The notes under the pieces were generated by a model. The model worked only from the letters and a program-made list of their open reading frames with translations, was not told the DNA's origin and ran no database searches. Shown here piece by piece: positions 1 to 64,000 of a stretch of 64,000 nt of DNA. Position 1 is the first letter of the stretch. Each line of letters begins with the position of its first letter. Both the position numbers and the translations under genes were made by a program. Source of the DNA: Candidatus Multivoradales bacterium (GTDB lineage: Bacteria; Acidobacteriota; Thermoanaerobaculia; Multivoradales; J023); contig CBDFLE010000005.1 in NCBI GenBank assembly GCA_965248925.1, forward strand, positions 736,001 to 800,000. Reading direction: 5' to 3'.

Positions 1-1
1 G

Positions 2-466
2 CTCGCCCTTCTTTTAGTTGGCGAGCAACTCGGCACAGCGCGACTGCAGGTAGCTCGTGGCGAAGCGCACGCGCTCGAACCCAGCGTGATTTTGGCTATC
101 GAGCAACTGCGGGCCGACATTCTGCTCAGCAAGGGCGCTGATACCAGCAGTATTCTCGCGGCCAGCAACGAGTGGACCCACGAACCACTGAGCCTGCGCG
201 GCCATCCCGCTGGGATGGTGGTTTTCGCTCTTGAGGGGCGCCAGCTAATACGCAGGCTTTCTACCACCAGTGGCGATCCGGGGCGGCCGATGCTCTCGGG
301 GGTGACTCTATTCCGCTGGCTCCGCCGCTCTCCCGGCGACGTCTTGCAAATCGAAGTAGCTTATCGACGCCCGTCACCGGTGGGAACTGACCCCGCCCTA
401 GGTGGCCAACTAGTGCGACGAGTGATTCGCGTTTCGCCGCGGGCAAACGGCGGCATCCGATGGTAG
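2..466 (+). CDS. 5'-truncated pilin/pseudopilin-like protein (PilW/GspJ-like, tentative)
   Basis: Frame is open from the window start (LALLLVGEQLGTARLQV...), so the gene starts upstream. It overlaps the next gene, which has a prepilin-like N-terminus. Confidence 0.45.
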   Translation, partial: LALLLVGEQLGTARLQVARGEAHALEPSVILAIEQLRADILLSKGADTSSILAASNEWTHEPLSLRGHPAGMVVFALEGRQLIRRLSTTSGDPGRPMLSGVTLFRWLRRSPGDVLQIEVAYRRPSPVGTDPALGGQLVRRVIRVSPRANGGIRW

Positions 467-885
467 TCGGCAGTCACGCTCGGTCGAGCCAGTCTGGCTA
501 TGCCACCCTCTTGGCTCTGTTCATGCTGGTGATGCTGGCGGCCGGCATGGCGATCTTGGCTAGCGGCGTGAGTCGTCACGAAAGGGCCTTGCGCACCACC
601 GACCGTAACCTCCGCCTGACCGCCCTCAGCGATGCTGGCGTCGCCGAGGCTCTTTCCGGGATTGCCATCACCCCGTCCTACCGCGGCGGCGGTCCGATGG
701 AGATGGGAGGGGGCACCTACAAGATTGCGGCTCAGGTCGTCGGCTATCGGCGACTAGAAGCCAAGGTCGAGGTTGAGTATGGCAAAGTGCGGCGCACCGT
801 GCTGGTGGAAGTGATGCTCGAAGGATCGGACGCCCGCCCGCGAGTGGTCAGTTGGCGCCGGCTCGGCAACTCAGAGCTTCGCTGA
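460..885 (+). CDS. PilX/GspK-like minor pilin
   Basis: N-terminal SQSG|YATLLALFMLVMLAAGMAILA resembles a class III (prepilin) signal lacking Glu5, as in PilX/GspK; followed by LSDAGVAEAL helix. Confidence 0.6.
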   Translation: MVVGSHARSSQSGYATLLALFMLVMLAAGMAILASGVSRHERALRTTDRNLRLTALSDAGVAEALSGIAITPSYRGGGPMEMGGGTYKIAAQVVGYRRLEAKVEVEYGKVRRTVLVEVMLEGSDARPRVVSWRRLGNSELR

Positions 886-896
886 GGGCCGAGCGC

Positions 897-1172
897 TCAA
901 CTGGATTCGGTTCCACTAGGATCCTCTCGGCGGTGAACGGCGCATTGGATCAGCTCACTGACCCGTTCAGCATTGCTGGCCGAGACCCACAGCCCAACTC
1001 CTTCAGGGGTGACACCGGTCATGCCGGGGCCAAAAATACCCACATCAGCACCCTTGACGATGAAGGGAATCTCGAATTGATCGAGGGCATGGCCGATGGT
1101 CTCGGCCTCGAGCCGTGATGGAAAGCGGGCAATTTCCACCAAATCGAGGTCCGTGTCGTTTTTTCCAACCAC
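897..1172 (-). CDS. DUF2007 family (putative signal-transducing) protein
   Basis: 91 aa with pattern LVEIARF..RLEAE.I...LDQFEIPFIV...GVGLWV...NAERV. Confidence 0.75.
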   Translation of the reverse strand: MVGKNDTDLDLVEIARFPSRLEAETIGHALDQFEIPFIVKGADVGIFGPGMTGVTPEGVGLWVSASNAERVSELIQCAVHRREDPSGTESS

Positions 1173-1177
1173 CGTGT

Positions 1178-2530
1178 TTAGCTCTGGCCTTTCAATTTCT
1201 GCTGCGCCAATTTGCGGTTGTTAACCGCTTCCTTGAGTTTCCTGTTGAGCTTCAAAGCGCTGCTGTAATCGTCGACGGCGGCCTGAAAGGAACCCTGCTG
1301 AAAATGTAAGTTGCCGCGCTGTACCCAGGTGGTGGCTAGCTTGGGATCTATTTCGATCGCCTGGTCAAGATCGCTCATCGCACCCTGCGGATCGCCGCTC
1401 CCGAGATGAGCGCTGGCCCGATTCGTATACATGAAGGCGCGGCCCGGTTGCAACTCAATCGAGGCGGAAAAATCGGCGGCGGCGGCGGCGTAGTTGCCCA
1501 GCTCCAAGTGCGTCAGACCGCGGTTGTTGTAGGCCGAGACCGAGCTGTCGTCGATCAACAAGGCGGCGCTGAAGTCCTTGATGGCCTCGGTCAGCTCACC
1601 CTTGCTGCGGTGCAGGCCGGCCTGGTAGAGCAGCGTCGAAGCGCGTTGCCGGCGTTGCTGGGGGTCCTCAGGGGCCGCTGTCGGGGCATTTTCCACCGCC
1701 GCTTGGCGCTGCGCTTCATCGGCTCTGCGACGGGCCTCCGCGGCCGCGGCTTCGGCCGCCGCCCGAGTCTTGGCTTCGCTGGCTCTTAGTTGCTCTGCGG
1801 CTTGCTGCCGGGCTTGCTGCTCGGCGGCTTGGGCGCGGGCAGCTTGCTCGGCTTGCCCTCGCGCCTTGGCCTCAGCGACCGCGCGAGCCTGCTGTTCCGC
1901 CAGGCGCCGCGCTTCTGCCTCCGCGGCGGCGCGAGCGCTGGCGGCGGCGCGGGCCTTGGCCTCGGCCGCGACAACGCCCTCGGCCTCGATCGCTGCTCGC
2001 TCTTCAGCGCGCCGACGAGCTGCCACTTCCGCTTGCTGCTGGGCCTCTTGGCGGGCTTTCATCTCGGCCTGGCGGCGATTCTCAATCTCGGCTTCGGCGC
2101 TGGCCTGTTGCTCTGCTTGGCGACTGGCCTCAGCCTCGGCTGCGGCCAGGGCCTGGGCAGCGCTGCGGGCGTGTGCTTCGGCAGCAGCCCTGGCTTCTGC
2201 TGCGAGCTGGATGCGGGCCGAGCTAGCTTGGCGCTCGGATTCACGCTCTAGTTCGGCGGTCTGGCGCTCGGCAGCAAGCTGACGCTCGACGGCCGCTTCG
2301 CTCGCCAAACGCTGAGCTTCCTCTCGGGCTAGGCGCTCAGCGTTGTGCGCCGCTGCCGGAGCTGCAGACGCGGGCCGCTCAGCCACCCGGCTTGGGGCTG
2401 GCTGAGGGGGAGATGGAGTGTCGACAATCGTCGCTCTCACTACCTTCGGGCCACTCGAGCAAGCGAGGACCGAGGCCGCGGCGATGGCCGCGAGGAGAAG
2501 GGCGGGGGAGAGGTTCCGACTCAGTCTCAT
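1178..2530 (-). CDS. Lipoprotein with long Ala/Glu/Arg/Gln coiled coil and C-terminal TPR repeats
   Basis: Lipobox VLA-C after a hydrophobic stretch; about 220 aa of AEA/ARA low complexity; four TPRs (AYNNRG..., YTNRA..., WVQRG...). Confidence 0.8.
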   Translation of the reverse strand: MRLSRNLSPALLLAAIAAASVLACSSGPKVVRATIVDTPSPPQPAPSRVAERPASAAPAAAHNAERLAREEAQRLASEAAVERQLAAERQTAELERESERQASSARIQLAAEARAAAEAHARSAAQALAAAEAEASRQAEQQASAEAEIENRRQAEMKARQEAQQQAEVAARRRAEERAAIEAEGVVAAEAKARAAASARAAAEAEARRLAEQQARAVAEAKARGQAEQAARAQAAEQQARQQAAEQLRASEAKTRAAAEAAAAEARRRADEAQRQAAVENAPTAAPEDPQQRRQRASTLLYQAGLHRSKGELTEAIKDFSAALLIDDSSVSAYNNRGLTHLELGNYAAAAADFSASIELQPGRAFMYTNRASAHLGSGDPQGAMSDLDQAIEIDPKLATTWVQRGNLHFQQGSFQAAVDDYSSALKLNRKLKEAVNNRKLAQQKLKGQS

Positions 2531-2700
2531 GACGCACTCCTGTTCCTAATGTGGATTCATCCAAAGCGATTTTAGGCCGAGCGGGCGAGGAAAACAAACC
2601 TTGGGGGCCGTTTCTACTCTCTGCTGCCGCGGATCGCTGCCGTGGAGCTTCCATTCGCGGCCTCCATGAACTCGTGAAGTGTCGATCAACGCTACGTCGC

Positions 2701-4614
2701 TCAGCTGATCTCGGCTCCCTCGTCGGCCGCTGCCCCGGCCACCCTCTCTCCACCTTCGAGGGGCTCGTCGGGAGGTGGGGTGAGTATGGCGTTGAGCCGC
2801 TGCTCGAAGAGAGAGGTGGTAGCCAGCAGAGTGAGTTCGCTGTAGACGCTGAGTTCTTCGAGATCGATCTCGAAGTTCGGGCGCTCGTCCTTCCAGGCAC
2901 AGATCAGCCGCAGATCGCTATCCTCTGCCAGCAAGAGATCGCGCAGCTGGTGATCGCGCTGCGGCCCGGTGGGCACGGCGACGGTGGCTAACTGCGCCTT
3001 GCAGTTCTCGAGCAAGCGACACCAGTGGGTCATGGCAAAAGGTCGATTGCCAAGTAGATCGAGCCAAGCCTTGCGCAAGCGTCCAAGGTCCTCAGCCGGC
3101 CGCTGCATGGCCACAATCGGGTGCTCGACCCCAAACTCGTCGCGTACCAGCTCAGCCACCAGTAGATTCAACTCATCGTTGGCGGTCAGCGCCAACACTC
3201 GCGAATCGCGCTCGATGCCAGCAACTTGGTAGGTCTCAGTCGCTCGCGCATCGCCGCGGACGCTGACAATGTCGTGGGCGGCAAGTTGATCGAGCTTCTC
3301 CTGATCTGAATCGATCACCAACGAGGTCCAGCCGCGTTGCTTGAACTCAAGGGCCAAGCGCGTCGATAGGGTGTTGGAGCCGACAAAAACCAGCAAACGC
3401 CGGGAGGGGTCGTCCAAGTAGCCGAGTATCCTGGGCAGCACAATCGCCATGGCGGTGGCCCAGGTGCAAGTCAATAAGATGACCAAGTAGGTCAGCCCTT
3501 CGAGATTGGCGGCGGCCTGCACCTGCCCTCCTTCGCGCAGTTGAATCGCCGCCAGAGAAGCGACTGCGGCGGCGACAATACCGCGCGGCGCGGTCAAGCC
3601 CAAGACTACTTTCTCGCGCCAGCTCAAGCGGCTTGGTGGGATCACCGAGGCCAGTACCGACAGTGGCCGGACGATCAGAATCAACCCCAGGGCGACTGCC
3701 AGCCCACGCCAACCGAGGTCGACTATCGCCCCTAGGTCAAGTTGGCCCGAGAGCAGCACGAACAAGACCGAGATGATCAGCACGGTGAGTTGCTCTTTGA
3801 AAGCTTTGAGCGGATGCACATCGGCAACTTCGCTGAAAGACATCGCCAAGCCCATCACCACCGCGGCAACGATGCCGGATTGGGGCGCCAGCTGCTCAGC
3901 GACTAAATATGCACCGAGCAGCAGGGCCAGGACCACGAGATTGCGCAGTTCGCCAGCCACCCGGCGGTTCTGCGACACCAGGCGGCCGATGGCCGCCGCC
4001 GCGTATCCCAACACCGAGCCAACCAGCACCAGAGTGAAGATCTCGATGATCATCGAGTGCCAATCAGGCGCCACTTGACTGCTACTCACGGTCTGCAAGA
4101 CCAGATAGGCCAGCACCGCGCCGATGGGGTCGATCATCAAGCCTTCCGACAGGAGGATGGTACGGACTCTGCGGGGCGCGATCATGTGGCGTAGCAGGGG
4201 CGCCACCACCGTCGGGCCGGTGACGGTGACAATGGCGCCAAAGAGGACGGCGGTCGACCACTCGACGCCGCCGAGCCAATGGGCCAGCCAAGCGGCGCCG
4301 ATCCAGGTGACGAAAACACCCACCGACAGCAAATTGCGCACCGTTCGGCCGACCTTCTGCAATTGCCCCAGGTCGAGGGATAGACCACCCTCGAAGAGGA
4401 TCACCGCTACCCCCAGGTGAATAATCGCCTCCAGGGCTCCGCCGAGGGTTTCAGGGTGCAGGAATTCAAGGCCAAACGGTCCAGCGGCCATGCCAATCAG
4501 CAGCAAGGGGAGGATGGCCGGTAGCTTCAATCGATGCGCCACTACCTGAGCCAGAATGCCCAGGAATACAGCTATCACCAGCGTGGCGAGAATTTCTTCC
4601 GTGGTCGAGTGCAC
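2701..4614 (-). CDS. NhaP-type cation:proton antiporter (CPA1) with C-terminal TrkA-N/RCK-like domain
   Basis: Many TM helices; motifs ILFEGG, TGPTVV, EGLMIDPIG, APRGIVAAA; C-terminal GDA...ALTANDELN. Confidence 0.9.
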   Translation of the reverse strand: MHSTTEEILATLVIAVFLGILAQVVAHRLKLPAILPLLLIGMAAGPFGLEFLHPETLGGALEAIIHLGVAVILFEGGLSLDLGQLQKVGRTVRNLLSVGVFVTWIGAAWLAHWLGGVEWSTAVLFGAIVTVTGPTVVAPLLRHMIAPRRVRTILLSEGLMIDPIGAVLAYLVLQTVSSSQVAPDWHSMIIEIFTLVLVGSVLGYAAAAIGRLVSQNRRVAGELRNLVVLALLLGAYLVAEQLAPQSGIVAAVVMGLAMSFSEVADVHPLKAFKEQLTVLIISVLFVLLSGQLDLGAIVDLGWRGLAVALGLILIVRPLSVLASVIPPSRLSWREKVVLGLTAPRGIVAAAVASLAAIQLREGGQVQAAANLEGLTYLVILLTCTWATAMAIVLPRILGYLDDPSRRLLVFVGSNTLSTRLALEFKQRGWTSLVIDSDQEKLDQLAAHDIVSVRGDARATETYQVAGIERDSRVLALTANDELNLLVAELVRDEFGVEHPIVAMQRPAEDLGRLRKAWLDLLGNRPFAMTHWCRLLENCKAQLATVAVPTGPQRDHQLRDLLLAEDSDLRLICAWKDERPNFEIDLEELSVYSELTLLATTSLFEQRLNAILTPPPDEPLEGGERVAGAAADEGAEIS

Positions 4615-4781
4615 TCCGTACCCTCCGTCCGCTCTGCCGACGCGCCAGCCGGGCCGGCCAGCCGCGGTCTCGGTCTCGGTCTCAGCTGAGCTGTTGGCCG
4701 GGGGCAGAGTATCCGAGCCTTGATCGGGAAGCTAGCGCGCAGCCGCTGAGAAGATCCGAGTGGCGATGAAAGAAGACGCCC

Positions 4782-6359
4782 GTGGCTGCTAAGATGGCCT
4801 CGATCGGGCAGCATTCGCCCGGCAGGTGGTTTGTGGAGGATGGAGCATTGATACCAAGTCCGGGCCAACTGGAGGCCATTTCACATCTGCGGCAGGGCGA
4901 TCTCAGCGAAGTCCCGTTTGCTGTGTTGATCCACGCCCTCGCCATTCGCCAGAGTTCGGCGGTGCTGGAGATAGAGCGCCCGCCGTTGAAAAAGTCGATC
5001 CACCTTGAGCGTGGGGTACCGGTCGATTGCCGATCCAACATCTTGCAAGATACCTTCGGCCAGTTCTTGGTCGATAGCGGCAAGCTCTCCCAGGAGCACT
5101 CTCAGTCAGCGATGGCCAAGGCAGCTTCACAGGGCATTCAGCTCGGCGAGAGGCTGATTCTCGAAGGATTCTTCAGTCCCACCGACCTCTACCGGCTGCT
5201 GCAGCAGAGTCTGGCCAAGAAGCTGCTCGACCTTTTTACTTGGCGCACTGGGCAGTTTCGTGTGGCCCAAGTCTCGGCGCGGGTAGAATCGCCCTTGAAA
5301 GTCAGAGTGGCACAGCTGGTGGTGACCGGTATTTCGAAGTTCGCCTCCCAGGAAGAGGTCAACCTGGCGATCGGTGAAGTGGTCGGCAAGATGCTCTACC
5401 TGCATCCCGAGCCCCCCTATGCATTGGCTGAATTGCATCTGAGTTCGCACCAGCAGAAGCTGGTACAGCTGATGGCGGGGGGCAAGAGAATTGATGAGCT
5501 GGCAGCAGAAACCTCGATTCCCTTCGACGAGATCACCCGCTTGCTGTATTCCCTGGCGGTGATCGGCACCATCGTTCCCGAAGAGTGGTTGCCCAAAGAG
5601 CCGCCGGCAAGCCTGCCGAGCGAGCCGAGCAGCCCGCCATCCACGACCATTCCGGCAGAGCGGATCGAGCAGCAGCGTGATCAGCTGATGGCGGCCTATT
5701 TGCGCCACCGCAAACAAGATGCATTTGACCTTCTAGGATTGGCCGAGACGGCGAAGCAGGTGGACATCGAACAGCGTTTTCTCGAATTCACCGATCGCTA
5801 CGTGCCCTATCGTTTTGCCGCTCCCGACTTAGAGGACTTGCGGGAAAAGGCTGAGGATTTGTTCCTTGCCGGCAGCCGGGCCTACGGCGAACTCTGTGAT
5901 GTCGAGCACCGCAACAGCATGATCTTGCGGCGACAGAACTTACGTCAGGATGCGGCTAATCAGCCAGCCGCGGAGCGTTTCAAGATCAAGTCCAATCTGT
6001 TGGACTCTGAGTTGCAGTATCGGCGAGCCAAGGCGTTGATGGACAAGGGCAACTACCGCGAGGCTCTGCAGGAAATTCAATTTGCCTACGACTGCGATCC
6101 GCAGAACTCAACCTACCGCGCCGAACTGGCTTACTGTCACTTTCTTGACCGGCCCGAGGAAGCTGCCGACAGCGCACTCAAGGAACTTTCAGAGACACTG
6201 CGGATCGACCCGAAATCCGGCTTGACGATGTACTACGCCGGCTGCATTCACGCTCACTTGGACAAACGCCAAGAAGCGGAAGATCTGCTGCGCAAGGCAA
6301 TCCGCTTGATGATGCCCGATCGCCGGCCGATCGAGGCGCTGAAGGCGTTGTTGAACTGA
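4782..6359 (+). CDS. DUF4388 domain / J-like domain / TPR protein
   Basis: N-terminal GDLSEVPFAVLI...LFTWRTGQFR (DUF4388-like) with embedded FGQFLVDSGKLS/LGERLILEG motif; DAFDLLGL J-like segment; C-terminal TPRs. Confidence 0.7.
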   Translation: MAAKMASIGQHSPGRWFVEDGALIPSPGQLEAISHLRQGDLSEVPFAVLIHALAIRQSSAVLEIERPPLKKSIHLERGVPVDCRSNILQDTFGQFLVDSGKLSQEHSQSAMAKAASQGIQLGERLILEGFFSPTDLYRLLQQSLAKKLLDLFTWRTGQFRVAQVSARVESPLKVRVAQLVVTGISKFASQEEVNLAIGEVVGKMLYLHPEPPYALAELHLSSHQQKLVQLMAGGKRIDELAAETSIPFDEITRLLYSLAVIGTIVPEEWLPKEPPASLPSEPSSPPSTTIPAERIEQQRDQLMAAYLRHRKQDAFDLLGLAETAKQVDIEQRFLEFTDRYVPYRFAAPDLEDLREKAEDLFLAGSRAYGELCDVEHRNSMILRRQNLRQDAANQPAAERFKIKSNLLDSELQYRRAKALMDKGNYREALQEIQFAYDCDPQNSTYRAELAYCHFLDRPEEAADSALKELSETLRIDPKSGLTMYYAGCIHAHLDKRQEAEDLLRKAIRLMMPDRRPIEALKALLN

Positions 6360-6379
6360 TCCTTAGCCTCCGCCCAGGA

Positions 6380-8098
6380 TCACCTCGTAGCTTTTTTCGG
6401 CAGGTACAAATCCGTCAACGTGCCCTCAAAGGCTTCCGCCGCCATCGCCACGGTCTCGGATAGAGTGGGGTGGGGATGGATGGTCAGGCCAATGTCGGCA
6501 GCGTCACAATCCATCTCGATCGCCAGCGCCGCTTCGCTGATCAAGTCGCCAGCACCGGGGCCGACAATGCCGGCGCCGAGTAGGCGTTTGGTGGTGGGGT
6601 CGAAGAGTAGCTTGGTGATTCCCTCATCGCGCCCCAGGGCCAGTGAGCGGCCGCTGGCCGCCCACGGGAAAGTAGATTTTTCATAGGCCACACCGTCGGC
6701 TTTGGCGCTTTCCTCGGTCAGGCCGACCCAAGCGACTTCAGGATCGGTGTAGGCCACCGACGGAATCACCCTAGCATCGAAGGCGCTCTTCTGACCCGCA
6801 ACCACTTCGGCGGCAACCTTCGCCTCATGGGTGGCTTTGTGAGCCAGCATCGGTTGGCCAACGATGTCACCAATGGCGAAGATGTGTGGAACGTTGGTTC
6901 GCTGTTGGTGATCGACCGGAATGAAGCCTCGCGAATCGACTTCAACTCCGGCCGCGTCGGCACCGATCTTGGCGCCGTTGGGCTGCCGACCCACTGCCAC
7001 CAAGACCCGATCAAAGAGCTGCTCTGAAGGCGCTTTGCCGCCTTCGAAGCGGACCAGCAATCCCTCGTCCCGCGCCTCGATGGCGGTGACTTTGGAGCCC
7101 AGCCAAATGGCCTCGTAGCGCTTGGTAATGCGCCTTTGCAGGGGCCGTACGAGATCCGCATCGGCACCGGGCATCAGTTGATCGAGCAACTCGACAACGC
7201 TGATTTTAGTGCCCAGGGCAGAGTAGACCGTCGCCATCTCCAAGCCGATAATGCCACCGCCGACCAACAGCAGGCTGCTGGGGATCTCGCTCAAGGCCAA
7301 GGCGCCGGTGGAATCCATCAAACGGGGATCGTCCCAGGGAAAGCCGGGAATTTGCACCGACTGCGAGCCGGCGGCGATGATCGCTTGCTCAAAGCAGATG
7401 GACTGGGTGCCAGCGCTACCTTGGACCGCCAGGGTGTGTTCGTCAACGAAGCTGCCGCTACCCCGGACTATTTGCACATGACGTTTCTTGGCCAACCCGG
7501 TCAGGCCACCGGTAAGCCGTTGGACGATGCCATCCTTCCAGTTTCGTAGGCGATCGAGGTCGATTTTAGGTTGGCCAAAAGAGATGCCGTGGTCGGCAAA
7601 GGAATCAGCTTCATCAATCACCTTGGCGGCGTGTAACATCGCCTTGGAGGGAATGCAGCCAACATTGAGGCAGACGCCACCGATTACCGGGTAGCGCTCC
7701 ACCAAGATCACCTGGCGCCCCAAATCGGCGGCGCGGAAAGCCGCCGTATAACCTCCGGGGCCGGACCCCAAGACCACCAACTGAGTGCTGAGATCCGCCG
7801 CCGCCACAGGCTGGCTGGTTGAAGTCTCGGGCCTCTTGACCTCGCTAGCTGGCGCCGCTTCGACGGCGAGCACGGCGACGACATCCCCGGCACCGACTTG
7901 GTGACCCGGCCGCACTTGCACCGCGACAACTTTGCCGGCGTGAGTAGTCGGGATTTCCAACGAAGCTTTATCACTCTCGAGAGTCACCAGACCCTGTTCA
8001 GCCTCGACATGATCGCCGGGGACGACCAACACCTCAACCACCTCGACCTGCTCCAAATCACCAATGTCGGGGACGCAAACTTCGATTTCTTGGCTCAC
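6380..8098 (-). CDS. lpdA: Dihydrolipoamide dehydrogenase (E3) with N-terminal lipoyl domain
   Basis: GGVCLNVGCIPSK redox motif, GSGPGG FAD motif, HPHPTLSE; N-terminal LESDKA lipoyl motif. Confidence 0.97.
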   Translation of the reverse strand: MSQEIEVCVPDIGDLEQVEVVEVLVVPGDHVEAEQGLVTLESDKASLEIPTTHAGKVVAVQVRPGHQVGAGDVVAVLAVEAAPASEVKRPETSTSQPVAAADLSTQLVVLGSGPGGYTAAFRAADLGRQVILVERYPVIGGVCLNVGCIPSKAMLHAAKVIDEADSFADHGISFGQPKIDLDRLRNWKDGIVQRLTGGLTGLAKKRHVQIVRGSGSFVDEHTLAVQGSAGTQSICFEQAIIAAGSQSVQIPGFPWDDPRLMDSTGALALSEIPSSLLLVGGGIIGLEMATVYSALGTKISVVELLDQLMPGADADLVRPLQRRITKRYEAIWLGSKVTAIEARDEGLLVRFEGGKAPSEQLFDRVLVAVGRQPNGAKIGADAAGVEVDSRGFIPVDHQQRTNVPHIFAIGDIVGQPMLAHKATHEAKVAAEVVAGQKSAFDARVIPSVAYTDPEVAWVGLTEESAKADGVAYEKSTFPWAASGRSLALGRDEGITKLLFDPTTKRLLGAGIVGPGAGDLISEAALAIEMDCDAADIGLTIHPHPTLSETVAMAAEAFEGTLTDLYLPKKATR

Positions 8099-8156
8099 TG
8101 TCGATTCCTTGCCGATGGTTGCTGGGTGGGTCTTGTTCAGGTTCCGCGGCGGAATC

Positions 8157-9482
8157 TCAGAGCAGCAGGCGGCGGATGTCGCTCAGCAGGCCGCTAAGAT
8201 GGACGATGAAACGGGCTGCCGCGGCGCCGTCGATCACTCGGTGGTCGTAAGACAGCGACAGGGGAAGGAGCAGCCGCGGAACAAACTCCTCGCCTTGCCA
8301 AACTGGCTTCCACTGCGAACGCGACACGCCGAGAATCGCCACCTCTGGCGCGTTGACGATCGGCGTGAAGGCGGTGCCGCCAATCCCGCCCAGACTGGAG
8401 ATGGTGAAGCAGCCGCCCTGGAAATCCTGCGGCAACAGCTTGCCGGCTCGAGCCCGGCCACTGACGTCTACCAGCTCAAGGCCGATCTCGGCAAGGCCCT
8501 TCTGGTCGACATCCCGCAACACCGGCACCACCAAGCCACCGGGGGTGTCGACGGCGATGCCGATGTGGACATAGCCCTTGCGGACGATGCTCTTGCCACT
8601 CGGGTGCAGGGAGCTATTGAAGTCGGGGAATTGCCGCAATGCCGCCGCTGCTGCTTTGAGCAAGAAAGCCACCGGCGTCAACTTGTAGCCGTCCCGAGCG
8701 GCCTGTTCCTTTTGCCCTTGGCGAAAAGCTTCCATCTCGGTGATGTCTGCTTCATCGTGTTGAGTGACGTGGGGCACATGCAGCCAGCTGCGGTGCAGAT
8801 TACGCGCCGCGACTTGACGGATGCGCGAAAGCGGTAGTTCCTCTGTGGGGCCGAACTTTGAGAAGTCGATCGCCGGCATCTCAGGCCAAGCAAAGCCAGT
8901 CACCGCAGTGCCAGTCACCGCAGTGCCAGCCATGGTTGTTTTGACCCAGCCTTGCACATCTTCTTTGGTAATCCGCCCTTTACGCCCACTGCCATCAACC
9001 TGGGCGAGAGCGACCCCCAACTCGCGGGCGAGGAGGCGCACACCGGGGCTGGCGTAAGCATCCTTGAGAGCTTCGGGGTCGCTACTAGCTGGCGCGATCG
9101 CCGTCGGCTTCGCCGCAGCTGGAACCGGGGCCGCTGCATCGGGCTCTGGTGGCGCCACACCTGCGGTGCTCGCCTCGGTGGGGTTCGCGGCTTCCTCTGC
9201 TTCGGGCGACCGCGCTGCCTCCACCGCGGCTGCGCTGGCGAGCACGCCGTCGAGAGTGACAATCACAGCTCCCTGAGCGATGGAATCACCGACTTTCACT
9301 GCCACCCTCTGTACCGTGCCGGCGGCCGTTGATGGCACTTCCATCGACGCCTTGTCGCTCTCAAGGGTGATCAGCGCCTGGTCGATACTCACCGTATCGC
9401 CCACCCCCACCAACACCTCGACGACACTGACCTCGTCGAAGTCGCCGATGTCTGGTACCTGAATTTCTATCGTTTGGCCCAT
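8157..9482 (-). CDS. aceF: Pyruvate dehydrogenase E2, dihydrolipoyllysine acetyltransferase (one lipoyl domain)
   Basis: LESDKA lipoyl motif, ASPGVR...GSGRKGRI E3-binding domain, DHRVIDG catalytic motif; start set at MGQTIE (9482). Confidence 0.96.
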   Translation of the reverse strand: MGQTIEIQVPDIGDFDEVSVVEVLVGVGDTVSIDQALITLESDKASMEVPSTAAGTVQRVAVKVGDSIAQGAVIVTLDGVLASAAAVEAARSPEAEEAANPTEASTAGVAPPEPDAAAPVPAAAKPTAIAPASSDPEALKDAYASPGVRLLARELGVALAQVDGSGRKGRITKEDVQGWVKTTMAGTAVTGTAVTGFAWPEMPAIDFSKFGPTEELPLSRIRQVAARNLHRSWLHVPHVTQHDEADITEMEAFRQGQKEQAARDGYKLTPVAFLLKAAAAALRQFPDFNSSLHPSGKSIVRKGYVHIGIAVDTPGGLVVPVLRDVDQKGLAEIGLELVDVSGRARAGKLLPQDFQGGCFTISSLGGIGGTAFTPIVNAPEVAILGVSRSQWKPVWQGEEFVPRLLLPLSLSYDHRVIDGAAAARFIVHLSGLLSDIRRLLL

Positions 9483-9498
9483 GGTCGTAGGTCCTTTC

Positions 9499-12174
9499 TC
9501 AAACCGTCGCCGGATCCGGCTTCGCACTGTCAATTTGGTAATGGGCCAAGGCTTTAGTCACCGCCTTGGGATCGATTTCGCCCGCCGTCGCCAGGGCGCG
9601 CAAGGCCGCCACCGCGACAAAATATCTATCGACTTCGAAGAAGCGGCGCAGTTGCTCACGGGTGTCGCTGCGACCGAAACCGTCGGTGCCCAGAGTGGAG
9701 TAGGGCGCCGGCACCCAAGGGCGAATCTGCTCGGAAAAAGCCCGCTGGTAGTCAGTTGCGGCAATCACCGGCCCGCTGCGCTCGCTCAAGCATTGTGCGA
9801 CCCAACAGCTCCGCTGCTCGCCCTCGGGATGCAGCAGGTTGTAGCGCTCGGCGCCGCGCCCATCGCGAGCCAGTTCGTTGAAACTTGGCACGCTCCAGAC
9901 ATCGGCCAACACGTCGAAGTCCTTCTCCAGCAACTCGGCAGCGGCAATCACCTCGCGCAAAATGGCGCCGCAGCCGAGCAGCTGCACCCGCGGCTTCTTG
10001 CTCCCTCTCTTGTTTTCCGACAGCAGGTACATGCCCCGCCGAATGCCCCCTTCGGCACCGCTGGGCATCGCTGGCTGGGGGTAGTTCTCGTTCAGCGTGG
10101 TGATGTAGTAGAAGACATCTTCGCCCTCGCCATACATGCGTTGCAAGCCATCCTGGACGATCACCGCTAATTCATAGCCGTAGGTCGGGTCGTAGCTAAC
10201 GCAAGTCGGCACCGTGGCGGCGATCAGGTGGCTGTGGCCATCTTGGTGCTGCAAGCCCTCGCCGTTGAGAGTCGTCCGGCCCGAGGTGCCGCCGATCAGG
10301 AATCCGCGAGCCCGCTGGTCGGCTGCCGCCCAGATGAAGTCGCCAATGCGTTGAAAGCCAAACATCGAGTAGAAGATGAAGAAGGGAATCATCGGCACGC
10401 CATGAGTGCTGTAGGACATGCCGGCGGCGATCCACGAAGCGATCGCGCCCCCTTCATTGATCCCTTCCTGCAAGATCTGCCCCGCCGCATCCTCGCGGTA
10501 GTAAGCGAGCTGATGGGCATCCACCGGTGTGTAGAGCTGCCCCTGGTGGGCGTAGATGCCAAGCTGGCGGAACATCCCCTCCATGCCGAAAGTGCGGGCT
10601 TCGTCCGCCAGAATCGGCACCAGGTGCTTTTTCAGATTGGCATCGCGGGTCAGTAGACTCAGGATGCGGACAAACGCCAAGGTGGTTGAAATCTGGCGTT
10701 CACCGGAACCTTCGAGCAGGCTCTTAAACGCCGCCAGAGCGGGGATCTCGAGGTTTGCTGAATGATCGACCCGCACTGGGAAATGCCCTCCAAGGGCCTG
10801 GCGGCGTTGCTCCAAGTAGACCATTTCCGGACTATCGGCTGGGGGTTTTAGGAACTTCAGCTTGCTCGCCTGATCATCGTCCAGCGGCACTTGAAAGCGA
10901 TCGCGGAAGTAGAGCACGTCGTCCTGCTTGAGCTTTTTTAACCCGTGCGTGGGGTTCTGGCCCTCGCCCACTGCGCCCATGCCGTAGCCCTTGACCGTCT
11001 TGGCGAGGATGACCGTCGGTTGGCCCCGATGCTCGGTGGCGGCACGGAAGGCGGCATAGATCTTCTTGGTGTCGTGCCCACCGCGCCCCAAGGCTTGCAA
11101 GTCGGCGTCCGAGAAATCCGCCACCATTTTTTCCAGTTCGGGGTGGCCGCCAAAGATCTTCTGGCGGATGAAGTCGCCATCCTTGGTTACCAATTCCTGG
11201 TACTCGCCATCGAGCAGCTCACCCAGTCGTGCCACCAACAAGCCATCGGTGTCGCGGGCTAGGAGGGTGTCCCAGCTCGCATCCCACACCAGCTTGATGA
11301 CATTCCAGCCGGCGCCACGGAACATTCCCTCCAGCTCTTGGATGATCTTGCCGTTGCCGCGCACCGGGCCGTCGAGGCGCTGCAAGTTGCAGTTGACGAT
11401 GAAGGTCAGGTTGTCCAGCCCCTCGCGGACGGCGCAGGTTAGCGCGCCGAGCGACTCCGGCTCGTCAGTCTCGCCATCGCCAAGGAAGGCCCACACCCGG
11501 CGGTCGCCCGCGTCGATCAGACCGCGCTGGTCGAGGTACTTCATGAATCGCGCCTGATAGATCGCCATCAGCGGGCCAAGGCCCATGGAGACGGTGGCAA
11601 ACTGCCAGAAATCAGGCATCAGCCAGGCGTGGGGATACGACGACAGACCATCGTCTTCGCCATCCGATTCGCGGCGAAAGCCCATCAGCCGCGACTCCTT
11701 GAACCGCCCTTCGAGAAAAGCGCGAGCGTAGATTCCTGGCGACGCATGACCCTGGAAGAACACCAAATCGCCCCCGCGCTCAGCCGTAGGCGCGCGCCAG
11801 AAGTGGTTGAAAGCCACCTCCCAGAGATCAGCGATCGACTGGTAGGTGGCGATATGGCCGCCAATCGTGCCCTCAGCCTTGTTGGCCTTGACCACCATCG
11901 CCATCGCATTCCACCGCACCAACGCCGCCAGCTTGCCCTCGATCTCCAGATTGCCGGGATAGTCCGGCTCGTCCTCAGTCCGCAAGGTGTTCACATAGGC
12001 GGTGGTGATCGCCTGGCCAGCACCAGCTACCCCGGCCTGTCCGCCGAGCAGCTCGAGCAAAAACCGGGCACGCTCCGGGCCATCTTCGCGCAGCACATCG
12101 TCCAGAGCATCGAGCCACTCGCGGGACTCCTGCGGGTCGATGTCGGGATTGGGGGTCTGGGGGGCGTTCGGCAT
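9499..12174 (-). CDS. aceE: Pyruvate dehydrogenase E1, homodimeric type
   Basis: DIDPQESREWLDAL, GDGETDEPES TPP motif, NCNLQRLDGPV, GEGLQHQDGHS. Confidence 0.97.
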   Translation of the reverse strand: MPNAPQTPNPDIDPQESREWLDALDDVLREDGPERARFLLELLGGQAGVAGAGQAITTAYVNTLRTEDEPDYPGNLEIEGKLAALVRWNAMAMVVKANKAEGTIGGHIATYQSIADLWEVAFNHFWRAPTAERGGDLVFFQGHASPGIYARAFLEGRFKESRLMGFRRESDGEDDGLSSYPHAWLMPDFWQFATVSMGLGPLMAIYQARFMKYLDQRGLIDAGDRRVWAFLGDGETDEPESLGALTCAVREGLDNLTFIVNCNLQRLDGPVRGNGKIIQELEGMFRGAGWNVIKLVWDASWDTLLARDTDGLLVARLGELLDGEYQELVTKDGDFIRQKIFGGHPELEKMVADFSDADLQALGRGGHDTKKIYAAFRAATEHRGQPTVILAKTVKGYGMGAVGEGQNPTHGLKKLKQDDVLYFRDRFQVPLDDDQASKLKFLKPPADSPEMVYLEQRRQALGGHFPVRVDHSANLEIPALAAFKSLLEGSGERQISTTLAFVRILSLLTRDANLKKHLVPILADEARTFGMEGMFRQLGIYAHQGQLYTPVDAHQLAYYREDAAGQILQEGINEGGAIASWIAAGMSYSTHGVPMIPFFIFYSMFGFQRIGDFIWAAADQRARGFLIGGTSGRTTLNGEGLQHQDGHSHLIAATVPTCVSYDPTYGYELAVIVQDGLQRMYGEGEDVFYYITTLNENYPQPAMPSGAEGGIRRGMYLLSENKRGSKKPRVQLLGCGAILREVIAAAELLEKDFDVLADVWSVPSFNELARDGRGAERYNLLHPEGEQRSCWVAQCLSERSGPVIAATDYQRAFSEQIRPWVPAPYSTLGTDGFGRSDTREQLRRFFEVDRYFVAVAALRALATAGEIDPKAVTKALAHYQIDSAKPDPATV

Positions 12175-12389
12175 AGGTGGTTCCTTGGTCTCTAGCGGCG
12201 TGTGGTGGGAGACGGGCGGAGTCGTGGGAAGAGTATCGTATTGGGGGCGAGGTGGGGAGGCAGCTGACTGTCATCAGCCACCGGGCTCGCATGAGAAGAG
12301 ACGGCCAGCTGCGGAGATTCCAAGGATGGTAGTTTTGTGACTCCTTCTGCCCTGTAGAAGAGTAGTGCCTGGCAGGGGGGGTATCGGAA

Positions 12390-15300
12390 GTGCGGAACAC
12401 TTGGAGTGAGCAGGGTCTGTCCGGTCGCGCCTGCGAGCGGCAGCAGCTGCTTGTGCTCTTTTCCGCGCTTCTGCTGAGTCTAGAGCTGATCAGTTGCTCC
12501 CCGCCACCACCGACCGAAGAAGTGCGGTCGGTGCCCGAAATACTGGCGATTCAGCCGATGACCAGCCGCGGCTCTGTTGCTACCAGCACCGATCTTATCC
12601 CGAACGACGGCGTCCGCTGGCTGGGGGCGCGTTCAGTCGCCCGCTTGGCGAGTGGTGCAGAGTGGCGCCGGTGGGCGAAGGACCCTCAACGCCCCGACTT
12701 GGCCTTTGAACTTGCTGAGGCGTTGTTGACAGTTCCGCCCGAGCGTTCCGAAGCACTCTTGAGCAGTCTCCTCGCGGCGCGCCTGTTGCTAGCGTTGGAC
12801 ATTCGGCCCAGCGTTCTCCTCCTCCAAGCGGGTGCTTTTCGGCGACTTGGATTGTTGCATCAGGCACGCAAAGCCTATCGCGCCTTTCTTGGCCTCGAGC
12901 CGGGCTCACCACGATCTGATCTGGTCTGGGACCAGCTGGCCAACTTGGACAGGCTGGGTCAGCACACCTCTTTGGCTGAGCGATGGAAAAAAGTCGAAGG
13001 CGCCACCTTGGCGACAGATGAAGAACTCCTACAACTAGCGATTGAGTTCCCATGGCTGCTACAAGACAAGCTGATGGGCGAATTATTGCCCGGCTGGGCC
13101 GACTCTACGCTCGCAGACAACCAAGCCTCTGCCAACCGCTCGCTGGAACTCGCTGTAAGGCTGACAGGTGCCCTGCAACGCGCGGGCACTGAAAATCAAC
13201 TGAGCCTCGATGCGCTAGCCTGCGTCGATCACTCGACTGGCCGACTGGCCGAAGACGACTGGCGATTGCTGCTCGAAGGCCTTAGTGAGTACGGTCAGGC
13301 CGAGCGCTTGCCTGAGCTGGCAGCATCGCGCCGTAGCTCGTTCGCGCGCGCCGCCCGCAAGCTTCAGCAGGTCGACTGCCCACTAGCCCTGCGGGTCCAG
13401 CTGGAGTACGCCAAGGAACTCTTTGCGGTTGACAACGACCGCGCCAGGACGCAAATTGAGAAGCTCTCAAAGCGCATCGACAGCTCGCGCTATCCACGCC
13501 TTGCGGCCCATGCGCTATGGATGTCGGGGCTGTCAGAGGCCAGGCATCAGAATCTCTTCCGGGCGGCTCAGAACTATAGCCTTGCTCAAGCGCTGCTAGT
13601 TCAGGTCGGCGATGGTGAAGGGGTAGATGCCCTGGCAGCTCGGCAGTTCGAGACTGAACGCAAACTCGGGCGGACGGCGGACCAATGGAGCCAGCGTCTG
13701 GGCCTGCTGCGCCGGTTTGCCGAACGCGGGCTCACTCGGGAGTTGCACAATCTACTCGAAGACACAACGCATCAGCTGCTGAGCGAAGGCGAAATCGCCT
13801 TGGCCGAGACCTTCCAACTCGAACAGATACCCAACGCTCACAGTCTTGGTAACCAGGTTGCGATCGTAGAAGCACTGACTTTTCGCGCCGAGATCCAGGC
13901 CGCCAAGGGCGATCTCACCGGTAGCCTACGAAGCCTCTTCCGGGCTCGCCTGCAAGCGTCTCAGTTGGGATCAGAGAACAGCGCCCGCCCCGGTCTGGAA
14001 CTCAGTCGGAGGATTGCTGAGACGAAGATCCAGCAACAACTAGATCCACACGCTGCTGTGGTTGAGGTGAGCGATGCCCTGGCGGGCTCAACCCTCACGG
14101 GCCGAGGCGAGCGAATTCCGCGCCTGCTGGGTCTGAGGGCAACGGCGCACCGTGCACTAGCCAACCCCTCCGACGCCCTTACTGATCTCGACACGGCGCT
14201 GGCGATACTCGACACTCGTACAGCCGCTGGTCGTCGCCGCGGGGGCCGATTGAGTTTCTTCGAGAGCGCTCAAGGACTCTTCAACCTGGCTATTGCTATT
14301 GCCGCCGAGGATCTCGGCGATGGGATCCTGGCATTGGCCTACGCAGAAGAATCGCGAGCCCGGGAGCTGACCGAGACGCTCCAAGAGCTATACGGTCCCC
14401 TGCCCTTGCTGACGCCGGCAAATCTTCCGGCGGAGGTGGTATTTCTCGAGGTTGCGGTGCTCGACGAAACGATTCTGGTGTGGAGCATTGACTCTTCGCG
14501 AGTTGAACTCCACGAAGTCCAACACGATCGCTACTGGTTGGCTGACCAAGTCAGGGCAGTGCGTTCGGCCATCGCCTACGGTATTCCTAGTGAAATCCAC
14601 CAGCGCGGTGCGGGGCTTTTTCAGGAGCTGTTCGGCGAGGCACTTGCCGGAGTTACCGCCGAGACGACGCTGGTAATCTCGCCCGACCGAGAGTTGTACG
14701 CACTGCCTTTCGCTGCGCTCCGTCGAAAGGGTCGCTTTCTGATCGAAGATCATGCCTTGGTCATCGCCCCGAGTGGTGCTGTCCACCTGGCGGCAAACGC
14801 TGCGCTGGAGCGCCGTATCAGGTCGTCAGAGCCCGCCGCCTTGGTGATAGGCGACCCCAGATTCGACACTGCGACCTTCGACTTGGACCGACTTCCGGGC
14901 GCGCGGCTCGAAGCAAACCGGGTTGCTGCCATCTACGAACCAAGAGCCCAGCTACTGATCGACCGTCAGGCTACAGCTCTTGCTGTACTGGCTGGCTTCG
15001 AGGGCAAGGATGTAGTGCATATCGGTGCCCACGGAGTCATCTCGCGAGGAGACCCCGAAACCGCGGTAATCGCGCTGGCTCCTGAGACCGAGTGGGGAGA
15101 AGAGCGGGGGCTAAGCCTTGCCAGAATTCGGCGCCTGCGAGCCTTGCCGCCGGCACTGGTCACGCTGGCAGTGTGTCGTTCGGCATCGCCGTTTTCTAAA
15201 GCCCAGCGCGAGGGAGTCGCCGGCCTGGCCGAGGCCTTTCTCGCGGCTGGCGTGCCAACCGTTGTCGCTGCGCTCTGGGATCTCGAAGACCGGGGTTCGA

Positions 15301-15461
15301 GTGAATTCAGCTGGGCGTTCCACCGAGCATACCGCGACGGCCTGGCCGCACACCAAGCTCTGCGGCGAGCACAACTGGAAATGCTCAGGCACCCAGAGAA
15401 ACGGTTTCGCCGACCCCAGTTATGGGCCGCCTCTCAACTCTACGGCGGCTCCAACTTTTAA
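12390..15461 (+). CDS. TPR-like repeat CHAT-domain (caspase-like, clan CD) protease with N-terminal membrane anchor
   Basis: C-terminal LVISPDRELYALPFAAL, VVHIGAHG (His), LVTLAVCRS (Cys), GLAEAFLAAGVPTVVAALWDL, ALRRAQL..WAA; hydrophobic LLVLFSALLLSLELISC near the N-terminus. Confidence 0.9.
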   Translation: MRNTWSEQGLSGRACERQQLLVLFSALLLSLELISCSPPPPTEEVRSVPEILAIQPMTSRGSVATSTDLIPNDGVRWLGARSVARLASGAEWRRWAKDPQRPDLAFELAEALLTVPPERSEALLSSLLAARLLLALDIRPSVLLLQAGAFRRLGLLHQARKAYRAFLGLEPGSPRSDLVWDQLANLDRLGQHTSLAERWKKVEGATLATDEELLQLAIEFPWLLQDKLMGELLPGWADSTLADNQASANRSLELAVRLTGALQRAGTENQLSLDALACVDHSTGRLAEDDWRLLLEGLSEYGQAERLPELAASRRSSFARAARKLQQVDCPLALRVQLEYAKELFAVDNDRARTQIEKLSKRIDSSRYPRLAAHALWMSGLSEARHQNLFRAAQNYSLAQALLVQVGDGEGVDALAARQFETERKLGRTADQWSQRLGLLRRFAERGLTRELHNLLEDTTHQLLSEGEIALAETFQLEQIPNAHSLGNQVAIVEALTFRAEIQAAKGDLTGSLRSLFRARLQASQLGSENSARPGLELSRRIAETKIQQQLDPHAAVVEVSDALAGSTLTGRGERIPRLLGLRATAHRALANPSDALTDLDTALAILDTRTAAGRRRGGRLSFFESAQGLFNLAIAIAAEDLGDGILALAYAEESRARELTETLQELYGPLPLLTPANLPAEVVFLEVAVLDETILVWSIDSSRVELHEVQHDRYWLADQVRAVRSAIAYGIPSEIHQRGAGLFQELFGEALAGVTAETTLVISPDRELYALPFAALRRKGRFLIEDHALVIAPSGAVHLAANAALERRIRSSEPAALVIGDPRFDTATFDLDRLPGARLEANRVAAIYEPRAQLLIDRQATALAVLAGFEGKDVVHIGAHGVISRGDPETAVIALAPETEWGEERGLSLARIRRLRALPPALVTLAVCRSASPFSKAQREGVAGLAEAFLAAGVPTVVAALWDLEDRGSSEFSWAFHRAYRDGLAAHQALRRAQLEMLRHPEKRFRRPQLWAASQLYGGSNF

Positions 15462-15490
15462 CCTTGAAACCGCAATAGAGAACCTGTCCA

Positions 15491-16468
15491 ATGACAACAA
15501 TTGATGTGATGTTCGTCGGCCTCTGTTTGGTTTGTTTGGCGGATCACGCCACCTGCCCAAGCGATTCTCCAGCCGGGATTACCAATGCCTACCTGGTGAA
15601 TGCCGGACCGTCAGCAGAAGAGTACCAACCTTGTGATCTCACCGAACCGCTGCACCGGATTCATGTGCCGCGCCTGATCTACCCAGCAGCGGCTGAGGGA
15701 CTCAGGTCCGACCGCCTGGCTATCGTGGATGACTTCATCACCAGTGACGGCCGACGCATGCGGGTAGTCGACCTCACTGGCCATCAGCTGCAAGTGGCTC
15801 TCAATCCCGCCGGCGTCAAGATGAAGGGCGGACGCTGGTGCGAACACGAATACCCCAAGTGGTTCATGCCGGACGCTAGTGATAGTGATTGGATCGCCTC
15901 AGTGCCCGAGATAGATGCAGACGCCGTTAAAATGCTCAGCGAGAGTGATCTCTGGTGCAAGAAGCGCATTTCCTCTATTGTCCGCTTCTCCGGTGGTATG
16001 GTTAGCGCCCAAAGTCTCGGCCACCATCTAGAGCCTGACAAGAAGGGAGACTACGCATTGTGGCAGATTGTCGATGTCACGAGCGGCACTCCGGTAAGTG
16101 ATGTTGATGACTTTCCGAAAGCCCTGGCCGAGCGGATCCGCTGGCGGCGGCGGGCGGAGGTGATCGACTTTCTCAGGTTTACGGACGAGGACGGCGACGT
16201 CATTTTGATGCTGAAGCCAATCAATGACAGGATCGAGCTGGCCATCGCCAACTTGCCACAGACCTCTGATGAGAAACGCTCGAATCCGGCCCTAGAACAC
16301 TTCCTGTGGTTCTATCGGCTTTACCCGGACAGCTCGTCACTCTGTAATGCGCCGTCAGTGATGCTTAGGAAGAAGAAAAAAAGCCCTCAAGGCCGCTCCC
16401 AAAGGCCCTTCAACCCCGCCCTCGACGAAACCGAATTCTGCCCGCCAGCAACTTCAAGCGGAGGCTAA
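15491..16468 (+). CDS. Hypothetical protein, CHAT-associated
   Basis: 325-aa ORF 29 bp after the CHAT gene and 4 bp before the S8 gene; no domain I can name. Confidence 0.8.
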   Translation: MTTIDVMFVGLCLVCLADHATCPSDSPAGITNAYLVNAGPSAEEYQPCDLTEPLHRIHVPRLIYPAAAEGLRSDRLAIVDDFITSDGRRMRVVDLTGHQLQVALNPAGVKMKGGRWCEHEYPKWFMPDASDSDWIASVPEIDADAVKMLSESDLWCKKRISSIVRFSGGMVSAQSLGHHLEPDKKGDYALWQIVDVTSGTPVSDVDDFPKALAERIRWRRRAEVIDFLRFTDEDGDVILMLKPINDRIELAIANLPQTSDEKRSNPALEHFLWFYRLYPDSSSLCNAPSVMLRKKKKSPQGRSQRPFNPALDETEFCPPATSSGG

Positions 16469-16472
16469 AAGC

Positions 16473-17753
16473 ATGCGCCGTAGACTCAATGCCGTTGTAA
16501 TCCTGTTCGTTCTTGTCTGCATTTCTACTTCCGCTCGCACTGAGGAATTCGTGCTTCTCGCTGCGCCTGGAAGCGAAGACATTGATCGGTACATTGCGCG
16601 AGCTTGCCCAGATTGTCGCACGATCCGATCGTCTTTGGTTTGCGACCGAAAGGAACTACGCACAGTGAGTGTTACGGCCCAAGATAGCGGCAGGCTACTG
16701 TCCGATGATGGCAGGGGCCTGCTGGTCGCAATAAATTCATCGTTTCGGGCCGCGACCTCTGAGTCGTTTCCCAAGGATGAGTTGATTTCTAACTTCCAGT
16801 GGGGAGCCTGTAAGGTCGGCGCGAATTCAATATGGCTCAATCCTTTGGAGGGAACGCCGGCGACAATCGCTATTCTTGATTCTGGAATCAACAACGATCA
16901 TTCTGATATCTCAGTTAGTAGCGCCTACAACTGCCTCGACAGGGGCAGTTGCGTCGAGGAGGATGTCGCTAAGGGAATCGAGGATCGCCTGGGTCATGGC
17001 ACTTTCATCGCAGGCATTATCGCGGCAGAACACAACTCCGGCCCCGGCTCTGGCATTGCCGGAATTGATCCAGGTGTCGAACTAGTCTCGGTCAGAGTTA
17101 TCGGCGATACTGGTATCGGAAGCCTTGACGACATTGTCGCAGGGTTGTGTCTGGTAGCAGACAACGAACTCGCCAGTATTGTCTCAGCAGCCTGGTACAC
17201 CAAGGATGCTGACGCCGAGGACGTACTGGCGAAAGTCTTGAGCTATCTAGAATTGAAGAACATCCTGGTCGTCGCCGCTGCCGGGCCACAAGACGTCTCG
17301 ATTGACTATGATAAGCGTTTCCCAGCTTCACAAGCAGGCTCGTTTGACAACGTTCTGGTCGCCGGCGCGACCACATTTACAGATAGCAGGATTGAGAAGA
17401 CCGCCTACTCAGACTCCACCTTGATCTTGGGTGCACCTGGTAGGGCAACTTCCACCAGGGCTGGCACGTCTACTGGGCTGGTCACGGGTAAGGGTACCTC
17501 TGTGTCGGTGGCTTACGTTACCGCTGCAGCTGCCGTCACGAAACGCTTCTTGTGTCCTTGGCGCACATCTTGCGGCAAGGCAGTCAAGAATCGACTAGTG
17601 GCCTGCGCCGACCAAGTCACCGGCCTCAATTTCGCGCCAAAAGGGCTGCGTCTAAACTTAGCACGGAGCGTTAATCTTGCTAACAACTGCATGAGCATTA
17701 CTAAGATTGCAATGGGCAGCGGTGCGGCGCCCGAAAAGTGTAGGTGCCCGTAG
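16473..17753 (+). CDS. Secreted S8 (subtilisin-like) serine peptidase, Cys-rich
   Basis: Signal peptide MRRRLNAVVILFVLVCISTSA; catalytic motifs ILDSG, GHGTFIAGII, GTSVS. Confidence 0.88.
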   Translation: MRRRLNAVVILFVLVCISTSARTEEFVLLAAPGSEDIDRYIARACPDCRTIRSSLVCDRKELRTVSVTAQDSGRLLSDDGRGLLVAINSSFRAATSESFPKDELISNFQWGACKVGANSIWLNPLEGTPATIAILDSGINNDHSDISVSSAYNCLDRGSCVEEDVAKGIEDRLGHGTFIAGIIAAEHNSGPGSGIAGIDPGVELVSVRVIGDTGIGSLDDIVAGLCLVADNELASIVSAAWYTKDADAEDVLAKVLSYLELKNILVVAAAGPQDVSIDYDKRFPASQAGSFDNVLVAGATTFTDSRIEKTAYSDSTLILGAPGRATSTRAGTSTGLVTGKGTSVSVAYVTAAAAVTKRFLCPWRTSCGKAVKNRLVACADQVTGLNFAPKGLRLNLARSVNLANNCMSITKIAMGSGAAPEKCRCP

Positions 17754-17785
17754 CGGCTGCAAGCATCTAGTGAAGTGGTATTCGG

Positions 17786-19141
17786 CTATTCATCGACCAG
17801 CCCAGCCAACTTCCGCTGCGGATTCACCGCTCCCAGCGCCGCCGCCGCCAGCACCAGCGAGATCCCCAGCCCACCCCAAAAGGCAGCGTCGTAGGTGCCC
17901 GTGTAGCGCTGCGAAAGGCTCATCAAGAAGGGCCCGAAGGCACTGCCGATGACTACCGCCGACATCGCCAATCCGCTAACCGCGCCTAGATGTAGGCGAC
18001 CAAAGAAGCGCGGCCAGACCACTCCCATCAAAGCCTGAAAGGCGCCGCCCGAGAATCCCAGCCCGACGACGATCAACACCTTGCCCGGAATGCTGGGCAG
18101 TAGCAGTAGGCCGCCACAGCAGACCGCCGAGGCAAGCCCCAGCAAGCACAGTGGCCAGCGCAGCTGGGTGCGGTCGCTCCACCAACCGACCAAGAAATTC
18201 GAGGGAATCGATACCAGGCTTACAGGGATGAACAGGGCCAGAATGGCGTTGCGGCTCATGCCGACCTGCTCGCCCAAGGAAACGATGTGGAAGGTGTAGC
18301 CGGTGGCGAACAGACCCACCCAAGCGAAGGAGAGCGCGAAGGCCCAGAAGGTGAAAGTGCGGGACGCTTCGCGCCGATTGAGCTCTTGGTGCAGCAGCTG
18401 GTCGGGATGCCGGGGCCGGGCGTTTGCGGGCAGCACGCCCCCGTCCATCTCCAAGCCGCACTCCTCGGGGTTGTCGCGGAAGAATGCCCAAGCGAGCAGG
18501 CTGAAGCCACCCGCCAAGAGCGCCGCTTGCAGGCGCCAGGCACCGCGCCAGCCCCAGCTGTCGATCATCCAGGCCAATACTCGTGGCGACAAAGAGAAAC
18601 TGAACGACACTGCGATGCCGGTGATCGAGATCACCAAACCGCGCCGCCGGTCCCACCACTTACCGATCATCGCCCGCGAGGTCACCGTCAACATGCCCTG
18701 GCCAAAGAAGCGCAGGGCAAAAAATAGCAGGCAAATCACTGTGAAAGAGAGGGACGCGGTGGCCACTCCCAGGCCGCTGGCGAGCAAACTAGCCAAATGG
18801 TCGGCCGAACTCGCCGCCAGTAACACCGCGGCCAAGGCCAGGCTGCTGGCGACTGCCATGCGGCGGGCTCCCAGGCGGTCGAGCAAGCGACCGCCCAACG
18901 GCAGGAGCAGGCCACTCGATACGGTGCCGATCAGATAGGCGGTACTCAGCTGTACCCGGCTCAGCCCCAAGTTGGAGATCAGGTAGTCGGTGAAGACACT
19001 CACCCCAACCGTCTGACCGGGAATACTGGCGGCTATCCCGAGGGTGCCCGCCAGCGCCGCTACCCAGCCATAGAAGAAAGGCCAGCGGGCCGGTGCAAAT
19101 GGGAAGTCAGGGCGCCAAAAGGTGGAGGGAGGATTTCGCAT
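17786..19141 (-). CDS. MFS transporter
   Basis: About 12 TM helices, FFYGW start, motif A GRLLDRLGARR. Confidence 0.9.
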   Translation of the reverse strand: MRNPPSTFWRPDFPFAPARWPFFYGWVAALAGTLGIAASIPGQTVGVSVFTDYLISNLGLSRVQLSTAYLIGTVSSGLLLPLGGRLLDRLGARRMAVASSLALAAVLLAASSADHLASLLASGLGVATASLSFTVICLLFFALRFFGQGMLTVTSRAMIGKWWDRRRGLVISITGIAVSFSFSLSPRVLAWMIDSWGWRGAWRLQAALLAGGFSLLAWAFFRDNPEECGLEMDGGVLPANARPRHPDQLLHQELNRREASRTFTFWAFALSFAWVGLFATGYTFHIVSLGEQVGMSRNAILALFIPVSLVSIPSNFLVGWWSDRTQLRWPLCLLGLASAVCCGGLLLLPSIPGKVLIVVGLGFSGGAFQALMGVVWPRFFGRLHLGAVSGLAMSAVVIGSAFGPFLMSLSQRYTGTYDAAFWGGLGISLVLAAAALGAVNPQRKLAGLVDE

Positions 19142-19279
19142 TGCGAACGCTCTCTCTCGGATCTTGGACTCGGACCCTGGATCGAAGAGAGCGCCGACTA
19201 TACCTAGTTTCGTGCCTGGGAGTCTGAAGTCCTCCGCGTTGCACCGTCGTCTGGCCAGGTGGGTAGGGCAGTAGGATAC

Positions 19280-20506
19280 TCAGCCCTGAGGATGCCGCCG
19301 CTGGTAGGTCAGACGCAGGCCGGGGATCCAAGTCTCGCCGCCGTCCGTCGAAGACTCGTGTTCGCAGACAATCTGCTGCTGATCCATTCGCTGGCAGGAT
19401 CGCCGAGCGTGTCGCAGCTGACCGCCAACTTCGGCTGCAGTGCCGCTTTGGAGGTTGTCGAGGCGCAAATAAGGGCCTTGGTGATTGCCCTCAAAGAGTT
19501 CGCTGCGCAAGGTTGAGTCGTTGACCTCGGTGAGCTGATAGCGCTGGCGGAAGCGATCGTAGGTCAGGGTGCGGTACAGCTCGGCCGGCGCCCCGTCGGC
19601 ACCGGAATAGCGCAGGACTTCCCGCACCAAGCCACCACCGGCAGCCAATGTGAATGTGGCTTCGCCGCTGCTCTCGACCCATGTTTCTCGCGGCGCTATC
19701 CAAGACTCGACTTTGACCTGCCATTCACCCTCCAGGGCCTCACCCATGACGCCCATCTGGCCGGGTAGGGGTTTGGCGAAAATGGCCGAGTCTACTTGCT
19801 GCAAGATCTCCACCCGGTCGATTTCCATCACCCTATGGCGAGTGCCGAATTCACTCTCGATCAAATGCGGCAGCACCAGTCCCTGGACGCTGCGAAAATC
19901 GTCGAAGAAAGTGCGCTGCCGTGCCGGCCGGCCGAAATCCGCAGCCGCGGAGTCGCGAGCCACCTCGAGATAGGTGTCGGGGTCGAGATACCAAGTCTCC
20001 TCTTCGCCAGTGGCCCGTTCTAGGTCTAATTGCAACAACCACTGGCCATCGATCTCCGTTCGGCCCGCGAAGCTCAGCTGATGACCCTTGGCGGCATAGT
20101 CCATCAATGGGGTCGACAGCTCGGCGTCTTGCCACAGCACCGCCCGGTCGGCGGCGGCCAGGGGGATCGGCCAGTCGATGTCGTACCAAAGGTTGATCCA
20201 CCAAGCGAGTTCGCCGTCATAACCGATCACCACTCGCTTTGATCCTACGGTGTGGTCGAGGTGGTAGCGACCGTCGCGCATTTGATGGCGGACGAACTCA
20301 TGGCGCTGGCTGAAGCCGGTGAAGAAGCCGCTGCTGCGCAGGCCGGCGACTTGGCGCCAACTCTCCAAGCCGCCGCGAGCGGCAGCGTGTCGGGCAACCA
20401 CCTGGTCAACAGTGAGCGCAGCGTCCGCGGTCGTTTCGGCGGCAATACCACGAGCAGCCGGTAGCAGAAGAATAAGGGCGGCGAGAAGGGAGTAGAGTCG
20501 GTGCAT
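19280..20506 (-). CDS. Secreted protein: LolA-like (outer-membrane lipoprotein-sorting-like) domain plus DUF1579-like domain
   Basis: Signal peptide; VDQVVARHAAARGG..GYDGELAW..WYLDPDTYL; C-terminal LEGEWQV..TYDRFRQRY..DGGETW. Confidence 0.6.
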   Translation of the reverse strand: MHRLYSLLAALILLLPAARGIAAETTADAALTVDQVVARHAAARGGLESWRQVAGLRSSGFFTGFSQRHEFVRHQMRDGRYHLDHTVGSKRVVIGYDGELAWWINLWYDIDWPIPLAAADRAVLWQDAELSTPLMDYAAKGHQLSFAGRTEIDGQWLLQLDLERATGEEETWYLDPDTYLEVARDSAAADFGRPARQRTFFDDFRSVQGLVLPHLIESEFGTRHRVMEIDRVEILQQVDSAIFAKPLPGQMGVMGEALEGEWQVKVESWIAPRETWVESSGEATFTLAAGGGLVREVLRYSGADGAPAELYRTLTYDRFRQRYQLTEVNDSTLRSELFEGNHQGPYLRLDNLQSGTAAEVGGQLRHARRSCQRMDQQQIVCEHESSTDGGETWIPGLRLTYQRRHPQG

Positions 20507-20520
20507 CGTTCATATCTCCT

Positions 20521-21789
20521 TCAGCTGCCCAGCTCGTAGGCGACCATCTCTTGCCCGCTACGCAAGTAAAGGCGGCCCGCGGCCAGGGTCGGCGCGGTCC
20601 ATGCCTTGCCTTCCAATGCCTGCACCCGTCCTAGCTCGCGATAGTCCTCGCTGGTGGTATCGACCACCACCAGAAGGCCGCGATCGCTGAGCACGAACAA
20701 GCGCCCTTCACTGACTATCAGCGAACCCTTGCCAAACCCACGTTTAGCCCACTTCTGTTCGCCGTCGCTGGAGCGGATGCATTTCAGGGTGGCGTTGTCG
20801 AAGCCGTAGATCAGACCACCGTGGGTGACCGAGGAGCTGAAATGGTTCTTCATCACCCGGCTGGCCCAGCGAGACTCGACCACCATACCCGCATCCGTCT
20901 GCCGTAGGCTAAGCAGCACCGCCCCCACATCGCCGGAAGCGGAGAGGAAAAGCCCGTCGGGGGGAACCGCCAGGGGCATCGAGATCGCGCCGCCTTTTTC
21001 CGTCCATGGATGTTCCCAGACTATTTTGCCAACTGTTGGATCGACGGCCACGACCCGGTTGCCACGCGCCAGCACTACCAAATCCTTGCTGCCCTGCCGC
21101 AGGATGATAGGTGAGTTGTAGCTGGCGCCACCGTCGAGCAGAGTGTGTAGCTCTTTGCCCGTCGCTCTGTCGAAGATGCCCAAGGCGAGGTTGTCACCAC
21201 CACCAATTTGCACCACCAGGCGATCACCGATCACCAGTGGCGAGCTGGAGAAACCCCAGAGGGGCACTTCCGCGGCGTAGGCTTGGCGCAGATCCACTTG
21301 CCACAGAACTTCGCCGTCAGCACTGGCGAGGGCGGCCAAGTTGCCATAAGAACCGAGCACAAACACCCGCTGACCGTCGACGGTGGGAGTAGAGCGCGGA
21401 CCGTCGCCAAATTCGTCGACGAAGACTTCGCCCAGCTGCCGCCGCCAGATCTCATTGCCGGAGGAACTATCGATGGCAACCGCAAATTCGTAACGCGCGT
21501 CCTCTTGGCCGTCGCTGATCAAGGTGTAAAGCTGGTTGCCGACCACCGAGAGGCCGGAGAAGCCCGCCCCCAGAGGTCGCCGCCAAAGCTCACGCGGACC
21601 ATTCTCCGGCCAACTCGGCAGCAAACCTCGTTCGCTGGAGAGACCGTTGCGCTCGGGGCCGCGAAACTGCGGCCAATCGGTGCTGGACCGGGCGTTCTCC
21701 AGATCAACCTCGGCAGCCGCCAAAATCGGCGAACACAGCAGCAGGAACAACAGGGCAACGACCGTAAAGCCGCGGGATCGAACAGGCAT
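20521..21789 (-). CDS. PQQ-like beta-propeller repeat protein (BamB-like), secreted
   Basis: DWPQFRGPERNG, GPRSTPTV, SSSPLV, WTAPTLAAGRLYLR; start MPVRSR preceded by GGAGGT and followed by a signal peptide. Confidence 0.88.
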   Translation of the reverse strand: MPVRSRGFTVVALLFLLLCSPILAAAEVDLENARSSTDWPQFRGPERNGLSSERGLLPSWPENGPRELWRRPLGAGFSGLSVVGNQLYTLISDGQEDARYEFAVAIDSSSGNEIWRRQLGEVFVDEFGDGPRSTPTVDGQRVFVLGSYGNLAALASADGEVLWQVDLRQAYAAEVPLWGFSSSPLVIGDRLVVQIGGGDNLALGIFDRATGKELHTLLDGGASYNSPIILRQGSKDLVVLARGNRVVAVDPTVGKIVWEHPWTEKGGAISMPLAVPPDGLFLSASGDVGAVLLSLRQTDAGMVVESRWASRVMKNHFSSSVTHGGLIYGFDNATLKCIRSSDGEQKWAKRGFGKGSLIVSEGRLFVLSDRGLLVVVDTTSEDYRELGRVQALEGKAWTAPTLAAGRLYLRSGQEMVAYELGS

Positions 21790-22058
21790 GGCTACCTCCA
21801 TGGAGTTCAGTAGAGCGAGGCGGGATGAAGAAGTCTTGTTAGCACTGTCTACGCAACGCACGGCTGGGAGTTCGCCAGCGGCAGGATTTCGCGGATCTGT
21901 GGGGGTAAAGGGATCCAGGGTTGACTCCTTTAGTAAATGTGCAGGCTGACGCCGTCTGTCAAGAACTTTGGTTTTGTCGCAGATTGTCCGATGCCCCATC
22001 TTATTTTCCGGGCCGGCCGTGTGGGTTGGCCCGGATCCCCTTTTCGTCTCCCTCCATT

Positions 22059-22397
22059 TCAATCCCGTCGCTGCGGCTTGCGAAGCCGCCCGAAGAGGGT
22101 CCCCAGCCCATCTTCGACCAACTCGGCACCGGTGCGTACAGCGGTGCGGGTGGTATCGCGGATCACTTCGCTCGAGGGTAGAGCGGCCACTGCCTTGACC
22201 ACCCCGGCGCGGACTCCCTCCTCGACTCCTAGGCGGACCCGGCCCTCGATCTCGTCGCCATAGTGTTCGCCCATCTCCTGCAGACGCTGTTCGAGGCGCG
22301 GGCGGAAGCGCTTTTCGAACAACCACCAAGCCAGCAGCAAGGTCAGCAGGCTGGACAGCATCGCGGTCAGCAGAATCTCAATCAGTGCTAGCAACAT
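22059..22397 (-). CDS. Small membrane-anchored hypothetical protein
   Basis: MLLALIEILLTAMLSSLLTLLLAWWLF TM segment then amphipathic helices; 17 bp downstream of the DUF445 gene. Confidence 0.7.
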   Translation of the reverse strand: MLLALIEILLTAMLSSLLTLLLAWWLFEKRFRPRLEQRLQEMGEHYGDEIEGRVRLGVEEGVRAGVVKAVAALPSSEVIRDTTRTAVRTGAELVEDGLGTLFGRLRKPQRRD

Positions 22398-22414
22398 CTC
22401 TTCAGGCCCTCGTC

Positions 22415-23638
22415 TCAGCCGCCACCAAAAACAAGGAAGAGCTGGGCGAAACCCGCCGCACAGCCCAGCACCGCACCCACCAGAATGAGCTTTAACTCCT
22501 CTTCCTGAAAACAAGGCCGCAGCAGATCTTGGAATTCCTCGGTGGGCAGCTCAACCATGCGGGCGCGCAAGATCTCTTCGATCACCGCCGCCCGCTGGTG
22601 ATTGAAGTTCCAATCGTCGAACGGCAGCTCGGAAACTGCCACCGCCTTGTCGCCCACCGCAAGTCGTAACTCCTGCAGGGCTTGGCTGCCCAGCATCAAG
22701 TGGGCCACGGTTTGCAGCTCGGGCAGAGCGCGGTCGACCACCGGTTCGATGCCTTGGCGAATCAGCACTGCGGTGCGCGCGGCGTGAGGGCCGTTGAGCA
22801 TCGCGTCGACCAGGCTGCGCAGGGTCAAGATTTCTCGGGTCACAATGCGGCACCACACTTTGGCCACTTGCGGCTGCCGCTTGAGAAACAAGCCTTGCAG
22901 GCTGAATGGTCCCAGTCGCACCGGATGAAGCGGTCTGAAGATCACATTGATGGCGATCCAGTTGGTCGCCCAACCCACCAACAAGCCAAAGAAGGGCAAG
23001 ATCCACCACTCCGGGTAGAGCACCCAAACCGCCAGTTGCACCAGGCCAAAGAGCAGGCCGAAGTAGAAGCCCGAGCGGATGATGAAGGCGAACTCTCGCT
23101 CGCCGCATTCCAAGAACAAACGGTTGAGAAGCGCCTTATCTTTGTCCAGCCGTTCGACCAGCATGCGCTTAAAGTCGATCAGCTCGTCGATCTGCTCGCC
23201 CACCTCATCGACCAGTCGATCAATCAACGGTGGCATCACCCGCCGCACCTCGGCATAGACCGCTCGCTTGGCCAACTCTGGCAGCTTGCCCCACAGCAGT
23301 GGGTGGTGGCGTTGCAGAATCTCATCAGTGTAGCCATCCAGGCGGGGCAGCAGGGCCTGCTTGACCTGGGCGGCGATCTTTTCCGGCTCGAGGTTCTGGT
23401 AGACCTCCGGCAGCTCGCCGAGGCGTGACATGGTCGAATCGTGGAAGGTGGCCGCCATCTTTGCCGCCTTCGAAGGAATGATCCCTTGCCAACCGAGCAG
23501 CGGCCGCAGGCCGATGAAATCGAGCGGCCAGAAGGTCAGCTTGATCGCCACCCAATTGGTGCCCCAACCCACGACACCCGCCACCAGCGGGATCGAGGCG
23601 TACTTCCACAGCTGTGGATCGAGCAGAGTTTCCAGCAT
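22415..23638 (-). CDS. DUF445 family membrane protein
   Basis: Two copies of GW.TNW.AI..F.P; GWQGIIP; C-terminal LILVGAVLG. Confidence 0.85.
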   Translation of the reverse strand: MLETLLDPQLWKYASIPLVAGVVGWGTNWVAIKLTFWPLDFIGLRPLLGWQGIIPSKAAKMAATFHDSTMSRLGELPEVYQNLEPEKIAAQVKQALLPRLDGYTDEILQRHHPLLWGKLPELAKRAVYAEVRRVMPPLIDRLVDEVGEQIDELIDFKRMLVERLDKDKALLNRLFLECGEREFAFIIRSGFYFGLLFGLVQLAVWVLYPEWWILPFFGLLVGWATNWIAINVIFRPLHPVRLGPFSLQGLFLKRQPQVAKVWCRIVTREILTLRSLVDAMLNGPHAARTAVLIRQGIEPVVDRALPELQTVAHLMLGSQALQELRLAVGDKAVAVSELPFDDWNFNHQRAAVIEEILRARMVELPTEEFQDLLRPCFQEEELKLILVGAVLGCAAGFAQLFLVFGGG

Positions 23639-23784
23639 TGGTGGCAGATTGTGGCGCCTCAGCCGCTATCGCGCAAGCACCGTGGAGCGCGATCGGATAA
23701 CCTGTTAGAGAAAATCACCCTTTAGGTTACCCAGCTGCCCCAGATCAGCGTCGAGGTGCTTATTGACGATGGAGGAAGAGGAGT

Positions 23785-26700
23785 ATGAGTGACACTAAGA
23801 TCAGCGGATCAGGTGATCTTTTGGTCAAGCTGCGGCCTTCCAGCCGGCTCGGCGCGGCCGGTCGCCGCCTCGACCTCGAACCGCTGCACGATTCGCCCGT
23901 GGTCGCCCCTGGTGCGTTCGGCTTCGACGCCGCGCCGCAGTGGTTTCTGCTGCGGCGCTCCGAGGAGGCGGCATCGCCGTGGGATCAGGCCCATGCTCGA
24001 GTGGCCGCGCAACTAGGAATCGACGAGTCCGATGTGCTTTTCGCCGAGCCCGACCTCTATCATGCGGTCTATCCTGAATCTGATGCGGCTCCGGTAGGCG
24101 GAGCACTGGAGGCGGTCGGTGCCGATTGTGTGGCCCAAGCTCAAGACGGTAGGAGGGGTAAGGCTGCCAGGGCCGGCGAGTTTGCTTGGCACCTGGAGCG
24201 CGGATTCTCCCAGCTCGGCAAGGCCCGCGAGGCGGTCCACTTCGACACGCCGCGGACCCGCATCGGCCATCTCGACACCGGCTACTATCCCGCCCATGAG
24301 ACCCGCCCCGCCAACATCTTGCAGCATCTGGAAAGAAACTTCGTCGCTAAGGACGGCAATCTCTCCAACGCCGCCGATCCTGACAACAATCTGCTGTTAC
24401 TCGACAACTCAGGACACGGTACAGGCACCCTCGGAATCTTGGCCGGAGGGCCGGTCTCGGCCCATGGCGGCGAGATTCTCGGTGGTGCTCCTGAAGCGGA
24501 TATCGTTCCTATCCGCATCGCCGACAGCGTGGTCCTGCTGCGCACTAGTGCCTTGGCTCGCGCGGTGCGTTATGCCGCCGATGCCGGCTGTGCGGTGGCC
24601 ACTCTCAGTATGGGCGGGGTGCCCACCCGTGCTTGGGGCGAGGCGGTGGACGCGGCTTATGAGGCGGGCCTCTGTCTGTGCGCCGCCGCCGGCAATCATG
24701 TCGGGTTTGCGCCACCGCGCAAGCTGATCTATCCAGCCCGTTACCCGCGGGTGATCGCGGTCTGTGGGGTGATGGCCAACGGCAAGCCCTACGCCAAGCT
24801 CAAAGGCACCGCGATGGAGGGCAGCCACGGTCCAAAATCAGCCATGGCCTATGCTCTCGCCGCCTATACACCGAATATTCCCTGGGCCAAGTTTGGCTGC
24901 CCCGATGTGGTGCGGTTGAACGGCGAGGGGACTTCTAGCGCCACGCCGCAGGTGGCGGCGGCGGCGGCGCTGTGGATCGAGAAGTACAAACACCAACTGC
25001 CCGGCGATTGGCGCCGGGTCGAAGCGGTTCGCTTCGCCCTCTTCTCGTCGGCCAAGCACCCTTCGAATCTCAAGTACTTCGGTCGCGGGATAGTGCAAGC
25101 GGCGAAGGCGCTGGCGGTCAAGCCACGGCTGCACCTGGAGCGCAGCGGCCGCTCGGACAGCTCCTTTGCCTTCTTGCGGGTGGTGACTGGCCTGGGTATT
25201 GATCAGCCGACTTCGCGCGAGGAGATGTTCAACATCGAACTCGCCCAGCGCTGGCTGATGAACGACGACTTGCAGAAACTGGTACCGGACCCTGAAGCCG
25301 CCGGCGAATTGTCGGCACGGGAGCTGAAATCATTCATGGAGGCAGTGATCGAAGACCCTGACGCTTCCCATGCCTTGCGCCGCCATGTCCTCAGTCGTTA
25401 TCCGGTGGCGATCGGCCGGCCGGCGCCGAAAGCAGCGAGGATCAACCTCGAGCCCGAGCTACCGCCGGTGGGAATCGGCACCCCCAAGGTGCCAGCTCCT
25501 GCGCACCGGCGGCTGCGGGTCTACGCCCTGGATCCCAGCCTCTCGAAGCGTCTCGACACTGTCGACGTTAACGAGGTGACCCTGCGCGTGCGCTGGGAAG
25601 AACTCCGCCGCGGCCCGACTGGCGAGTACCTGCAAGTCAAGGACAAGGGGCCGCACAACTACCCTGGAGTCAATCTCAACGACCGCAGCCTGCTGGCTCA
25701 GGACGGCTGGGCGCCCTCCGAGGGCAATCCCCAGTTCCATCAGCAAATGGTCTATGCCGTGGCGATGAAGACCATCGAGCACTTCGAACGCGCCCTCGGC
25801 CGGCCAGTGCTGTGGCGGCCACGACCGAATCTCGAGAATGCCCACGACGACAGCGAATTCCTCCGTCGTTTGCAGATTCGGCCGCACGCCCTGCAGCAGG
25901 CCAATGCCTACTACAGCCCGCAGGAAGTGGCGCTGCTTTTCGGCTATTTCAAGGCCAAACGAGATAGTGGCTATTTGCCTGGCAGCCCGGTCTACACCTG
26001 CCTTTCCCACGATGTCATCGCCCACGAAACCACCCACGCCATTCTCGATGGCATGTACCGGCGTTTCAATGAGCCCACCAATGTCGATGTCTTGGCTTTT
26101 CATGAGGCCTTTGCCGACATCGTCTCTCTGCTGCAACACTTCACCATGCCCGAGCTACTAGCGCACGAGATTTCCCAAACCCGGGGCGATCTGGAAGCCG
26201 AATCAGTACTCGGTAAACTGGCGGTGCAGTTGGGCCGGGGAGCGGGCGGGCGCGGCGCCTTGCGCAATGCCATCGGTCGGGTCGAGCAGGGTGTGTGGCA
26301 CCGATTCGAGGCCGACCCCGAAGATCTGGCACAACGCCAGACGCCGCACGCCCGCGGCGCCGTGCTGGTGGCCGCCGTCTTCGATGCTTTGATCGCCATC
26401 TACAAGCAGCGCACCGCCGACCTGCTGCGCATCTCCACCGGCGGCACTGGGCTCTTGTCCGGTGGCGCCATTCATCCCGACTTGGTGCGCCGCTTGGCGG
26501 CGGAGGCCGCCAAGTCCGCCAGCCACGTCTTGGCGATGTGCATCCGTGCCCTCGACTACCTGCCACCGGTCGATGTCACCTTCTTTGACTTCCTCCGGGC
26601 GCTGATCACCGCTGATTTCGAGATGGTGGCCGATGATCGCCATAACTATAGGGTAGCTTTTGTCGAGGCTTTCAGCCGCCGGGCGATTTTCCCAGGCGAT

Positions 26701-27336
26701 CACGACGAGCAAGCTCACGAGGGCGCACGGGCCCTGTCAGTCGATACGTTGCGCTGGCAGGGGTTCAGCAAGTTCGCCATTCCCACCAAGGAACGCGGTC
26801 CGGTGATGGAGAAATACCAAGGCATTGTTGAGCAGCTGAAACGCTTTGCCGATGCCTGCCTCTATCTCAGTGATCGCGAAGTGCTCTTCCGCGAGACCCG
26901 GAAGCAGCGGATCATCCTGCACGCGCGCTTGAAGGCGGCCTTCGAGGTAGCTCCTGAGTTTGCCGAGTCCCTGGGTTTGGTTGCCGACCGCGGCTTCGAG
27001 GTCCATGCCCTGCGCCGTGCCATGCGGGTGCGGCTGGATGGTCGTGCGGCGCCACAGGTCTTTGTCTGCCTTACCCAATCGAGGCCGCTGGAGGAGCACC
27101 CGGCAAAGGGTAGGGCTCGGCGCTACTTCCGCGGTGGTTCGACCTTGGTGGTGGATCTCGCCAGGCCAGATGTTCCCAAGTACCGGATCGTCAAGAATAT
27201 CAAGAGCCACCAGCGACGCCGAGCAACAGCAGACTTCATACACACCGTCGAAGCCGACCCGCTGCGCCGGCTGTTCTTCTCGACCGACCGCGACGAGCCC
27301 TTCGCGGCTCTGCACGAACTAGCCGATGAGCATTAG
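23785..27336 (+). CDS. Fusion of S8 subtilase and gluzincin (M4/M36-like) metallopeptidase
   Basis: S8 motifs GHLDTG, GHGTGT, AAAGN, GTSSATP; metallo motifs HETTH and downstream HEAFAD; RBS GAGGAG; no signal peptide. Confidence 0.88.
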   Translation: MSDTKISGSGDLLVKLRPSSRLGAAGRRLDLEPLHDSPVVAPGAFGFDAAPQWFLLRRSEEAASPWDQAHARVAAQLGIDESDVLFAEPDLYHAVYPESDAAPVGGALEAVGADCVAQAQDGRRGKAARAGEFAWHLERGFSQLGKAREAVHFDTPRTRIGHLDTGYYPAHETRPANILQHLERNFVAKDGNLSNAADPDNNLLLLDNSGHGTGTLGILAGGPVSAHGGEILGGAPEADIVPIRIADSVVLLRTSALARAVRYAADAGCAVATLSMGGVPTRAWGEAVDAAYEAGLCLCAAAGNHVGFAPPRKLIYPARYPRVIAVCGVMANGKPYAKLKGTAMEGSHGPKSAMAYALAAYTPNIPWAKFGCPDVVRLNGEGTSSATPQVAAAAALWIEKYKHQLPGDWRRVEAVRFALFSSAKHPSNLKYFGRGIVQAAKALAVKPRLHLERSGRSDSSFAFLRVVTGLGIDQPTSREEMFNIELAQRWLMNDDLQKLVPDPEAAGELSARELKSFMEAVIEDPDASHALRRHVLSRYPVAIGRPAPKAARINLEPELPPVGIGTPKVPAPAHRRLRVYALDPSLSKRLDTVDVNEVTLRVRWEELRRGPTGEYLQVKDKGPHNYPGVNLNDRSLLAQDGWAPSEGNPQFHQQMVYAVAMKTIEHFERALGRPVLWRPRPNLENAHDDSEFLRRLQIRPHALQQANAYYSPQEVALLFGYFKAKRDSGYLPGSPVYTCLSHDVIAHETTHAILDGMYRRFNEPTNVDVLAFHEAFADIVSLLQHFTMPELLAHEISQTRGDLEAESVLGKLAVQLGRGAGGRGALRNAIGRVEQGVWHRFEADPEDLAQRQTPHARGAVLVAAVFDALIAIYKQRTADLLRISTGGTGLLSGGAIHPDLVRRLAAEAAKSASHVLAMCIRALDYLPPVDVTFFDFLRALITADFEMVADDRHNYRVAFVEAFSRRAIFPGDHDEQAHEGARALSVDTLRWQGFSKFAIPTKERGPVMEKYQGIVEQLKRFADACLYLSDREVLFRETRKQRIILHARLKAAFEVAPEFAESLGLVADRGFEVHALRRAMRVRLDGRAAPQVFVCLTQSRPLEEHPAKGRARRYFRGGSTLVVDLARPDVPKYRIVKNIKSHQRRRATADFIHTVEADPLRRLFFSTDRDEPFAALHELADEH

Positions 27337-27568
27337 GTGGAGGCTTTCGACAGTCAACGGACCGAAGAAACTTCGCTTAGAGCCCGCGAAGAAATAACGT
27401 TTGAGTACCGAGGCCGCTCAGGCGCGTCGTTAGCAACGCCGCGAGAGGCGATGCGGGAGTGGCCGAATACCGGAACTGATTCTGTCGCAGGTCCCTAGCG
27501 TAGTTTTTCGGTCCGATGATTGTCGAAGGCCGCGGACTGCAGCGATCAGCGTTGACGCCGCGCCTCAT

Positions 27569-28651
27569 CTAGCGCCGCATCGGTGCGGTTTCGGGCTCAG
27601 TATTGCCGAGGTTTGGTAACGCGTAGACCCGGCCTTGGAAGGTGCCAACGTAGAGGGTTCCTGCTGCCCAGCTGAGGCCTCTGGCGATCCCTTCCACCCG
27701 GGTGCTCCACAGCTCCTTCCCATCTTCGAGGCTCACGGCGAGAACCCGCCCACGCTGATTGCCAAGCAGGGCCATACCGTCACCGACCCACGGTTGGTAG
27801 GCGGTCCATTCGAGTTCTGAGGTGAGTTGCCAGCGCTCGCTCAACGGATCGCCGGTGAGGCAGGCGAGCCGGTGCTGTTGGCCGACGCGGCCGAGGGCTA
27901 GCAGGCAGTCGCCAGCGCTGGTGAGGTTGCCGTAGACGAACTCTGCCCAGCGCCTCTCGCTGCGAATCTCGCCATTGGTGGCATCGAGTAGCAGGATCGT
28001 GCCGTCGAGGGTGCCAACACCGATCTGCCCCGCGAAGGCGACCAACGAGGTGTTCAGAGTCCCGCCGACGGTGCTCTGCCACAGCAATGCGCCAGCGGCA
28101 GGGTCGAGGGCATAGACGGTGGCCGAGTCGCGAAAGAAGAAGCGGCCGCCAGCGAGCACCGGGTCGCCGTTCAAAGCCTCCTTGCCGGTCTCGGTCTGGT
28201 ACTGCCAGACGGTGCGGCCGGTGGCCTGATCAAGGGCGAAGGCGCGGCCCTCGACGGTGGCGCCGAGTACCAGATTGTCGTAGGCCAGCAGGTCGCTGGC
28301 CACATCTCCGAGGCCCGCTTGCCATTGCAGCGCGCCACTGGCGAGGTCGAAGGCGTAGATCAGCCCTTCCGCTGGCCCGTCGATGTCGGTGCCGACGATG
28401 ACCCGCTGGTCAGCGACCAGCAAATCACCGTGAAAGCTGGCCGGCGGTCCGTCGGTGGCGGTGTCATAGCGCCAGCGCAGCTTTCCGGTCTCGACATCGA
28501 GGGCGTCGAGCTTGCCGGAGCAGGAGCCGATCAGCACACTGTCCCCGACGACCGCCGGGGCGATGAACACTCAGCCTCTGGATTCGTGACGCCAGCGTTC
28601 GACGGGCTGGACGGCGGTGGTCAGTAGCAGCAGTAACGGGATCAGATGCAT
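27569..28651 (-). CDS. PQQ-like beta-propeller protein with in-frame TGA at codon 27 (candidate selenoprotein, 360 aa)
   Basis: RBS AGAGGAGGT, ATG at 28651, signal-like MHLIPLLLLLTTA, then ERWRHESRG-TGA-VFIAPAVVGDSVLIGSC in frame with the 333-aa ORF; repeated ALD..TG...W blades. Confidence 0.8.
28543..28560 (-). promoter_or_regulatory. Putative bacterial SECIS element
   Basis: CCCCGGC-GGUC-GUCGGGG 7-bp stem (one G-U pair) starting at nt 11 after the UGA, loop at +18..+21. Confidence 0.7.
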
Positions 28652-28745
28652 GGTACCTCCTCTGTTTACTGGGTACTACGCAAGTGGCGTATAGGATGTT
28701 TGCCGGCGGTGGGCCGGCGACCAGCATCGGGTGGCTGTACCATGC

Positions 28746-31322
28746 CTAAAGCGCGCCCCTCGCCAGCCGCCGAACGATGTCGGCGAAGCGCCGTTGCAAA
28801 CACCGTCCAACTGCCTCGTAGGACAGCTCTTCAGCCACTCTCCGGCGGCCCTCGGCACCTCTCCGCAAGGCTTCCTGGCGGTTGTCGTAGATCTCACGCA
28901 AGCGCTCGGCGAGGTGCCCTTCATCGATCTCCGCCCACTTCGACCCGGCCTGGTAAGGGCCCTGGTCAGTGGCCAGCTCGACCCGCCGATAGCGCACCGG
29001 GAAACCATCGTTGAGATCAAAGAAGTCGCGCACTCCCGAGTAGGGGGCGGCGACCACCGGCTTGCCCAAGGCCATCGCCTCAACCAGGGTCAGACCGAAT
29101 CCCTCGGCACGGTGGGGCGAAGCATAGGCATCGGCAGTGGCCAGCAGGCGCCAGGTGTCGGCACGATCGAGATAGTCGTCGAGCAAATGGATCGAGGCGC
29201 CCTTGGTAGCTTCGACGAGCCGCTGATGGGCGGCAGTGGCGAAGCTGGCTTGAGAGGTCTTGAGGAGCAGCTGAACGTCGTTGTCGGGGCTGAAGGCGCG
29301 GCGAAAAGCGCGTACCAGAGCGAGCGGGTTCTTGCGCTCGAAATGACTGAGGAAGTTGAACATGTAAAGCACCACGAAGGTACTCGGAGAGAGACCGAAG
29401 TGCTGCCGGTGGGCGCTGCTGTCGACCTCGAGGTCGGCCGGTGCTTCGATGGGCAGGGGCAGCCGGCGCACCGGGATGGGTGCCGCCGAGCCGATCGCGT
29501 CGACACAGTAGACGCTCGCACTCCACACCTCGTGCAGCGGATCGAAGGCCCGTGCCCAGCGGCGGGGGAATTCTTCCATCTCCCACAGCCAGTAGCCGAT
29601 GTTGAAACGACCGCCGAGAACCTCGCCGCCGAGCCGGGTGGTCACCGGCCCGACCTGGTCGGCGTTGACCACCAGTAGGTTGATGTCGTAGGGAAGGTCG
29701 CTGCTGCTGGCGGCGATGCTGAGGTCTTGCTGGCGGGCGACGACTCCCAAATCTAGCTTGTGCAAGGAGAATGGAATGGTTGTGGTATCGAGTGCCCGTG
29801 CCAGCCCGCGGGCTGCTTCGCCCATGCCGGTCTCGGCCTCTAGATAGCCCACCAGGTTGATTCCCGGATGATCCAGCCGCCGGGGCAGGGGCGCTCTCCG
29901 GGGGGCGCACCCTGGCTGACCGGTAGCTTCGGCGACAGCTCGCTTAGGGCGCAGCCATCGCTTGAGGGCGCGGCTGCGTTCAGCTCCCAGCAGTGTCTTC
30001 AGCCTGCCTTTGCCGGAGATCGCCAGAGGTGATCTCCAGGCCCGTTTGGCGCGGTTTCGCAGCCTTCTCTTCAAGCCGGCGGCGGTGAGCAGAGAAGCGC
30101 GCGATTCGCGGTGCAGCCCGCTCAGCAAGGGTTCGTCCAGGCCCAGCTCGTAGCGGCCATAGTCCCGCAGCCAGGAGGAGAACTCGGCCAACGAAGCCCG
30201 CTCGGGGTCGGGAAAGTCGGCATGCAGGTCAGGCCTGCTCGCCCACAAGTGGCTGAGCAGGCGGCTGAGGTAGGGCGGCCGAGCTTTCCTAGTGCCAGCC
30301 GGCGCGGTGAGCCAGGCGAAGAAGCTGTCGGCAGAATCAGTGGCGAAAGGGTTGCCGAAGTGCCGTCGCCGCTGCTCGTCGAGCGCCAGGTAGAGCCGTC
30401 GGGCGGCGGGTGGGATTCGCACGCCGTTGTCAAACCGGGCGAAGGCGAAGGGCCAGCCCTTGCAATCGGCCCAACCCTCGGCGAAGAGGCGGTCGCGGTA
30501 GCGCCGGTAGAGTTCGGCGGCCTCGCCAATTTGGTCCAGGGTAAAGCGGTCCTGATGCTTGGAAACGTGCTGCAAGGCGTCGGGCTGAATACCACTGAAG
30601 TGAAAGAAGATCAGCGGCCGGCCGTTGACCTGCGCCACCTCGCCATCCAAGCTCACCCTGCGGCCATGGAGATTCCAATAGGCCACGTTGTAACCCGGAT
30701 CGCGCAGGATGTGAACTCCGGAGAATAGGCCAGGCACCAGATCGATCCACTTTTGATCGACGAACAGCCCTTGATCGATGCGCACCACGCATTGATCCCA
30801 CAGCCGTTCCTGCCACCAGCGCAGCAGACGCCGAGTCTCGTCGCTGTGCCGCAGGCCGATGAATCCCAGGTTGTAGGTACCGCTCTGCAGGATGCTCTGC
30901 TCGCCGGGGTGAGCGTCGTCCTCGATCGGCTGATCGAGATGGGGGGTTAGCACTACCTGATGCTCGCCCAGCAGGCGATCGAGCTCGCCCAAGTCGCCGC
31001 TGATCCAGATGTCGGGGTCGATGTAGAGCAAGCGCTCGACGCCGTGATGTTCGAAAAGGTGTTCGAGGAAGTAGGGTTTTGCCGCTGTATTGCCTTCGAG
31101 CACGGTGTATTTGAAAAGGAATCCAGCGCGTTCGGGGATCTTAAGCTGTTCCACTTCGAGCAGTTCGAAAGGCTCGTCCGAGTCGTCGATAAAGCCTTCG
31201 TTGCGGTCGTAAAGCAGCACGAAGAAGTGCCCGGCCGGGTGGCTGTCGGCGAACGAACGAGCCAACACCCGCGCGAACGGCAGGTAATTCTTCGACACGA
31301 TGGTGCAGGCGTCTAGGGGCAT
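28746..31322 (-). CDS. Two-domain glycosyltransferase (N-terminal GT-A-like domain plus C-terminal GT4)
   Basis: N-terminal CTIVSKNYL..LYIDPDI..YNLGFIG..DQKWIDL..YNVAYWN; C-terminal RKNP, HRAEGFGLTLVEAMALGKPVV. Confidence 0.88.
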   Translation of the reverse strand: MPLDACTIVSKNYLPFARVLARSFADSHPAGHFFVLLYDRNEGFIDDSDEPFELLEVEQLKIPERAGFLFKYTVLEGNTAAKPYFLEHLFEHHGVERLLYIDPDIWISGDLGELDRLLGEHQVVLTPHLDQPIEDDAHPGEQSILQSGTYNLGFIGLRHSDETRRLLRWWQERLWDQCVVRIDQGLFVDQKWIDLVPGLFSGVHILRDPGYNVAYWNLHGRRVSLDGEVAQVNGRPLIFFHFSGIQPDALQHVSKHQDRFTLDQIGEAAELYRRYRDRLFAEGWADCKGWPFAFARFDNGVRIPPAARRLYLALDEQRRRHFGNPFATDSADSFFAWLTAPAGTRKARPPYLSRLLSHLWASRPDLHADFPDPERASLAEFSSWLRDYGRYELGLDEPLLSGLHRESRASLLTAAGLKRRLRNRAKRAWRSPLAISGKGRLKTLLGAERSRALKRWLRPKRAVAEATGQPGCAPRRAPLPRRLDHPGINLVGYLEAETGMGEAARGLARALDTTTIPFSLHKLDLGVVARQQDLSIAASSSDLPYDINLLVVNADQVGPVTTRLGGEVLGGRFNIGYWLWEMEEFPRRWARAFDPLHEVWSASVYCVDAIGSAAPIPVRRLPLPIEAPADLEVDSSAHRQHFGLSPSTFVVLYMFNFLSHFERKNPLALVRAFRRAFSPDNDVQLLLKTSQASFATAAHQRLVEATKGASIHLLDDYLDRADTWRLLATADAYASPHRAEGFGLTLVEAMALGKPVVAAPYSGVRDFFDLNDGFPVRYRRVELATDQGPYQAGSKWAEIDEGHLAERLREIYDNRQEALRRGAEGRRRVAEELSYEAVGRCLQRRFADIVRRLARGAL

Positions 31323-31352
31323 CGTTCTGTTCTGCAACTCGGTGATTGCGGC

Positions 31353-32432
31353 TTAGCAGCCGGCCACTGCATGGCGGTAGAAGTCTAGGGTAGCTGCGGC
31401 GGTGGCGGGCCAAGAAAAAAGCGCTGCCCGCTGTAATCCCCGCTGCCGCAGGTCGGCGGCCAGCGCTGCATCGCCCAACAGCCGTTCGAGGGCGCTGGTG
31501 ATCGACGCCGTATCGAGTGGATCCACCAACAGGGCGGCATCGCCGGCCACCTCCGGCATCGAGGTGGTGTTAGCGGTGATCACTGGCGCGCCACAGGCCA
31601 TCGCTTCGAGAATCGGCAAGCCAAATCCCTCGGCCAGCGAGGGAAAAACGAAAGCTGAGGCGCAGCTGTAGAGATCCGCCAATTGCTGCCGCTTGACATG
31701 CCCCAGCCGATGGACGAAGTCTGCTCCCTCCAGCCGCCGCTCCAGCTGCTTATTGCGCCAGCCCCCACCGGCGGCGATCGCCAGCGGAAATCTTCGCCGC
31801 AGCTCTGCCGGCAAGGCGCAATGCGCTTCGAGCAGGCGCAGGAGGTTCTTACGCGGCTCCAGGGTGCCGACGGCGAGCACGTAACCACCCTCCAGGCCGA
31901 GCTGTTGCAGCCGTTGTCGTGCGGCGGCCGCCTCTTGCGGTCGCATATCGACCCCGGCCGCCGAATGCACCACCTGCAAGCGATCTCCGTCGATGCCAAA
32001 ATGCGCGGTCGCGGCTTTGGCGGTGGCTGCGGAAACGGCCACCACGTGCGCTCCGTCGAGCACCGCCCGCAGCATCCCTTCGAGGCAGTGCAAGCGGTTC
32101 TCCAGGGTGTGGCACTCGGGATGGGTGAGGAAGGTCAAATCGTGGCAAGTCATCACCACTGGACCGCGAAAGCCCACCGGCCACGCCAGAGTCGGACTAT
32201 GAAAAATATCCAGTCGGTCCTCGGCCAGCGGGCGGGCGGCCAAACTGACGTTGTCAGGCAGCTCGGGCAGCGCCGCTCTCAGCGCCACTTCATCCACTGG
32301 CTGTAGCAGGCTGTGCAGGCTCAGCTGATGGTCGCCGGGCAAGCGGGCCATGCCGTTGAGCAACTCGACACTGTAAGTGCCGATGCCATCGCGAGGCGGC
32401 AAGACCTTGGAAATATCGAAGCCGATACGCAA
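31353..32432 (-). CDS. Glycosyltransferase family 4
   Basis: RIGFD..GIGTY, GTLEPRKN, PSLAEGFGLPILEAMACG; start taken at TTG 32432. Confidence 0.9.
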   Translation of the reverse strand: MRIGFDISKVLPPRDGIGTYSVELLNGMARLPGDHQLSLHSLLQPVDEVALRAALPELPDNVSLAARPLAEDRLDIFHSPTLAWPVGFRGPVVMTCHDLTFLTHPECHTLENRLHCLEGMLRAVLDGAHVVAVSAATAKAATAHFGIDGDRLQVVHSAAGVDMRPQEAAAARQRLQQLGLEGGYVLAVGTLEPRKNLLRLLEAHCALPAELRRRFPLAIAAGGGWRNKQLERRLEGADFVHRLGHVKRQQLADLYSCASAFVFPSLAEGFGLPILEAMACGAPVITANTTSMPEVAGDAALLVDPLDTASITSALERLLGDAALAADLRQRGLQRAALFSWPATAAATLDFYRHAVAGC

Positions 32433-32440
32433 GTGGAATC

Positions 32441-32764
32441 CTAGAGGTTGGCGGTCTCGTCGGCGAGCAATGACAGGTGATGGTGCAAACGCTCGGCGGC
32501 AGCCGCGGGCAAGACTTGCCGCTGTTTGGCCAACTGGACCCAACTACTCAGCCGATCGATTCGCTGATCGAGAAGTAGCCGATCGACTTGCGCTTGTAGG
32601 TGGTCGGCACGCAAACTGAGGGCCAAGGCTCGATCGTGAGATTCCTGGGACAATTGCTGCTGGGCGGCGCTAGAACGACGTTGCAGCACCAAGACCAAGA
32701 AGGTCAAGGCGGTCGTGGCCCCGGCGAGGAGCAGGAATGCGGTCAGTATTTGCGCGCTCTGCAC
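32441..32764 (-). CDS. Small membrane-anchored coiled-coil hypothetical protein
   Basis: TM segment ILTAFLLLAGATTALTFLVLVL then helical region; fills the gap within the operon; start uncertain. Confidence 0.55.
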   Translation of the reverse strand: MQSAQILTAFLLLAGATTALTFLVLVLQRRSSAAQQQLSQESHDRALALSLRADHLQAQVDRLLLDQRIDRLSSWVQLAKQRQVLPAAAAERLHHHLSLLADETANL

Positions 32765-32822
32765 TTGCTTCGGTCCTTGCTGCGATCCTGGCTGTGATGA
32801 CGAAGTGGTTGGTTGGCCGATC

Positions 32823-34763
32823 TTAGGGGATTTCGCCTCGCGGCGGAGGAGATTCACGGACCCAGTAGTGACGCACTCGCAACCGGCAGTCCTGACCCAA
32901 CGAGGCGCGCGCCAAGCGGCCCAATTCAGCCACCAAGGCGGTGCTGACCGGCCTGGGACTCTCGATCGCAACTTCCAGCACCGGCTGATGCTGTTGACGG
33001 ACCAGCTGCATGCCAACTATCCGTGCCCCCGCGGTGCTGGCAACTGCTCGCTCGAGGCGCTGTCTGAGAGGCGTCTCGAGAGTGGATTGGGGCTCGCCAG
33101 CTCGCAGCCCCGAAAGCAACTCAGAGCCCAGGGGCATGGCCAGCACCGCCACCGCTACTAGCAGAGCAAGAAACCCCAAGCGCACCCAGGTCTGGCCGCT
33201 GGCTCCTCGCTTACCACGCACTCCGGCGGCGTAGAAGGCGAGGCCAGCGCCGAGCACGATCGCCACCACGTTGGTGCCGAAAAGCAAGGCTGCGCCCCGC
33301 GCGTTGGCCACTTGCCCCTGCGCGATGGACACCCCGGTAGTAGCGATCGGCGGCACCAAGGCGGCGGCGATCGCTACCCCCGGCAAAGCGGCCACCAGGC
33401 CGGGCCGGCCCAAGCAGTAGGCCGCCGCGATACCCGACAACCAGGCCACTCCGAGATCGAGCAGGGTAGGTCCACCGCGAGCCAGCAATTCAGCGGTGAG
33501 TTCCGGCAACGGCACCACCGCGCCCAAAAAAATGCCGATCACCAGGGCGGTGAGATAGCCGTAGAGGAGGGCTTTGGCGGCGTCCCGCAGCAACGGTAGA
33601 TTGCCTTGCACCAGGCCCAGTCCAGCGCCGAGGATAGGGGTCATCAACGGTGCCACCAACATCGCGCCGATCACCACCGCCGCGCTCGATTGCAGCAGCC
33701 CGAGGGTAGCGATGGCGGTCGACAGGCCGATCAGAGCGAAGAAATCAAAACGCCACAGCGAGCCTGATTGAAGGGTCTCGAACAACCTGACCCGCTCTTC
33801 ACGAGTCATTTGCGGGATGGTCAGATCGAGCCATCTGCCGAGTCGGGTGCGCAGCCTGTGATGCAGACGCCAGCGTTCTCGCACCACTCCCACCACCAGC
33901 GCCTGGTGGCCGCTCAGCAGGCGCTCGGGAACGGTGCCGAAGAGCTGACGACGTAGCTGACCGACGCTGGAAGCGCCCAACAGAAGCAGGTCGGTGGGGT
34001 CTTCGAGGGCCTTGCGGATACCATCGTCGACCCGGTCGGCCAGTTCCACCTGGCGCCGGATCTGGGCACTGTCGGCGATGCCAGCGGCGGCCAACGACTT
34101 TGCCAGGGAGCGTTGGCCGACCTCCCAAGCCAGGTCGAGAATCGGCGCTTGCACGTTCAAGGCTCGTAATTCACCCTGCTCAGCTTGGATCAGCTTGTCG
34201 CCGATGCTTAAGGCCGCTTTGGCATGGTGGCCGCCGGCAGTGGGTACCAGGACCCTCTGGCACGACAGGTCGGTCGCTGAGTCCTGCGAGTCTGCATCGG
34301 CAATACCCACTAGCAGAGTGCGACAGGGAGCGGCGGTGAACAGCTTGCGGGCCAAGCTTGCACCGCCGCTGGGCTTGCGCAAGGCACTCTTGGCGACCAG
34401 TAACAGTTCCGCTTGGGCCTCTCCTTGGGCCGCCAACACGTCGCGCAGCGGATAGCTGGTGCAGAGTTCGATCAGCTCGATGGGATGCTCATCCGGCGGC
34501 TCGGCAGCTGCCGCCGGTGGCGGGGTGAAATCACCGCTGCTCAGCAAACGTCGCAACTCGCGGGCGGTCTGGCGCGACAGCTTCGAAGCGCTGTCGGGCA
34601 GGGTGTCTTGCAGCTGGTAGGTGCGGGATTCTCTGTCGCTGGGGTTGCCCTCGACCACAGCGACCACCAGCTCAGTCGCAAACGCTCGGGCCAGGCGCAG
34701 GCCGAGGCTGGTCACCGTGGTGACCTCTCGTTGGTTGCTGAGAACGGCGAAAATACTCATCAC
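32823..34763 (-). CDS. Universal-stress-domain plus DUF389 membrane protein
   Basis: USP-like RVLVPTAGG..DLLLLGAS..LFGTVPERLL; DUF389 AVVIGAMLVAPLMTPI, LPGVAIAAALVPP. Confidence 0.85.
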   Translation of the reverse strand: MMSIFAVLSNQREVTTVTSLGLRLARAFATELVVAVVEGNPSDRESRTYQLQDTLPDSASKLSRQTARELRRLLSSGDFTPPPAAAAEPPDEHPIELIELCTSYPLRDVLAAQGEAQAELLLVAKSALRKPSGGASLARKLFTAAPCRTLLVGIADADSQDSATDLSCQRVLVPTAGGHHAKAALSIGDKLIQAEQGELRALNVQAPILDLAWEVGQRSLAKSLAAAGIADSAQIRRQVELADRVDDGIRKALEDPTDLLLLGASSVGQLRRQLFGTVPERLLSGHQALVVGVVRERWRLHHRLRTRLGRWLDLTIPQMTREERVRLFETLQSGSLWRFDFFALIGLSTAIATLGLLQSSAAVVIGAMLVAPLMTPILGAGLGLVQGNLPLLRDAAKALLYGYLTALVIGIFLGAVVPLPELTAELLARGGPTLLDLGVAWLSGIAAAYCLGRPGLVAALPGVAIAAALVPPIATTGVSIAQGQVANARGAALLFGTNVVAIVLGAGLAFYAAGVRGKRGASGQTWVRLGFLALLVAVAVLAMPLGSELLSGLRAGEPQSTLETPLRQRLERAVASTAGARIVGMQLVRQQHQPVLEVAIESPRPVSTALVAELGRLARASLGQDCRLRVRHYWVRESPPPRGEIP

Positions 34764-34781
34764 GGCCTGAATGCTATCGAA

Positions 34782-35633
34782 TCAGCTGCCATGGTCGTCA
34801 TTCCAGACCGCCAGCAGCTGCTGGCGTAGCTCGGGATCTTGCTGCCGCGCCGAGCGCCGTCGCTGCCGCCAGCACAGCAAGCGCTGTTCCCAGCGCGGGC
34901 GCTGTTTGGCGTAATAGTGGCGCTGAGCACGGCGGTAATGGACTTCTCCCTGCCGGCTGGAACTCGAACCACCCTTGACGTGCCAGGCTAGAGCCGCGTG
35001 CACTTGCCCCAGCCGCCAACCGGCGAGCCGCAGCCGGCGGCACAAGTCAACGTCTTCGAAGTAGAGAAAGAAGTCCTCGTCGAAGCCGCCGACCGCCGCG
35101 AAAGCTCGACGCCGCAACAGCACACAAGCAGCGGTATACCAGCCCGGCCCGCTGAGCAGGCGCAAGAATGGCGGCAGCAGGCGATGATTCCAGGCCGAGC
35201 CCTCGAACGGGTTGCGCAGCTTCTGCAGCGCCTCGCCCAGGATGCCGGTCTCGGGCACCCAAGTGAACTGCCACCCGGAATTCGGATAGCGGAGCTGCGG
35301 CGCGACCCACGCCAGGCGCGAATCTGCATCGAGCGCGCGGTCGAGGAGGCTCAGAGCATTGTCAGCCAGCCAAGCGTCAGAGTTGATCATCAATAGCCGA
35401 TCACCGCCGGCAATCGCCACGCCACGGTTGTTGGCGGCGCCAAAGCCGAGGTTGGTTTCTAGCTGCATCAGGCGGCAGGTGGGGAATTCCTTGCGCACCA
35501 TGTCTGCCGAGCCATCGGTCGAGGCGTTGTCGACCACTACCACCTCGGTGATGCTTGGTTGGCTAGCCAGGGACCCTAAGCAGGCTCGCAGGTGGTGCCG
35601 CGAGCCGTGGCTGACGACGATGGCTGAGATCAT
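34782..35633 (-). CDS. Glycosyltransferase family 2
   Basis: VVVVDNASTDGS, NLGFGAANNRG, INSD, GGFDEDFFLYFEDVDLC. Confidence 0.92.
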   Translation of the reverse strand: MISAIVVSHGSRHHLRACLGSLASQPSITEVVVVDNASTDGSADMVRKEFPTCRLMQLETNLGFGAANNRGVAIAGGDRLLMINSDAWLADNALSLLDRALDADSRLAWVAPQLRYPNSGWQFTWVPETGILGEALQKLRNPFEGSAWNHRLLPPFLRLLSGPGWYTAACVLLRRRAFAAVGGFDEDFFLYFEDVDLCRRLRLAGWRLGQVHAALAWHVKGGSSSSRQGEVHYRRAQRHYYAKQRPRWEQRLLCWRQRRRSARQQDPELRQQLLAVWNDDHGS

Positions 35634-36820
35634 CCCGCCGCCTCCCGCAGATGGTCGAGAAAGAGCTCAGCTGAGGCTCGCCAGCTGAGTTCTCCCACCC
35701 GCCGTCGGCCTTCCTCGGCTATCTGCTGGCGAGCCTCGGGATCCTCGAGCGCTTGGCCCAGGACCTGCTTCACGGCGGCGGCATCCAGAGCCGAGCGGTA
35801 GGGATACTCGGGCCACAACTCATCGAAGGCCAGGCCGCTGCTGACCACCGGCGCCGTGCCACAGGCCAACGATTCCAACGGCGGCAAACCAAACCCTTCG
35901 TAGGTCGAGAGATAGAACGACAGCTCGGCATGCCGGTAGAGGAGAGGCAGATCGGCTTCTTCCACCCAGCCCAGCCGCTCCACTTGCCGAGCCACCGCGG
36001 ACTCGCCTATCAAGCGCCCCAAACCACCTCGCTGCGGCAGCCGATCCTGACCGGCGATCACCAAGCGAAGCCGTGGGTAGCGAGGCAGCAGAGCGGCGAA
36101 GGCTGGCAACACTAGGTCGAGCCGGCGCCGGGGCAGGGCCGAGCCGGCGAAGAGCAAATACGGTGCGCGCACCCCAAGCTCACCCAGCCGCGCGGCTTCA
36201 ACCGCCGCCTGCCCTGGCGGCGAGGGTGAGAACACCTCATCTACCGCCTCCGGTACCAAGCCGATGCGCTCAACCGGCACCCCGTAGGTGGCTCTCAGAT
36301 CCTCGACGATAGCCTGACTCGGTACCAGCACTCGCTGCGCTCGCCGCGCCGCTTGGCGGGCCAGAAATCGTCGCCGCCAGCGCTCCTTGAAGGGAAACTC
36401 CTGTGGCAAGTGCTCAAACGACAGATCGTGCAAGGTGACCACTCCGGGCAGACTGGTTGGCGGCAGACTGTAAGCTGGCGAGTAGAGCAAGTCGAGAGCC
36501 ATCCCGCGCATCAGGCGCGGCAAAATCAGCTGCTCCCAGAAGATCGGCCGAGCGCTAGGCCGCCGGTCGAAGAAGGCGCGAAAGCGACCGTCCGCCGACT
36601 TGGCCTGGGTCGCGTCGGCGGCAGCTTCACCCCACAGACGGTGACTGAAGCCGTCACCCTTGAAAAACAAGCTGAAGCGATCGTTGCCACCTAGCTGGGC
36701 GACGCCGCCGAGCATGCCCTCGAGATAGCGGCCGACTCCGGTAGCTCGGCCTTCCATTTCGTAGGCAACGACGCCGACGTGCAAGCCGGCCGAACTTTCT
36801 CTGGGTGCGGGATGATTCAT
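35630..36820 (-). CDS. Glycosyltransferase family 4
   Basis: TGVGRY, VVTLHDL, YEGFGLPPLESLACG; ATGA overlap with the GT2 gene. Confidence 0.9.
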   Translation of the reverse strand: MNHPAPRESSAGLHVGVVAYEMEGRATGVGRYLEGMLGGVAQLGGNDRFSLFFKGDGFSHRLWGEAAADATQAKSADGRFRAFFDRRPSARPIFWEQLILPRLMRGMALDLLYSPAYSLPPTSLPGVVTLHDLSFEHLPQEFPFKERWRRRFLARQAARRAQRVLVPSQAIVEDLRATYGVPVERIGLVPEAVDEVFSPSPPGQAAVEAARLGELGVRAPYLLFAGSALPRRRLDLVLPAFAALLPRYPRLRLVIAGQDRLPQRGGLGRLIGESAVARQVERLGWVEEADLPLLYRHAELSFYLSTYEGFGLPPLESLACGTAPVVSSGLAFDELWPEYPYRSALDAAAVKQVLGQALEDPEARQQIAEEGRRRVGELSWRASAELFLDHLREAAG

Positions 36821-36880
36821 CGGCTGGCCGGCAGCCTATCGCAGACCTCGGGCCGGGGTGCAGCAGTCAATAGCTGCCGC

Positions 36881-37381
36881 TCAGCCAATGCCCCGTTCCG
36901 CCACTTGTTCAGCAGTGAGGCCGTAGAGGGGCGGCGTGGTGACTCCCAAGATGCCGAGATAGAGGTAGATCTGGCCGCGGTGGTGAACCTCGTGTTCGAT
37001 CATCGCCCGCAACCACTTCCACACCGTCAGTTCGGCCCCCGCTGGAGTGCGGCAAGATTCGAGCAGGCGACTGTCGGGTAGGGCACCGAGCAACGCGACC
37101 GACTCTTCGTGCAGGCGCCGGCGATAGTCCATCACGGCGCCGTAGCCAGGCGCCAACTCGGCGCCCTCGCCACGATAGCGACTCGGCCGCCCGCAAGCCG
37201 CTTCGACGAACATCCATCGCTCGATAGTCGCCAAGTGGCGCAGCAAGTCACCGAGGGTGAACTTGTCTTTGGCGTAGGTCCACTCGATCGAGTCGGCGGG
37301 GATCACCGCCGCCAACCGGGTAGTACGTTGATGGATGCGTTGCCAATAGGGCAGAAAAGTGGCGAAACTGGTGATCTCCAT
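36881..37381 (-). CDS. DinB family protein
   Basis: TLGDLLRHL and EHEVHHRGQIYLYL metal-binding His motifs. Confidence 0.88.
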   Translation of the reverse strand: MEITSFATFLPYWQRIHQRTTRLAAVIPADSIEWTYAKDKFTLGDLLRHLATIERWMFVEAACGRPSRYRGEGAELAPGYGAVMDYRRRLHEESVALLGALPDSRLLESCRTPAGAELTVWKWLRAMIEHEVHHRGQIYLYLGILGVTTPPLYGLTAEQVAERGIG

Positions 37382-37469
37382 CAGCCGATGCTAACGCCCA
37401 GACCCCGCGCTGGCGAGTTCCTTCGCTGCTCTTGGCCGTGCGGAAAGGCGCGGGCTATACTCCCCGCCG

Positions 37470-40097
37470 ATGGCAAAAGCAGCGCGGCTAACGCCGATGA
37501 TGCGCCAGTACCTGGAGGTCAAGGCGCAGTACCCGGATGCGATCCTGCTCTACCGGATGGGGGATTTCTTCGAAATTTTTTCCGAGGATGCGCGCCGTGC
37601 TGCGCCGATTCTCGAAGTGGCTCTGACCGCCCGTCAGAAAGGAACCGCGAACGAAGTGGCGATGTGCGGGGTGCCTCACCATGCCATCGAGGGCTACCTT
37701 GGCAAATTGCTGCGGGCCGGACTCAAGGTGGCGATCTGCGATCAAGTCGAGGATCCGAAACAGGCCAAAGGACTGGTCAAGCGGGAAGTCACCCGGGTGG
37801 TGACGCCGGGCACCGTCAGTTCCCCCGAACTGCTCGAAGGCAAAGAAGACAATCTGCTCGCCAGCCTGATCTGGCAGCCAGGTGGTCCAGGCACTGAGCA
37901 GGGCGGTGCTGGCGCGTTTTTGGATGTCTCAACAGGTACCTTCTTCGTCCGCCGCTGGCCGACGACGGATGCATGTCTCGAAGATCTAGGGGTGCTGCGA
38001 CCGCGGGAGGTCCTGTTTCGCCAAGTCGCCTTGCCGGCCAAGCTCAGCAGCTGGATAGAGCGCGAAGTGGTTTGCTGGACCGCACTCGAAGAGGATCAGC
38101 TCCTCGACTCGAAGCAGGCCGGCGAGCTGTTGCAACGGCAGCTCGAAACCTCAACCCTGCGCGGCTTCGGCCTGCATCCGGCAGAGGCAGCTGTGCTGGC
38201 CGCCGCCACCGCTCTGAGCTACGCCCAGCAGACCCAACACAGTGAACTGAGTCACATCCGTAGTCTGCAAGTGCGCGACCGAGATGCCGGCATGGTGCTC
38301 GATCCCACCACCTTGAGCAATCTGGAGGTTTTTCGCAGCCTGCGCGAAGGGGGGCGGTCCGGCACCCTGCTGAGTGTTCTCGACCAAAGTGTCTCCCCTC
38401 CTGGCGGCCGCCTGCTGCGCGATTGGCTGCGGCGGCCACTCAAGGACCCGGCACAGATCGAGCTGCGCCTCGATGCGGTCGGCGAATTGATTGCCGACGG
38501 CCGGCGGCGTGAAGGGCTGCGCGAGGAGCTGGCTCGGGTCGGCGATTTGGAACGCCTGCTGGGGCGCGCGGTGCTCGCTTCCCTGACTCCGCGCGAAGCT
38601 GGGGCGTTGCGCGATGGCCTACTGCGGGCACCAGCATTGCTGGCGCGGGTAGCGGCAGCCACCGCCGAGCTGCTGGCCACCGCGGCACGGGTCGATCCTC
38701 TGGCTGATCTGGCGGCCGAACTCGACCGTCTAGTGGTGGAATCGCCGCCAGCGCATCTGCGCGACGGTGGGGTCATCGCCGCGGGAGTTGACGAAGAACT
38801 CGACCGCTGCCGTTCCCTGGCTCGCGATTCCAAACAGCACATCTTGGCGATGGAGGCGCGTGAGCGTCAAGCCACCGGCATCGGTTCGCTGAAGATCCGC
38901 TACAACAAGGTCTTCGGCTACTATTTGGAGGTCACCAAAGCGAACCAGCATCTAGTGCCCGAGCACTACATCCGCAAGCAAACCCTGGTCAATGCCGAGC
39001 GCTACATCACTCCCGAGGTCAAGGAGCTGGAAGAACAGGTGCTGTCGGCGGAAGAAAGGCAATTGGCGCTGGAGGAGCGCTATTTCGAGCAAGTTCGCCA
39101 GCGGGTGGTGGTGGCGGGCCAGGGGCTGCGGGACCTGGCTGCTGCTTTTGCTCTGCTAGACACCCTCGCCGCCTTCGCCGAGGTCGGTGCCCGGCGGGGC
39201 TACTGCCGGCCCAAGATAAGACCCGCGGGAGGTTTGCTGCAGATCCGCGAGGGTCGTCATCCGGTGGTCGAGCGCAGCACTTCAGAGCCCTTCGTTCCCA
39301 ACGATGCGGAGCTCGGCGAAGACTGCCAGATCGTCGTCCTTACCGGGCCCAACATGGGCGGAAAATCGACTTATTTGCGACAAGTGGCATTAATAGTGCT
39401 GATGGCCCAGGCGGGCAGTTTCGTGCCCGCCGAGGCGGCGGAAATTTCCACCATCGACCGTCTTTTCACCCGCGTCGGTGCCGCCGATGATCTGGCCCGA
39501 GGTGAATCGACTTTCATGGTCGAGATGATCGAGACCGCCAACATCCTGCACCACGCCACTGGCGAGAGCCTGGTGATCCTCGACGAAGTAGGGCGCGGCA
39601 CTGCCACTTTCGATGGCCTGTCCTTGGCCTGGGCGATTGTCGAACACCTGCACCAGCACCGCCGCCCCAAAACCCTCTTTGCCACCCACTACCACGAACT
39701 CACCGAGCTGGCGTCGACGCTGCCAGGGGTGGTCAATCGCACCATGGCGGTGCGCGAATGGGAAGAGCGCATCATCTTCCTGCGCCGAGTGGTGCCGGGC
39801 AGCGCGGATAAGAGCTATGGCATTCACGTCGCCCGTCTGGCCGGCCTACCGGACTCGGTGATCACCCGCGCCGCCGAAGTGCTGGCCAACCTAGAAGCTC
39901 AGGAGTACGACCTGGTCGGCCAACCTCGGCTAGCCCAGGGGGACAACGCGCCGGTAAGCAACGCCGACCCGCAACTGTCGTTGTTCACCCCAGTCCAGGA
40001 GGTGATTGCCGAACTGCTGCGCGAGGTCGACCTCAATCAACTGACCCCGCTGGCCGCCCTCAACTTTCTCCATGGGCTGAAAGATCGATTGGGCTAG
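37470..40097 (+). CDS. mutS: DNA mismatch repair protein MutS
   Basis: TPMMRQY, RMGDFFE, TGPNMGGKSTYLRQ, STFMVEM, DEVGRGT, SYGIHVA. Confidence 0.98.
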   Translation: MAKAARLTPMMRQYLEVKAQYPDAILLYRMGDFFEIFSEDARRAAPILEVALTARQKGTANEVAMCGVPHHAIEGYLGKLLRAGLKVAICDQVEDPKQAKGLVKREVTRVVTPGTVSSPELLEGKEDNLLASLIWQPGGPGTEQGGAGAFLDVSTGTFFVRRWPTTDACLEDLGVLRPREVLFRQVALPAKLSSWIEREVVCWTALEEDQLLDSKQAGELLQRQLETSTLRGFGLHPAEAAVLAAATALSYAQQTQHSELSHIRSLQVRDRDAGMVLDPTTLSNLEVFRSLREGGRSGTLLSVLDQSVSPPGGRLLRDWLRRPLKDPAQIELRLDAVGELIADGRRREGLREELARVGDLERLLGRAVLASLTPREAGALRDGLLRAPALLARVAAATAELLATAARVDPLADLAAELDRLVVESPPAHLRDGGVIAAGVDEELDRCRSLARDSKQHILAMEARERQATGIGSLKIRYNKVFGYYLEVTKANQHLVPEHYIRKQTLVNAERYITPEVKELEEQVLSAEERQLALEERYFEQVRQRVVVAGQGLRDLAAAFALLDTLAAFAEVGARRGYCRPKIRPAGGLLQIREGRHPVVERSTSEPFVPNDAELGEDCQIVVLTGPNMGGKSTYLRQVALIVLMAQAGSFVPAEAAEISTIDRLFTRVGAADDLARGESTFMVEMIETANILHHATGESLVILDEVGRGTATFDGLSLAWAIVEHLHQHRRPKTLFATHYHELTELASTLPGVVNRTMAVREWEERIIFLRRVVPGSADKSYGIHVARLAGLPDSVITRAAEVLANLEAQEYDLVGQPRLAQGDNAPVSNADPQLSLFTPVQEVIAELLREVDLNQLTPLAALNFLHGLKDRLG

Positions 40098-40127
40098 GCG
40101 GCTATCGCCGGTCCCTAGAGAGTGGCG

Positions 40128-40682
40128 CTAGAACGGGATGTCGTCATCGCCGGGCTCAGCGCCGCCGAAGCCACCGCCGCTACCACCGCCACTGCCGCCG
40201 CCGGACGGTCCCGGAGCCTGATCGTAGGAAGGCGCGTTGCCGCCACCACCGCCACTGCCGCCACTGCCGCCGCCACTGCCGCCGCCACTGCCGCCACTGC
40301 CGCCACTGCCGCCGCCACTGTAGCTACCGCCACCACCGCCACCGCCGCCATCGCCGCGTTGGCCGAGCATCTGGAAGTTGTCGCAGATAATCTCGGTGCG
40401 GTATTTCTTCTCACCGCTCTGCTTGTCGTCCCAAGAACTGGTCTGCAAACGTCCCTCGACATAGATCTGCCGGCCGCGGCTGAGGTATTGGCTGGCGATC
40501 TCGGCCTGGCGGCCGAAGCACACCACATTGTGCCACTCGGTCTGCTCCTGGCGATTGCCGTCGCGGTCGCGCCATTTGCGGTTGGTGGCGACGCTGAAAT
40601 TTGCCACCGCGTTGCCACTCTGAGTCGAGCGCATCTCGGGGTCACGGCCCAGATTTCCGACCAGGATTACTTTGTTGACCAT
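40128..40682 (-). CDS. ssb: Single-stranded DNA-binding protein
   Basis: [27 protein letters not shown], Gly-rich linker, C-terminal DDDIPF. Confidence 0.97.
40238..40350 (-). repeat. Low-complexity Gly/Ser-coding tandem repeat inside ssb
   Basis: Reiterated gccgccact / gccgccgccact units on the + strand. Confidence 0.85.
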
Positions 40683-40807
40683 CAGTAGATCTCCATGTTT
40701 GTGGATCAGGAAGTATCATAGCGACGCCTACGGACGCCGCGGCGCGGCCGCCCTCGGCTGGCCATCCCTGGCCTCGCCGGCAGCAGCCGTAATAGGAGAC
40801 GAAATTC

Positions 40808-41263
40808 GTGCGAGCAATCTTACAGAGAGTTCGTTCCGCCTCGGTAGAGGTTGAGGGGGAGATTGTCGGTGCTATCGGCATCGGCATTCTCGCCCTGGTG
40901 GGAGTGGAGCAGGGAGACGGCTTGGCCGAGGTCGAGGTGCTGGCGGACCGGCTGGCCAAGCTACGAGTCTTCGCCGACCCAGCTGGCAAGATGAACCTGC
41001 CGCTGACAGCGGTCGCGGGGGCGGTGTTGGTAGTCTCGCAATTCACTCTCGCCGCCTCGCTGGCCAAGGGTCGCCGGCCGTCGTTCAACGCCGCGGCGCC
41101 ACCAGCCATCGCCAGATCTCTGATCGACCAACTGATCAACCGCTTGCGGGAGCTTCAGCTGCCGGTGTCCAGCGGTAGGTTCGGCACTCACATGGAGGTC
41201 ACCTTGATCAACGACGGTCCGGTGACCTTCGTACTCGAGGTCAAGGATGGCCGCGTGCTCTGA
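40808..41263 (+). CDS. dtd: D-aminoacyl-tRNA deacylase
   Basis: MRAILQRV, VSQFTL, GRRPSF, NDGPVT. Confidence 0.95.
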   Translation: MRAILQRVRSASVEVEGEIVGAIGIGILALVGVEQGDGLAEVEVLADRLAKLRVFADPAGKMNLPLTAVAGAVLVVSQFTLAASLAKGRRPSFNAAAPPAIARSLIDQLINRLRELQLPVSSGRFGTHMEVTLINDGPVTFVLEVKDGRVL

Positions 41264-41296
41264 ACCCAACAGGCCGCCGCTGGTCAGGCCGCAACT

Positions 41297-41563
41297 CTAG
41301 ATGTTCTTCAGTTCTTTGCCCGGCTTGAAGCGCACTGTCTTGCCTGGGGTGATGGCTACTTCGACCCCGGTTTTTGGATTGCGCCCTACGCCCTTCTTGC
41401 GATCACGAACCTGAAAAACCCCGAAACCTCGGAGTTCGATGCGCTTGCCGTCCTGCAGGGCGCCCTTCATGGCGGCGAAGATTGTGTCGACCGCTTTGGC
41501 CGCCTTGACCCGCGGTACGTTGGATCCTTCGGCTACGAGTTGAATGATGTCGGCTTTGATCAT
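41297..41563 (-). CDS. HU/IHF family DNA-binding protein
   Basis: IELRGFGVF..GRNPKTG..VRFKPGKELK. Confidence 0.95.
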   Translation of the reverse strand: MIKADIIQLVAEGSNVPRVKAAKAVDTIFAAMKGALQDGKRIELRGFGVFQVRDRKKGVGRNPKTGVEVAITPGKTVRFKPGKELKNI

Positions 41564-41638
41564 CTTGCTCTGGGGGAAAAAGCGAGCGTTAAGCGATGGC
41601 TAGCGATCCGCTGCCCGCGCCGGGCACGGCGGCCGCTG

Positions 41639-42494
41639 CTAAGTGGGTGACTGACGTCTACGATCAAGAATGAATCGCCGCATCGTCCGTGCCACCCGCT
41701 GGGCCAATGCCGGATACAAGGCGGGATCTAGCGCGTCCAGATTTCCAGTGAATCCATCTCCATAGAGGATACAGGCCAAGTGTTGCTGAATTCGAACTGG
41801 CCACATCATACATGCTTCCGGCAGTTCCCCACTCCAGCTCGCGGCAAATTCTAGGTGCGCGGCGACTGCTGGCAGAGCCCCACGGTAGAGCTGGAACTCA
41901 TGCCGCAGACCACCGAACACAGAAGGCTGGGTCAAGTCGATTCGTAGAGCGTTGAAATGACTTGGCACGAGGTTGTCACCGGCCGCCCGCCAGCCGCGCA
42001 GGGTGTCGCCACTGACCCGCAATACCGCCCGGCGGCGAAAATGCCGGGCCATGAATTCGAGCAGTAGATCGACCAGGCGATCGGGCCTGGCCACCCCTTC
42101 GATTTGGACTCCAAGCAGCTCCAAAGCGCTGGTGTCGGCCAGTCTGGAAGCTTGCGGGTCATCTGCTGCCACGGTGCTCTGGCTATCGGCCAGCTCTCCC
42201 GCATCGTCCTCGACCCAGCGATAGCGCTGTTGCTCGAGCCGGTCGAGCAGATGTTGCTGCCGCGGCTCGCAGGGCAAGCCGTAGTAGCGCTCTAACGCCG
42301 CCACCAGGCGAACTTCGCTCACCACATGCGGCAACACCCGTGCCCAGCCGTCCGCCCATCAACCCTTGGTGCTCGCGTGCCCGCAATAGCTGCTCGCCGC
42401 TGATCCAGCCGCGCTCAACCAGCAGCTGTCCCAGCCGCTGGACGGCGGCGACCACCGGCGCAGTAGGTGAATCGGTGGCAATGCTACGGCTCAC
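41639..42494 (-). pseudogene. Disrupted MshEN/T2SSE-N domain protein (frameshift, probable internal deletion near 42340)
   Basis: One frame gives RLGQLLVERGWISGEQLLRAREHQGLMGGRLGT; a different frame continues RVLPHVVSEVRLVAALERYY and a GAF-like C-terminus. Confidence 0.6.
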
Positions 42495-42825
42495 GCAAAA
42501 ATCCGGAATTCTGCTCTAGTCGAGTCGGTTGTTGAGACTGTCGGGGGGCTTTCCGCGCCACCGGCTGGTCGGCGAGAGCGCCTTGGGTTTGCTTCACTTT
42601 CGTCGCGATTTCATTGAATTAACAGCACTTAGGCTAGGCCGCTGGAAGCGCGAGCATAGCTTGAATGCGGCGGAGCTGTAAAGCGCGCCGAGGAGCCGTG
42701 AAAGTTGTCAGGCGAAAACTGGACTGCTACCCTGGTGCGGTGGAGAAGGGCTCACCTCGATGCCAGAAGACCCGCCGCTCAACACTGACTCTCTGCCGGC
42801 GCGGGCTCGCCGATCGAAAGGAAAG

Positions 42826-45075
42826 ATGAACAGATCACAAGCGCCAGTTTGTAAGTCCCGCCAGTCCCTCGTCACCGCGCTAGTCTGCATCTCTTGGTTC
42901 GCGGCTGCTAGCAGCAGTGCCCAACCCGCCGCGGTTGGCGAAGGCCAGGCCGAACTCTCTCCTCGGCTGGCTCGGCAGCAGGCAGCCTACCAATTTGCGA
43001 TCGCCAAATTACTGGCCGGTGAGAGCTACTACGAAGACGCCCAGGCCGCCTATGAGCGGGCCATAAAACTCGATTCCGCCGATCCCTACGGCCGGGTTGA
43101 GCTGGCCCTTTTCCACCTCGACATGGCGCAGCTGTCGCGCAGCAAAGCCAAGGCCGTCAAGCATTTGCAGCGAGCGGCGCGGGAAATCGGCCAGGCGCAG
43201 CGACTGGAGCCGGACAACATGGAGGTGTTGCAGAGCTACGCTCAGATCCACTTGCAGCTGGCCGAGCAAGATCCTGCCTCTCTGGCCAAGGCGCAACAGG
43301 CGTTCGAACGCCTGCGCGCGGAGGGTGCGGGCGATCGGCGGGCACTGCCTTCCTTGGCTCAGATCTATCTCTGGCAACGCCAGCCGGCAAAAGCTGCCGA
43401 AGTGTTGGAGGACGCGGTTGGCCGCCTGCCTTCAAACCGCTTGATCCAATCAATGTTGGTCGACGCGCTGCTGCAAGCAGGCCAGTTGGGTAAGGCTGAG
43501 GCGGTATTGGCGGAGAATGTTAGCGCCGGTTGGGCTACCGTCGAGGGACGCATGCAGCTCGCCGAGTTGCTCAGTCGGCGGGGCGCCCACCGGGCCGCGG
43601 CAGCAGCTCTCAGTGGCGCCCAGGAGGGCACGGAACGCCTCGACTATCGCCATCGTCTGGCCCGCGAACTGCACCTCAGTGGAGATAATCATGAAGCGCT
43701 GCAGCGGGTCGAGCAGCTCGCCGCCGAGCAGCCAGCAGAAGCCCCGATCAAGCGCCTGCAGATCAGCATCTTGGCGGCCATGGCCCGCAACGAGGAGGCC
43801 CTGGCCCTGCTCGACAGCGAGTTCGACGAGCACAGCGCCGTCAACAGAGAAAATGTTCTACTGCGCAGTCGCCTGCTGGAGAGAGTCGGCCGCAATGACC
43901 AGGCAGCCCAGTCATTGATTGAGTTGATCGCCAAGGCGGAGGACGAGGATCGCCGACTCGAGCTGCGCTTGATGCTAGCCGGTGTCGAAGAACGGCGCGG
44001 TGAATTCGATCGCGCCTTGGAGTTGCTGCAACCCGCTACCGGCGAAACTGAGCCGCGCCGCCTCGGCACCCTGGCGCGAGCGCGGGGCGAGTTGCTGTCA
44101 CGTCACGATCGAACGCGCGATGCTTTGTTCGAGATCGAACGAGAGCTGTCGCGGTTGCAGACCTTGGCGGCAGGCGACAATCAGCAGGCGGCGGCGGTGG
44201 CCGAGCGACTCGGCTTGCGGCGCCTGCTGCTGCTTTCCGATCTCGAGGAATGGCACCGCTTGGAGCAGTTGGCAAGCGAACTGATGACCTCGGAAGAGCC
44301 GGCAGTCCGCTCAGCGGCGCGTTTGCTGGCGGTCGATGCACTGGCGGAATTGGGCAACCTCGATCGGGCCCTTGACTTGCTGGATCCCGAGCGGATCGCT
44401 AGTGCGGGTCAGCGTCAAGCTCTGGCGCGACGAGTGCAGCTCCTCGACAGTCATGGCCGGGGACAGGAAGCGCGCCAGCTGCTCAGCGAAATAACCACAG
44501 CAGAGGCGGCGGTCGACGATCTGTTCTTTGCCGCTCAGGTGTTGCAGCAGCTGGAGAGCTACGCTGAAATGGTGCCCTTGCTTGAGCGGGCGCAAGCAGA
44601 GCTGCCCGATTCTATTCGCGTCTTGTTCCTGCTCGGCGCTGCCCACGAACGCCAAGGCGCCACGGAGGCGGCGGCGGCGGCTTTCCTCAAGGTGCTCGAA
44701 ATCGAACCCAACCACACGGCGAGTCTGAACTATCTCGGCTATATGTGGGCAGAGCGGGGCGAGCACCTCGACCAGGCACTGACCATGGTCCGCCGCGCCG
44801 TGGCGCTCGATCAGGATAACGGCGCCTATCTCGACACTCTCGGCTGGGCGCTTTACCAGCTCGGCGATTACCAAGACGCCCGTCGCCACCTTGAGTGGGC
44901 AGTCCGTTTAGTACCGAACGATGCGACGGTTTTTGATCATCTTGGCGACCTCTACGTCAAGCTACGCCAGGTAGAGCTGGCGCGGGGTTCGTACCAGCGG
45001 GCACTGGAACTCGAGTCGGAGCAAGCCGAAAACGTTCGCAAAAAGCTGGAATTGCTCACTCAACCTGATTCATGA
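42826..45075 (+). CDS. Secreted/periplasmic TPR-repeat protein
   Basis: Signal-like LVTALVCISWFAAASSSA; many TPRs; C-terminal LNYLGYMWAE..NGAYLDTLGWALY..DHLGD. Confidence 0.85.
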   Translation: MNRSQAPVCKSRQSLVTALVCISWFAAASSSAQPAAVGEGQAELSPRLARQQAAYQFAIAKLLAGESYYEDAQAAYERAIKLDSADPYGRVELALFHLDMAQLSRSKAKAVKHLQRAAREIGQAQRLEPDNMEVLQSYAQIHLQLAEQDPASLAKAQQAFERLRAEGAGDRRALPSLAQIYLWQRQPAKAAEVLEDAVGRLPSNRLIQSMLVDALLQAGQLGKAEAVLAENVSAGWATVEGRMQLAELLSRRGAHRAAAAALSGAQEGTERLDYRHRLARELHLSGDNHEALQRVEQLAAEQPAEAPIKRLQISILAAMARNEEALALLDSEFDEHSAVNRENVLLRSRLLERVGRNDQAAQSLIELIAKAEDEDRRLELRLMLAGVEERRGEFDRALELLQPATGETEPRRLGTLARARGELLSRHDRTRDALFEIERELSRLQTLAAGDNQQAAAVAERLGLRRLLLLSDLEEWHRLEQLASELMTSEEPAVRSAARLLAVDALAELGNLDRALDLLDPERIASAGQRQALARRVQLLDSHGRGQEARQLLSEITTAEAAVDDLFFAAQVLQQLESYAEMVPLLERAQAELPDSIRVLFLLGAAHERQGATEAAAAAFLKVLEIEPNHTASLNYLGYMWAERGEHLDQALTMVRRAVALDQDNGAYLDTLGWALYQLGDYQDARRHLEWAVRLVPNDATVFDHLGDLYVKLRQVELARGSYQRALELESEQAENVRKKLELLTQPDS

Positions 45076-45167
45076 GCGAGATTCGTACCCCGCCGGTCAA
45101 TACCGCGCCTCGTGAATGCCAGAAGACGGCGGCTTTCAGCTCGCCTTTTGCTTCCTGCTAGGGCACA

Positions 45168-46577
45168 ATGGCGAGTTCGATGCTTGCTGTTCCACATCAA
45201 CAAAGCGCCGTCCGCACGCTGCCCTACAGCGAGGAATCAGAGCGCGCCGTGCTCGCCGGAGTGCTGCTTTCGCCGCACCTCCTGGCCTTGGTTGCAGGCC
45301 GCCTGACAGCTGAAGACTTCTATCTCGAACGCCATCAGGTGCTCTACCGGGCAATGCTCGAGCTCGGCGAACAGCGGGTCGACATCGACCTGCGCACCCT
45401 GCAAGCATTGCTGGAGCAACAGGACACCTTCGAGTCGTTGGGCGGCCTCGCCTACCTCGCCGGTCTGGATTCCGATTTACCGGATCTAGCACGGGTCGAG
45501 ACCTACGTCGAGTTGGTCAAGGAACGTTCGGTACGACGGCGGCTGATCGAGGTCTGCGAGGAAACGACCCGCGACTGCTACGACGGCGGCCTCGACGCCC
45601 AAGAAGCTCTGGCGCGGGCCGAAAAGTCGGTCTTGGGCCTTTCCGAAGAGGCCATGCAGCGTGATTTCACGCCCCTCTCCGAGATCTTCCAGCTGACCGT
45701 CGCCGACCTCGAAGAAAGGGCTGATCAACGCGGCTTGATCGGTCTGCCGAGCGGATTCTACGACTGGGACCAGATGACTCAGGGCCTGGTCGACGGCAAC
45801 CTGATCATCATCGCTGGCCGTCCCGGCATGGGTAAGACCAGTTTCGCGGTCAATGTGGCGCAACACGTCGGCATCCGCGCCGACTCCTCGGTGGCGATCT
45901 TTTCCTTGGAGATGGGCAAGGAGGAGCTGGCGATGAGAATCCTGGCCTCAGAGGCCGATCTGCCATTCGGCAATCTGCGCGCCGGTCGCCTGTCGGCGGG
46001 GCAGTGGGAAAAGCTCTACGGAGTCATCCGCCAGATCGAGAAGGCGCCGATCCACATCGACGACTCTCCCAATCCTTCGCTGCTCGAGATCGGCTCCAAA
46101 GCCCGCCGATTGAAGGCCGAGCACGGTCTCGACCTGCTGATCTTGGACTACCTCCAGCTAATGCAAGCCGGCGGCCGCTATGAGAACCGCAACCTGGAGA
46201 TCGCTGCTATCTCCAGGGGACTCAAGCAGTTGGCAAAAGAGCTGTCAATCCCGATACTGGCTCTGTCTCAGCTCTCTCGCGGCCCCGAGCGGCGCGCCGG
46301 CGACCACCGGCCGCAGCTCGCTGATCTGCGCGAGTCGGGCTCGATCGAGCAGGACGCCGACATGGTGTGCTTCGTCTACCGCGACGAGCTGTACAATAAA
46401 GAAGATCCCGACAATAAAGGACTGGCGGAGCTGATCATCTCCAAACACCGTAATGGCCAGACCGGCACTGTCCACCTAATTTTTATTGGCGAGACCACCA
46501 GTTTCCGCAATTTCGACCGCCATCATAGTGGTGATGTTGGCGGTGGTTCTTCCGGCGGCGACCCGCAGGGCTATTGA
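45168..46577 (+). CDS. dnaB: Replicative DNA helicase
   Basis: AGRPGMGKT, FSLEM, LDYLQL, LSQLSR, DLRESGSIEQDAD, KHRNG. Confidence 0.97.
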   Translation: MASSMLAVPHQQSAVRTLPYSEESERAVLAGVLLSPHLLALVAGRLTAEDFYLERHQVLYRAMLELGEQRVDIDLRTLQALLEQQDTFESLGGLAYLAGLDSDLPDLARVETYVELVKERSVRRRLIEVCEETTRDCYDGGLDAQEALARAEKSVLGLSEEAMQRDFTPLSEIFQLTVADLEERADQRGLIGLPSGFYDWDQMTQGLVDGNLIIIAGRPGMGKTSFAVNVAQHVGIRADSSVAIFSLEMGKEELAMRILASEADLPFGNLRAGRLSAGQWEKLYGVIRQIEKAPIHIDDSPNPSLLEIGSKARRLKAEHGLDLLILDYLQLMQAGGRYENRNLEIAAISRGLKQLAKELSIPILALSQLSRGPERRAGDHRPQLADLRESGSIEQDADMVCFVYRDELYNKEDPDNKGLAELIISKHRNGQTGTVHLIFIGETTSFRNFDRHHSGDVGGGSSGGDPQGY

Positions 46578-46580
46578 TCC

Positions 46581-47969
46581 TTGGCCAAGGCCCGCTCTGT
46601 CTTCGTCTGTCAGTCCTGCGGCCATCAGGCCGCCAAGTGGCTCGGCCGCTGTACCGAGTGCGGCACTTGGGACAGCTTTGCCGAAGAGGCTCGGAGCAGC
46701 GGCAGCCGTGGAGCCGGCCTGCCGGGCGGAGGCCGAGCGGGGGCAACAGTGGTACCCCTGATCGAGGTGGCAGACGAACACACTCTACGGTTCTCTAGCG
46801 GCAGCGAATTGCTCGACCGAGTGCTCGGCGGCGGCATAGTCGCCGGCAGCGCGGTGCTGGTGGCTGGCGAGCCGGGCATCGGCAAATCAACCTTGCTCCT
46901 ACAACTCGGCAATGCCCTGGCCACCGACGCCGAGGGTCGGGGCAACCGGGTGCTCTACCTCAGTGCGGAGGAGTCGCCGCGGCAGCTGCGCTTGCGCGGC
47001 GAGCGCCTGGGTTGCGATCGGCCGGGCCTGTTGGTGGCCGGCGAAACTCGCCTGGAACCGCTGATCGCCGCCATCGAAGAGCACCGGCCCGCGGTGGTGA
47101 TGGTCGATTCGGTGCAGGCCCTGCGCAGTCAAGATCTACAGGGACCGCCCGGTGCCATCGGTCAAGTCAGGCATTGTGCCGACCGCCTGGTGGATCTTGC
47201 CAAACGCCGCGATGTGGCCTTGTTCTTGGTTGGACACGTCACCAAGGAAGGCACCATCGCCGGTCCCAAGTCCCTCGAGCATCTAGTCGACACGGTGCTG
47301 ACCTTCGAAGGCGAGAGAGGCTCTGAGTACCGCTTGCTGCGGGCGCAGAAGAACCGGTTCGGACCCACCGGCGAGGTGGCGATGTTCGAAATGCACGACA
47401 GCGGCCTCTCGGAAGTGGCAGATCCTTCGCGGGTGCTGCTCTCCCAACGCCGCGGCCAGAGCCCGGGCTCGGCGGTGACCGCGAGCATGCACGGCTCCCG
47501 CCCTCTGTTGGTCGAAGTGCAAGCCTTGGTCAACCCATCGAGCTTACCCTCACCGCGCCGGATGAATGTCGGCCTCGACGCCAACCGAGTAGTGCTGCTA
47601 GTAGCCGTGCTGGAGCGCTTTGGCGGCATCCAGCTGGCCGATCGTGATCTGTTCCTGAACGTCATCGGCGGCTTCACCCTGCGCGAGCCGGCGGTCGATC
47701 TGGCTGTAGCAGCCGCGGTGATGTCGGCCTACTGCGAAAGGCCCTTGCCCGAAGGCGCAGCCTACTTCGGCGAGGTCGGCCTGCTCGGCGAGGTACGTCC
47801 AGTGTCGCGTACCGACAGCCGTCTGCGGGAAACCCAGATGCTGGGTTTCGACCGGGTCTACCTGCCACCTCTCGAAGGCGTGAAAGTGCCCAAAGGCCTG
47901 CAAGCGATCGAGATCACCGACCTCGGCGAGCTAGCCGCGGCGGTGATGGGTGCCCCGGGTCGGCAGTAA
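46581..47969 (+). CDS. radA: DNA repair protein RadA/Sms
   Basis: CQSCG..WLGRCTECG zinc finger, GEPGIGKSTLL, KNRFG, Lon-like C-terminus. Confidence 0.97.
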   Translation: MAKARSVFVCQSCGHQAAKWLGRCTECGTWDSFAEEARSSGSRGAGLPGGGRAGATVVPLIEVADEHTLRFSSGSELLDRVLGGGIVAGSAVLVAGEPGIGKSTLLLQLGNALATDAEGRGNRVLYLSAEESPRQLRLRGERLGCDRPGLLVAGETRLEPLIAAIEEHRPAVVMVDSVQALRSQDLQGPPGAIGQVRHCADRLVDLAKRRDVALFLVGHVTKEGTIAGPKSLEHLVDTVLTFEGERGSEYRLLRAQKNRFGPTGEVAMFEMHDSGLSEVADPSRVLLSQRRGQSPGSAVTASMHGSRPLLVEVQALVNPSSLPSPRRMNVGLDANRVVLLVAVLERFGGIQLADRDLFLNVIGGFTLREPAVDLAVAAAVMSAYCERPLPEGAAYFGEVGLLGEVRPVSRTDSRLRETQMLGFDRVYLPPLEGVKVPKGLQAIEITDLGELAAAVMGAPGRQ

Positions 47970-48033
47970 GAAAGCCAAATTAATTGGCATCTGGATCTAT
48001 CGTTGTATTCCTCTCAGACGCCGGTAGTGCGTC

Positions 48034-48927
48034 CTAAAGCCGCGGTTCCCGACCGCTGAGGCGGCGGAACGCCTCGCAGTAGCGTTCGAGGGTACCGGCA
48101 ACAACTTCCTCCGGCAGCAGCGGCGGGGTGGACTCGCGATCCCAACCGGTGCTGTCGAGCCAGTTGCGGACGTACTGCTTGTCAAAGGAAGGCGGCTCGC
48201 TGCCTGGCACCCAGGTCTCCATCTCCCAGTAGCGTGAGGAATCGGGGGTCAGTACCTCGTCGATCAGTGTCAGCTCGCCGTCGACCAGGCCGAATTCGAA
48301 TTTGGTGTCGGCCAAGATCAAACCGCGTTGGCGAGCGTGTACCGAGCCCCGGCGGTAGAGCTCCAGGGAGATATCCCGCAGGCGGCTGGCCAGCTCTTCG
48401 CCGATGGCGCCTGCCATCACCGCGTAGGAAATATTCTCATCGTGACCGGTCTCGGCCTTGGTGGCGGGGGTGAAAATCGGTTCCGGAAGCTGGTCCGCGC
48501 GACGCAGGCCGGCGGTAAGGGGAACCCCACAGATCTCGCCGCTCTGGTTGTAGTCGCGAAAGCCACTGCCCGCCAGGTAGCCGCGAACGACACATTCAAA
48601 GGGGATGACCTCGGCTTTTTTGGCCCATGCGGTCCGCCCCTGCAAAATCTCGCGGTGGGCTTCGACAGCGGCCGGCCAGGGACCGTGGTCAAGATGCCCC
48701 GGTACGACGTCCGCCAGCTGCTCGAACCAGAAGTTGCTGATCTGATGGAGGATCTTGCCCTTGCCCGGAATCCCTGGTCGCAACACATGATCGTAAGCCG
48801 AAATGCGGTCGCAGGCGACCAACAACAGGCGATCACCGAGGTCATAGATATCGCGGACCTTGCCTCGCTTGGGAGTTCCCAGACCGCTGAGTTCGGTCTG
48901 CCAGACCGTCTGTGGCATCGCTATCAT
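48034..48927 (-). CDS. purC: SAICAR synthetase
   Basis: GKVRDIY, DRISAYD, ECVVRGYLAGSG, ADTKFEFG, DEVLTPDSSRYW, SFDKQYVR. Confidence 0.97.
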   Translation of the reverse strand: MIAMPQTVWQTELSGLGTPKRGKVRDIYDLGDRLLLVACDRISAYDHVLRPGIPGKGKILHQISNFWFEQLADVVPGHLDHGPWPAAVEAHREILQGRTAWAKKAEVIPFECVVRGYLAGSGFRDYNQSGEICGVPLTAGLRRADQLPEPIFTPATKAETGHDENISYAVMAGAIGEELASRLRDISLELYRRGSVHARQRGLILADTKFEFGLVDGELTLIDEVLTPDSSRYWEMETWVPGSEPPSFDKQYVRNWLDSTGWDRESTPPLLPEEVVAGTLERYCEAFRRLSGREPRL

Positions 48928-48990
48928 CCTTGTCAGTCAGCCGCCGGCGGTTTGCCGGTCAGTTGTTTGGGTTCAGCCGTGGAAGGTCCG

Positions 48991-51024
48991 CTACTCGGCC
49001 TTCGCGGCGGCTTGTTGGCGGGCGCTAGCAACCCGCACGAAGAGGTGATCCAGAGCGGCCATCAAGTCCATTCCGCTGATCGGCCTGAGTTCCGACGGCT
49101 GCCAATGAGCGCCATCTAAGAGTTCGTAGACCACCGTGTCGTCGAGTCCTTTCAGGCGGCAGGTGCCGAGCTTGCGGATGCCGATGGTCAACTTGCCCAG
49201 CGCTTCCTGCTCGATTTTCACCGCGATGTAGCCACGGCCTTGCTCGCGGGCATAGTACGTCTGCTCGAATTGCCCCAAGCGGGCGATGAAGCGCTCCGTG
49301 GCGACGATACCTTCGTTGATCAGGGTGCCATTCTGATTGATGTAGGCGTAGAAACGGCGCGATTCGTCGAGCCGGCTGCCGAGCCCGGACTCGTGGCGCA
49401 GAAGAGGCGCGAAGAACTTGTTGACCGTGGTCTCGGGATAACCAGTGCCGACCAGGAAAGTCTTGAACTCGTCGATCTCCTGCGATGCCTTGCCAGTTGC
49501 CAAGCGAGACAGCTCGACGATCCCTTGGCCGAAGAATTCGTAGCGTGCCGTTTCGTCGGCGTTACCACTCTCGAGCGGCAGCAGGCGATAGCGACTGTAG
49601 TTGATGGCGATGCGCAAGCCGCGGTCGAAGGGAAGTCCAAGTTCCAAGAAATGCTGGTAGGAGCGCTGCAAGAAAATCGCCACCACCAGCAGACGACGAG
49701 CGTTCCGGCCAGAATAGAAGGCGCCATCGCCGAGATACTTCTCCATTCGCAGGCGCAGCGACGAAGCCAGCTTGTTGACCCGCCGTTGAAAGCGGAACAT
49801 CAACCGAAAGGCATGGTCCATGGCGCTCTTTTCGGCCCGGCCGAGCTGCGAAATAACTGCCGAGAACTCGGTGATGTCGTAGACCAAGCCATAGCGTTCT
49901 ACCAGTGGATCGACTACCCACGGGGCCATGAAGTCGATCGGCCGAGTGGCCTTGGAGAGATTCAGCACCGGCGGGCCGCCGACCCAGGTGGAATTGACGC
50001 TGCGATCGCGGGAAATCAAGCGATCGCCATCGTTCTCCACCGGCACCACCATTTTTCGCAAGGCGTGCAGCGCTTCGAACTCCTTCAGTTTGGCGAGCAG
50101 GCTCTCCCACACTTGTACTTGATCGGCGTCGAGCAGGCTGGAGGGGTTGTAGGCCGGATGGCTGGCCAAGAAGCTGACATAGCCAAAGCGGCTCAGCAAG
50201 GAACGGTCGCCGCCACGGTCCGGATCTTCGCCGAGGATCTTCCCTACCGCGCTGCGCAGCAGGGCATCGACTTGTATTTGCTGTAAATGCCAGGTGTCGA
50301 GCGCCGCGATCCCGCGCCGCAAGGCTCGCCCGTCGATCCGCAGACAGCCATTGAAATAGCTTGCTAGCTCGATCAAGTCGGGGCTGATGTGATCTTCGGT
50401 GAAGATCAGCACGTTGTCGCGCATCCGCGCCAGCAGGGTCGGGAAGAGACTTTCCTCCTCTTCCTCGGCCGCCGCCGCCAAGCGCTGGGAAGTGTCGTAG
50501 ATCAGCGTGATGGTCCGATCGATGAACTTGAAAAACACCCGATACTTGATGTCGTCACCACGGTCGCGGCCAATCCTCAAGTCGAAGCGCAGTAGCCGTT
50601 TGGGAATCTGCTTGATGAAGCGGGAGATAGCCAGCGAGTGGTAGAGCCAGAAAACCCCGGCGAAATTCTGGCCGTAGTTCGACGAGCAGACGTTCTCCGT
50701 CGCCTGCTGCAGCAAGCTGCTGTAGCGGTCCCAGCGAGCCGCATAGCGGCGGCTGTCGAAGGGCTCGCGGTTGTAGAGTTTGAACTGCGCCTCTTCCTCG
50801 GCGCTGAGATAGTCTTCGAGCGCCTCCTCGAGAGCGGCAAGCTGAGGCGAGCTGAAGACAGGAAAGCCGATCAGAGGAGTGGTGGCTTCGTCGGCGAGAA
50901 AGATCTTCTGCGGCTCGGGTAAGAGGCGCTCAGCGCCTGGCACGATACGCCGAATCTCTTCTGCGTCGGGGCGCAGGAAGCTGAATCTCCCGCGGGAAAG
51001 GTGTTCTGCTAGCTTGCTGGGCAT
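48991..51024 (-). CDS. Hypothetical protein with class III nucleotide cyclase-like domain
   Basis: LVYDITEFS, EKYLGDGAFY, LRIAIN, YEFFGQGIVELSRL, RLKGL. Confidence 0.65.
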   Translation of the reverse strand: MPSKLAEHLSRGRFSFLRPDAEEIRRIVPGAERLLPEPQKIFLADEATTPLIGFPVFSSPQLAALEEALEDYLSAEEEAQFKLYNREPFDSRRYAARWDRYSSLLQQATENVCSSNYGQNFAGVFWLYHSLAISRFIKQIPKRLLRFDLRIGRDRGDDIKYRVFFKFIDRTITLIYDTSQRLAAAAEEEEESLFPTLLARMRDNVLIFTEDHISPDLIELASYFNGCLRIDGRALRRGIAALDTWHLQQIQVDALLRSAVGKILGEDPDRGGDRSLLSRFGYVSFLASHPAYNPSSLLDADQVQVWESLLAKLKEFEALHALRKMVVPVENDGDRLISRDRSVNSTWVGGPPVLNLSKATRPIDFMAPWVVDPLVERYGLVYDITEFSAVISQLGRAEKSAMDHAFRLMFRFQRRVNKLASSLRLRMEKYLGDGAFYSGRNARRLLVVAIFLQRSYQHFLELGLPFDRGLRIAINYSRYRLLPLESGNADETARYEFFGQGIVELSRLATGKASQEIDEFKTFLVGTGYPETTVNKFFAPLLRHESGLGSRLDESRRFYAYINQNGTLINEGIVATERFIARLGQFEQTYYAREQGRGYIAVKIEQEALGKLTIGIRKLGTCRLKGLDDTVVYELLDGAHWQPSELRPISGMDLMAALDHLFVRVASARQQAAAKAE

Positions 51025-51163
51025 GGCTTGAGATGCGGTCCCACCGATGGATCGTTGTTCGCTTTCGACCTACGTATAACATAGCGTGCTCACCGCCGAC
51101 AGCAGCGAGCGGTCCAGGGGCCCAAAACTAGCAGGCAAAGAGCAGCAAAAGAGAAGGCTAAGA

Positions 51164-52168
51164 GTGACCGACTCTGCACCAACCATCCTCAGCATCCGCA
51201 ATCTGGTCCTCGGCTTTGGTGGCCAGGCGCACCAGAATCCGGTGCTGCGAGGGGTGACCTTTGATTTGCATCGCGGCGAAATCTTGGCCCTGGTCGGCGA
51301 ATCAGGCTGCGGCAAGACCCTCACCGCCTTGACCGTGGTCAACCTGCTGCCGCCGGCGGCATGGATCGACAGTGGAGAAGTTCTACTCAACGGAACCGGT
51401 GACCTACTATCGATGCCGGAGAAGAGTCTGCGACGAGTGCGGGGAGCGCGAGTGGCGATGATTTTCCAGGATCCCGGCGCAGCGCTCAATCCGATCATGA
51501 CCCTCGGTGCCCAGTTGCGCGAAATTCTGCTGCTGCACCGAGGTTTGCGCGGTGCGGTGGCCAATCAGGAAGCACAACGTCTGCTCGAGTTGGTGGCCCT
51601 TCCCGAGGCGCAACGCCGCCTGCGAAGCTATCCCCACGAGCTGTCCGGGGGCCAACGGCAGCGGGTGATATTGGCCATGGCGGTGGCCTGCCAGCCACAA
51701 GTTCTGCTGGCTGATGAGCCCACTACTGCCCTCGATGTGACAGTCCAGGCACAGATCCTGAGGCTGCTCGACGAGCTGCGCCGCGAACTCGATCTCAGCA
51801 TCCTCCTGATCACCCATGACCTCGGCGTGGTGGCGACTCTAGCCGACCGAGTGGCGGTGATGTATGCCGGCCAAATTGTCGAGCAGGCGCCGGTCGCCCG
51901 ACTGTTCGCCGCTCCCAGCCACCCCTACAGCAGGGCGCTGCTGCAAGCGGTGCCAAGACTGGGTCGCTTCGAGACCGAGGGACGAGTGCGGGGTATTCCA
52001 GGACGGGTACCCGCAGCGGCGGAATTGCCGCTGGGGTGTAGCTTCGCCCCCCGCTGCCGAATCGCGGTGGCGGAGTGCAGCGTCGCGGAGCCCCCTTGGA
52101 TTGTGGTCGGCGAGAGCCATCAATCTCGTTGCGCCCTGGCCGCGCCGATCGTAGGTAGACGACCATGA
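51164..52168 (+). CDS. Oligopeptide/dipeptide ABC transporter ATP-binding protein (DppD/OppD-like)
   Basis: [40 protein letters not shown]. Confidence 0.93.
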
Positions 52169-53157
52169 CCACGCTGCTGCAAGTGCGGAAGTTGACCAAG
52201 GTGTATCGGCTACGCGGCAAGTTGGGTAGGCATCATCGCTTCGCGGCGGTGGATGACGCCAGTTTCGACCTGAACATTGGCGAATGCCTGGCGTTGGTCG
52301 GAGAATCGGGTAGCGGCAAGACCACTCTGGCGTTGAGCATGCTGTGTCTGGTGGAGGTAGAGGCGGGCCGAGTTTTCTTCGATGGAGTGGACTTGCGGCA
52401 GCTCAGCGGCGCTCAGCTGCGTCGCCAGCGGCGACATTTTCAGATGGTCTTTCAAGACTCCGGCGAGGCACTCAATCCGCGTCAGCGGGTAGGTTGTCAG
52501 ATTGCCGAACCGCTGGCCATCCACCGCTTGGCCACCCCGGCGGAACGCCCACGACGAGTGGTCGAACTGCTCGATCAAGTAGGACTGCCGGCCAGCATTG
52601 CCGAGCGCTTCCCGCACCAGCTTTCAGGTGGCCAGCGGCAGCGGGTTGGAATCGCCCGCGCCTTGGCCACCGGTCCTCGTTTGTTGGTGCTCGACGAGCC
52701 GGTTTCTGCCCTCGATGTATCGGTCCAGGCGCAGATTCTCGAGCTGCTGGCGGATTTGCAGCAGAGCCTGGGACTCGCCATGATCCTAGTGTCCCATGAC
52801 CTGGCGGTGGTCGAGCAACTGGCCGACCGGGTGCTGGTGATGTACCTGGGCCGACTGGTCGAGGACGGGCGGCGTCAGCAGTTGTTCTCGACCCCTGGCC
52901 ATCCCTACACCGCTAGCCTACTGGCGGCGGTGCCGAACCCCGACTCCACTGCCCAACAAGAACTGGCGCCAGCGTCAGGGGAGGTGGCTAGTTTCCTCAA
53001 CCTACCGGCGGGCTGTGCTTTTCATCCCCGCTGCCCCCTGGCCCGCCAGCTGTGCCGAGAGCAACGCCCGGAGCTACGCCAGATCAGCGAAGGACGCCAC
53101 GTCGCCTGCCATTTCGCCGAGGAATTGCTTGACGAGCAGGTGGTGGAGACCGCATAA
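52165..53157 (+). CDS. Oligopeptide/dipeptide ABC transporter ATP-binding protein (DppF/OppF-like)
   Basis: [41 protein letters not shown]. Confidence 0.93.
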   Translation: MTTLLQVRKLTKVYRLRGKLGRHHRFAAVDDASFDLNIGECLALVGESGSGKTTLALSMLCLVEVEAGRVFFDGVDLRQLSGAQLRRQRRHFQMVFQDSGEALNPRQRVGCQIAEPLAIHRLATPAERPRRVVELLDQVGLPASIAERFPHQLSGGQRQRVGIARALATGPRLLVLDEPVSALDVSVQAQILELLADLQQSLGLAMILVSHDLAVVEQLADRVLVMYLGRLVEDGRRQQLFSTPGHPYTASLLAAVPNPDSTAQQELAPASGEVASFLNLPAGCAFHPRCPLARQLCREQRPELRQISEGRHVACHFAEELLDEQVVETA

Positions 53158-53251
53158 CAGGCTCGCGCAGACCGCGGCCGGCAGGGTAACCTTGGCGCTT
53201 CGCCAGCGTATTGACTAGCGGCCTGTTGAATACCGCCAAATTTGCTACGCC

Positions 53252-53308
53252 GTGCAGAAAGTACGCAATGCAGAAAGTAGGCAGTGCAGAAAGTACGCAG
53301 TGCAGAAA
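53252..53308 (+). repeat. 16-bp tandem direct repeat, about 3.5 copies
   Basis: gtgcagaaagtacgca / atgcagaaagtaggca / gtgcagaaagtacgca / gtgcagaaa, with no spacers. Confidence 0.9.
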
Positions 53309-53376
53309 CGGAAGCTGTAAGCACACTCTCCCGTCGGCAGTCCCCCGGACGGGTTCAAGGAAGAAGGAAGTCGCGG

Positions 53377-54954
53377 ATGAAGAATGGACCCACGATCCCC
53401 AACGCTCTAGCGCTCATGATCGCCCTGGCGGTCTTGCTAGTCCCGTCCCTGGCAGCCGAGTCGCTGCTGACCACTGCCGACTATGAACTCGCCGACTCAG
53501 GTCTGTCGACCGACGGTGAGACCATTGCCCTGACCCTCGAAGACGCCATCGGCATCGCCCTGCGGCGCAATCTCGATTTGCATGTCCAGCGCTACCAGCG
53601 AAGCCGTTCACTGCTCGGCATTCTGCAGAACCAGGGGATCTACGATCTCAATCTAAGCGGCAATCTCGACACCCGCGAGAGCAACTCACCTTCTTCGAGC
53701 CAGTTGCAGAGCGCCTCGAGTGAGAACGCCAACGCCAACCTGCAGCTCGATCGGAGAATTCTCACCGGCGCCGATTTGCGCTTGACTTGGAACAACGGAC
53801 GCTCAGAATCTGACCTTAGTTTCAACACCTTGAATCCGTCCTACAGTTCTGGCCTACAGCTTGGCTTCACCCAGCCGCTGATGCGCAATTTCGGCCGCCT
53901 AGCCACCGAGCGCAGCCTGATCGTGGCGCGCACCAACGTGGCGATCAACCACGAGGATTTTCAAGTACAGGTCGAAACGGTGGTCGAGGATGTTTCCACC
54001 GCCTATTGGGACGTGGTGCAGTCCCGCGAGCAGCTGCAGGTTTCCCAAGAGAGTCTGCGCCTGGCCGAAGAACTGCACAACATGAACCGAATTCAGGTCG
54101 AGGTTGGCACCCTGGCACCCTTGGAGTTGGTGCGCAGCGAAGCCGGCGTAGCCAGTCGGCAAGAAGACATCATTCGCTTTCGCGCCGACGTCGAAGATGC
54201 CGAAGATCGCCTGCGCCAGCTGCTCAACCTGAACCAGGGCCCGCTTTGGGCCACTCCGATCGAACCGACGACCGATCCGCAAATGGAGTTTCGCCAGATC
54301 GATCTGGATTCAGCGATCGAGATCGCGCTGGCGCAACGGCCGGAGATCCGCCGGCAGCAGCTGAATCTCGACAACCTCGAAGTCGAAGCGCGCTTCCAAC
54401 GCAATCAGCTCAAGCCGCGCCTCGATCTGACCGCCGGCTATGGCCTCAGCGGTACCGATGGCACCTCCCTCGATCCGAACGTCGAAGGCGGTGGCTACAG
54501 TGGCGCTCTGGAGCAGGTTCTTAAAGCCGATTTCACCGGCTGGTCAGTGGGTCTCAATTTCGCTTTCCCGCTCCAAAACCGGGCCGCCCGCGCCACCAAA
54601 GCGCAGGCCGAATTGGCCCTCGAACAGGGCCTCGTGGAACTAGAACGAGAGCGTCAGACGGTGATCACGCAAGTCCGCCGCTCAGCCCGCGCCCTGCGCA
54701 CCGCCGAAGAGCAGATCCGCTCGGCCAAGGTGACCAGCCGTTTGCAGTTGAAGAACCTCGAAGCCGAGCAACGGCGCTACGAGAACGGCTTGGCCACCAG
54801 CTTCCAGATTCTCGAGACCCAGGAAGATCTCTCCAACGCCCGCAGCCGAGAAGTCAACGCGGTGTCTACCTACCGCCGCCGGCTTCTGAGTTTCGACCGC
54901 TCGGTAGGCAAGTTGCTCGAGAGTTACGGCATCGTTCTCGAAGCTGGCGACTGA
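53377..54954 (+). CDS. TolC family outer membrane efflux protein
   Basis: Signal peptide; LTLEDAIGIALRRNLD, FTQPL, AYWD, RYENGLATSFQILE. Confidence 0.9.
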   Translation: MKNGPTIPNALALMIALAVLLVPSLAAESLLTTADYELADSGLSTDGETIALTLEDAIGIALRRNLDLHVQRYQRSRSLLGILQNQGIYDLNLSGNLDTRESNSPSSSQLQSASSENANANLQLDRRILTGADLRLTWNNGRSESDLSFNTLNPSYSSGLQLGFTQPLMRNFGRLATERSLIVARTNVAINHEDFQVQVETVVEDVSTAYWDVVQSREQLQVSQESLRLAEELHNMNRIQVEVGTLAPLELVRSEAGVASRQEDIIRFRADVEDAEDRLRQLLNLNQGPLWATPIEPTTDPQMEFRQIDLDSAIEIALAQRPEIRRQQLNLDNLEVEARFQRNQLKPRLDLTAGYGLSGTDGTSLDPNVEGGGYSGALEQVLKADFTGWSVGLNFAFPLQNRAARATKAQAELALEQGLVELERERQTVITQVRRSARALRTAEEQIRSAKVTSRLQLKNLEAEQRRYENGLATSFQILETQEDLSNARSREVNAVSTYRRRLLSFDRSVGKLLESYGIVLEAGD

Positions 54955-54982
54955 TCAGCTGACTACTTAGTCACCGAGCAAG

Positions 54983-55022
54983 ACCAAGACGCCGACGGCC
55001 AGCGAGCCCTCGGCGTCTTGGT
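54983..55022. terminator. Hairpin between convergent genes (probable terminator)
   Basis: Perfect 13-bp inverted repeat accaagacgccga...tcggcgtcttggt. Confidence 0.7.
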
Positions 55023-55087
55023 TTACCCGTTAGCGAGTGGCGACCGATCAACTCGGCCGCCACTCGCCAGGGCCAATCCACACGGAA

Positions 55088-58000
55088 TCAGTCGAGACTG
55101 CTGATCCAGCCTTCCAGTGTCCCCTGGGTGCAACCAAAGAAAAACTGACCGTTGCCCGCACCGGTCGCGGTCAAGATCTGCTCGCAGGAGCAGCCACCGG
55201 TGTCACCGAGGGTGAAGATCAGGTCGTCGTGCGGCCCCGGCGGGGTGTCGAAAACACCATCGCCGTCCACTAACGCCCAATGGTTCTTCTTGAGCGTACG
55301 GGTAGGCACCGCCTCTGGGATCTCCGTGCCGGGACAGCGGTCATCGCAGGCGTCGGCCAGGCCATCGCCGTCGGCGTCGGCTTGATCGGGATTGGGTACC
55401 GCCGGGCAGTTGTCCAGATCGTCACCGATGCCGTCGCCATCGCCGTCACCAGCGAGGAACAGCACCAGGCCGTCGTGGTCCGAGGCCCGCAGCGGGGTGG
55501 TCGGGTCGTCGAGCAGAATCCGCGCCGCGTCGGCATTGCCGCGTCCATATTCCAGGCCGCGCACCAGGGCATCGAGATGGCTCGAGGTCAGGGCGTGGTC
55601 GAGGGTTTGGGAACTGCCTCTGAAGTTGAACGAGTAGCGTTCAGCGGCTGGCAAAGCCAGAGTCTCGATCAGTAGGTTCGGATCCACCAGATCGGCAGCC
55701 GAGAGCAGGTTGTCGGCCGGGGTGAAGTTGCCGGCCATTTGCCCCACCACATCGACAAAGCCATCGGTGAACTCGAAGGCGTTGTAGTCACCGGTCACCA
55801 CCAGGTTGACGTCCGGATCGGTGGTTTGCAGGTCCTGGACGATCTGGGCGATCGACTGGGCTTGCTCAAGCCGCTTCTGCCGCACTCGTGGACCACTTCC
55901 TGGATCAGCATCGATCCCGTTCAACGACCGGTTGTGGACCACCAAGACGCTGATCGGAGTTGGCAGGGTACTGCCCAGGTAGCTGCCTTCGAACAGCAGC
56001 GGCGGACGATCATGCAGCAGACTGCCGTCAAAAGTCAGTAGCTCGGCGGCAGCTAGCTGGGTTATAGCGTCGACCTGGATCACATCTTCGCGCACCAAGA
56101 AGCCGACATCGATGCCGCCCTGGTCGTTACCTTCGGTCAGGAATGCGGTGTAAAGCACGGCCGCATCGTCGGCGAAGATCCGGGTCGCCAGTTCGCTCAG
56201 CGTGGCGATGTTCTCCACTTCCTCAACCGCCAGAATGTCGGGCGCCAAGAGCACCTCTCGGATGTAGAGGGAGAACTTGGTCAGCCGGGTCTGGAACTCG
56301 GCGGTCGAGACCAGAGTGCCGCCGTGGTCCATCGGATCGACGATGTCATTGAACAGGCGGAACAGGTTCAATGAACCCACCGTGAACTCACCCGCCGCCG
56401 TCGCCCGCACCGCCACCGGTAACGTCGCCGGGGTGATGCTGAGGGAAGCGGGGAAGAGTTCATAGCCACCGAACTCGAAACCGATCACACCGACGGCATC
56501 AAAGCTCGAACCGGCGGCAATGATCTGGTTGGGCAGTCCAAGGCGGTCGGGATCGAGCTCGAAGACCTCGGGATTGCCATCCCACACCGGCAGCCCAACG
56601 ATCCCCGGGAATTCGATACCCGGCTCGCGGAAGCTGCGGTTGGGACCGGCAACGATGTGTACCTCGGCGATCGGATCCGAGCCGAAACTCTGGTTCGAGC
56701 CCACCACGGTACCGCCGACGATCTCCACCAACATGCCTTCTAAGCGCTCCAACTCGATTGGCGACACCGGTTGCAGCGGCGAAGGAGTGTTGGCATCGAG
56801 GGTCACGGCGGCCGGTATGGCGCCACCAGTGGCGGTCACCATCACGGTGAGCGGCGCCGTCAGCTCGGTGAAGCCAAAGAACTCCTGCACCACACCGGTG
56901 ATATCGACCATGTCACCCACCGCCACCGTCGGTGGTGTGGTGGTGAAGACGAAGATGCCGTCCGAGGTGTCGCTATCGCCATCGCTGCGCACCGTCGGTG
57001 TTTGGATGAAAAAGCCATCCGGTGCCAGCACGGTGACCACGTTGGCCTCGGTCGCCACTTCAGAACCGTCAAAAGGTGAGGTCAGGCCGTTGCCTTGGAG
57101 CTCGAAAATCTCCAGCACCACCAGGGCGCAAGTATTCTCCGCCGCCGGGGTCGGCGCCGCTTGCTGATAGCCAGCGGTGTTGAAGGCACCGCCAGCCCCA
57201 TTCGGGCAGCGCTGGTTGGAGTGGCCATCCTTATTGCCACCGCCGGCTTCGTTGACCTGCGGCTCGCCTGGGTTGAGCAACACCAGCAGACCGGCGTCGT
57301 CGCCGTCGTCGGTGTCGTAGACCAAGGCATCGACCAGATCGGCGATGCTCACCGCCGTGCCATTGGGGAAGTCGGCCGCGTCGCCAGCGTAAATGGCGAT
57401 CGCATCGGCACCGTTCTGCAGGCCGTTGGAGCTGAAGACCACATCCGGCGCCGGCACCAGGCCAGCATTGCCGAGCAGCAGATAACCATTGGCATCGGTG
57501 GTCAGGCCGTCGAGATCGAAGGCGTTGTACACCGTGTCGCTAGAGCCGTTGTAGAGCACCACTACCAGGCCATCGAGAGCGGTGCTGCCGCTGCCGCCGT
57601 CGAATAGTTCGATGAACTCCAGAGTGTCGGTGCCGGCGGTATCCGCATCCGCTTCATTGATCCACAGATCGGGTAGGGGGCAGAAGTTATCCGCCGCCGG
57701 GGTGGGTGGATTCTGCAGATAGCCGGCGGTGTTGCGCCCGCCACCGACGCCGTTGGGGCAGCGCTGGTTGGAGTGGGCATCCTTATCCCCGGCTCCACCT
57801 TCGTTGACTTGCGGCTGACCGGCGTTGAGCAGCACCAGGAGACCGGCGTCATCGCCGTCGTTGGTGTCGTAGACCAAGGCATCGATCAGGTTGGCGGTGG
57901 TTACCGCCGTGCCATTGGCGAAGTCGGCCGCGTCGGCAGCATAGATCGCCACCGCGTCGGCGCCGTTCTGCAAGCCGTTGGAGCCGAAAACGATATCCGG

Positions 58001-59632
58001 CGCCGGGCTCACCCCGACATTGCCGAGCAAGAAATAGCCATTGACATCGGTGGTGAACCCGTCGAGGTCGAAAGCGTTGTAAACCGTATCGCTGGAACCG
58101 TTGTAGAGCACCACCACCAGGCCGTCGAGAACGGTGCCGCCGCTGCCGCCGTCGAACAACTCGATGAACTCGAGCACGTCGGTGCCGGCGGTGTCGGCGT
58201 CAGCTTCGTTGATCAGCACGTCGCCGACCATCGGTACCGGGCAGTTGTTGTCTGCCGCCGGGCTGGGGGTGTCCTGGAGGTAGCCGGAAGTGTTGAGGCC
58301 ACCGCCGGCGCCGTTCGGGCAGCGCTGATTGGAGTGGCCGTCCTTGTCGCCTGCGCCACCCTCGTTGACCTGTGGCTCGCCGGCATTGAGCAGCGCCAGC
58401 AGGCCCGCGTCATCGCCATCGTTGGTGTCATAGACCAGCGCGTCCAGCAGGTTGGCGGTAGCTAGCGCCGTACCGTTAGGGAAGTCGGCCGCGTCGCCAA
58501 CATAGAGGGCGATCGCGTCGGCACCATTCTGTAGGCCGTTAGAGGGGAAGATGATGGCGGGAGTCGGCGAGACCGCAGCGTTGCCGAGCAGGAAGTAGCC
58601 ACTGGCATCGGTAGTGAAGCCATCGAGATCGAACGCATTGTAGACCGTGTCGCTGGAGCCGTTGTAAAGCACCACCACGAGACCGTCGAGGGCGGTGGTA
58701 CCACTGCCACCGTCGAACAACTCTATAAACTCGAGCACGTCGGTGCTGGCGGTGTCGGCGTCAGCCTCATTGATCAGGATTGGCGGTACGGCCGGCGCCA
58801 GCGCTTCACAGACACCGGGGTTAGGAGCGGTGAAAGCGCTGTCCCAGGTGTTCTGGATTTGCTCCGAAGTCTCGTCGTCGCCGGTAGCACCATTGGCACC
58901 GCTGGTCTCGTTGCCGGCTTCCAGGGTCAGCCGCTTGGTGGAGGTACCAAAGCCCGGATCGGCACTCTGCTGCGGCATGGTGAAGGCATCGGTGCCATAG
59001 GCGGTGGCGCTAGTGTCGGCATCGGGTCCATCGACCGCCACACTCGTCTTGTCGCCGATATCGTTAGCGGCCGATGGCGTGCCGATATTCAGCATGTCGA
59101 CGTCCTGCACCAGATCGCTGGCCCCATCCCAAGTGAACAGCACCGCGTTCTCGCCACTGTTGGTCAGTCCGGCACTGGCACCAAGGTCGGTGGGGATCAT
59201 GTCCGGCGTGCCCGCGTCGGTACCCGAGATTTCGAAATCGGCAGCAGTGCCGAAGGCGGCCAGGAAACCAGCACCGTCGAAAGCGATCACCGCCACCTGT
59301 CCCGGCGCCAGGCTAGAACCGGCGGGGAAGCGGACGATGAAGTCCGAGCTACCGATCGACGGCGTCGGCCCGGTACCACTAGCAGCCGGCAAAAGGGCAT
59401 AGCTAGCGTCGTCAGCAAGGTAGAAATCATCCAACCCCACCGCCGCCGCGGTCGGATTGACGATTTCCAAGAACTCACTGGCGGTCGGCGTCACCACTGC
59501 CTCACAGAGCAGCAAATGGTCGTCAGTAGCCCCGGCTGGCACCACCAGCATCCCGGTAGCCCACAGAATTAGCGCGGCTGTCCGCAGGAGCAGCCACCGC
59601 CTTGGGGAGGTAGATTGGAAGGATCGGAACAT
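55088..59632 (-). CDS. Large secreted ExeM/NucH-like endonuclease: lamin-tail-like domain, three tandem repeats, OB fold, EEP nuclease, TSP3-like repeat and Cys-containing C-terminal domain
   Basis: Signal peptide; IFELQG..GFFIQ..SDGIFV..GDMVDITGVVQEF (OB fold); SLNLFRLF, VEEVEN, TGDYN, LDHAL, SDHDG (EEP); DGDGIGDDLDNCPAVPNPDQAD. Confidence 0.85.
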   Translation of the reverse strand: MFRSFQSTSPRRWLLLRTAALILWATGMLVVPAGATDDHLLLCEAVVTPTASEFLEIVNPTAAAVGLDDFYLADDASYALLPAASGTGPTPSIGSSDFIVRFPAGSSLAPGQVAVIAFDGAGFLAAFGTAADFEISGTDAGTPDMIPTDLGASAGLTNSGENAVLFTWDGASDLVQDVDMLNIGTPSAANDIGDKTSVAVDGPDADTSATAYGTDAFTMPQQSADPGFGTSTKRLTLEAGNETSGANGATGDDETSEQIQNTWDSAFTAPNPGVCEALAPAVPPILINEADADTASTDVLEFIELFDGGSGTTALDGLVVVLYNGSSDTVYNAFDLDGFTTDASGYFLLGNAAVSPTPAIIFPSNGLQNGADAIALYVGDAADFPNGTALATANLLDALVYDTNDGDDAGLLALLNAGEPQVNEGGAGDKDGHSNQRCPNGAGGGLNTSGYLQDTPSPAADNNCPVPMVGDVLINEADADTAGTDVLEFIELFDGGSGGTVLDGLVVVLYNGSSDTVYNAFDLDGFTTDVNGYFLLGNVGVSPAPDIVFGSNGLQNGADAVAIYAADAADFANGTAVTTANLIDALVYDTNDGDDAGLLVLLNAGQPQVNEGGAGDKDAHSNQRCPNGVGGGRNTAGYLQNPPTPAADNFCPLPDLWINEADADTAGTDTLEFIELFDGGSGSTALDGLVVVLYNGSSDTVYNAFDLDGLTTDANGYLLLGNAGLVPAPDVVFSSNGLQNGADAIAIYAGDAADFPNGTAVSIADLVDALVYDTDDGDDAGLLVLLNPGEPQVNEAGGGNKDGHSNQRCPNGAGGAFNTAGYQQAAPTPAAENTCALVVLEIFELQGNGLTSPFDGSEVATEANVVTVLAPDGFFIQTPTVRSDGDSDTSDGIFVFTTTPPTVAVGDMVDITGVVQEFFGFTELTAPLTVMVTATGGAIPAAVTLDANTPSPLQPVSPIELERLEGMLVEIVGGTVVGSNQSFGSDPIAEVHIVAGPNRSFREPGIEFPGIVGLPVWDGNPEVFELDPDRLGLPNQIIAAGSSFDAVGVIGFEFGGYELFPASLSITPATLPVAVRATAAGEFTVGSLNLFRLFNDIVDPMDHGGTLVSTAEFQTRLTKFSLYIREVLLAPDILAVEEVENIATLSELATRIFADDAAVLYTAFLTEGNDQGGIDVGFLVREDVIQVDAITQLAAAELLTFDGSLLHDRPPLLFEGSYLGSTLPTPISVLVVHNRSLNGIDADPGSGPRVRQKRLEQAQSIAQIVQDLQTTDPDVNLVVTGDYNAFEFTDGFVDVVGQMAGNFTPADNLLSAADLVDPNLLIETLALPAAERYSFNFRGSSQTLDHALTSSHLDALVRGLEYGRGNADAARILLDDPTTPLRASDHDGLVLFLAGDGDGDGIGDDLDNCPAVPNPDQADADGDGLADACDDRCPGTEIPEAVPTRTLKKNHWALVDGDGVFDTPPGPHDDLIFTLGDTGGCSCEQILTATGAGNGQFFFGCTQGTLEGWISSLD
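57125..58780 (-). repeat. Three highly similar ~181-aa domain repeats
   Basis: INEADADTA.TD.LEFIELFDGGSG...HSNQRCPNG...TP.PAA.N.C at about 58238-58780, 57677-58219 and 57125-57667. Confidence 0.92.
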
Positions 59633-60294
59633 GGACTTTCTCCTAGGTACAGAAATTTTCTGTCTGCAATACAAACATACCCAAAAACAGAGAAATAGCT
59701 CAGGAGTGCCAAAGACCCGCGGGTCAAGTCGGCAACAGAGCCTAGAGGGGATCGACTAAGTGAATCGCCCTGAAGTATAGCGCGCGGCCAGAATCCGCGG
59801 CTGGGGAGGTGCCAGGGACTGAAGGGTAGCGGTAGGTGTTTAGGACAGCTCAACGCTCTCAGCGCTAGCAAGCCGCCCGTCGCTAGACCTTCCTACTCGG
59901 CAATTCTGCTCGCCGCAGCAACGTAGTTCCGGGACGCTGCTAGCCTGCCGACCTGCCCAAATTCAGTCGCAGAGAGCAATGAAGCCCCCCGGCTGATTGG
60001 GTGGAGAGAGCTTGGTCTGATGTCTATTGCTGACAGGCAGAACAACTTGGAACTTGGTGGAATCACTCCAGGCGGGCTTGGCGTGGTAATTGATCCGTCC
60101 GGATAGGAGCGTGTTGGCGACGGTCGCGCGCCTGGCCGACCGTCACACTACTCTTTATCCCAAGAGGCTCGCGCCCCTATTCCGCGACTGCGGGCAATGC
60201 ACCGTCTAGACCCGGACCGGGCGAGAAGCGCCACCGCCAGCAGGTCGGGCTCTTGCAGTTGCAGAGCAACAGCCGGTCGCCATCTCGTCGCGGC

Positions 60295-60837
60295 TCAGAG
60301 CAGCCGAATCTTCAAGAACTGATCCAGCAGAATCAGGATCGAAGAAAACAACATCACCGTGAGGGTGGTGCCTACCTGGAACCGAGTCCTGAAGGCCGCG
60401 CTCCGGGAAGCCTGAATCACCATAGCTAGGAGAGCGAGCGAGACCAGAACCGGCAGGGTGTAGGTCCCCAAGCCTAGAGCCTGGCTCACCCTGCCTTCGT
60501 CGTTGAGGTTGATCAAGTTCATTGCCCCGGCCAACAGCCGCATGTAGAACGGGACGAAAACAAAAGGGTAGAGTTCCGCCGACGACGCCCTCCGAAGGAG
60601 CACAAATACGACTCCGGCCTGCACCAGAGTGATGATGGGTCCCGCGGCGCTGACCACCAAGCTGTGCCAGGCAGCATGGTACTCACCCTGCACCAACCCA
60701 GCGGAGTTGAGGGTCATGCGCATCTGGTAACCGAGCAGCGTGCCGGCGGCCCAGTGGGCCAACTCGTGAATCAGCCAGGTAGAGGCGACCGCGGTGGCCA
60801 CCCACAGGAGGTACAAGAGGCGGTTCTTGGAACTCAT
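60295..60837 (-). CDS. Small membrane protein with HExxH motif (M50-like metallopeptidase)
   Basis: WLIHELAHWAAG in a TM helix, VSAAGP, NDE; about 5 TM helices; start MSSKN. Confidence 0.65.
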   Translation of the reverse strand: MSSKNRLLYLLWVATAVASTWLIHELAHWAAGTLLGYQMRMTLNSAGLVQGEYHAAWHSLVVSAAGPIITLVQAGVVFVLLRRASSAELYPFVFVPFYMRLLAGAMNLINLNDEGRVSQALGLGTYTLPVLVSLALLAMVIQASRSAAFRTRFQVGTTLTVMLFSSILILLDQFLKIRLL

Positions 60838-61044
60838 GGAGGATTCCCTCGGAACGGTGGTGCGGAGTGAACATCGGGTCGTGTCCGTCGCCCTACGAGG
60901 CTCCAGCTCATGCGGTTTCGGTCTTTCCCCTCTTTTTACTCCTCTTCGATCTGCCCTGGAGGAGGCAGCGCTCGACAAGGACGCCGAGCTAGAGCTACTA
61001 GTCGAGCAGCTCGCCAGCGATCTGGGAGCCATGCCCGAGCGGGG

Positions 61045-61057
61045 TAACCTGTTGATT
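61045..61057 (-). promoter_or_regulatory. IHF consensus site just 3' of tRNA-Leu
   Basis: Minus strand AATCAACAGGTTA is an exact match to WATCAANNNNTTR. Confidence 0.5.
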
Positions 61058-61063
61058 TGATGA

Positions 61064-61149
61064 TGGTGCCGGAGGAGGGAGTCGAACCCACACACCCGTA
61101 AGGATAACGGATTTTGAATCCGTCGCGTCTACCGTTCCGCCACTCCGGC
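61064..61149 (-). tRNA. tRNA-Leu(CAA)
   Basis: GCCGGAG acceptor stem, anticodon arm ACGGA-TTCAAAA-TCCGT, long variable arm, GGTTCGACTCC T arm, encoded CCA. Confidence 0.97.
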
Positions 61150-61198
61150 AAGGGGCAATCTCGACACGCTCAACAGGCGTTGAACGCATGATCGGGTG

Positions 61199-61227
61199 AT
61201 GGTAGGGCGCGGTGATCTCGGTGTCAA
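61199..61227 (-). promoter_or_regulatory. Sigma70-type promoter for the tRNA
   Basis: TTGACA-N17-TACCAT. Confidence 0.7.
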
Positions 61228-61269
61228 CCGGTAGAGGGGCAAAAAGCTCGCCGAATCGCCTCTCCGCTC

Positions 61270-61298
61270 TTGACCCTAAGCCCATTCTGGTGTATGGT
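61270..61298 (+). promoter_or_regulatory. Sigma70-type promoter for carD
   Basis: TTGACC-N17-TATGGT. Confidence 0.55.
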
Positions 61299-61514
61299 TT
61301 AGGGGTTGACAGGTGATTTTTCAATGCATCTTCGACGCGGCGAAAAAAAGCCCTGCTGCAGTGCTTCCCGATTTTGAAATTCCTAGCTGCAAATCAGTAC
61401 CATGATCGGCCCTCTGCCGGCCGGGCGGTCCTCTGCCCACGCCGGCTCAATGCAGGCGCTGGCTGGTAAGTGGCGAGTTAAAAAGCTAAACCCCGTGCAA
61501 GGAAAGGGGCTCCG

Positions 61515-62171
61515 ATGGCATCGTTCGAGGTAGGACAAAAGGTGGTTTACCCCAATCACGGCGTCAGCATGATCGAGGATATCTCGGCAATGACGTTCGA
61601 CGAGACCGAACAGACGTTCTTCCACTTGCGTCTGCTGTCCAATAATTCAAAGGTCATGGTGCCGGAAGAGAATCTCGATTTAGTAGGTCTGCGCCCTCTC
61701 TGCACCCAGAAGGAGATCCGCACTCTGCTCGGAATTCTCGAGAACGGCAAGATCGACACCTACAAAGATTGGAAGGGTCGCTACAAGCAGAATCTCGACA
61801 AGATGAAGACCGGCCTGCTGACTGAAGTGGCAGAGGTGCTCAAGAACCTCTGTTTGGTGAGTCAGAAGAAGAGCCTCTCCTTCCGCGAGAAGAAGATGTA
61901 CGAGCGAGCCAAGTACTTCATCGTCAGCGAAGTGGCCCATGTCAAGGACGTCGACGAGGAAGCCGCTGACAAGATCGTCGAAGAGCAGCTCGAGAACAGC
62001 TTGGCGAAGCTGGCTGCAGCCAAGCAGCTGGCCCTGGAGCAGGAAGAGAAGGCCGGTGCTGCTGAAGCAGGGGATGAGCTTGCTGCGGACACGGAGAACG
62101 AGCTGGAGAGTGGGAAGGCCCTCGCTGGCACTGACAACTCCACCGAAGTATCCAAGGCGGTCGCCAGCTGA
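61515..62171 (+). CDS. carD: CarD/CdnL family transcription factor with acidic tail
   Basis: FEVGQKVVYPNHGV, VMVP..VGLRPL, WKGRY, LSFREKKMYERA. Confidence 0.9.
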   Translation: MASFEVGQKVVYPNHGVSMIEDISAMTFDETEQTFFHLRLLSNNSKVMVPEENLDLVGLRPLCTQKEIRTLLGILENGKIDTYKDWKGRYKQNLDKMKTGLLTEVAEVLKNLCLVSQKKSLSFREKKMYERAKYFIVSEVAHVKDVDEEAADKIVEEQLENSLAKLAAAKQLALEQEEKAGAAEAGDELAADTENELESGKALAGTDNSTEVSKAVAS

Positions 62172-62198
62172 CCATACCGTGCTCTACCGGGCTCCACT

Positions 62199-62246
62199 AG
62201 CTATGGAAAAGCCGCTCCTCGATGGCGAGCGGCTTTTTCCATAGCT
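62199..62246 (+). terminator. Intrinsic terminator after carD
   Basis: agctatggaaaagccgctc...gagcggctttttccatagct inverted repeat with T-run. Confidence 0.85.
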
Positions 62247-62325
62247 GCTAGTATCGCGCTCCACCCTGCTCGCTCGCTCGCCGATCCCTTCGCGGTGGAG
62301 CCAGCAGCCAGCCCAGGAGCTTTGC

Positions 62326-62916
62326 TTGAATAGAGACAACATCCTCTTCACCGTCGGCGGATTGCTGGTTGGCTTTATTGTTGGCTATATCGGCCATGAA
62401 CTCATGCAAGAACGTCAGCCGGCACGCCTGATAGCAGGAAGCGCTGCCGCCACGGCAGCTCCGGCTACGGCAGGCAACCCGCCGGCCGCCAGCCCGGCAG
62501 CGGCGATGGAACGGGTTCAGCGTCTGCGAGCGCATGTCGAGGCCAATCCCGACGACCACGAGTCGGTCTTGTTGTTGGCCAACATGAACTACGAGATTCG
62601 CAATTGGAGTCGCGCCGCTGAACTCTTCAAGCATTACAACACCCTCGCACCTGGCGATCCGGAGGCCATGACCGACCTCGGCCTGTGCTTGCGGGCGCTC
62701 GGCGACAGCCAAGGCGCGTTGGAGTTGTTCAATCGGGTCGAGACGCTTGCCCCGGACTACTGGCAGGCCTACTTCAACGAGATCATCGTGCTGGCTTTCG
62801 ATCTCGGCGATCTCGAAAGGGCAGTTGTAGAACTCGCGGTGCTGCAGCAGCTGGTCCCAGAAAATTCCGACGTGCAACGACTTGCCGCTGAAGTGGAGCA
62901 GCGGCAACAAGGCTGA
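62326..62916 (+). CDS. Membrane-anchored TPR protein
   Basis: N-terminal TM GLLVGFIVGYIG, Pro/Ala linker, TPRs (NPDD..LANMNY, DPEAMTDLGLCL). Confidence 0.8.
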   Translation: MNRDNILFTVGGLLVGFIVGYIGHELMQERQPARLIAGSAAATAAPATAGNPPAASPAAAMERVQRLRAHVEANPDDHESVLLLANMNYEIRNWSRAAELFKHYNTLAPGDPEAMTDLGLCLRALGDSQGALELFNRVETLAPDYWQAYFNEIIVLAFDLGDLERAVVELAVLQQLVPENSDVQRLAAEVEQRQQG

Positions 62917-62920
62917 GCCC

Positions 62921-63193
62921 TTGCGAATCTTCCTCCTACTGGCCATCGCTGTCAGCATCGTCTACGTCTTGGATCGCCAGAGCCGCCGCTGGTTGCAAGG
63001 CATCGGCAAGGCGATGGCCGAGCCGATGGGCCGATCTACCAAGTCGGCTGGCCACCAGCCAGCGTCACCTGTGGGTCGGCTGGTGGTTTGCGCGGGCTGT
63101 GGCGTCCGTGTCGCCGAGAGCCTCGGCGAGCGCACTGCTAGCGGCTCGTTTTACTGCTCCGAGAGCTGCCGGCCAGCTGCGGATGGCCGCTGA
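62921..63193 (+). CDS. Small membrane-anchored zinc-binding protein (PP0621-like)
   Basis: TM segment then LVVCAGCGVRV...FYCSESC. Confidence 0.7.
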   Translation: MRIFLLLAIAVSIVYVLDRQSRRWLQGIGKAMAEPMGRSTKSAGHQPASPVGRLVVCAGCGVRVAESLGERTASGSFYCSESCRPAADGR

Positions 63194-63263
63194 AGAAGCC
63201 ACCAGCGGCTTGCTGTTTGGCGACTTGGCGGTGTCTCGGGATGATGAGCGACCGCTTGAGGAG

Positions 63264-64000
63264 ATGGCGCAAGTTGCTGAAGTCGCGGTTCCGGCCCCCA
63301 TTCACCAGACCCTGTCCTATGGCCTGCCGGCCTCCCTCAGCTCGCTTGCGGCAGTCGGTTGCCGGGTGCGGGTATCCCTTGGCAAGCGACGGGTAGTTGG
63401 GGTCATCTTGCGGCTTCATCAAGAGCCGCCGAGTGGTATGCGGCTCAAACCGATCGAAGAGATTCTCGATCTCGAGCCGGTACTAACCACCGAGCTACTG
63501 CAACTGGCGAAGTTCATTGCCGACTACTACCTGGCGCCGATCGGCGACGCCATCCGCGTGCTCTTGCCCAGCCGCTTGCCGCCGTGGGGAGACCGGCGTA
63601 TTTCGTTGACCGATGCCGGTGCTCTGGCACTACCTCGGAGCAGCGGTGAGGAACAGCTCAAGCAGGCTCTGCTCAGCCGTCGCCGAGTGCGGGTGGCGGA
63701 GCTACAACGAGATTTGAAAATTAGCGATTTGGGCCGGCTGGTGGAAGAGCTGCGGGCTGCAGGTAAGCTGTCGATTGACGAGCCCGGACGCAGTGGCGTT
63801 CGCTACATCAAGGCGGTCGAGCTGCGGCCCGGTGATCTCGACCAACAGCTCGCTCTGTGTGGCCGCTCGGCCAAAGGCCGTGCTGTGGTGGATTACTTGC
63901 ACGCACTGTCCCGGCCGGTGACCGTGCGCGATCTCCAGTCGGCGGTGGGTTGCGGTGCCGGGGTCGTGCGACGACTTGAGCAGCTCGGCCTGCTACGCCA
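63264..64000 (+). CDS. priA: Primosomal protein N' (3'-truncated by the window edge)
   Basis: Read by hand: MAQVAEVAVPAPIHQTLSY..GCRVRVSLGKRRVVGVI..LKPIEEILD..LAKFIADYYLAPIG; RBS GAGGAG. Confidence 0.9.
   Translation, partial: MAQVAEVAVPAPIHQTLSYGLPASLSSLAAVGCRVRVSLGKRRVVGVILRLHQEPPSGMRLKPIEEILDLEPVLTTELLQLAKFIADYYLAPIGDAIRVLLPSRLPPWGDRRISLTDAGALALPRSSGEEQLKQALLSRRRVRVAELQRDLKISDLGRLVEELRAAGKLSIDEPGRSGVRYIKAVELRPGDLDQQLALCGRSAKGRAVVDYLHALSRPVTVRDLQSAVGCGAGVVRRLEQLGLLR

What the first reader, a model, noticed from the sequence alone, without database searches (positions are those of the whole stretch)
27569..28651. Candidate novel selenoprotein: exported PQQ-like beta-propeller with in-frame UGA and an fdhF-like SECIS
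Seen: a strong RBS (AGAGGAGGT), ATG at 28651 and a signal-like N-terminus lead in frame to TGA at 28571-28573 (codon 27), directly before the annotated 333-aa ORF. The residues on both sides of the TGA fit one propeller blade (W-R-H-E-S-R-G-*-V-F-I-A-P-A-V-V-G-D-S-V-L-I-G-S-C), so the upstream part still looks coding. At nt 11 after the UGA a GC-rich hairpin begins, CCCCGGC-GGUC-GUCGGGG, with its loop at +18..+21. Established: the E. coli fdhF SECIS starts about 11 nt after the UGA and has GGUC in its apical loop. Inference: the UGA is decoded as Sec27, which could pair with Cys44 as a redox or metal site on an exported propeller. I do not know PQQ/BamB-like propellers as a classic selenoprotein family.
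Basis: partly seen in the sequence, partly recalled or inferred. Interest (0 to 1): 0.88.

Follow-up and report, generated by a model that had tools for sequence, protein, structure and literature searches.

The report
New selenocysteine-containing exported beta-propeller family
The in-frame stop codon is almost certainly read as selenocysteine, which would make this exported eight-bladed propeller part of a widespread selenoprotein family that I did not find described and that public gene calls cut short at the stop codon.

Summary
The minus-strand gene 27569-28651 has a ribosome-binding site, ATG, a signal-like N-terminus and TGA as codon 27.

- **Conservation.** TGA sits at the same column in 14 of 14 orthologues from 12 genomes at 27-40% identity. 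It also sits there in 58 of 67 readable metagenome loci, found with patterns that do not include that column.
- **Paired Cys.** A Cys 17 residues downstream accompanies every TGA (58 of 58) and none of the 9 loci without TGA. Two full-length homologues carry Cys/Cys. Two others have lost both residues.
- **Coding upstream.** The peptide before the TGA has Trp at -7 in 63 of 63 distinct sequences. In the AlphaFold2 model that strand closes blade 8.
- **SECIS.** A 7-bp hairpin 11 nt after the UGA has a GGUC loop (47 of 49 against 1 of 20 propeller controls without TGA). Two synonymous third positions covary.
- **Machinery.** The genome has selA, selB, selC and selD.

On its own the hairpin is not distinctive. 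The case rests on comparison.

Function is unknown. My best guess is a Sec27/Cys44 redox or chalcogen/metal site on the top face. I found no such family in the literature I could read.

The parts
27569..28651 (-). Full read-through coding sequence, 360 residues plus TAG. It is an exported eight-bladed PQQ_2-type beta-propeller with Sec at residue 27.
   Evidence: Translation with TGA=U. Pfam PQQ_2 scores 160.5 bits against a cut-off of 27.6. AlphaFold2 model: pLDDT 89.4, pTM 0.86, eight blades. Foldseek matches BamB at TM 0.79-0.81.
28655..28663 (-). Ribosome-binding site AGAGGAGGT, followed by three bases (ACC, 28652-28654) and then the ATG.
   Evidence: Read directly from the sequence.
28604..28651 (-). 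Signal-peptide-like N-terminus (MHLIPLLLLLTTAVQP). The cleavage site is not determined.
   Evidence: Sequence. A hydrophobic 10-mer lies upstream of the TGA in 60 of 62 distinct family members. No signal-peptide predictor was available.
28583..28594 (-). Strand of residues 20-23, including the invariant Trp20. It is encoded upstream of the UGA and supplies the outer strand that closes blade 8.
   Evidence: DSSP strand E20-23, with mean pLDDT 91 for residues 21-30. Trp at -7 in 63 of 63 distinct upstream peptides.
28571..28573 (-). UGA codon 27, read as selenocysteine.
   Evidence: Same column is TGA in 14 of 14 orthologues and in 58 of 67 readable metagenome loci. Cys occupies the column in P0101 and P0119.
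28543..28560 (-). SECIS-type hairpin. The 5' arm is 28554-28560, the GGUC loop 28550-28553 and the 3' arm 28543-28549.
   Evidence: On 61 sequences, 85.2% of cells are paired against 76.1 +/- 1.0 in shuffles (0 of 500), and the covariation score is 0.226 against 0.087. The loop is GGTC in 47 of 49 windows against 1 of 20 controls. Synonymous-codon shuffles give mean z -1.68.
28520..28522 (-). Cys44 codon (TGC), the proposed partner of Sec27.
   Evidence: Invariant in alignment A3. Cys at U+17 in 58 of 58 TGA loci and 0 of 9 loci without TGA. Present in all 50 truncated database representatives scored by the script, and in P0093 by eye. Lost together with Sec in P0121 and G209.
28430..28432 (-). 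His74 codon, in the invariant Phe-His. In blade 2 it holds the position that Sec27 holds in blade 1.
   Evidence: Invariant in A3. Kept in the Cys forms and in the forms that lost Sec and Cys. The position follows from the secondary structure and is an inference.
28385..28387 (-). Asp89 codon, invariant. It sits in the turn of blade 2 that corresponds to the Cys44 turn of blade 1.
   Evidence: Invariant in A3. The position follows from the secondary structure and is an inference.

Best explanation
The gene at 27569-28651 (minus strand) encodes one 360-residue protein, not a 26-residue peptide followed by a 333-residue ORF.

The ribosome reaches UGA codon 27. A 7-bp hairpin with a GGUC apical loop, starting 11 nt downstream, would recruit SelB carrying Sec-tRNA(Sec), and selenocysteine is inserted. 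This is the known bacterial mechanism. It is inferred here from comparative evidence and has not been shown biochemically.

The product carries an N-terminal signal peptide and is exported. It folds as an eight-bladed PQQ-repeat (BamB-like) propeller. The strand encoded before the UGA closes the last blade.

Sec27 lies in the loop that enters blade 1. Cys44 lies in the next hairpin turn of the same blade. By standard propeller topology both are on the top face. I propose that they act together, either as a redox-active selenenylsulfide or as a soft chalcogen ligand pair for a metal, metalloid or sulfur/selenium substrate. The invariant His74 and Asp89 of blade 2 would sit beside them.

I put the Sec reading at about 0.93. 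The Sec27/Cys44 functional pair is about 0.6. The specific chemistry is open. The confidence of 0.85 given for this explanation is a blend that leans on the Sec reading.
For: 1. **Conserved TGA.** The five closest orthologues share TGA at one column at 33-40% identity. A phylum-wide search raised this to 14 TGA orthologues in 12 genomes. Among hits above 190 bits, 11 of 12 carry a TGA. Below 130 bits, 0 of 11 do.
2. **Scan blind to the column.** This search used peptide patterns downstream of the TGA. It returned 71 metagenome loci: 58 TGA, 4 TGG, 2 CCC, 1 GAG, 1 CAT, 1 GTA, 3 running off the contig and 1 with no N-terminal match.
3. **Cys partner.** Cys at U+17 is present in 58 of 58 TGA loci and 0 of 9 loci without TGA. 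It is invariant in A3.
4. **Cys homologues.** P0101 and P0119 are full-length, with signal peptides, and have Cys at both columns. P0121 has Ala and Val there. G209 (unpublished) has Ala and no Cys.
5. **Coding sequence upstream of the TGA.** Among 63 distinct upstream peptides, Trp is at -7 in 63 and Gly at -1 in 62. A hydrophobic signal-like segment is present in 60 of 62. In the AlphaFold2 model residues 20-23 form a strand of blade 8.
6. **No restart after the stop.** The codon after the TGA is not ATG, GTG or TTG in 28 of 49 distinct windows (GTC 20, ATT 3, GTA 2, ATC 2, GTT 1).
7. **Hairpin.**
   - Covariation exceeds all 500 shuffles and all slid registers.
   - Pair 24:39 joins two synonymous third positions. 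It reads CG 29, GC 12, UA 6, AU 2, GU 2 and UG 2.
   - The hairpin is more stable than synonymous recodings of the same peptide, mean z -1.68 with 12 of 14 below -0.8.
   - The GGUC loop is present in 47 of 49 windows against 1 of 20 controls.
8. **Machinery in the genome.** tRNA-Sec scores 70.8 bits and ARAGORN calls it SeC with anticodon tca. SelA, the SelB wing domain and SelD are present. SelA is found in 13 of 13 carrier genomes.
9. **Public gene calls are truncated at the TGA.** 56 of the top 150 representatives are single propellers that begin at or after the residue following Sec. One is named only as a PQQ-binding-like repeat protein.
Against: - **No direct evidence.** No RNA run was available and no protein data exist.
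- **The hairpin alone is not distinctive.** z = -0.56.
- **Controls fold too.** Propellers without TGA that carry the same Pro-x-Val-x-Gly motif form 5 or more of the 7 pairs in 15 of 20 controls. Part of the structure is therefore a by-product of the peptide in GC-rich DNA.
- **Not every member stands out.** 2 of 14 orthologues show no excess stability over synonymous recodings.
- **Imperfect stems.** 26 of 61 sequences have a non-standard pair at 28:35, and several use a register shifted by one.
- **No Rfam match.** No family matched the region.
- **Co-occurrence is weak support.** SelA is present in 301 of 401 genomes of the phylum sample, so 13 of 13 carriers says little.
- **Few Cys homologues.** Only two were found, and only as protein sequences.
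- **Weak signal peptide in the window copy.** It has no positively charged start.
- **Function.**
  - The gene neighbourhood is not conserved.
  - His74 and Asp89 persist in forms without Sec and Cys, so the four residues need not form one site.
  - The Sec27-Cys44 distance was not measured.
Confidence: 0.85

Rival explanations
1. The TGA is a nonsense mutation or sequencing error and the gene is a pseudogene. Alternatively the real gene is the 333-aa ORF.
For: Gene callers produce the 333-aa ORF. Degraded copies do exist. The second G033 copy has lost its N-terminus and is frameshifted. G255 has a second TGA where its nearest relative has Trp.
Against: TGA is at the same column in 14 orthologues and 58 metagenome loci, with conserved coding sequence on both sides. 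Three run assemblies agree with the window, although they come from one sample. The 333-aa product would lack the signal peptide and the strand that closes blade 8.
Confidence: 0.01
2. There are two coupled ORFs. A short leader peptide ends at the UGA, and the propeller is translated separately by re-initiation at the next codon.
For: In the window the codon after the TGA is GTG. GTG follows the TGA in 21 of 49 distinct metagenome windows.
Against: 28 of 49 windows have a codon after the TGA that is not ATG, GTG or TTG. Several genome orthologues have GTC, CTG, CTC, CTT or ATC. The upstream part carries the export signal that the propeller would need, and an invariant Trp strand that the model builds into blade 8. 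Full-length Cys homologues are single proteins.
Confidence: 0.03
3. The UGA is read through as a standard amino acid, such as Trp or Cys from a near-cognate tRNA, without SelB. The hairpin is then only a by-product of the Pro-x-Val-x-Gly peptide.
For: Propellers without TGA fold similarly at this motif. The single-sequence fold is not significant. No Rfam SECIS family matched. A distinct propeller lineage has TGG (Trp) at the aligned column.
Against: The loop GGUC is kept at synonymous sites in 47 of 49 windows against 1 of 20 controls. Two wobble positions covary in Watson-Crick fashion. There is excess stability over synonymous recodings. The relatives that replace the codon use Cys. All 13 carrier genomes have SelA. 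TGA serves as an ordinary stop in these genomes, including at the end of three orthologues.
Confidence: 0.04
4. Sec27 is real but acts without Cys44 as a redox partner. It could be a single nucleophile, or one ligand of a site built with His74 and Asp89, with Cys44 structural.
For: His74 and Asp89 are invariant and lie at equivalent top-face positions of blade 2. The nearest enzyme by fold, tetrathionate hydrolase, uses an acidic residue and no cofactor. That last point is recalled. Only the fold match comes from a call.
Against: Sec and Cys44 co-occur strictly (58 of 58) and are lost together in 2 of 2 cases. One family member is fused to a Redoxin domain, scoring exactly at the cut-off.
Confidence: 0.3

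Closest known systems
E. coli fdhF-type bacterial SECIS with SelB-dependent UGA recoding
   Same: There is an in-frame UGA, and a stem-loop starts about 11 nt downstream inside the coding sequence. The apical loop contains G and U (GGUC) about 18-21 nt after the UGA. selA, selB, selC and selD are present. The fdhF details are recalled, not taken from a call.
   Different: The host protein is unrelated. The stem is a short, perfect or near-perfect 7-bp GC helix that also has to encode Pro-x-Val-x-Gly. No bulged U is evident. SelB binding was not tested, bSECISearch was not available, and no Rfam family matched.
BamB (YfgL), the eight-bladed PQQ-repeat lipoprotein of the outer-membrane assembly machine
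   Same: It is the best structural match, TM 0.79-0.81 at 21-23% identity. It is also the best natural sequence match among solved structures, E about 1e-34. Both are extracytoplasmic, and both have eight blades closed by an N-terminal strand.
   Different: The protein scores 128 bits on the BamB equivalog model against a cut-off of 285.2. It has the Sec, Cys, His and Asp set. The window copy has no lipobox. It is not a BamB orthologue.
Tetrathionate hydrolase of Acidithiobacillus ferrooxidans (PDB 6l8a, 7cqy)
   Same: It is a cofactor-free, extracytoplasmic PQQ-type eight-bladed propeller that acts on sulfur-sulfur compounds. TM is 0.75-0.77 and the profile E-value is about 1e-21. It shows that this fold can perform chalcogen chemistry.
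   Different: Identity is only 18-20%. It has no Sec/Cys pair. I did not test whether its catalytic Asp corresponds to a residue here. The resemblance is a lead, not a membership.
Other recently proposed extracytoplasmic bacterial selenoproteins: the SAO-system substrate-binding protein SaoB (Haft preprint, doi 10.1101/2022.07.06.499078) and the TonB-dependent receptor selenoprotein (deep-Sep, PMC12013277)
   Same: They are selenoproteins with export signals. They were found by conserved TGA plus Cys homologues, and they are truncated in databases (passages seen; section 7 read).
   Different: The folds and contexts differ. Neither paper mentions PQQ, BamB or a propeller in its main text.

Membership tests
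Bacterial selenoprotein (SelB/SECIS-dependent UGA recoding) | In-frame UGA conserved at the same alignment column in orthologues, with coding conservation on both sides | tested here: met
   14 of 14 orthologues. 58 of 67 readable metagenome loci, the other 9 being different propeller lineages. Trp at -7 in 63 of 63 and Gly at -1 in 62 of 63 distinct upstream peptides.
Bacterial selenoprotein (SelB/SECIS-dependent UGA recoding) | Homologues with Cys in place of Sec at the same column | tested here: met
   P0101 and P0119 have Cys at the Sec column and at the Cys44 column. There are only two, both seen as proteins only. Their DNA could not be fetched.
Bacterial selenoprotein (SelB/SECIS-dependent UGA recoding) | Stem-loop shortly downstream of the UGA with conserved loop G/U, supported by covariation | tested here: met
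   In one search, 85.2% of cells are paired and covariation is 0.226 against 0.087 (0 of 500 shuffles). Loop GGUC is present in 47 of 49 windows against 1 of 20 controls. Caveat: much of the stem is also favoured by the peptide motif. bSECISearch was not available.
Bacterial selenoprotein (SelB/SECIS-dependent UGA recoding) | Genome encodes tRNA-Sec, SelA, SelB and SelD | tested here: met
   (tRNA-Sec, anticodon tca). (SelA, 431.7 bits). (SelB wing domain, 67.8 bits). (SelD, 282.3 bits).
Bacterial selenoprotein (SelB/SECIS-dependent UGA recoding) | Selenium shown in the protein (75Se labelling or mass spectrometry), or selB-dependent read-through | not testable with these tools
   This needs an experiment. 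No listed sequencing run was on record as RNA.
Pfam PQQ_2 / PQQ-repeat beta-propellers | Score above the Pfam gathering threshold, and an eight-bladed propeller fold | tested here: met
   PF13360 scores 160.5 bits against 27.6. The AlphaFold2 model has eight four-stranded blades.
BamB (TIGR03300 / NF008351 equivalogs) | Score above the curated equivalog cut-off | tested here: not met
   128 against 285.2 bits, and 85.2 against 423 bits.
PQQ-dependent alcohol/methanol dehydrogenases (TIGR03075) | Score above the curated cut-off | tested here: not met
   59.8 against 480 bits. The match covers one blade-sized stretch. PQQ- and metal-binding residues were not examined.
Tetrathionate hydrolase | Orthology and an equivalent of the catalytic acid residue | not tested
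   Only fold similarity (TM 0.75-0.77) and partial profile similarity (about 1e-21). No residue mapping was done.

The most novel reading that the evidence does not exclude
This would be the first beta-propeller selenoenzyme. An exported, cofactor-free eight-bladed propeller would have a top-face centre built from Sec27 and Cys44 of blade 1 and His74 and Asp89 of blade 2. That centre would carry out extracytoplasmic chalcogen or metalloid chemistry, for example on polysulfide or polythionate, selenium or tellurium oxyanions, or soft metals, in soil bacteria.

The family is unusual among selenoproteins in that the Sec form far outnumbers the Cys form. I count 72 TGA loci against 2 Cys and 2 null forms found here. 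That ratio suggests sulfur cannot replace selenium in its reaction.
Probability: 0.3. Interest if true: 0.85.

Novelty: new variant of a known kind. Interest (0 to 1): 0.74.

Why it matters
The 2026 review I searched says most characterised selenoproteins have a thioredoxin-like fold (passage seen). Here Sec sits on an exported beta-propeller, a scaffold that does not appear in any of the selenoprotein texts I could search.

The family is large. At least 56 clusters at 50% identity appear among the top 150 hits. There are 58 metagenome loci and 12 carrier genomes among those searched in one phylum. In every gene-called copy I saw, the protein is cut off at the TGA. It is labelled BamB or PQQ-binding-like repeat protein.

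Recognising the Sec codon restores the signal peptide, the strand that closes the propeller and the likely active-site residue. This corrects many database entries.

This genome keeps the full Sec machinery, yet the formate dehydrogenase model I searched with found no Sec-containing enzyme of that type. The propeller may therefore be one reason the trait is retained. The strong dominance of Sec over Cys forms makes it a good case for asking what selenium does that sulfur cannot.

Tried and rejected
- **Single-sequence fold.** Not significant, so I dropped it as evidence.
- **Rfam scan of 28450-28660 at E up to 10.** It returned only a chance viral frameshift-site match.
- **The search for related loci on genome contigs with A1.**
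  - The tool chose a pattern with Cys at the Sec column, so it could not find TGA forms.
  - It returned one Poribacteria locus (L041). There a Cys stands at a similar motif, but in a different blade of a kinase-linked propeller, with the second Cys at +15.
  - I rejected it as a Cys homologue of this site.
- **Neighbourhood analysis.**
  - No partner is shared by all loci.
  - The stop-to-stop clustering was confounded by alternative frames in GC-rich DNA. I used it only for the RND pump cluster and the methyltransferase cluster.
- **Genome-wide searches for other selenoprotein genes in G000.** I tried a hairpin pattern and GC3-based coding signals. Both were too noisy (52 and 373 candidates) and I abandoned them.
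- **Search for a Sec-containing formate dehydrogenase, to compare SECIS elements.** None was found with these models.
- **Sequencing runs.** No RNA holder was listed. The four runs that hold the stretch come from one sample and are kept as contigs. X1 laid nothing.
- **Twin-arginine and lipobox regular expressions.** Unspecific, so I make no claim from them.
- **Distance between Sec27 and Cys44.** The structure tool returns no coordinates.
- **Papers not held.** These are Haft and Tolstoy 2025 (mSystems) and Deng et al. 2026 (Cell Rep). They could name this family.
- **Supplementary tables.** The tables of deep-Sep and BSepDB (its list of 111 families) are closed and could also name it.
- **Not used.** Complex prediction, the protein-atlas search, the second structure job and the viral library.
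Full report
**1. The observation**

On the minus strand, AGAGGAGGT (28655-28663) precedes ATG (28649-28651). The frame runs through a hydrophobic N-terminus to TGA at 28571-28573, which is codon 27. It then continues for 333 codons to TAG at 27569-27571.

The hairpin CCCCGGC/GGUC/GUCGGGG lies at 28543-28560, starting 11 nt after the UGA.

The hairpin alone is not remarkable. The 71-nt fold has z = -0.56 against dinucleotide shuffles.

**2. The protein**

- The read-through product matches Pfam PQQ_2 at 160.5 bits.
- It matches no NCBIfam model above its cut-off. BamB scores 128 against 285.2, and PQQ dehydrogenases score 59.8 against 480.
- AlphaFold2 on a 12-sequence alignment gives a confident model, with pLDDT 89.4 and pTM 0.86. 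It has eight four-stranded blades.
- Residues 20-23, encoded before the UGA, form a strand that completes blade 8.
- The nearest solved folds are BamB (TM 0.79-0.81) and tetrathionate hydrolase (TM 0.75-0.77). Profile searches of solved structures agree.

**3. The decisive test: relatives**

A read-through-tolerant search of 60 related genomes found four orthologues at 33-40% identity, each with one TGA inside the match. My translations put that TGA at exactly the window's column. The shared pattern is W-x4-(G/H)-G-*-V-(F/Y)-x2-P-x-V-x-G...S-C-S-G.

A profile search of 400 genomes across the phylum gave 22 genomes with hits at E <= 1e-25.

- Of the 12 matches above 190 bits, 11 contain a TGA. 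The exception is G209.
- Of the 11 matches below 130 bits, none do.

Aligning them all gave 14 TGA orthologues in 12 genomes, at 27-40% identity to the window. One, G083, is unpublished.

To avoid any bias towards TGA, I scanned metagenome contigs with an alignment that starts after the TGA. The tool's patterns lie downstream of that column. The 71 loci divide as follows:

| Codon at the Sec column | Loci |
|---|---|
| TGA | 58 |
| TGG | 4 |
| CCC | 2 |
| GAG | 1 |
| CAT | 1 |
| GTA | 1 |
| Column off the contig | 3 |
| No N-terminal match | 1 |

The 58 TGA loci reduce to 49 distinct 72-nt windows. They are therefore not all independent.

**4. The sequence upstream of the TGA is coding**

I pooled genomes and metagenomes into 63 distinct upstream peptides.

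- Trp is at -7 in 63 of 63.
- Gly is at -1 in 62 of 63.
- A hydrophobic 10-mer typical of a signal peptide is present in 60 of 62.

The codon after the TGA is not ATG, GTG or TTG in 28 of 49 distinct windows. A restart immediately after the stop is therefore not a conserved option.

TGA is an ordinary stop in these genomes. Three orthologues end in TGA.

**5. The Cys partner and the Cys homologues**

Cys at U+17 is present in 58 of 58 TGA loci and in 0 of 9 loci without TGA. It is invariant among the 12 aligned orthologues.

An exhaustive profile search of 1.84 billion representatives put 56 single propellers among the top 150.

- All 56 begin at or after the residue following Sec.
- 50 of the 50 that the script could score have the Cys. 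P0093 shows it by eye.
- 29 begin exactly one residue after Sec.

Three representatives are full-length through the column.

- P0101 and P0119 have Cys at both positions. These are the Cys homologues expected of a selenoprotein family.
- P0121 has Ala and Val.
- The unpublished G209 orthologue likewise has Ala and no Cys.

Sec and Cys44 therefore occur together and are lost together.

**6. The RNA element**

On the 14 genome sequences the 7-bp helix is 79.6% paired. Covariation is 0.272 against 0.144 in shuffles, reached by 1 of 500.

On 61 published sequences the figures are as follows.

- 85.2% of cells are paired, against 76.1 +/- 1.0 in shuffles (0 of 500).
- Covariation is 0.226 against 0.087 (0 of 500). 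It also exceeds all six slid registers.
- Pair 24:39 is the clearest case. It links the third base of the Thr/Ala codon to the third base of the Gly codon, and both positions are synonymous. It reads CG 29, GC 12, UA 6, AU 2, GU 2 and UG 2.

Recoding each peptide with the gene's own synonymous codons gives weaker hairpins. Mean z is -1.68. Twelve of 14 are below -0.8, and two are near zero.

A matched negative control tempers this. Twenty propeller sequences without TGA but with the same peptide motif form 5 or more of the 7 pairs in 15 cases. The stem is therefore partly a by-product of Pro-x-Val-x-Gly.

The loop does distinguish the Sec genes. GGTC is present in 47 of 49 windows and 11 of 14 genome orthologues, against 1 of 20 controls. 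This requires a G-ending Ala/Thr codon and GUC rather than GUG for Val.

No Rfam family matched.

The similarity to the E. coli fdhF element, in start position and in G and U in the loop, is recalled knowledge. It is not a tool result.

**7. The machinery**

The genome has tRNA-Sec (70.8 bits, anticodon tca), SelA, the SelB wing domain and SelD. All 13 genomes with an orthologue have SelA. So do 301 of 401 in the phylum sample, so this is only weak support.

**8. Errors and artefacts**

Contigs of three runs reproduce the region with no differences. They come from one sample, probably the source of the window. The independent genomes are the stronger argument.

Degraded copies exist elsewhere. 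G033 has a second, frameshifted copy. G255 has a second TGA where G093 has Trp.

**9. Function**

By standard propeller topology, which is an inference here, the loop entering a blade and the turn between its second and third strands lie on the same top face. Sec27 and Cys44 occupy those places in blade 1. The invariant His74 and Asp89 occupy the equivalent places in blade 2. I could not measure distances.

Context gives only hints.

- The window copy ends a run of glycosyltransferase genes and faces an S8 protease gene.
- In G012 and one metagenome lineage the gene is adjacent to an RND efflux pump gene. In G390 and G143 a pump gene of the same family lies 3 to 6 kb away.
- G255, G093 and G167 have a ChrR-like cupin gene next to it. 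G255 and G093 also have a UbiE-type methyltransferase gene.
- Family members carry C-terminal fusions to DUF6265 (three), a glyoxalase domain (one), a ChaN/Tiki-like domain (27.9 bits, just above the 27.7 cut-off) and a Redoxin domain (exactly at its cut-off).

I commit to a Sec27/Cys44 redox or soft-ligand centre, at moderate confidence.

**10. Novelty**

Six full-text searches found no propeller, PQQ or BamB-like selenoprotein.

Term look-ups inside five papers also found none. The papers are:

- the 2026 review with its table of 119 families and their accessions (passages seen);
- deep-Sep (section 7 read in full);
- BSepDB (passages seen);
- the 2022 review (passages seen);
- the Haft preprint (passages seen).

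Two cited papers are not held and supplements are closed. Prior listing under another name therefore cannot be excluded.

One public record names a family member only as a 335-aa PQQ-binding-like repeat protein from a Thermoanaerobaculia MAG. That suggests Acidobacteriota. I did not determine the taxon of the window itself.

**Verdict**

This is a real selenoprotein gene, probability about 0.93, and a representative of a large family that I did not find described. The recoding mechanism is the known one. Its biochemical role is open.

Noticed in passing
window 20521-22329 (-) and 19280-20506 (-): A second PQQ_2 propeller protein (602 aa, no in-frame TGA) lies about 5 kb from the Sec propeller. 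Next to it is a 408-aa protein with a C-terminal DUF1579 domain. Some family members elsewhere are fused to DUF6265. I did not test whether the two DUFs are related.
   Followed up: partly
window 28746-36820 (-) and 23785-27336 (+): Upstream on the same strand is a run of glycosyltransferase genes (GT4, GT4, DUF389/Usp, GT2, GT4), followed by a DinB-family gene. A 1183-aa S8 subtilase gene converges on the propeller gene. This context is not shared by the orthologues.
   Followed up: partly
L067 near 8049-9077 (G033, contig C5, second copy): A second copy of the family in G033 keeps the TGA and the Cys. It has lost the signal peptide and the Trp strand, and it is frameshifted in the C-terminal half. 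It is probably a decaying duplicate.
   Followed up: partly
L045 1867-1869 (G255): The G255 orthologue has a second in-frame TGA 112 codons after the first. Its closest relative, G093, has Trp at that column. This looks like a TGG-to-TGA nonsense change or an error rather than a second Sec.
   Followed up: partly
own genome G000, outside the window: The genome has the full Sec machinery. However, searches with the formate dehydrogenase alpha model and the Mo-Fe4S4 domain found only frames without internal stops. The usual reason for keeping Sec was therefore not found with these queries. The rest of its selenoprotein set is unknown.
   Followed up: partly
own genome G000, contig C4 (several places) and C5 2.30-2.35 Mb: The hairpin scan picked up the same 45-nt stretch, identical or one base different, 12 times. 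Eight copies are in C4 and four are near the end of C5. This suggests a multi-copy element or gene family.
   Followed up: no
L134, L136, L137, L138 (metagenome): A distinct propeller lineage shares the V-F-A-A-P-A-V-x-G-D motif but has TGG (Trp) at the aligned column, one base away from TGA. It has Tyr instead of the partner Cys.
   Followed up: no
L044 2479-3321 (G380); proteins P0052, P0054, P0093, P0094, P0106, P0143, P0152: Family members carry varied C-terminal extensions: DUF6265 (three), glyoxalase/VOC (one), Redoxin (one, at cut-off) and a ChaN/Tiki-like domain. The ChaN/Tiki-like domain matched in P0054 at cut-off. P0052 gave no Pfam match for its extension, and the G380 extension was not scanned. 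Both only look similar to P0054 by eye.
   Followed up: partly
L068 4804-7911 (G012) and L074 1935-5099 (G390): An AcrB-type RND efflux pump gene lies directly upstream of the Sec propeller gene on the same strand in G012, and 3 kb away in G390. A metagenome lineage shows the same neighbour.
   Followed up: partly
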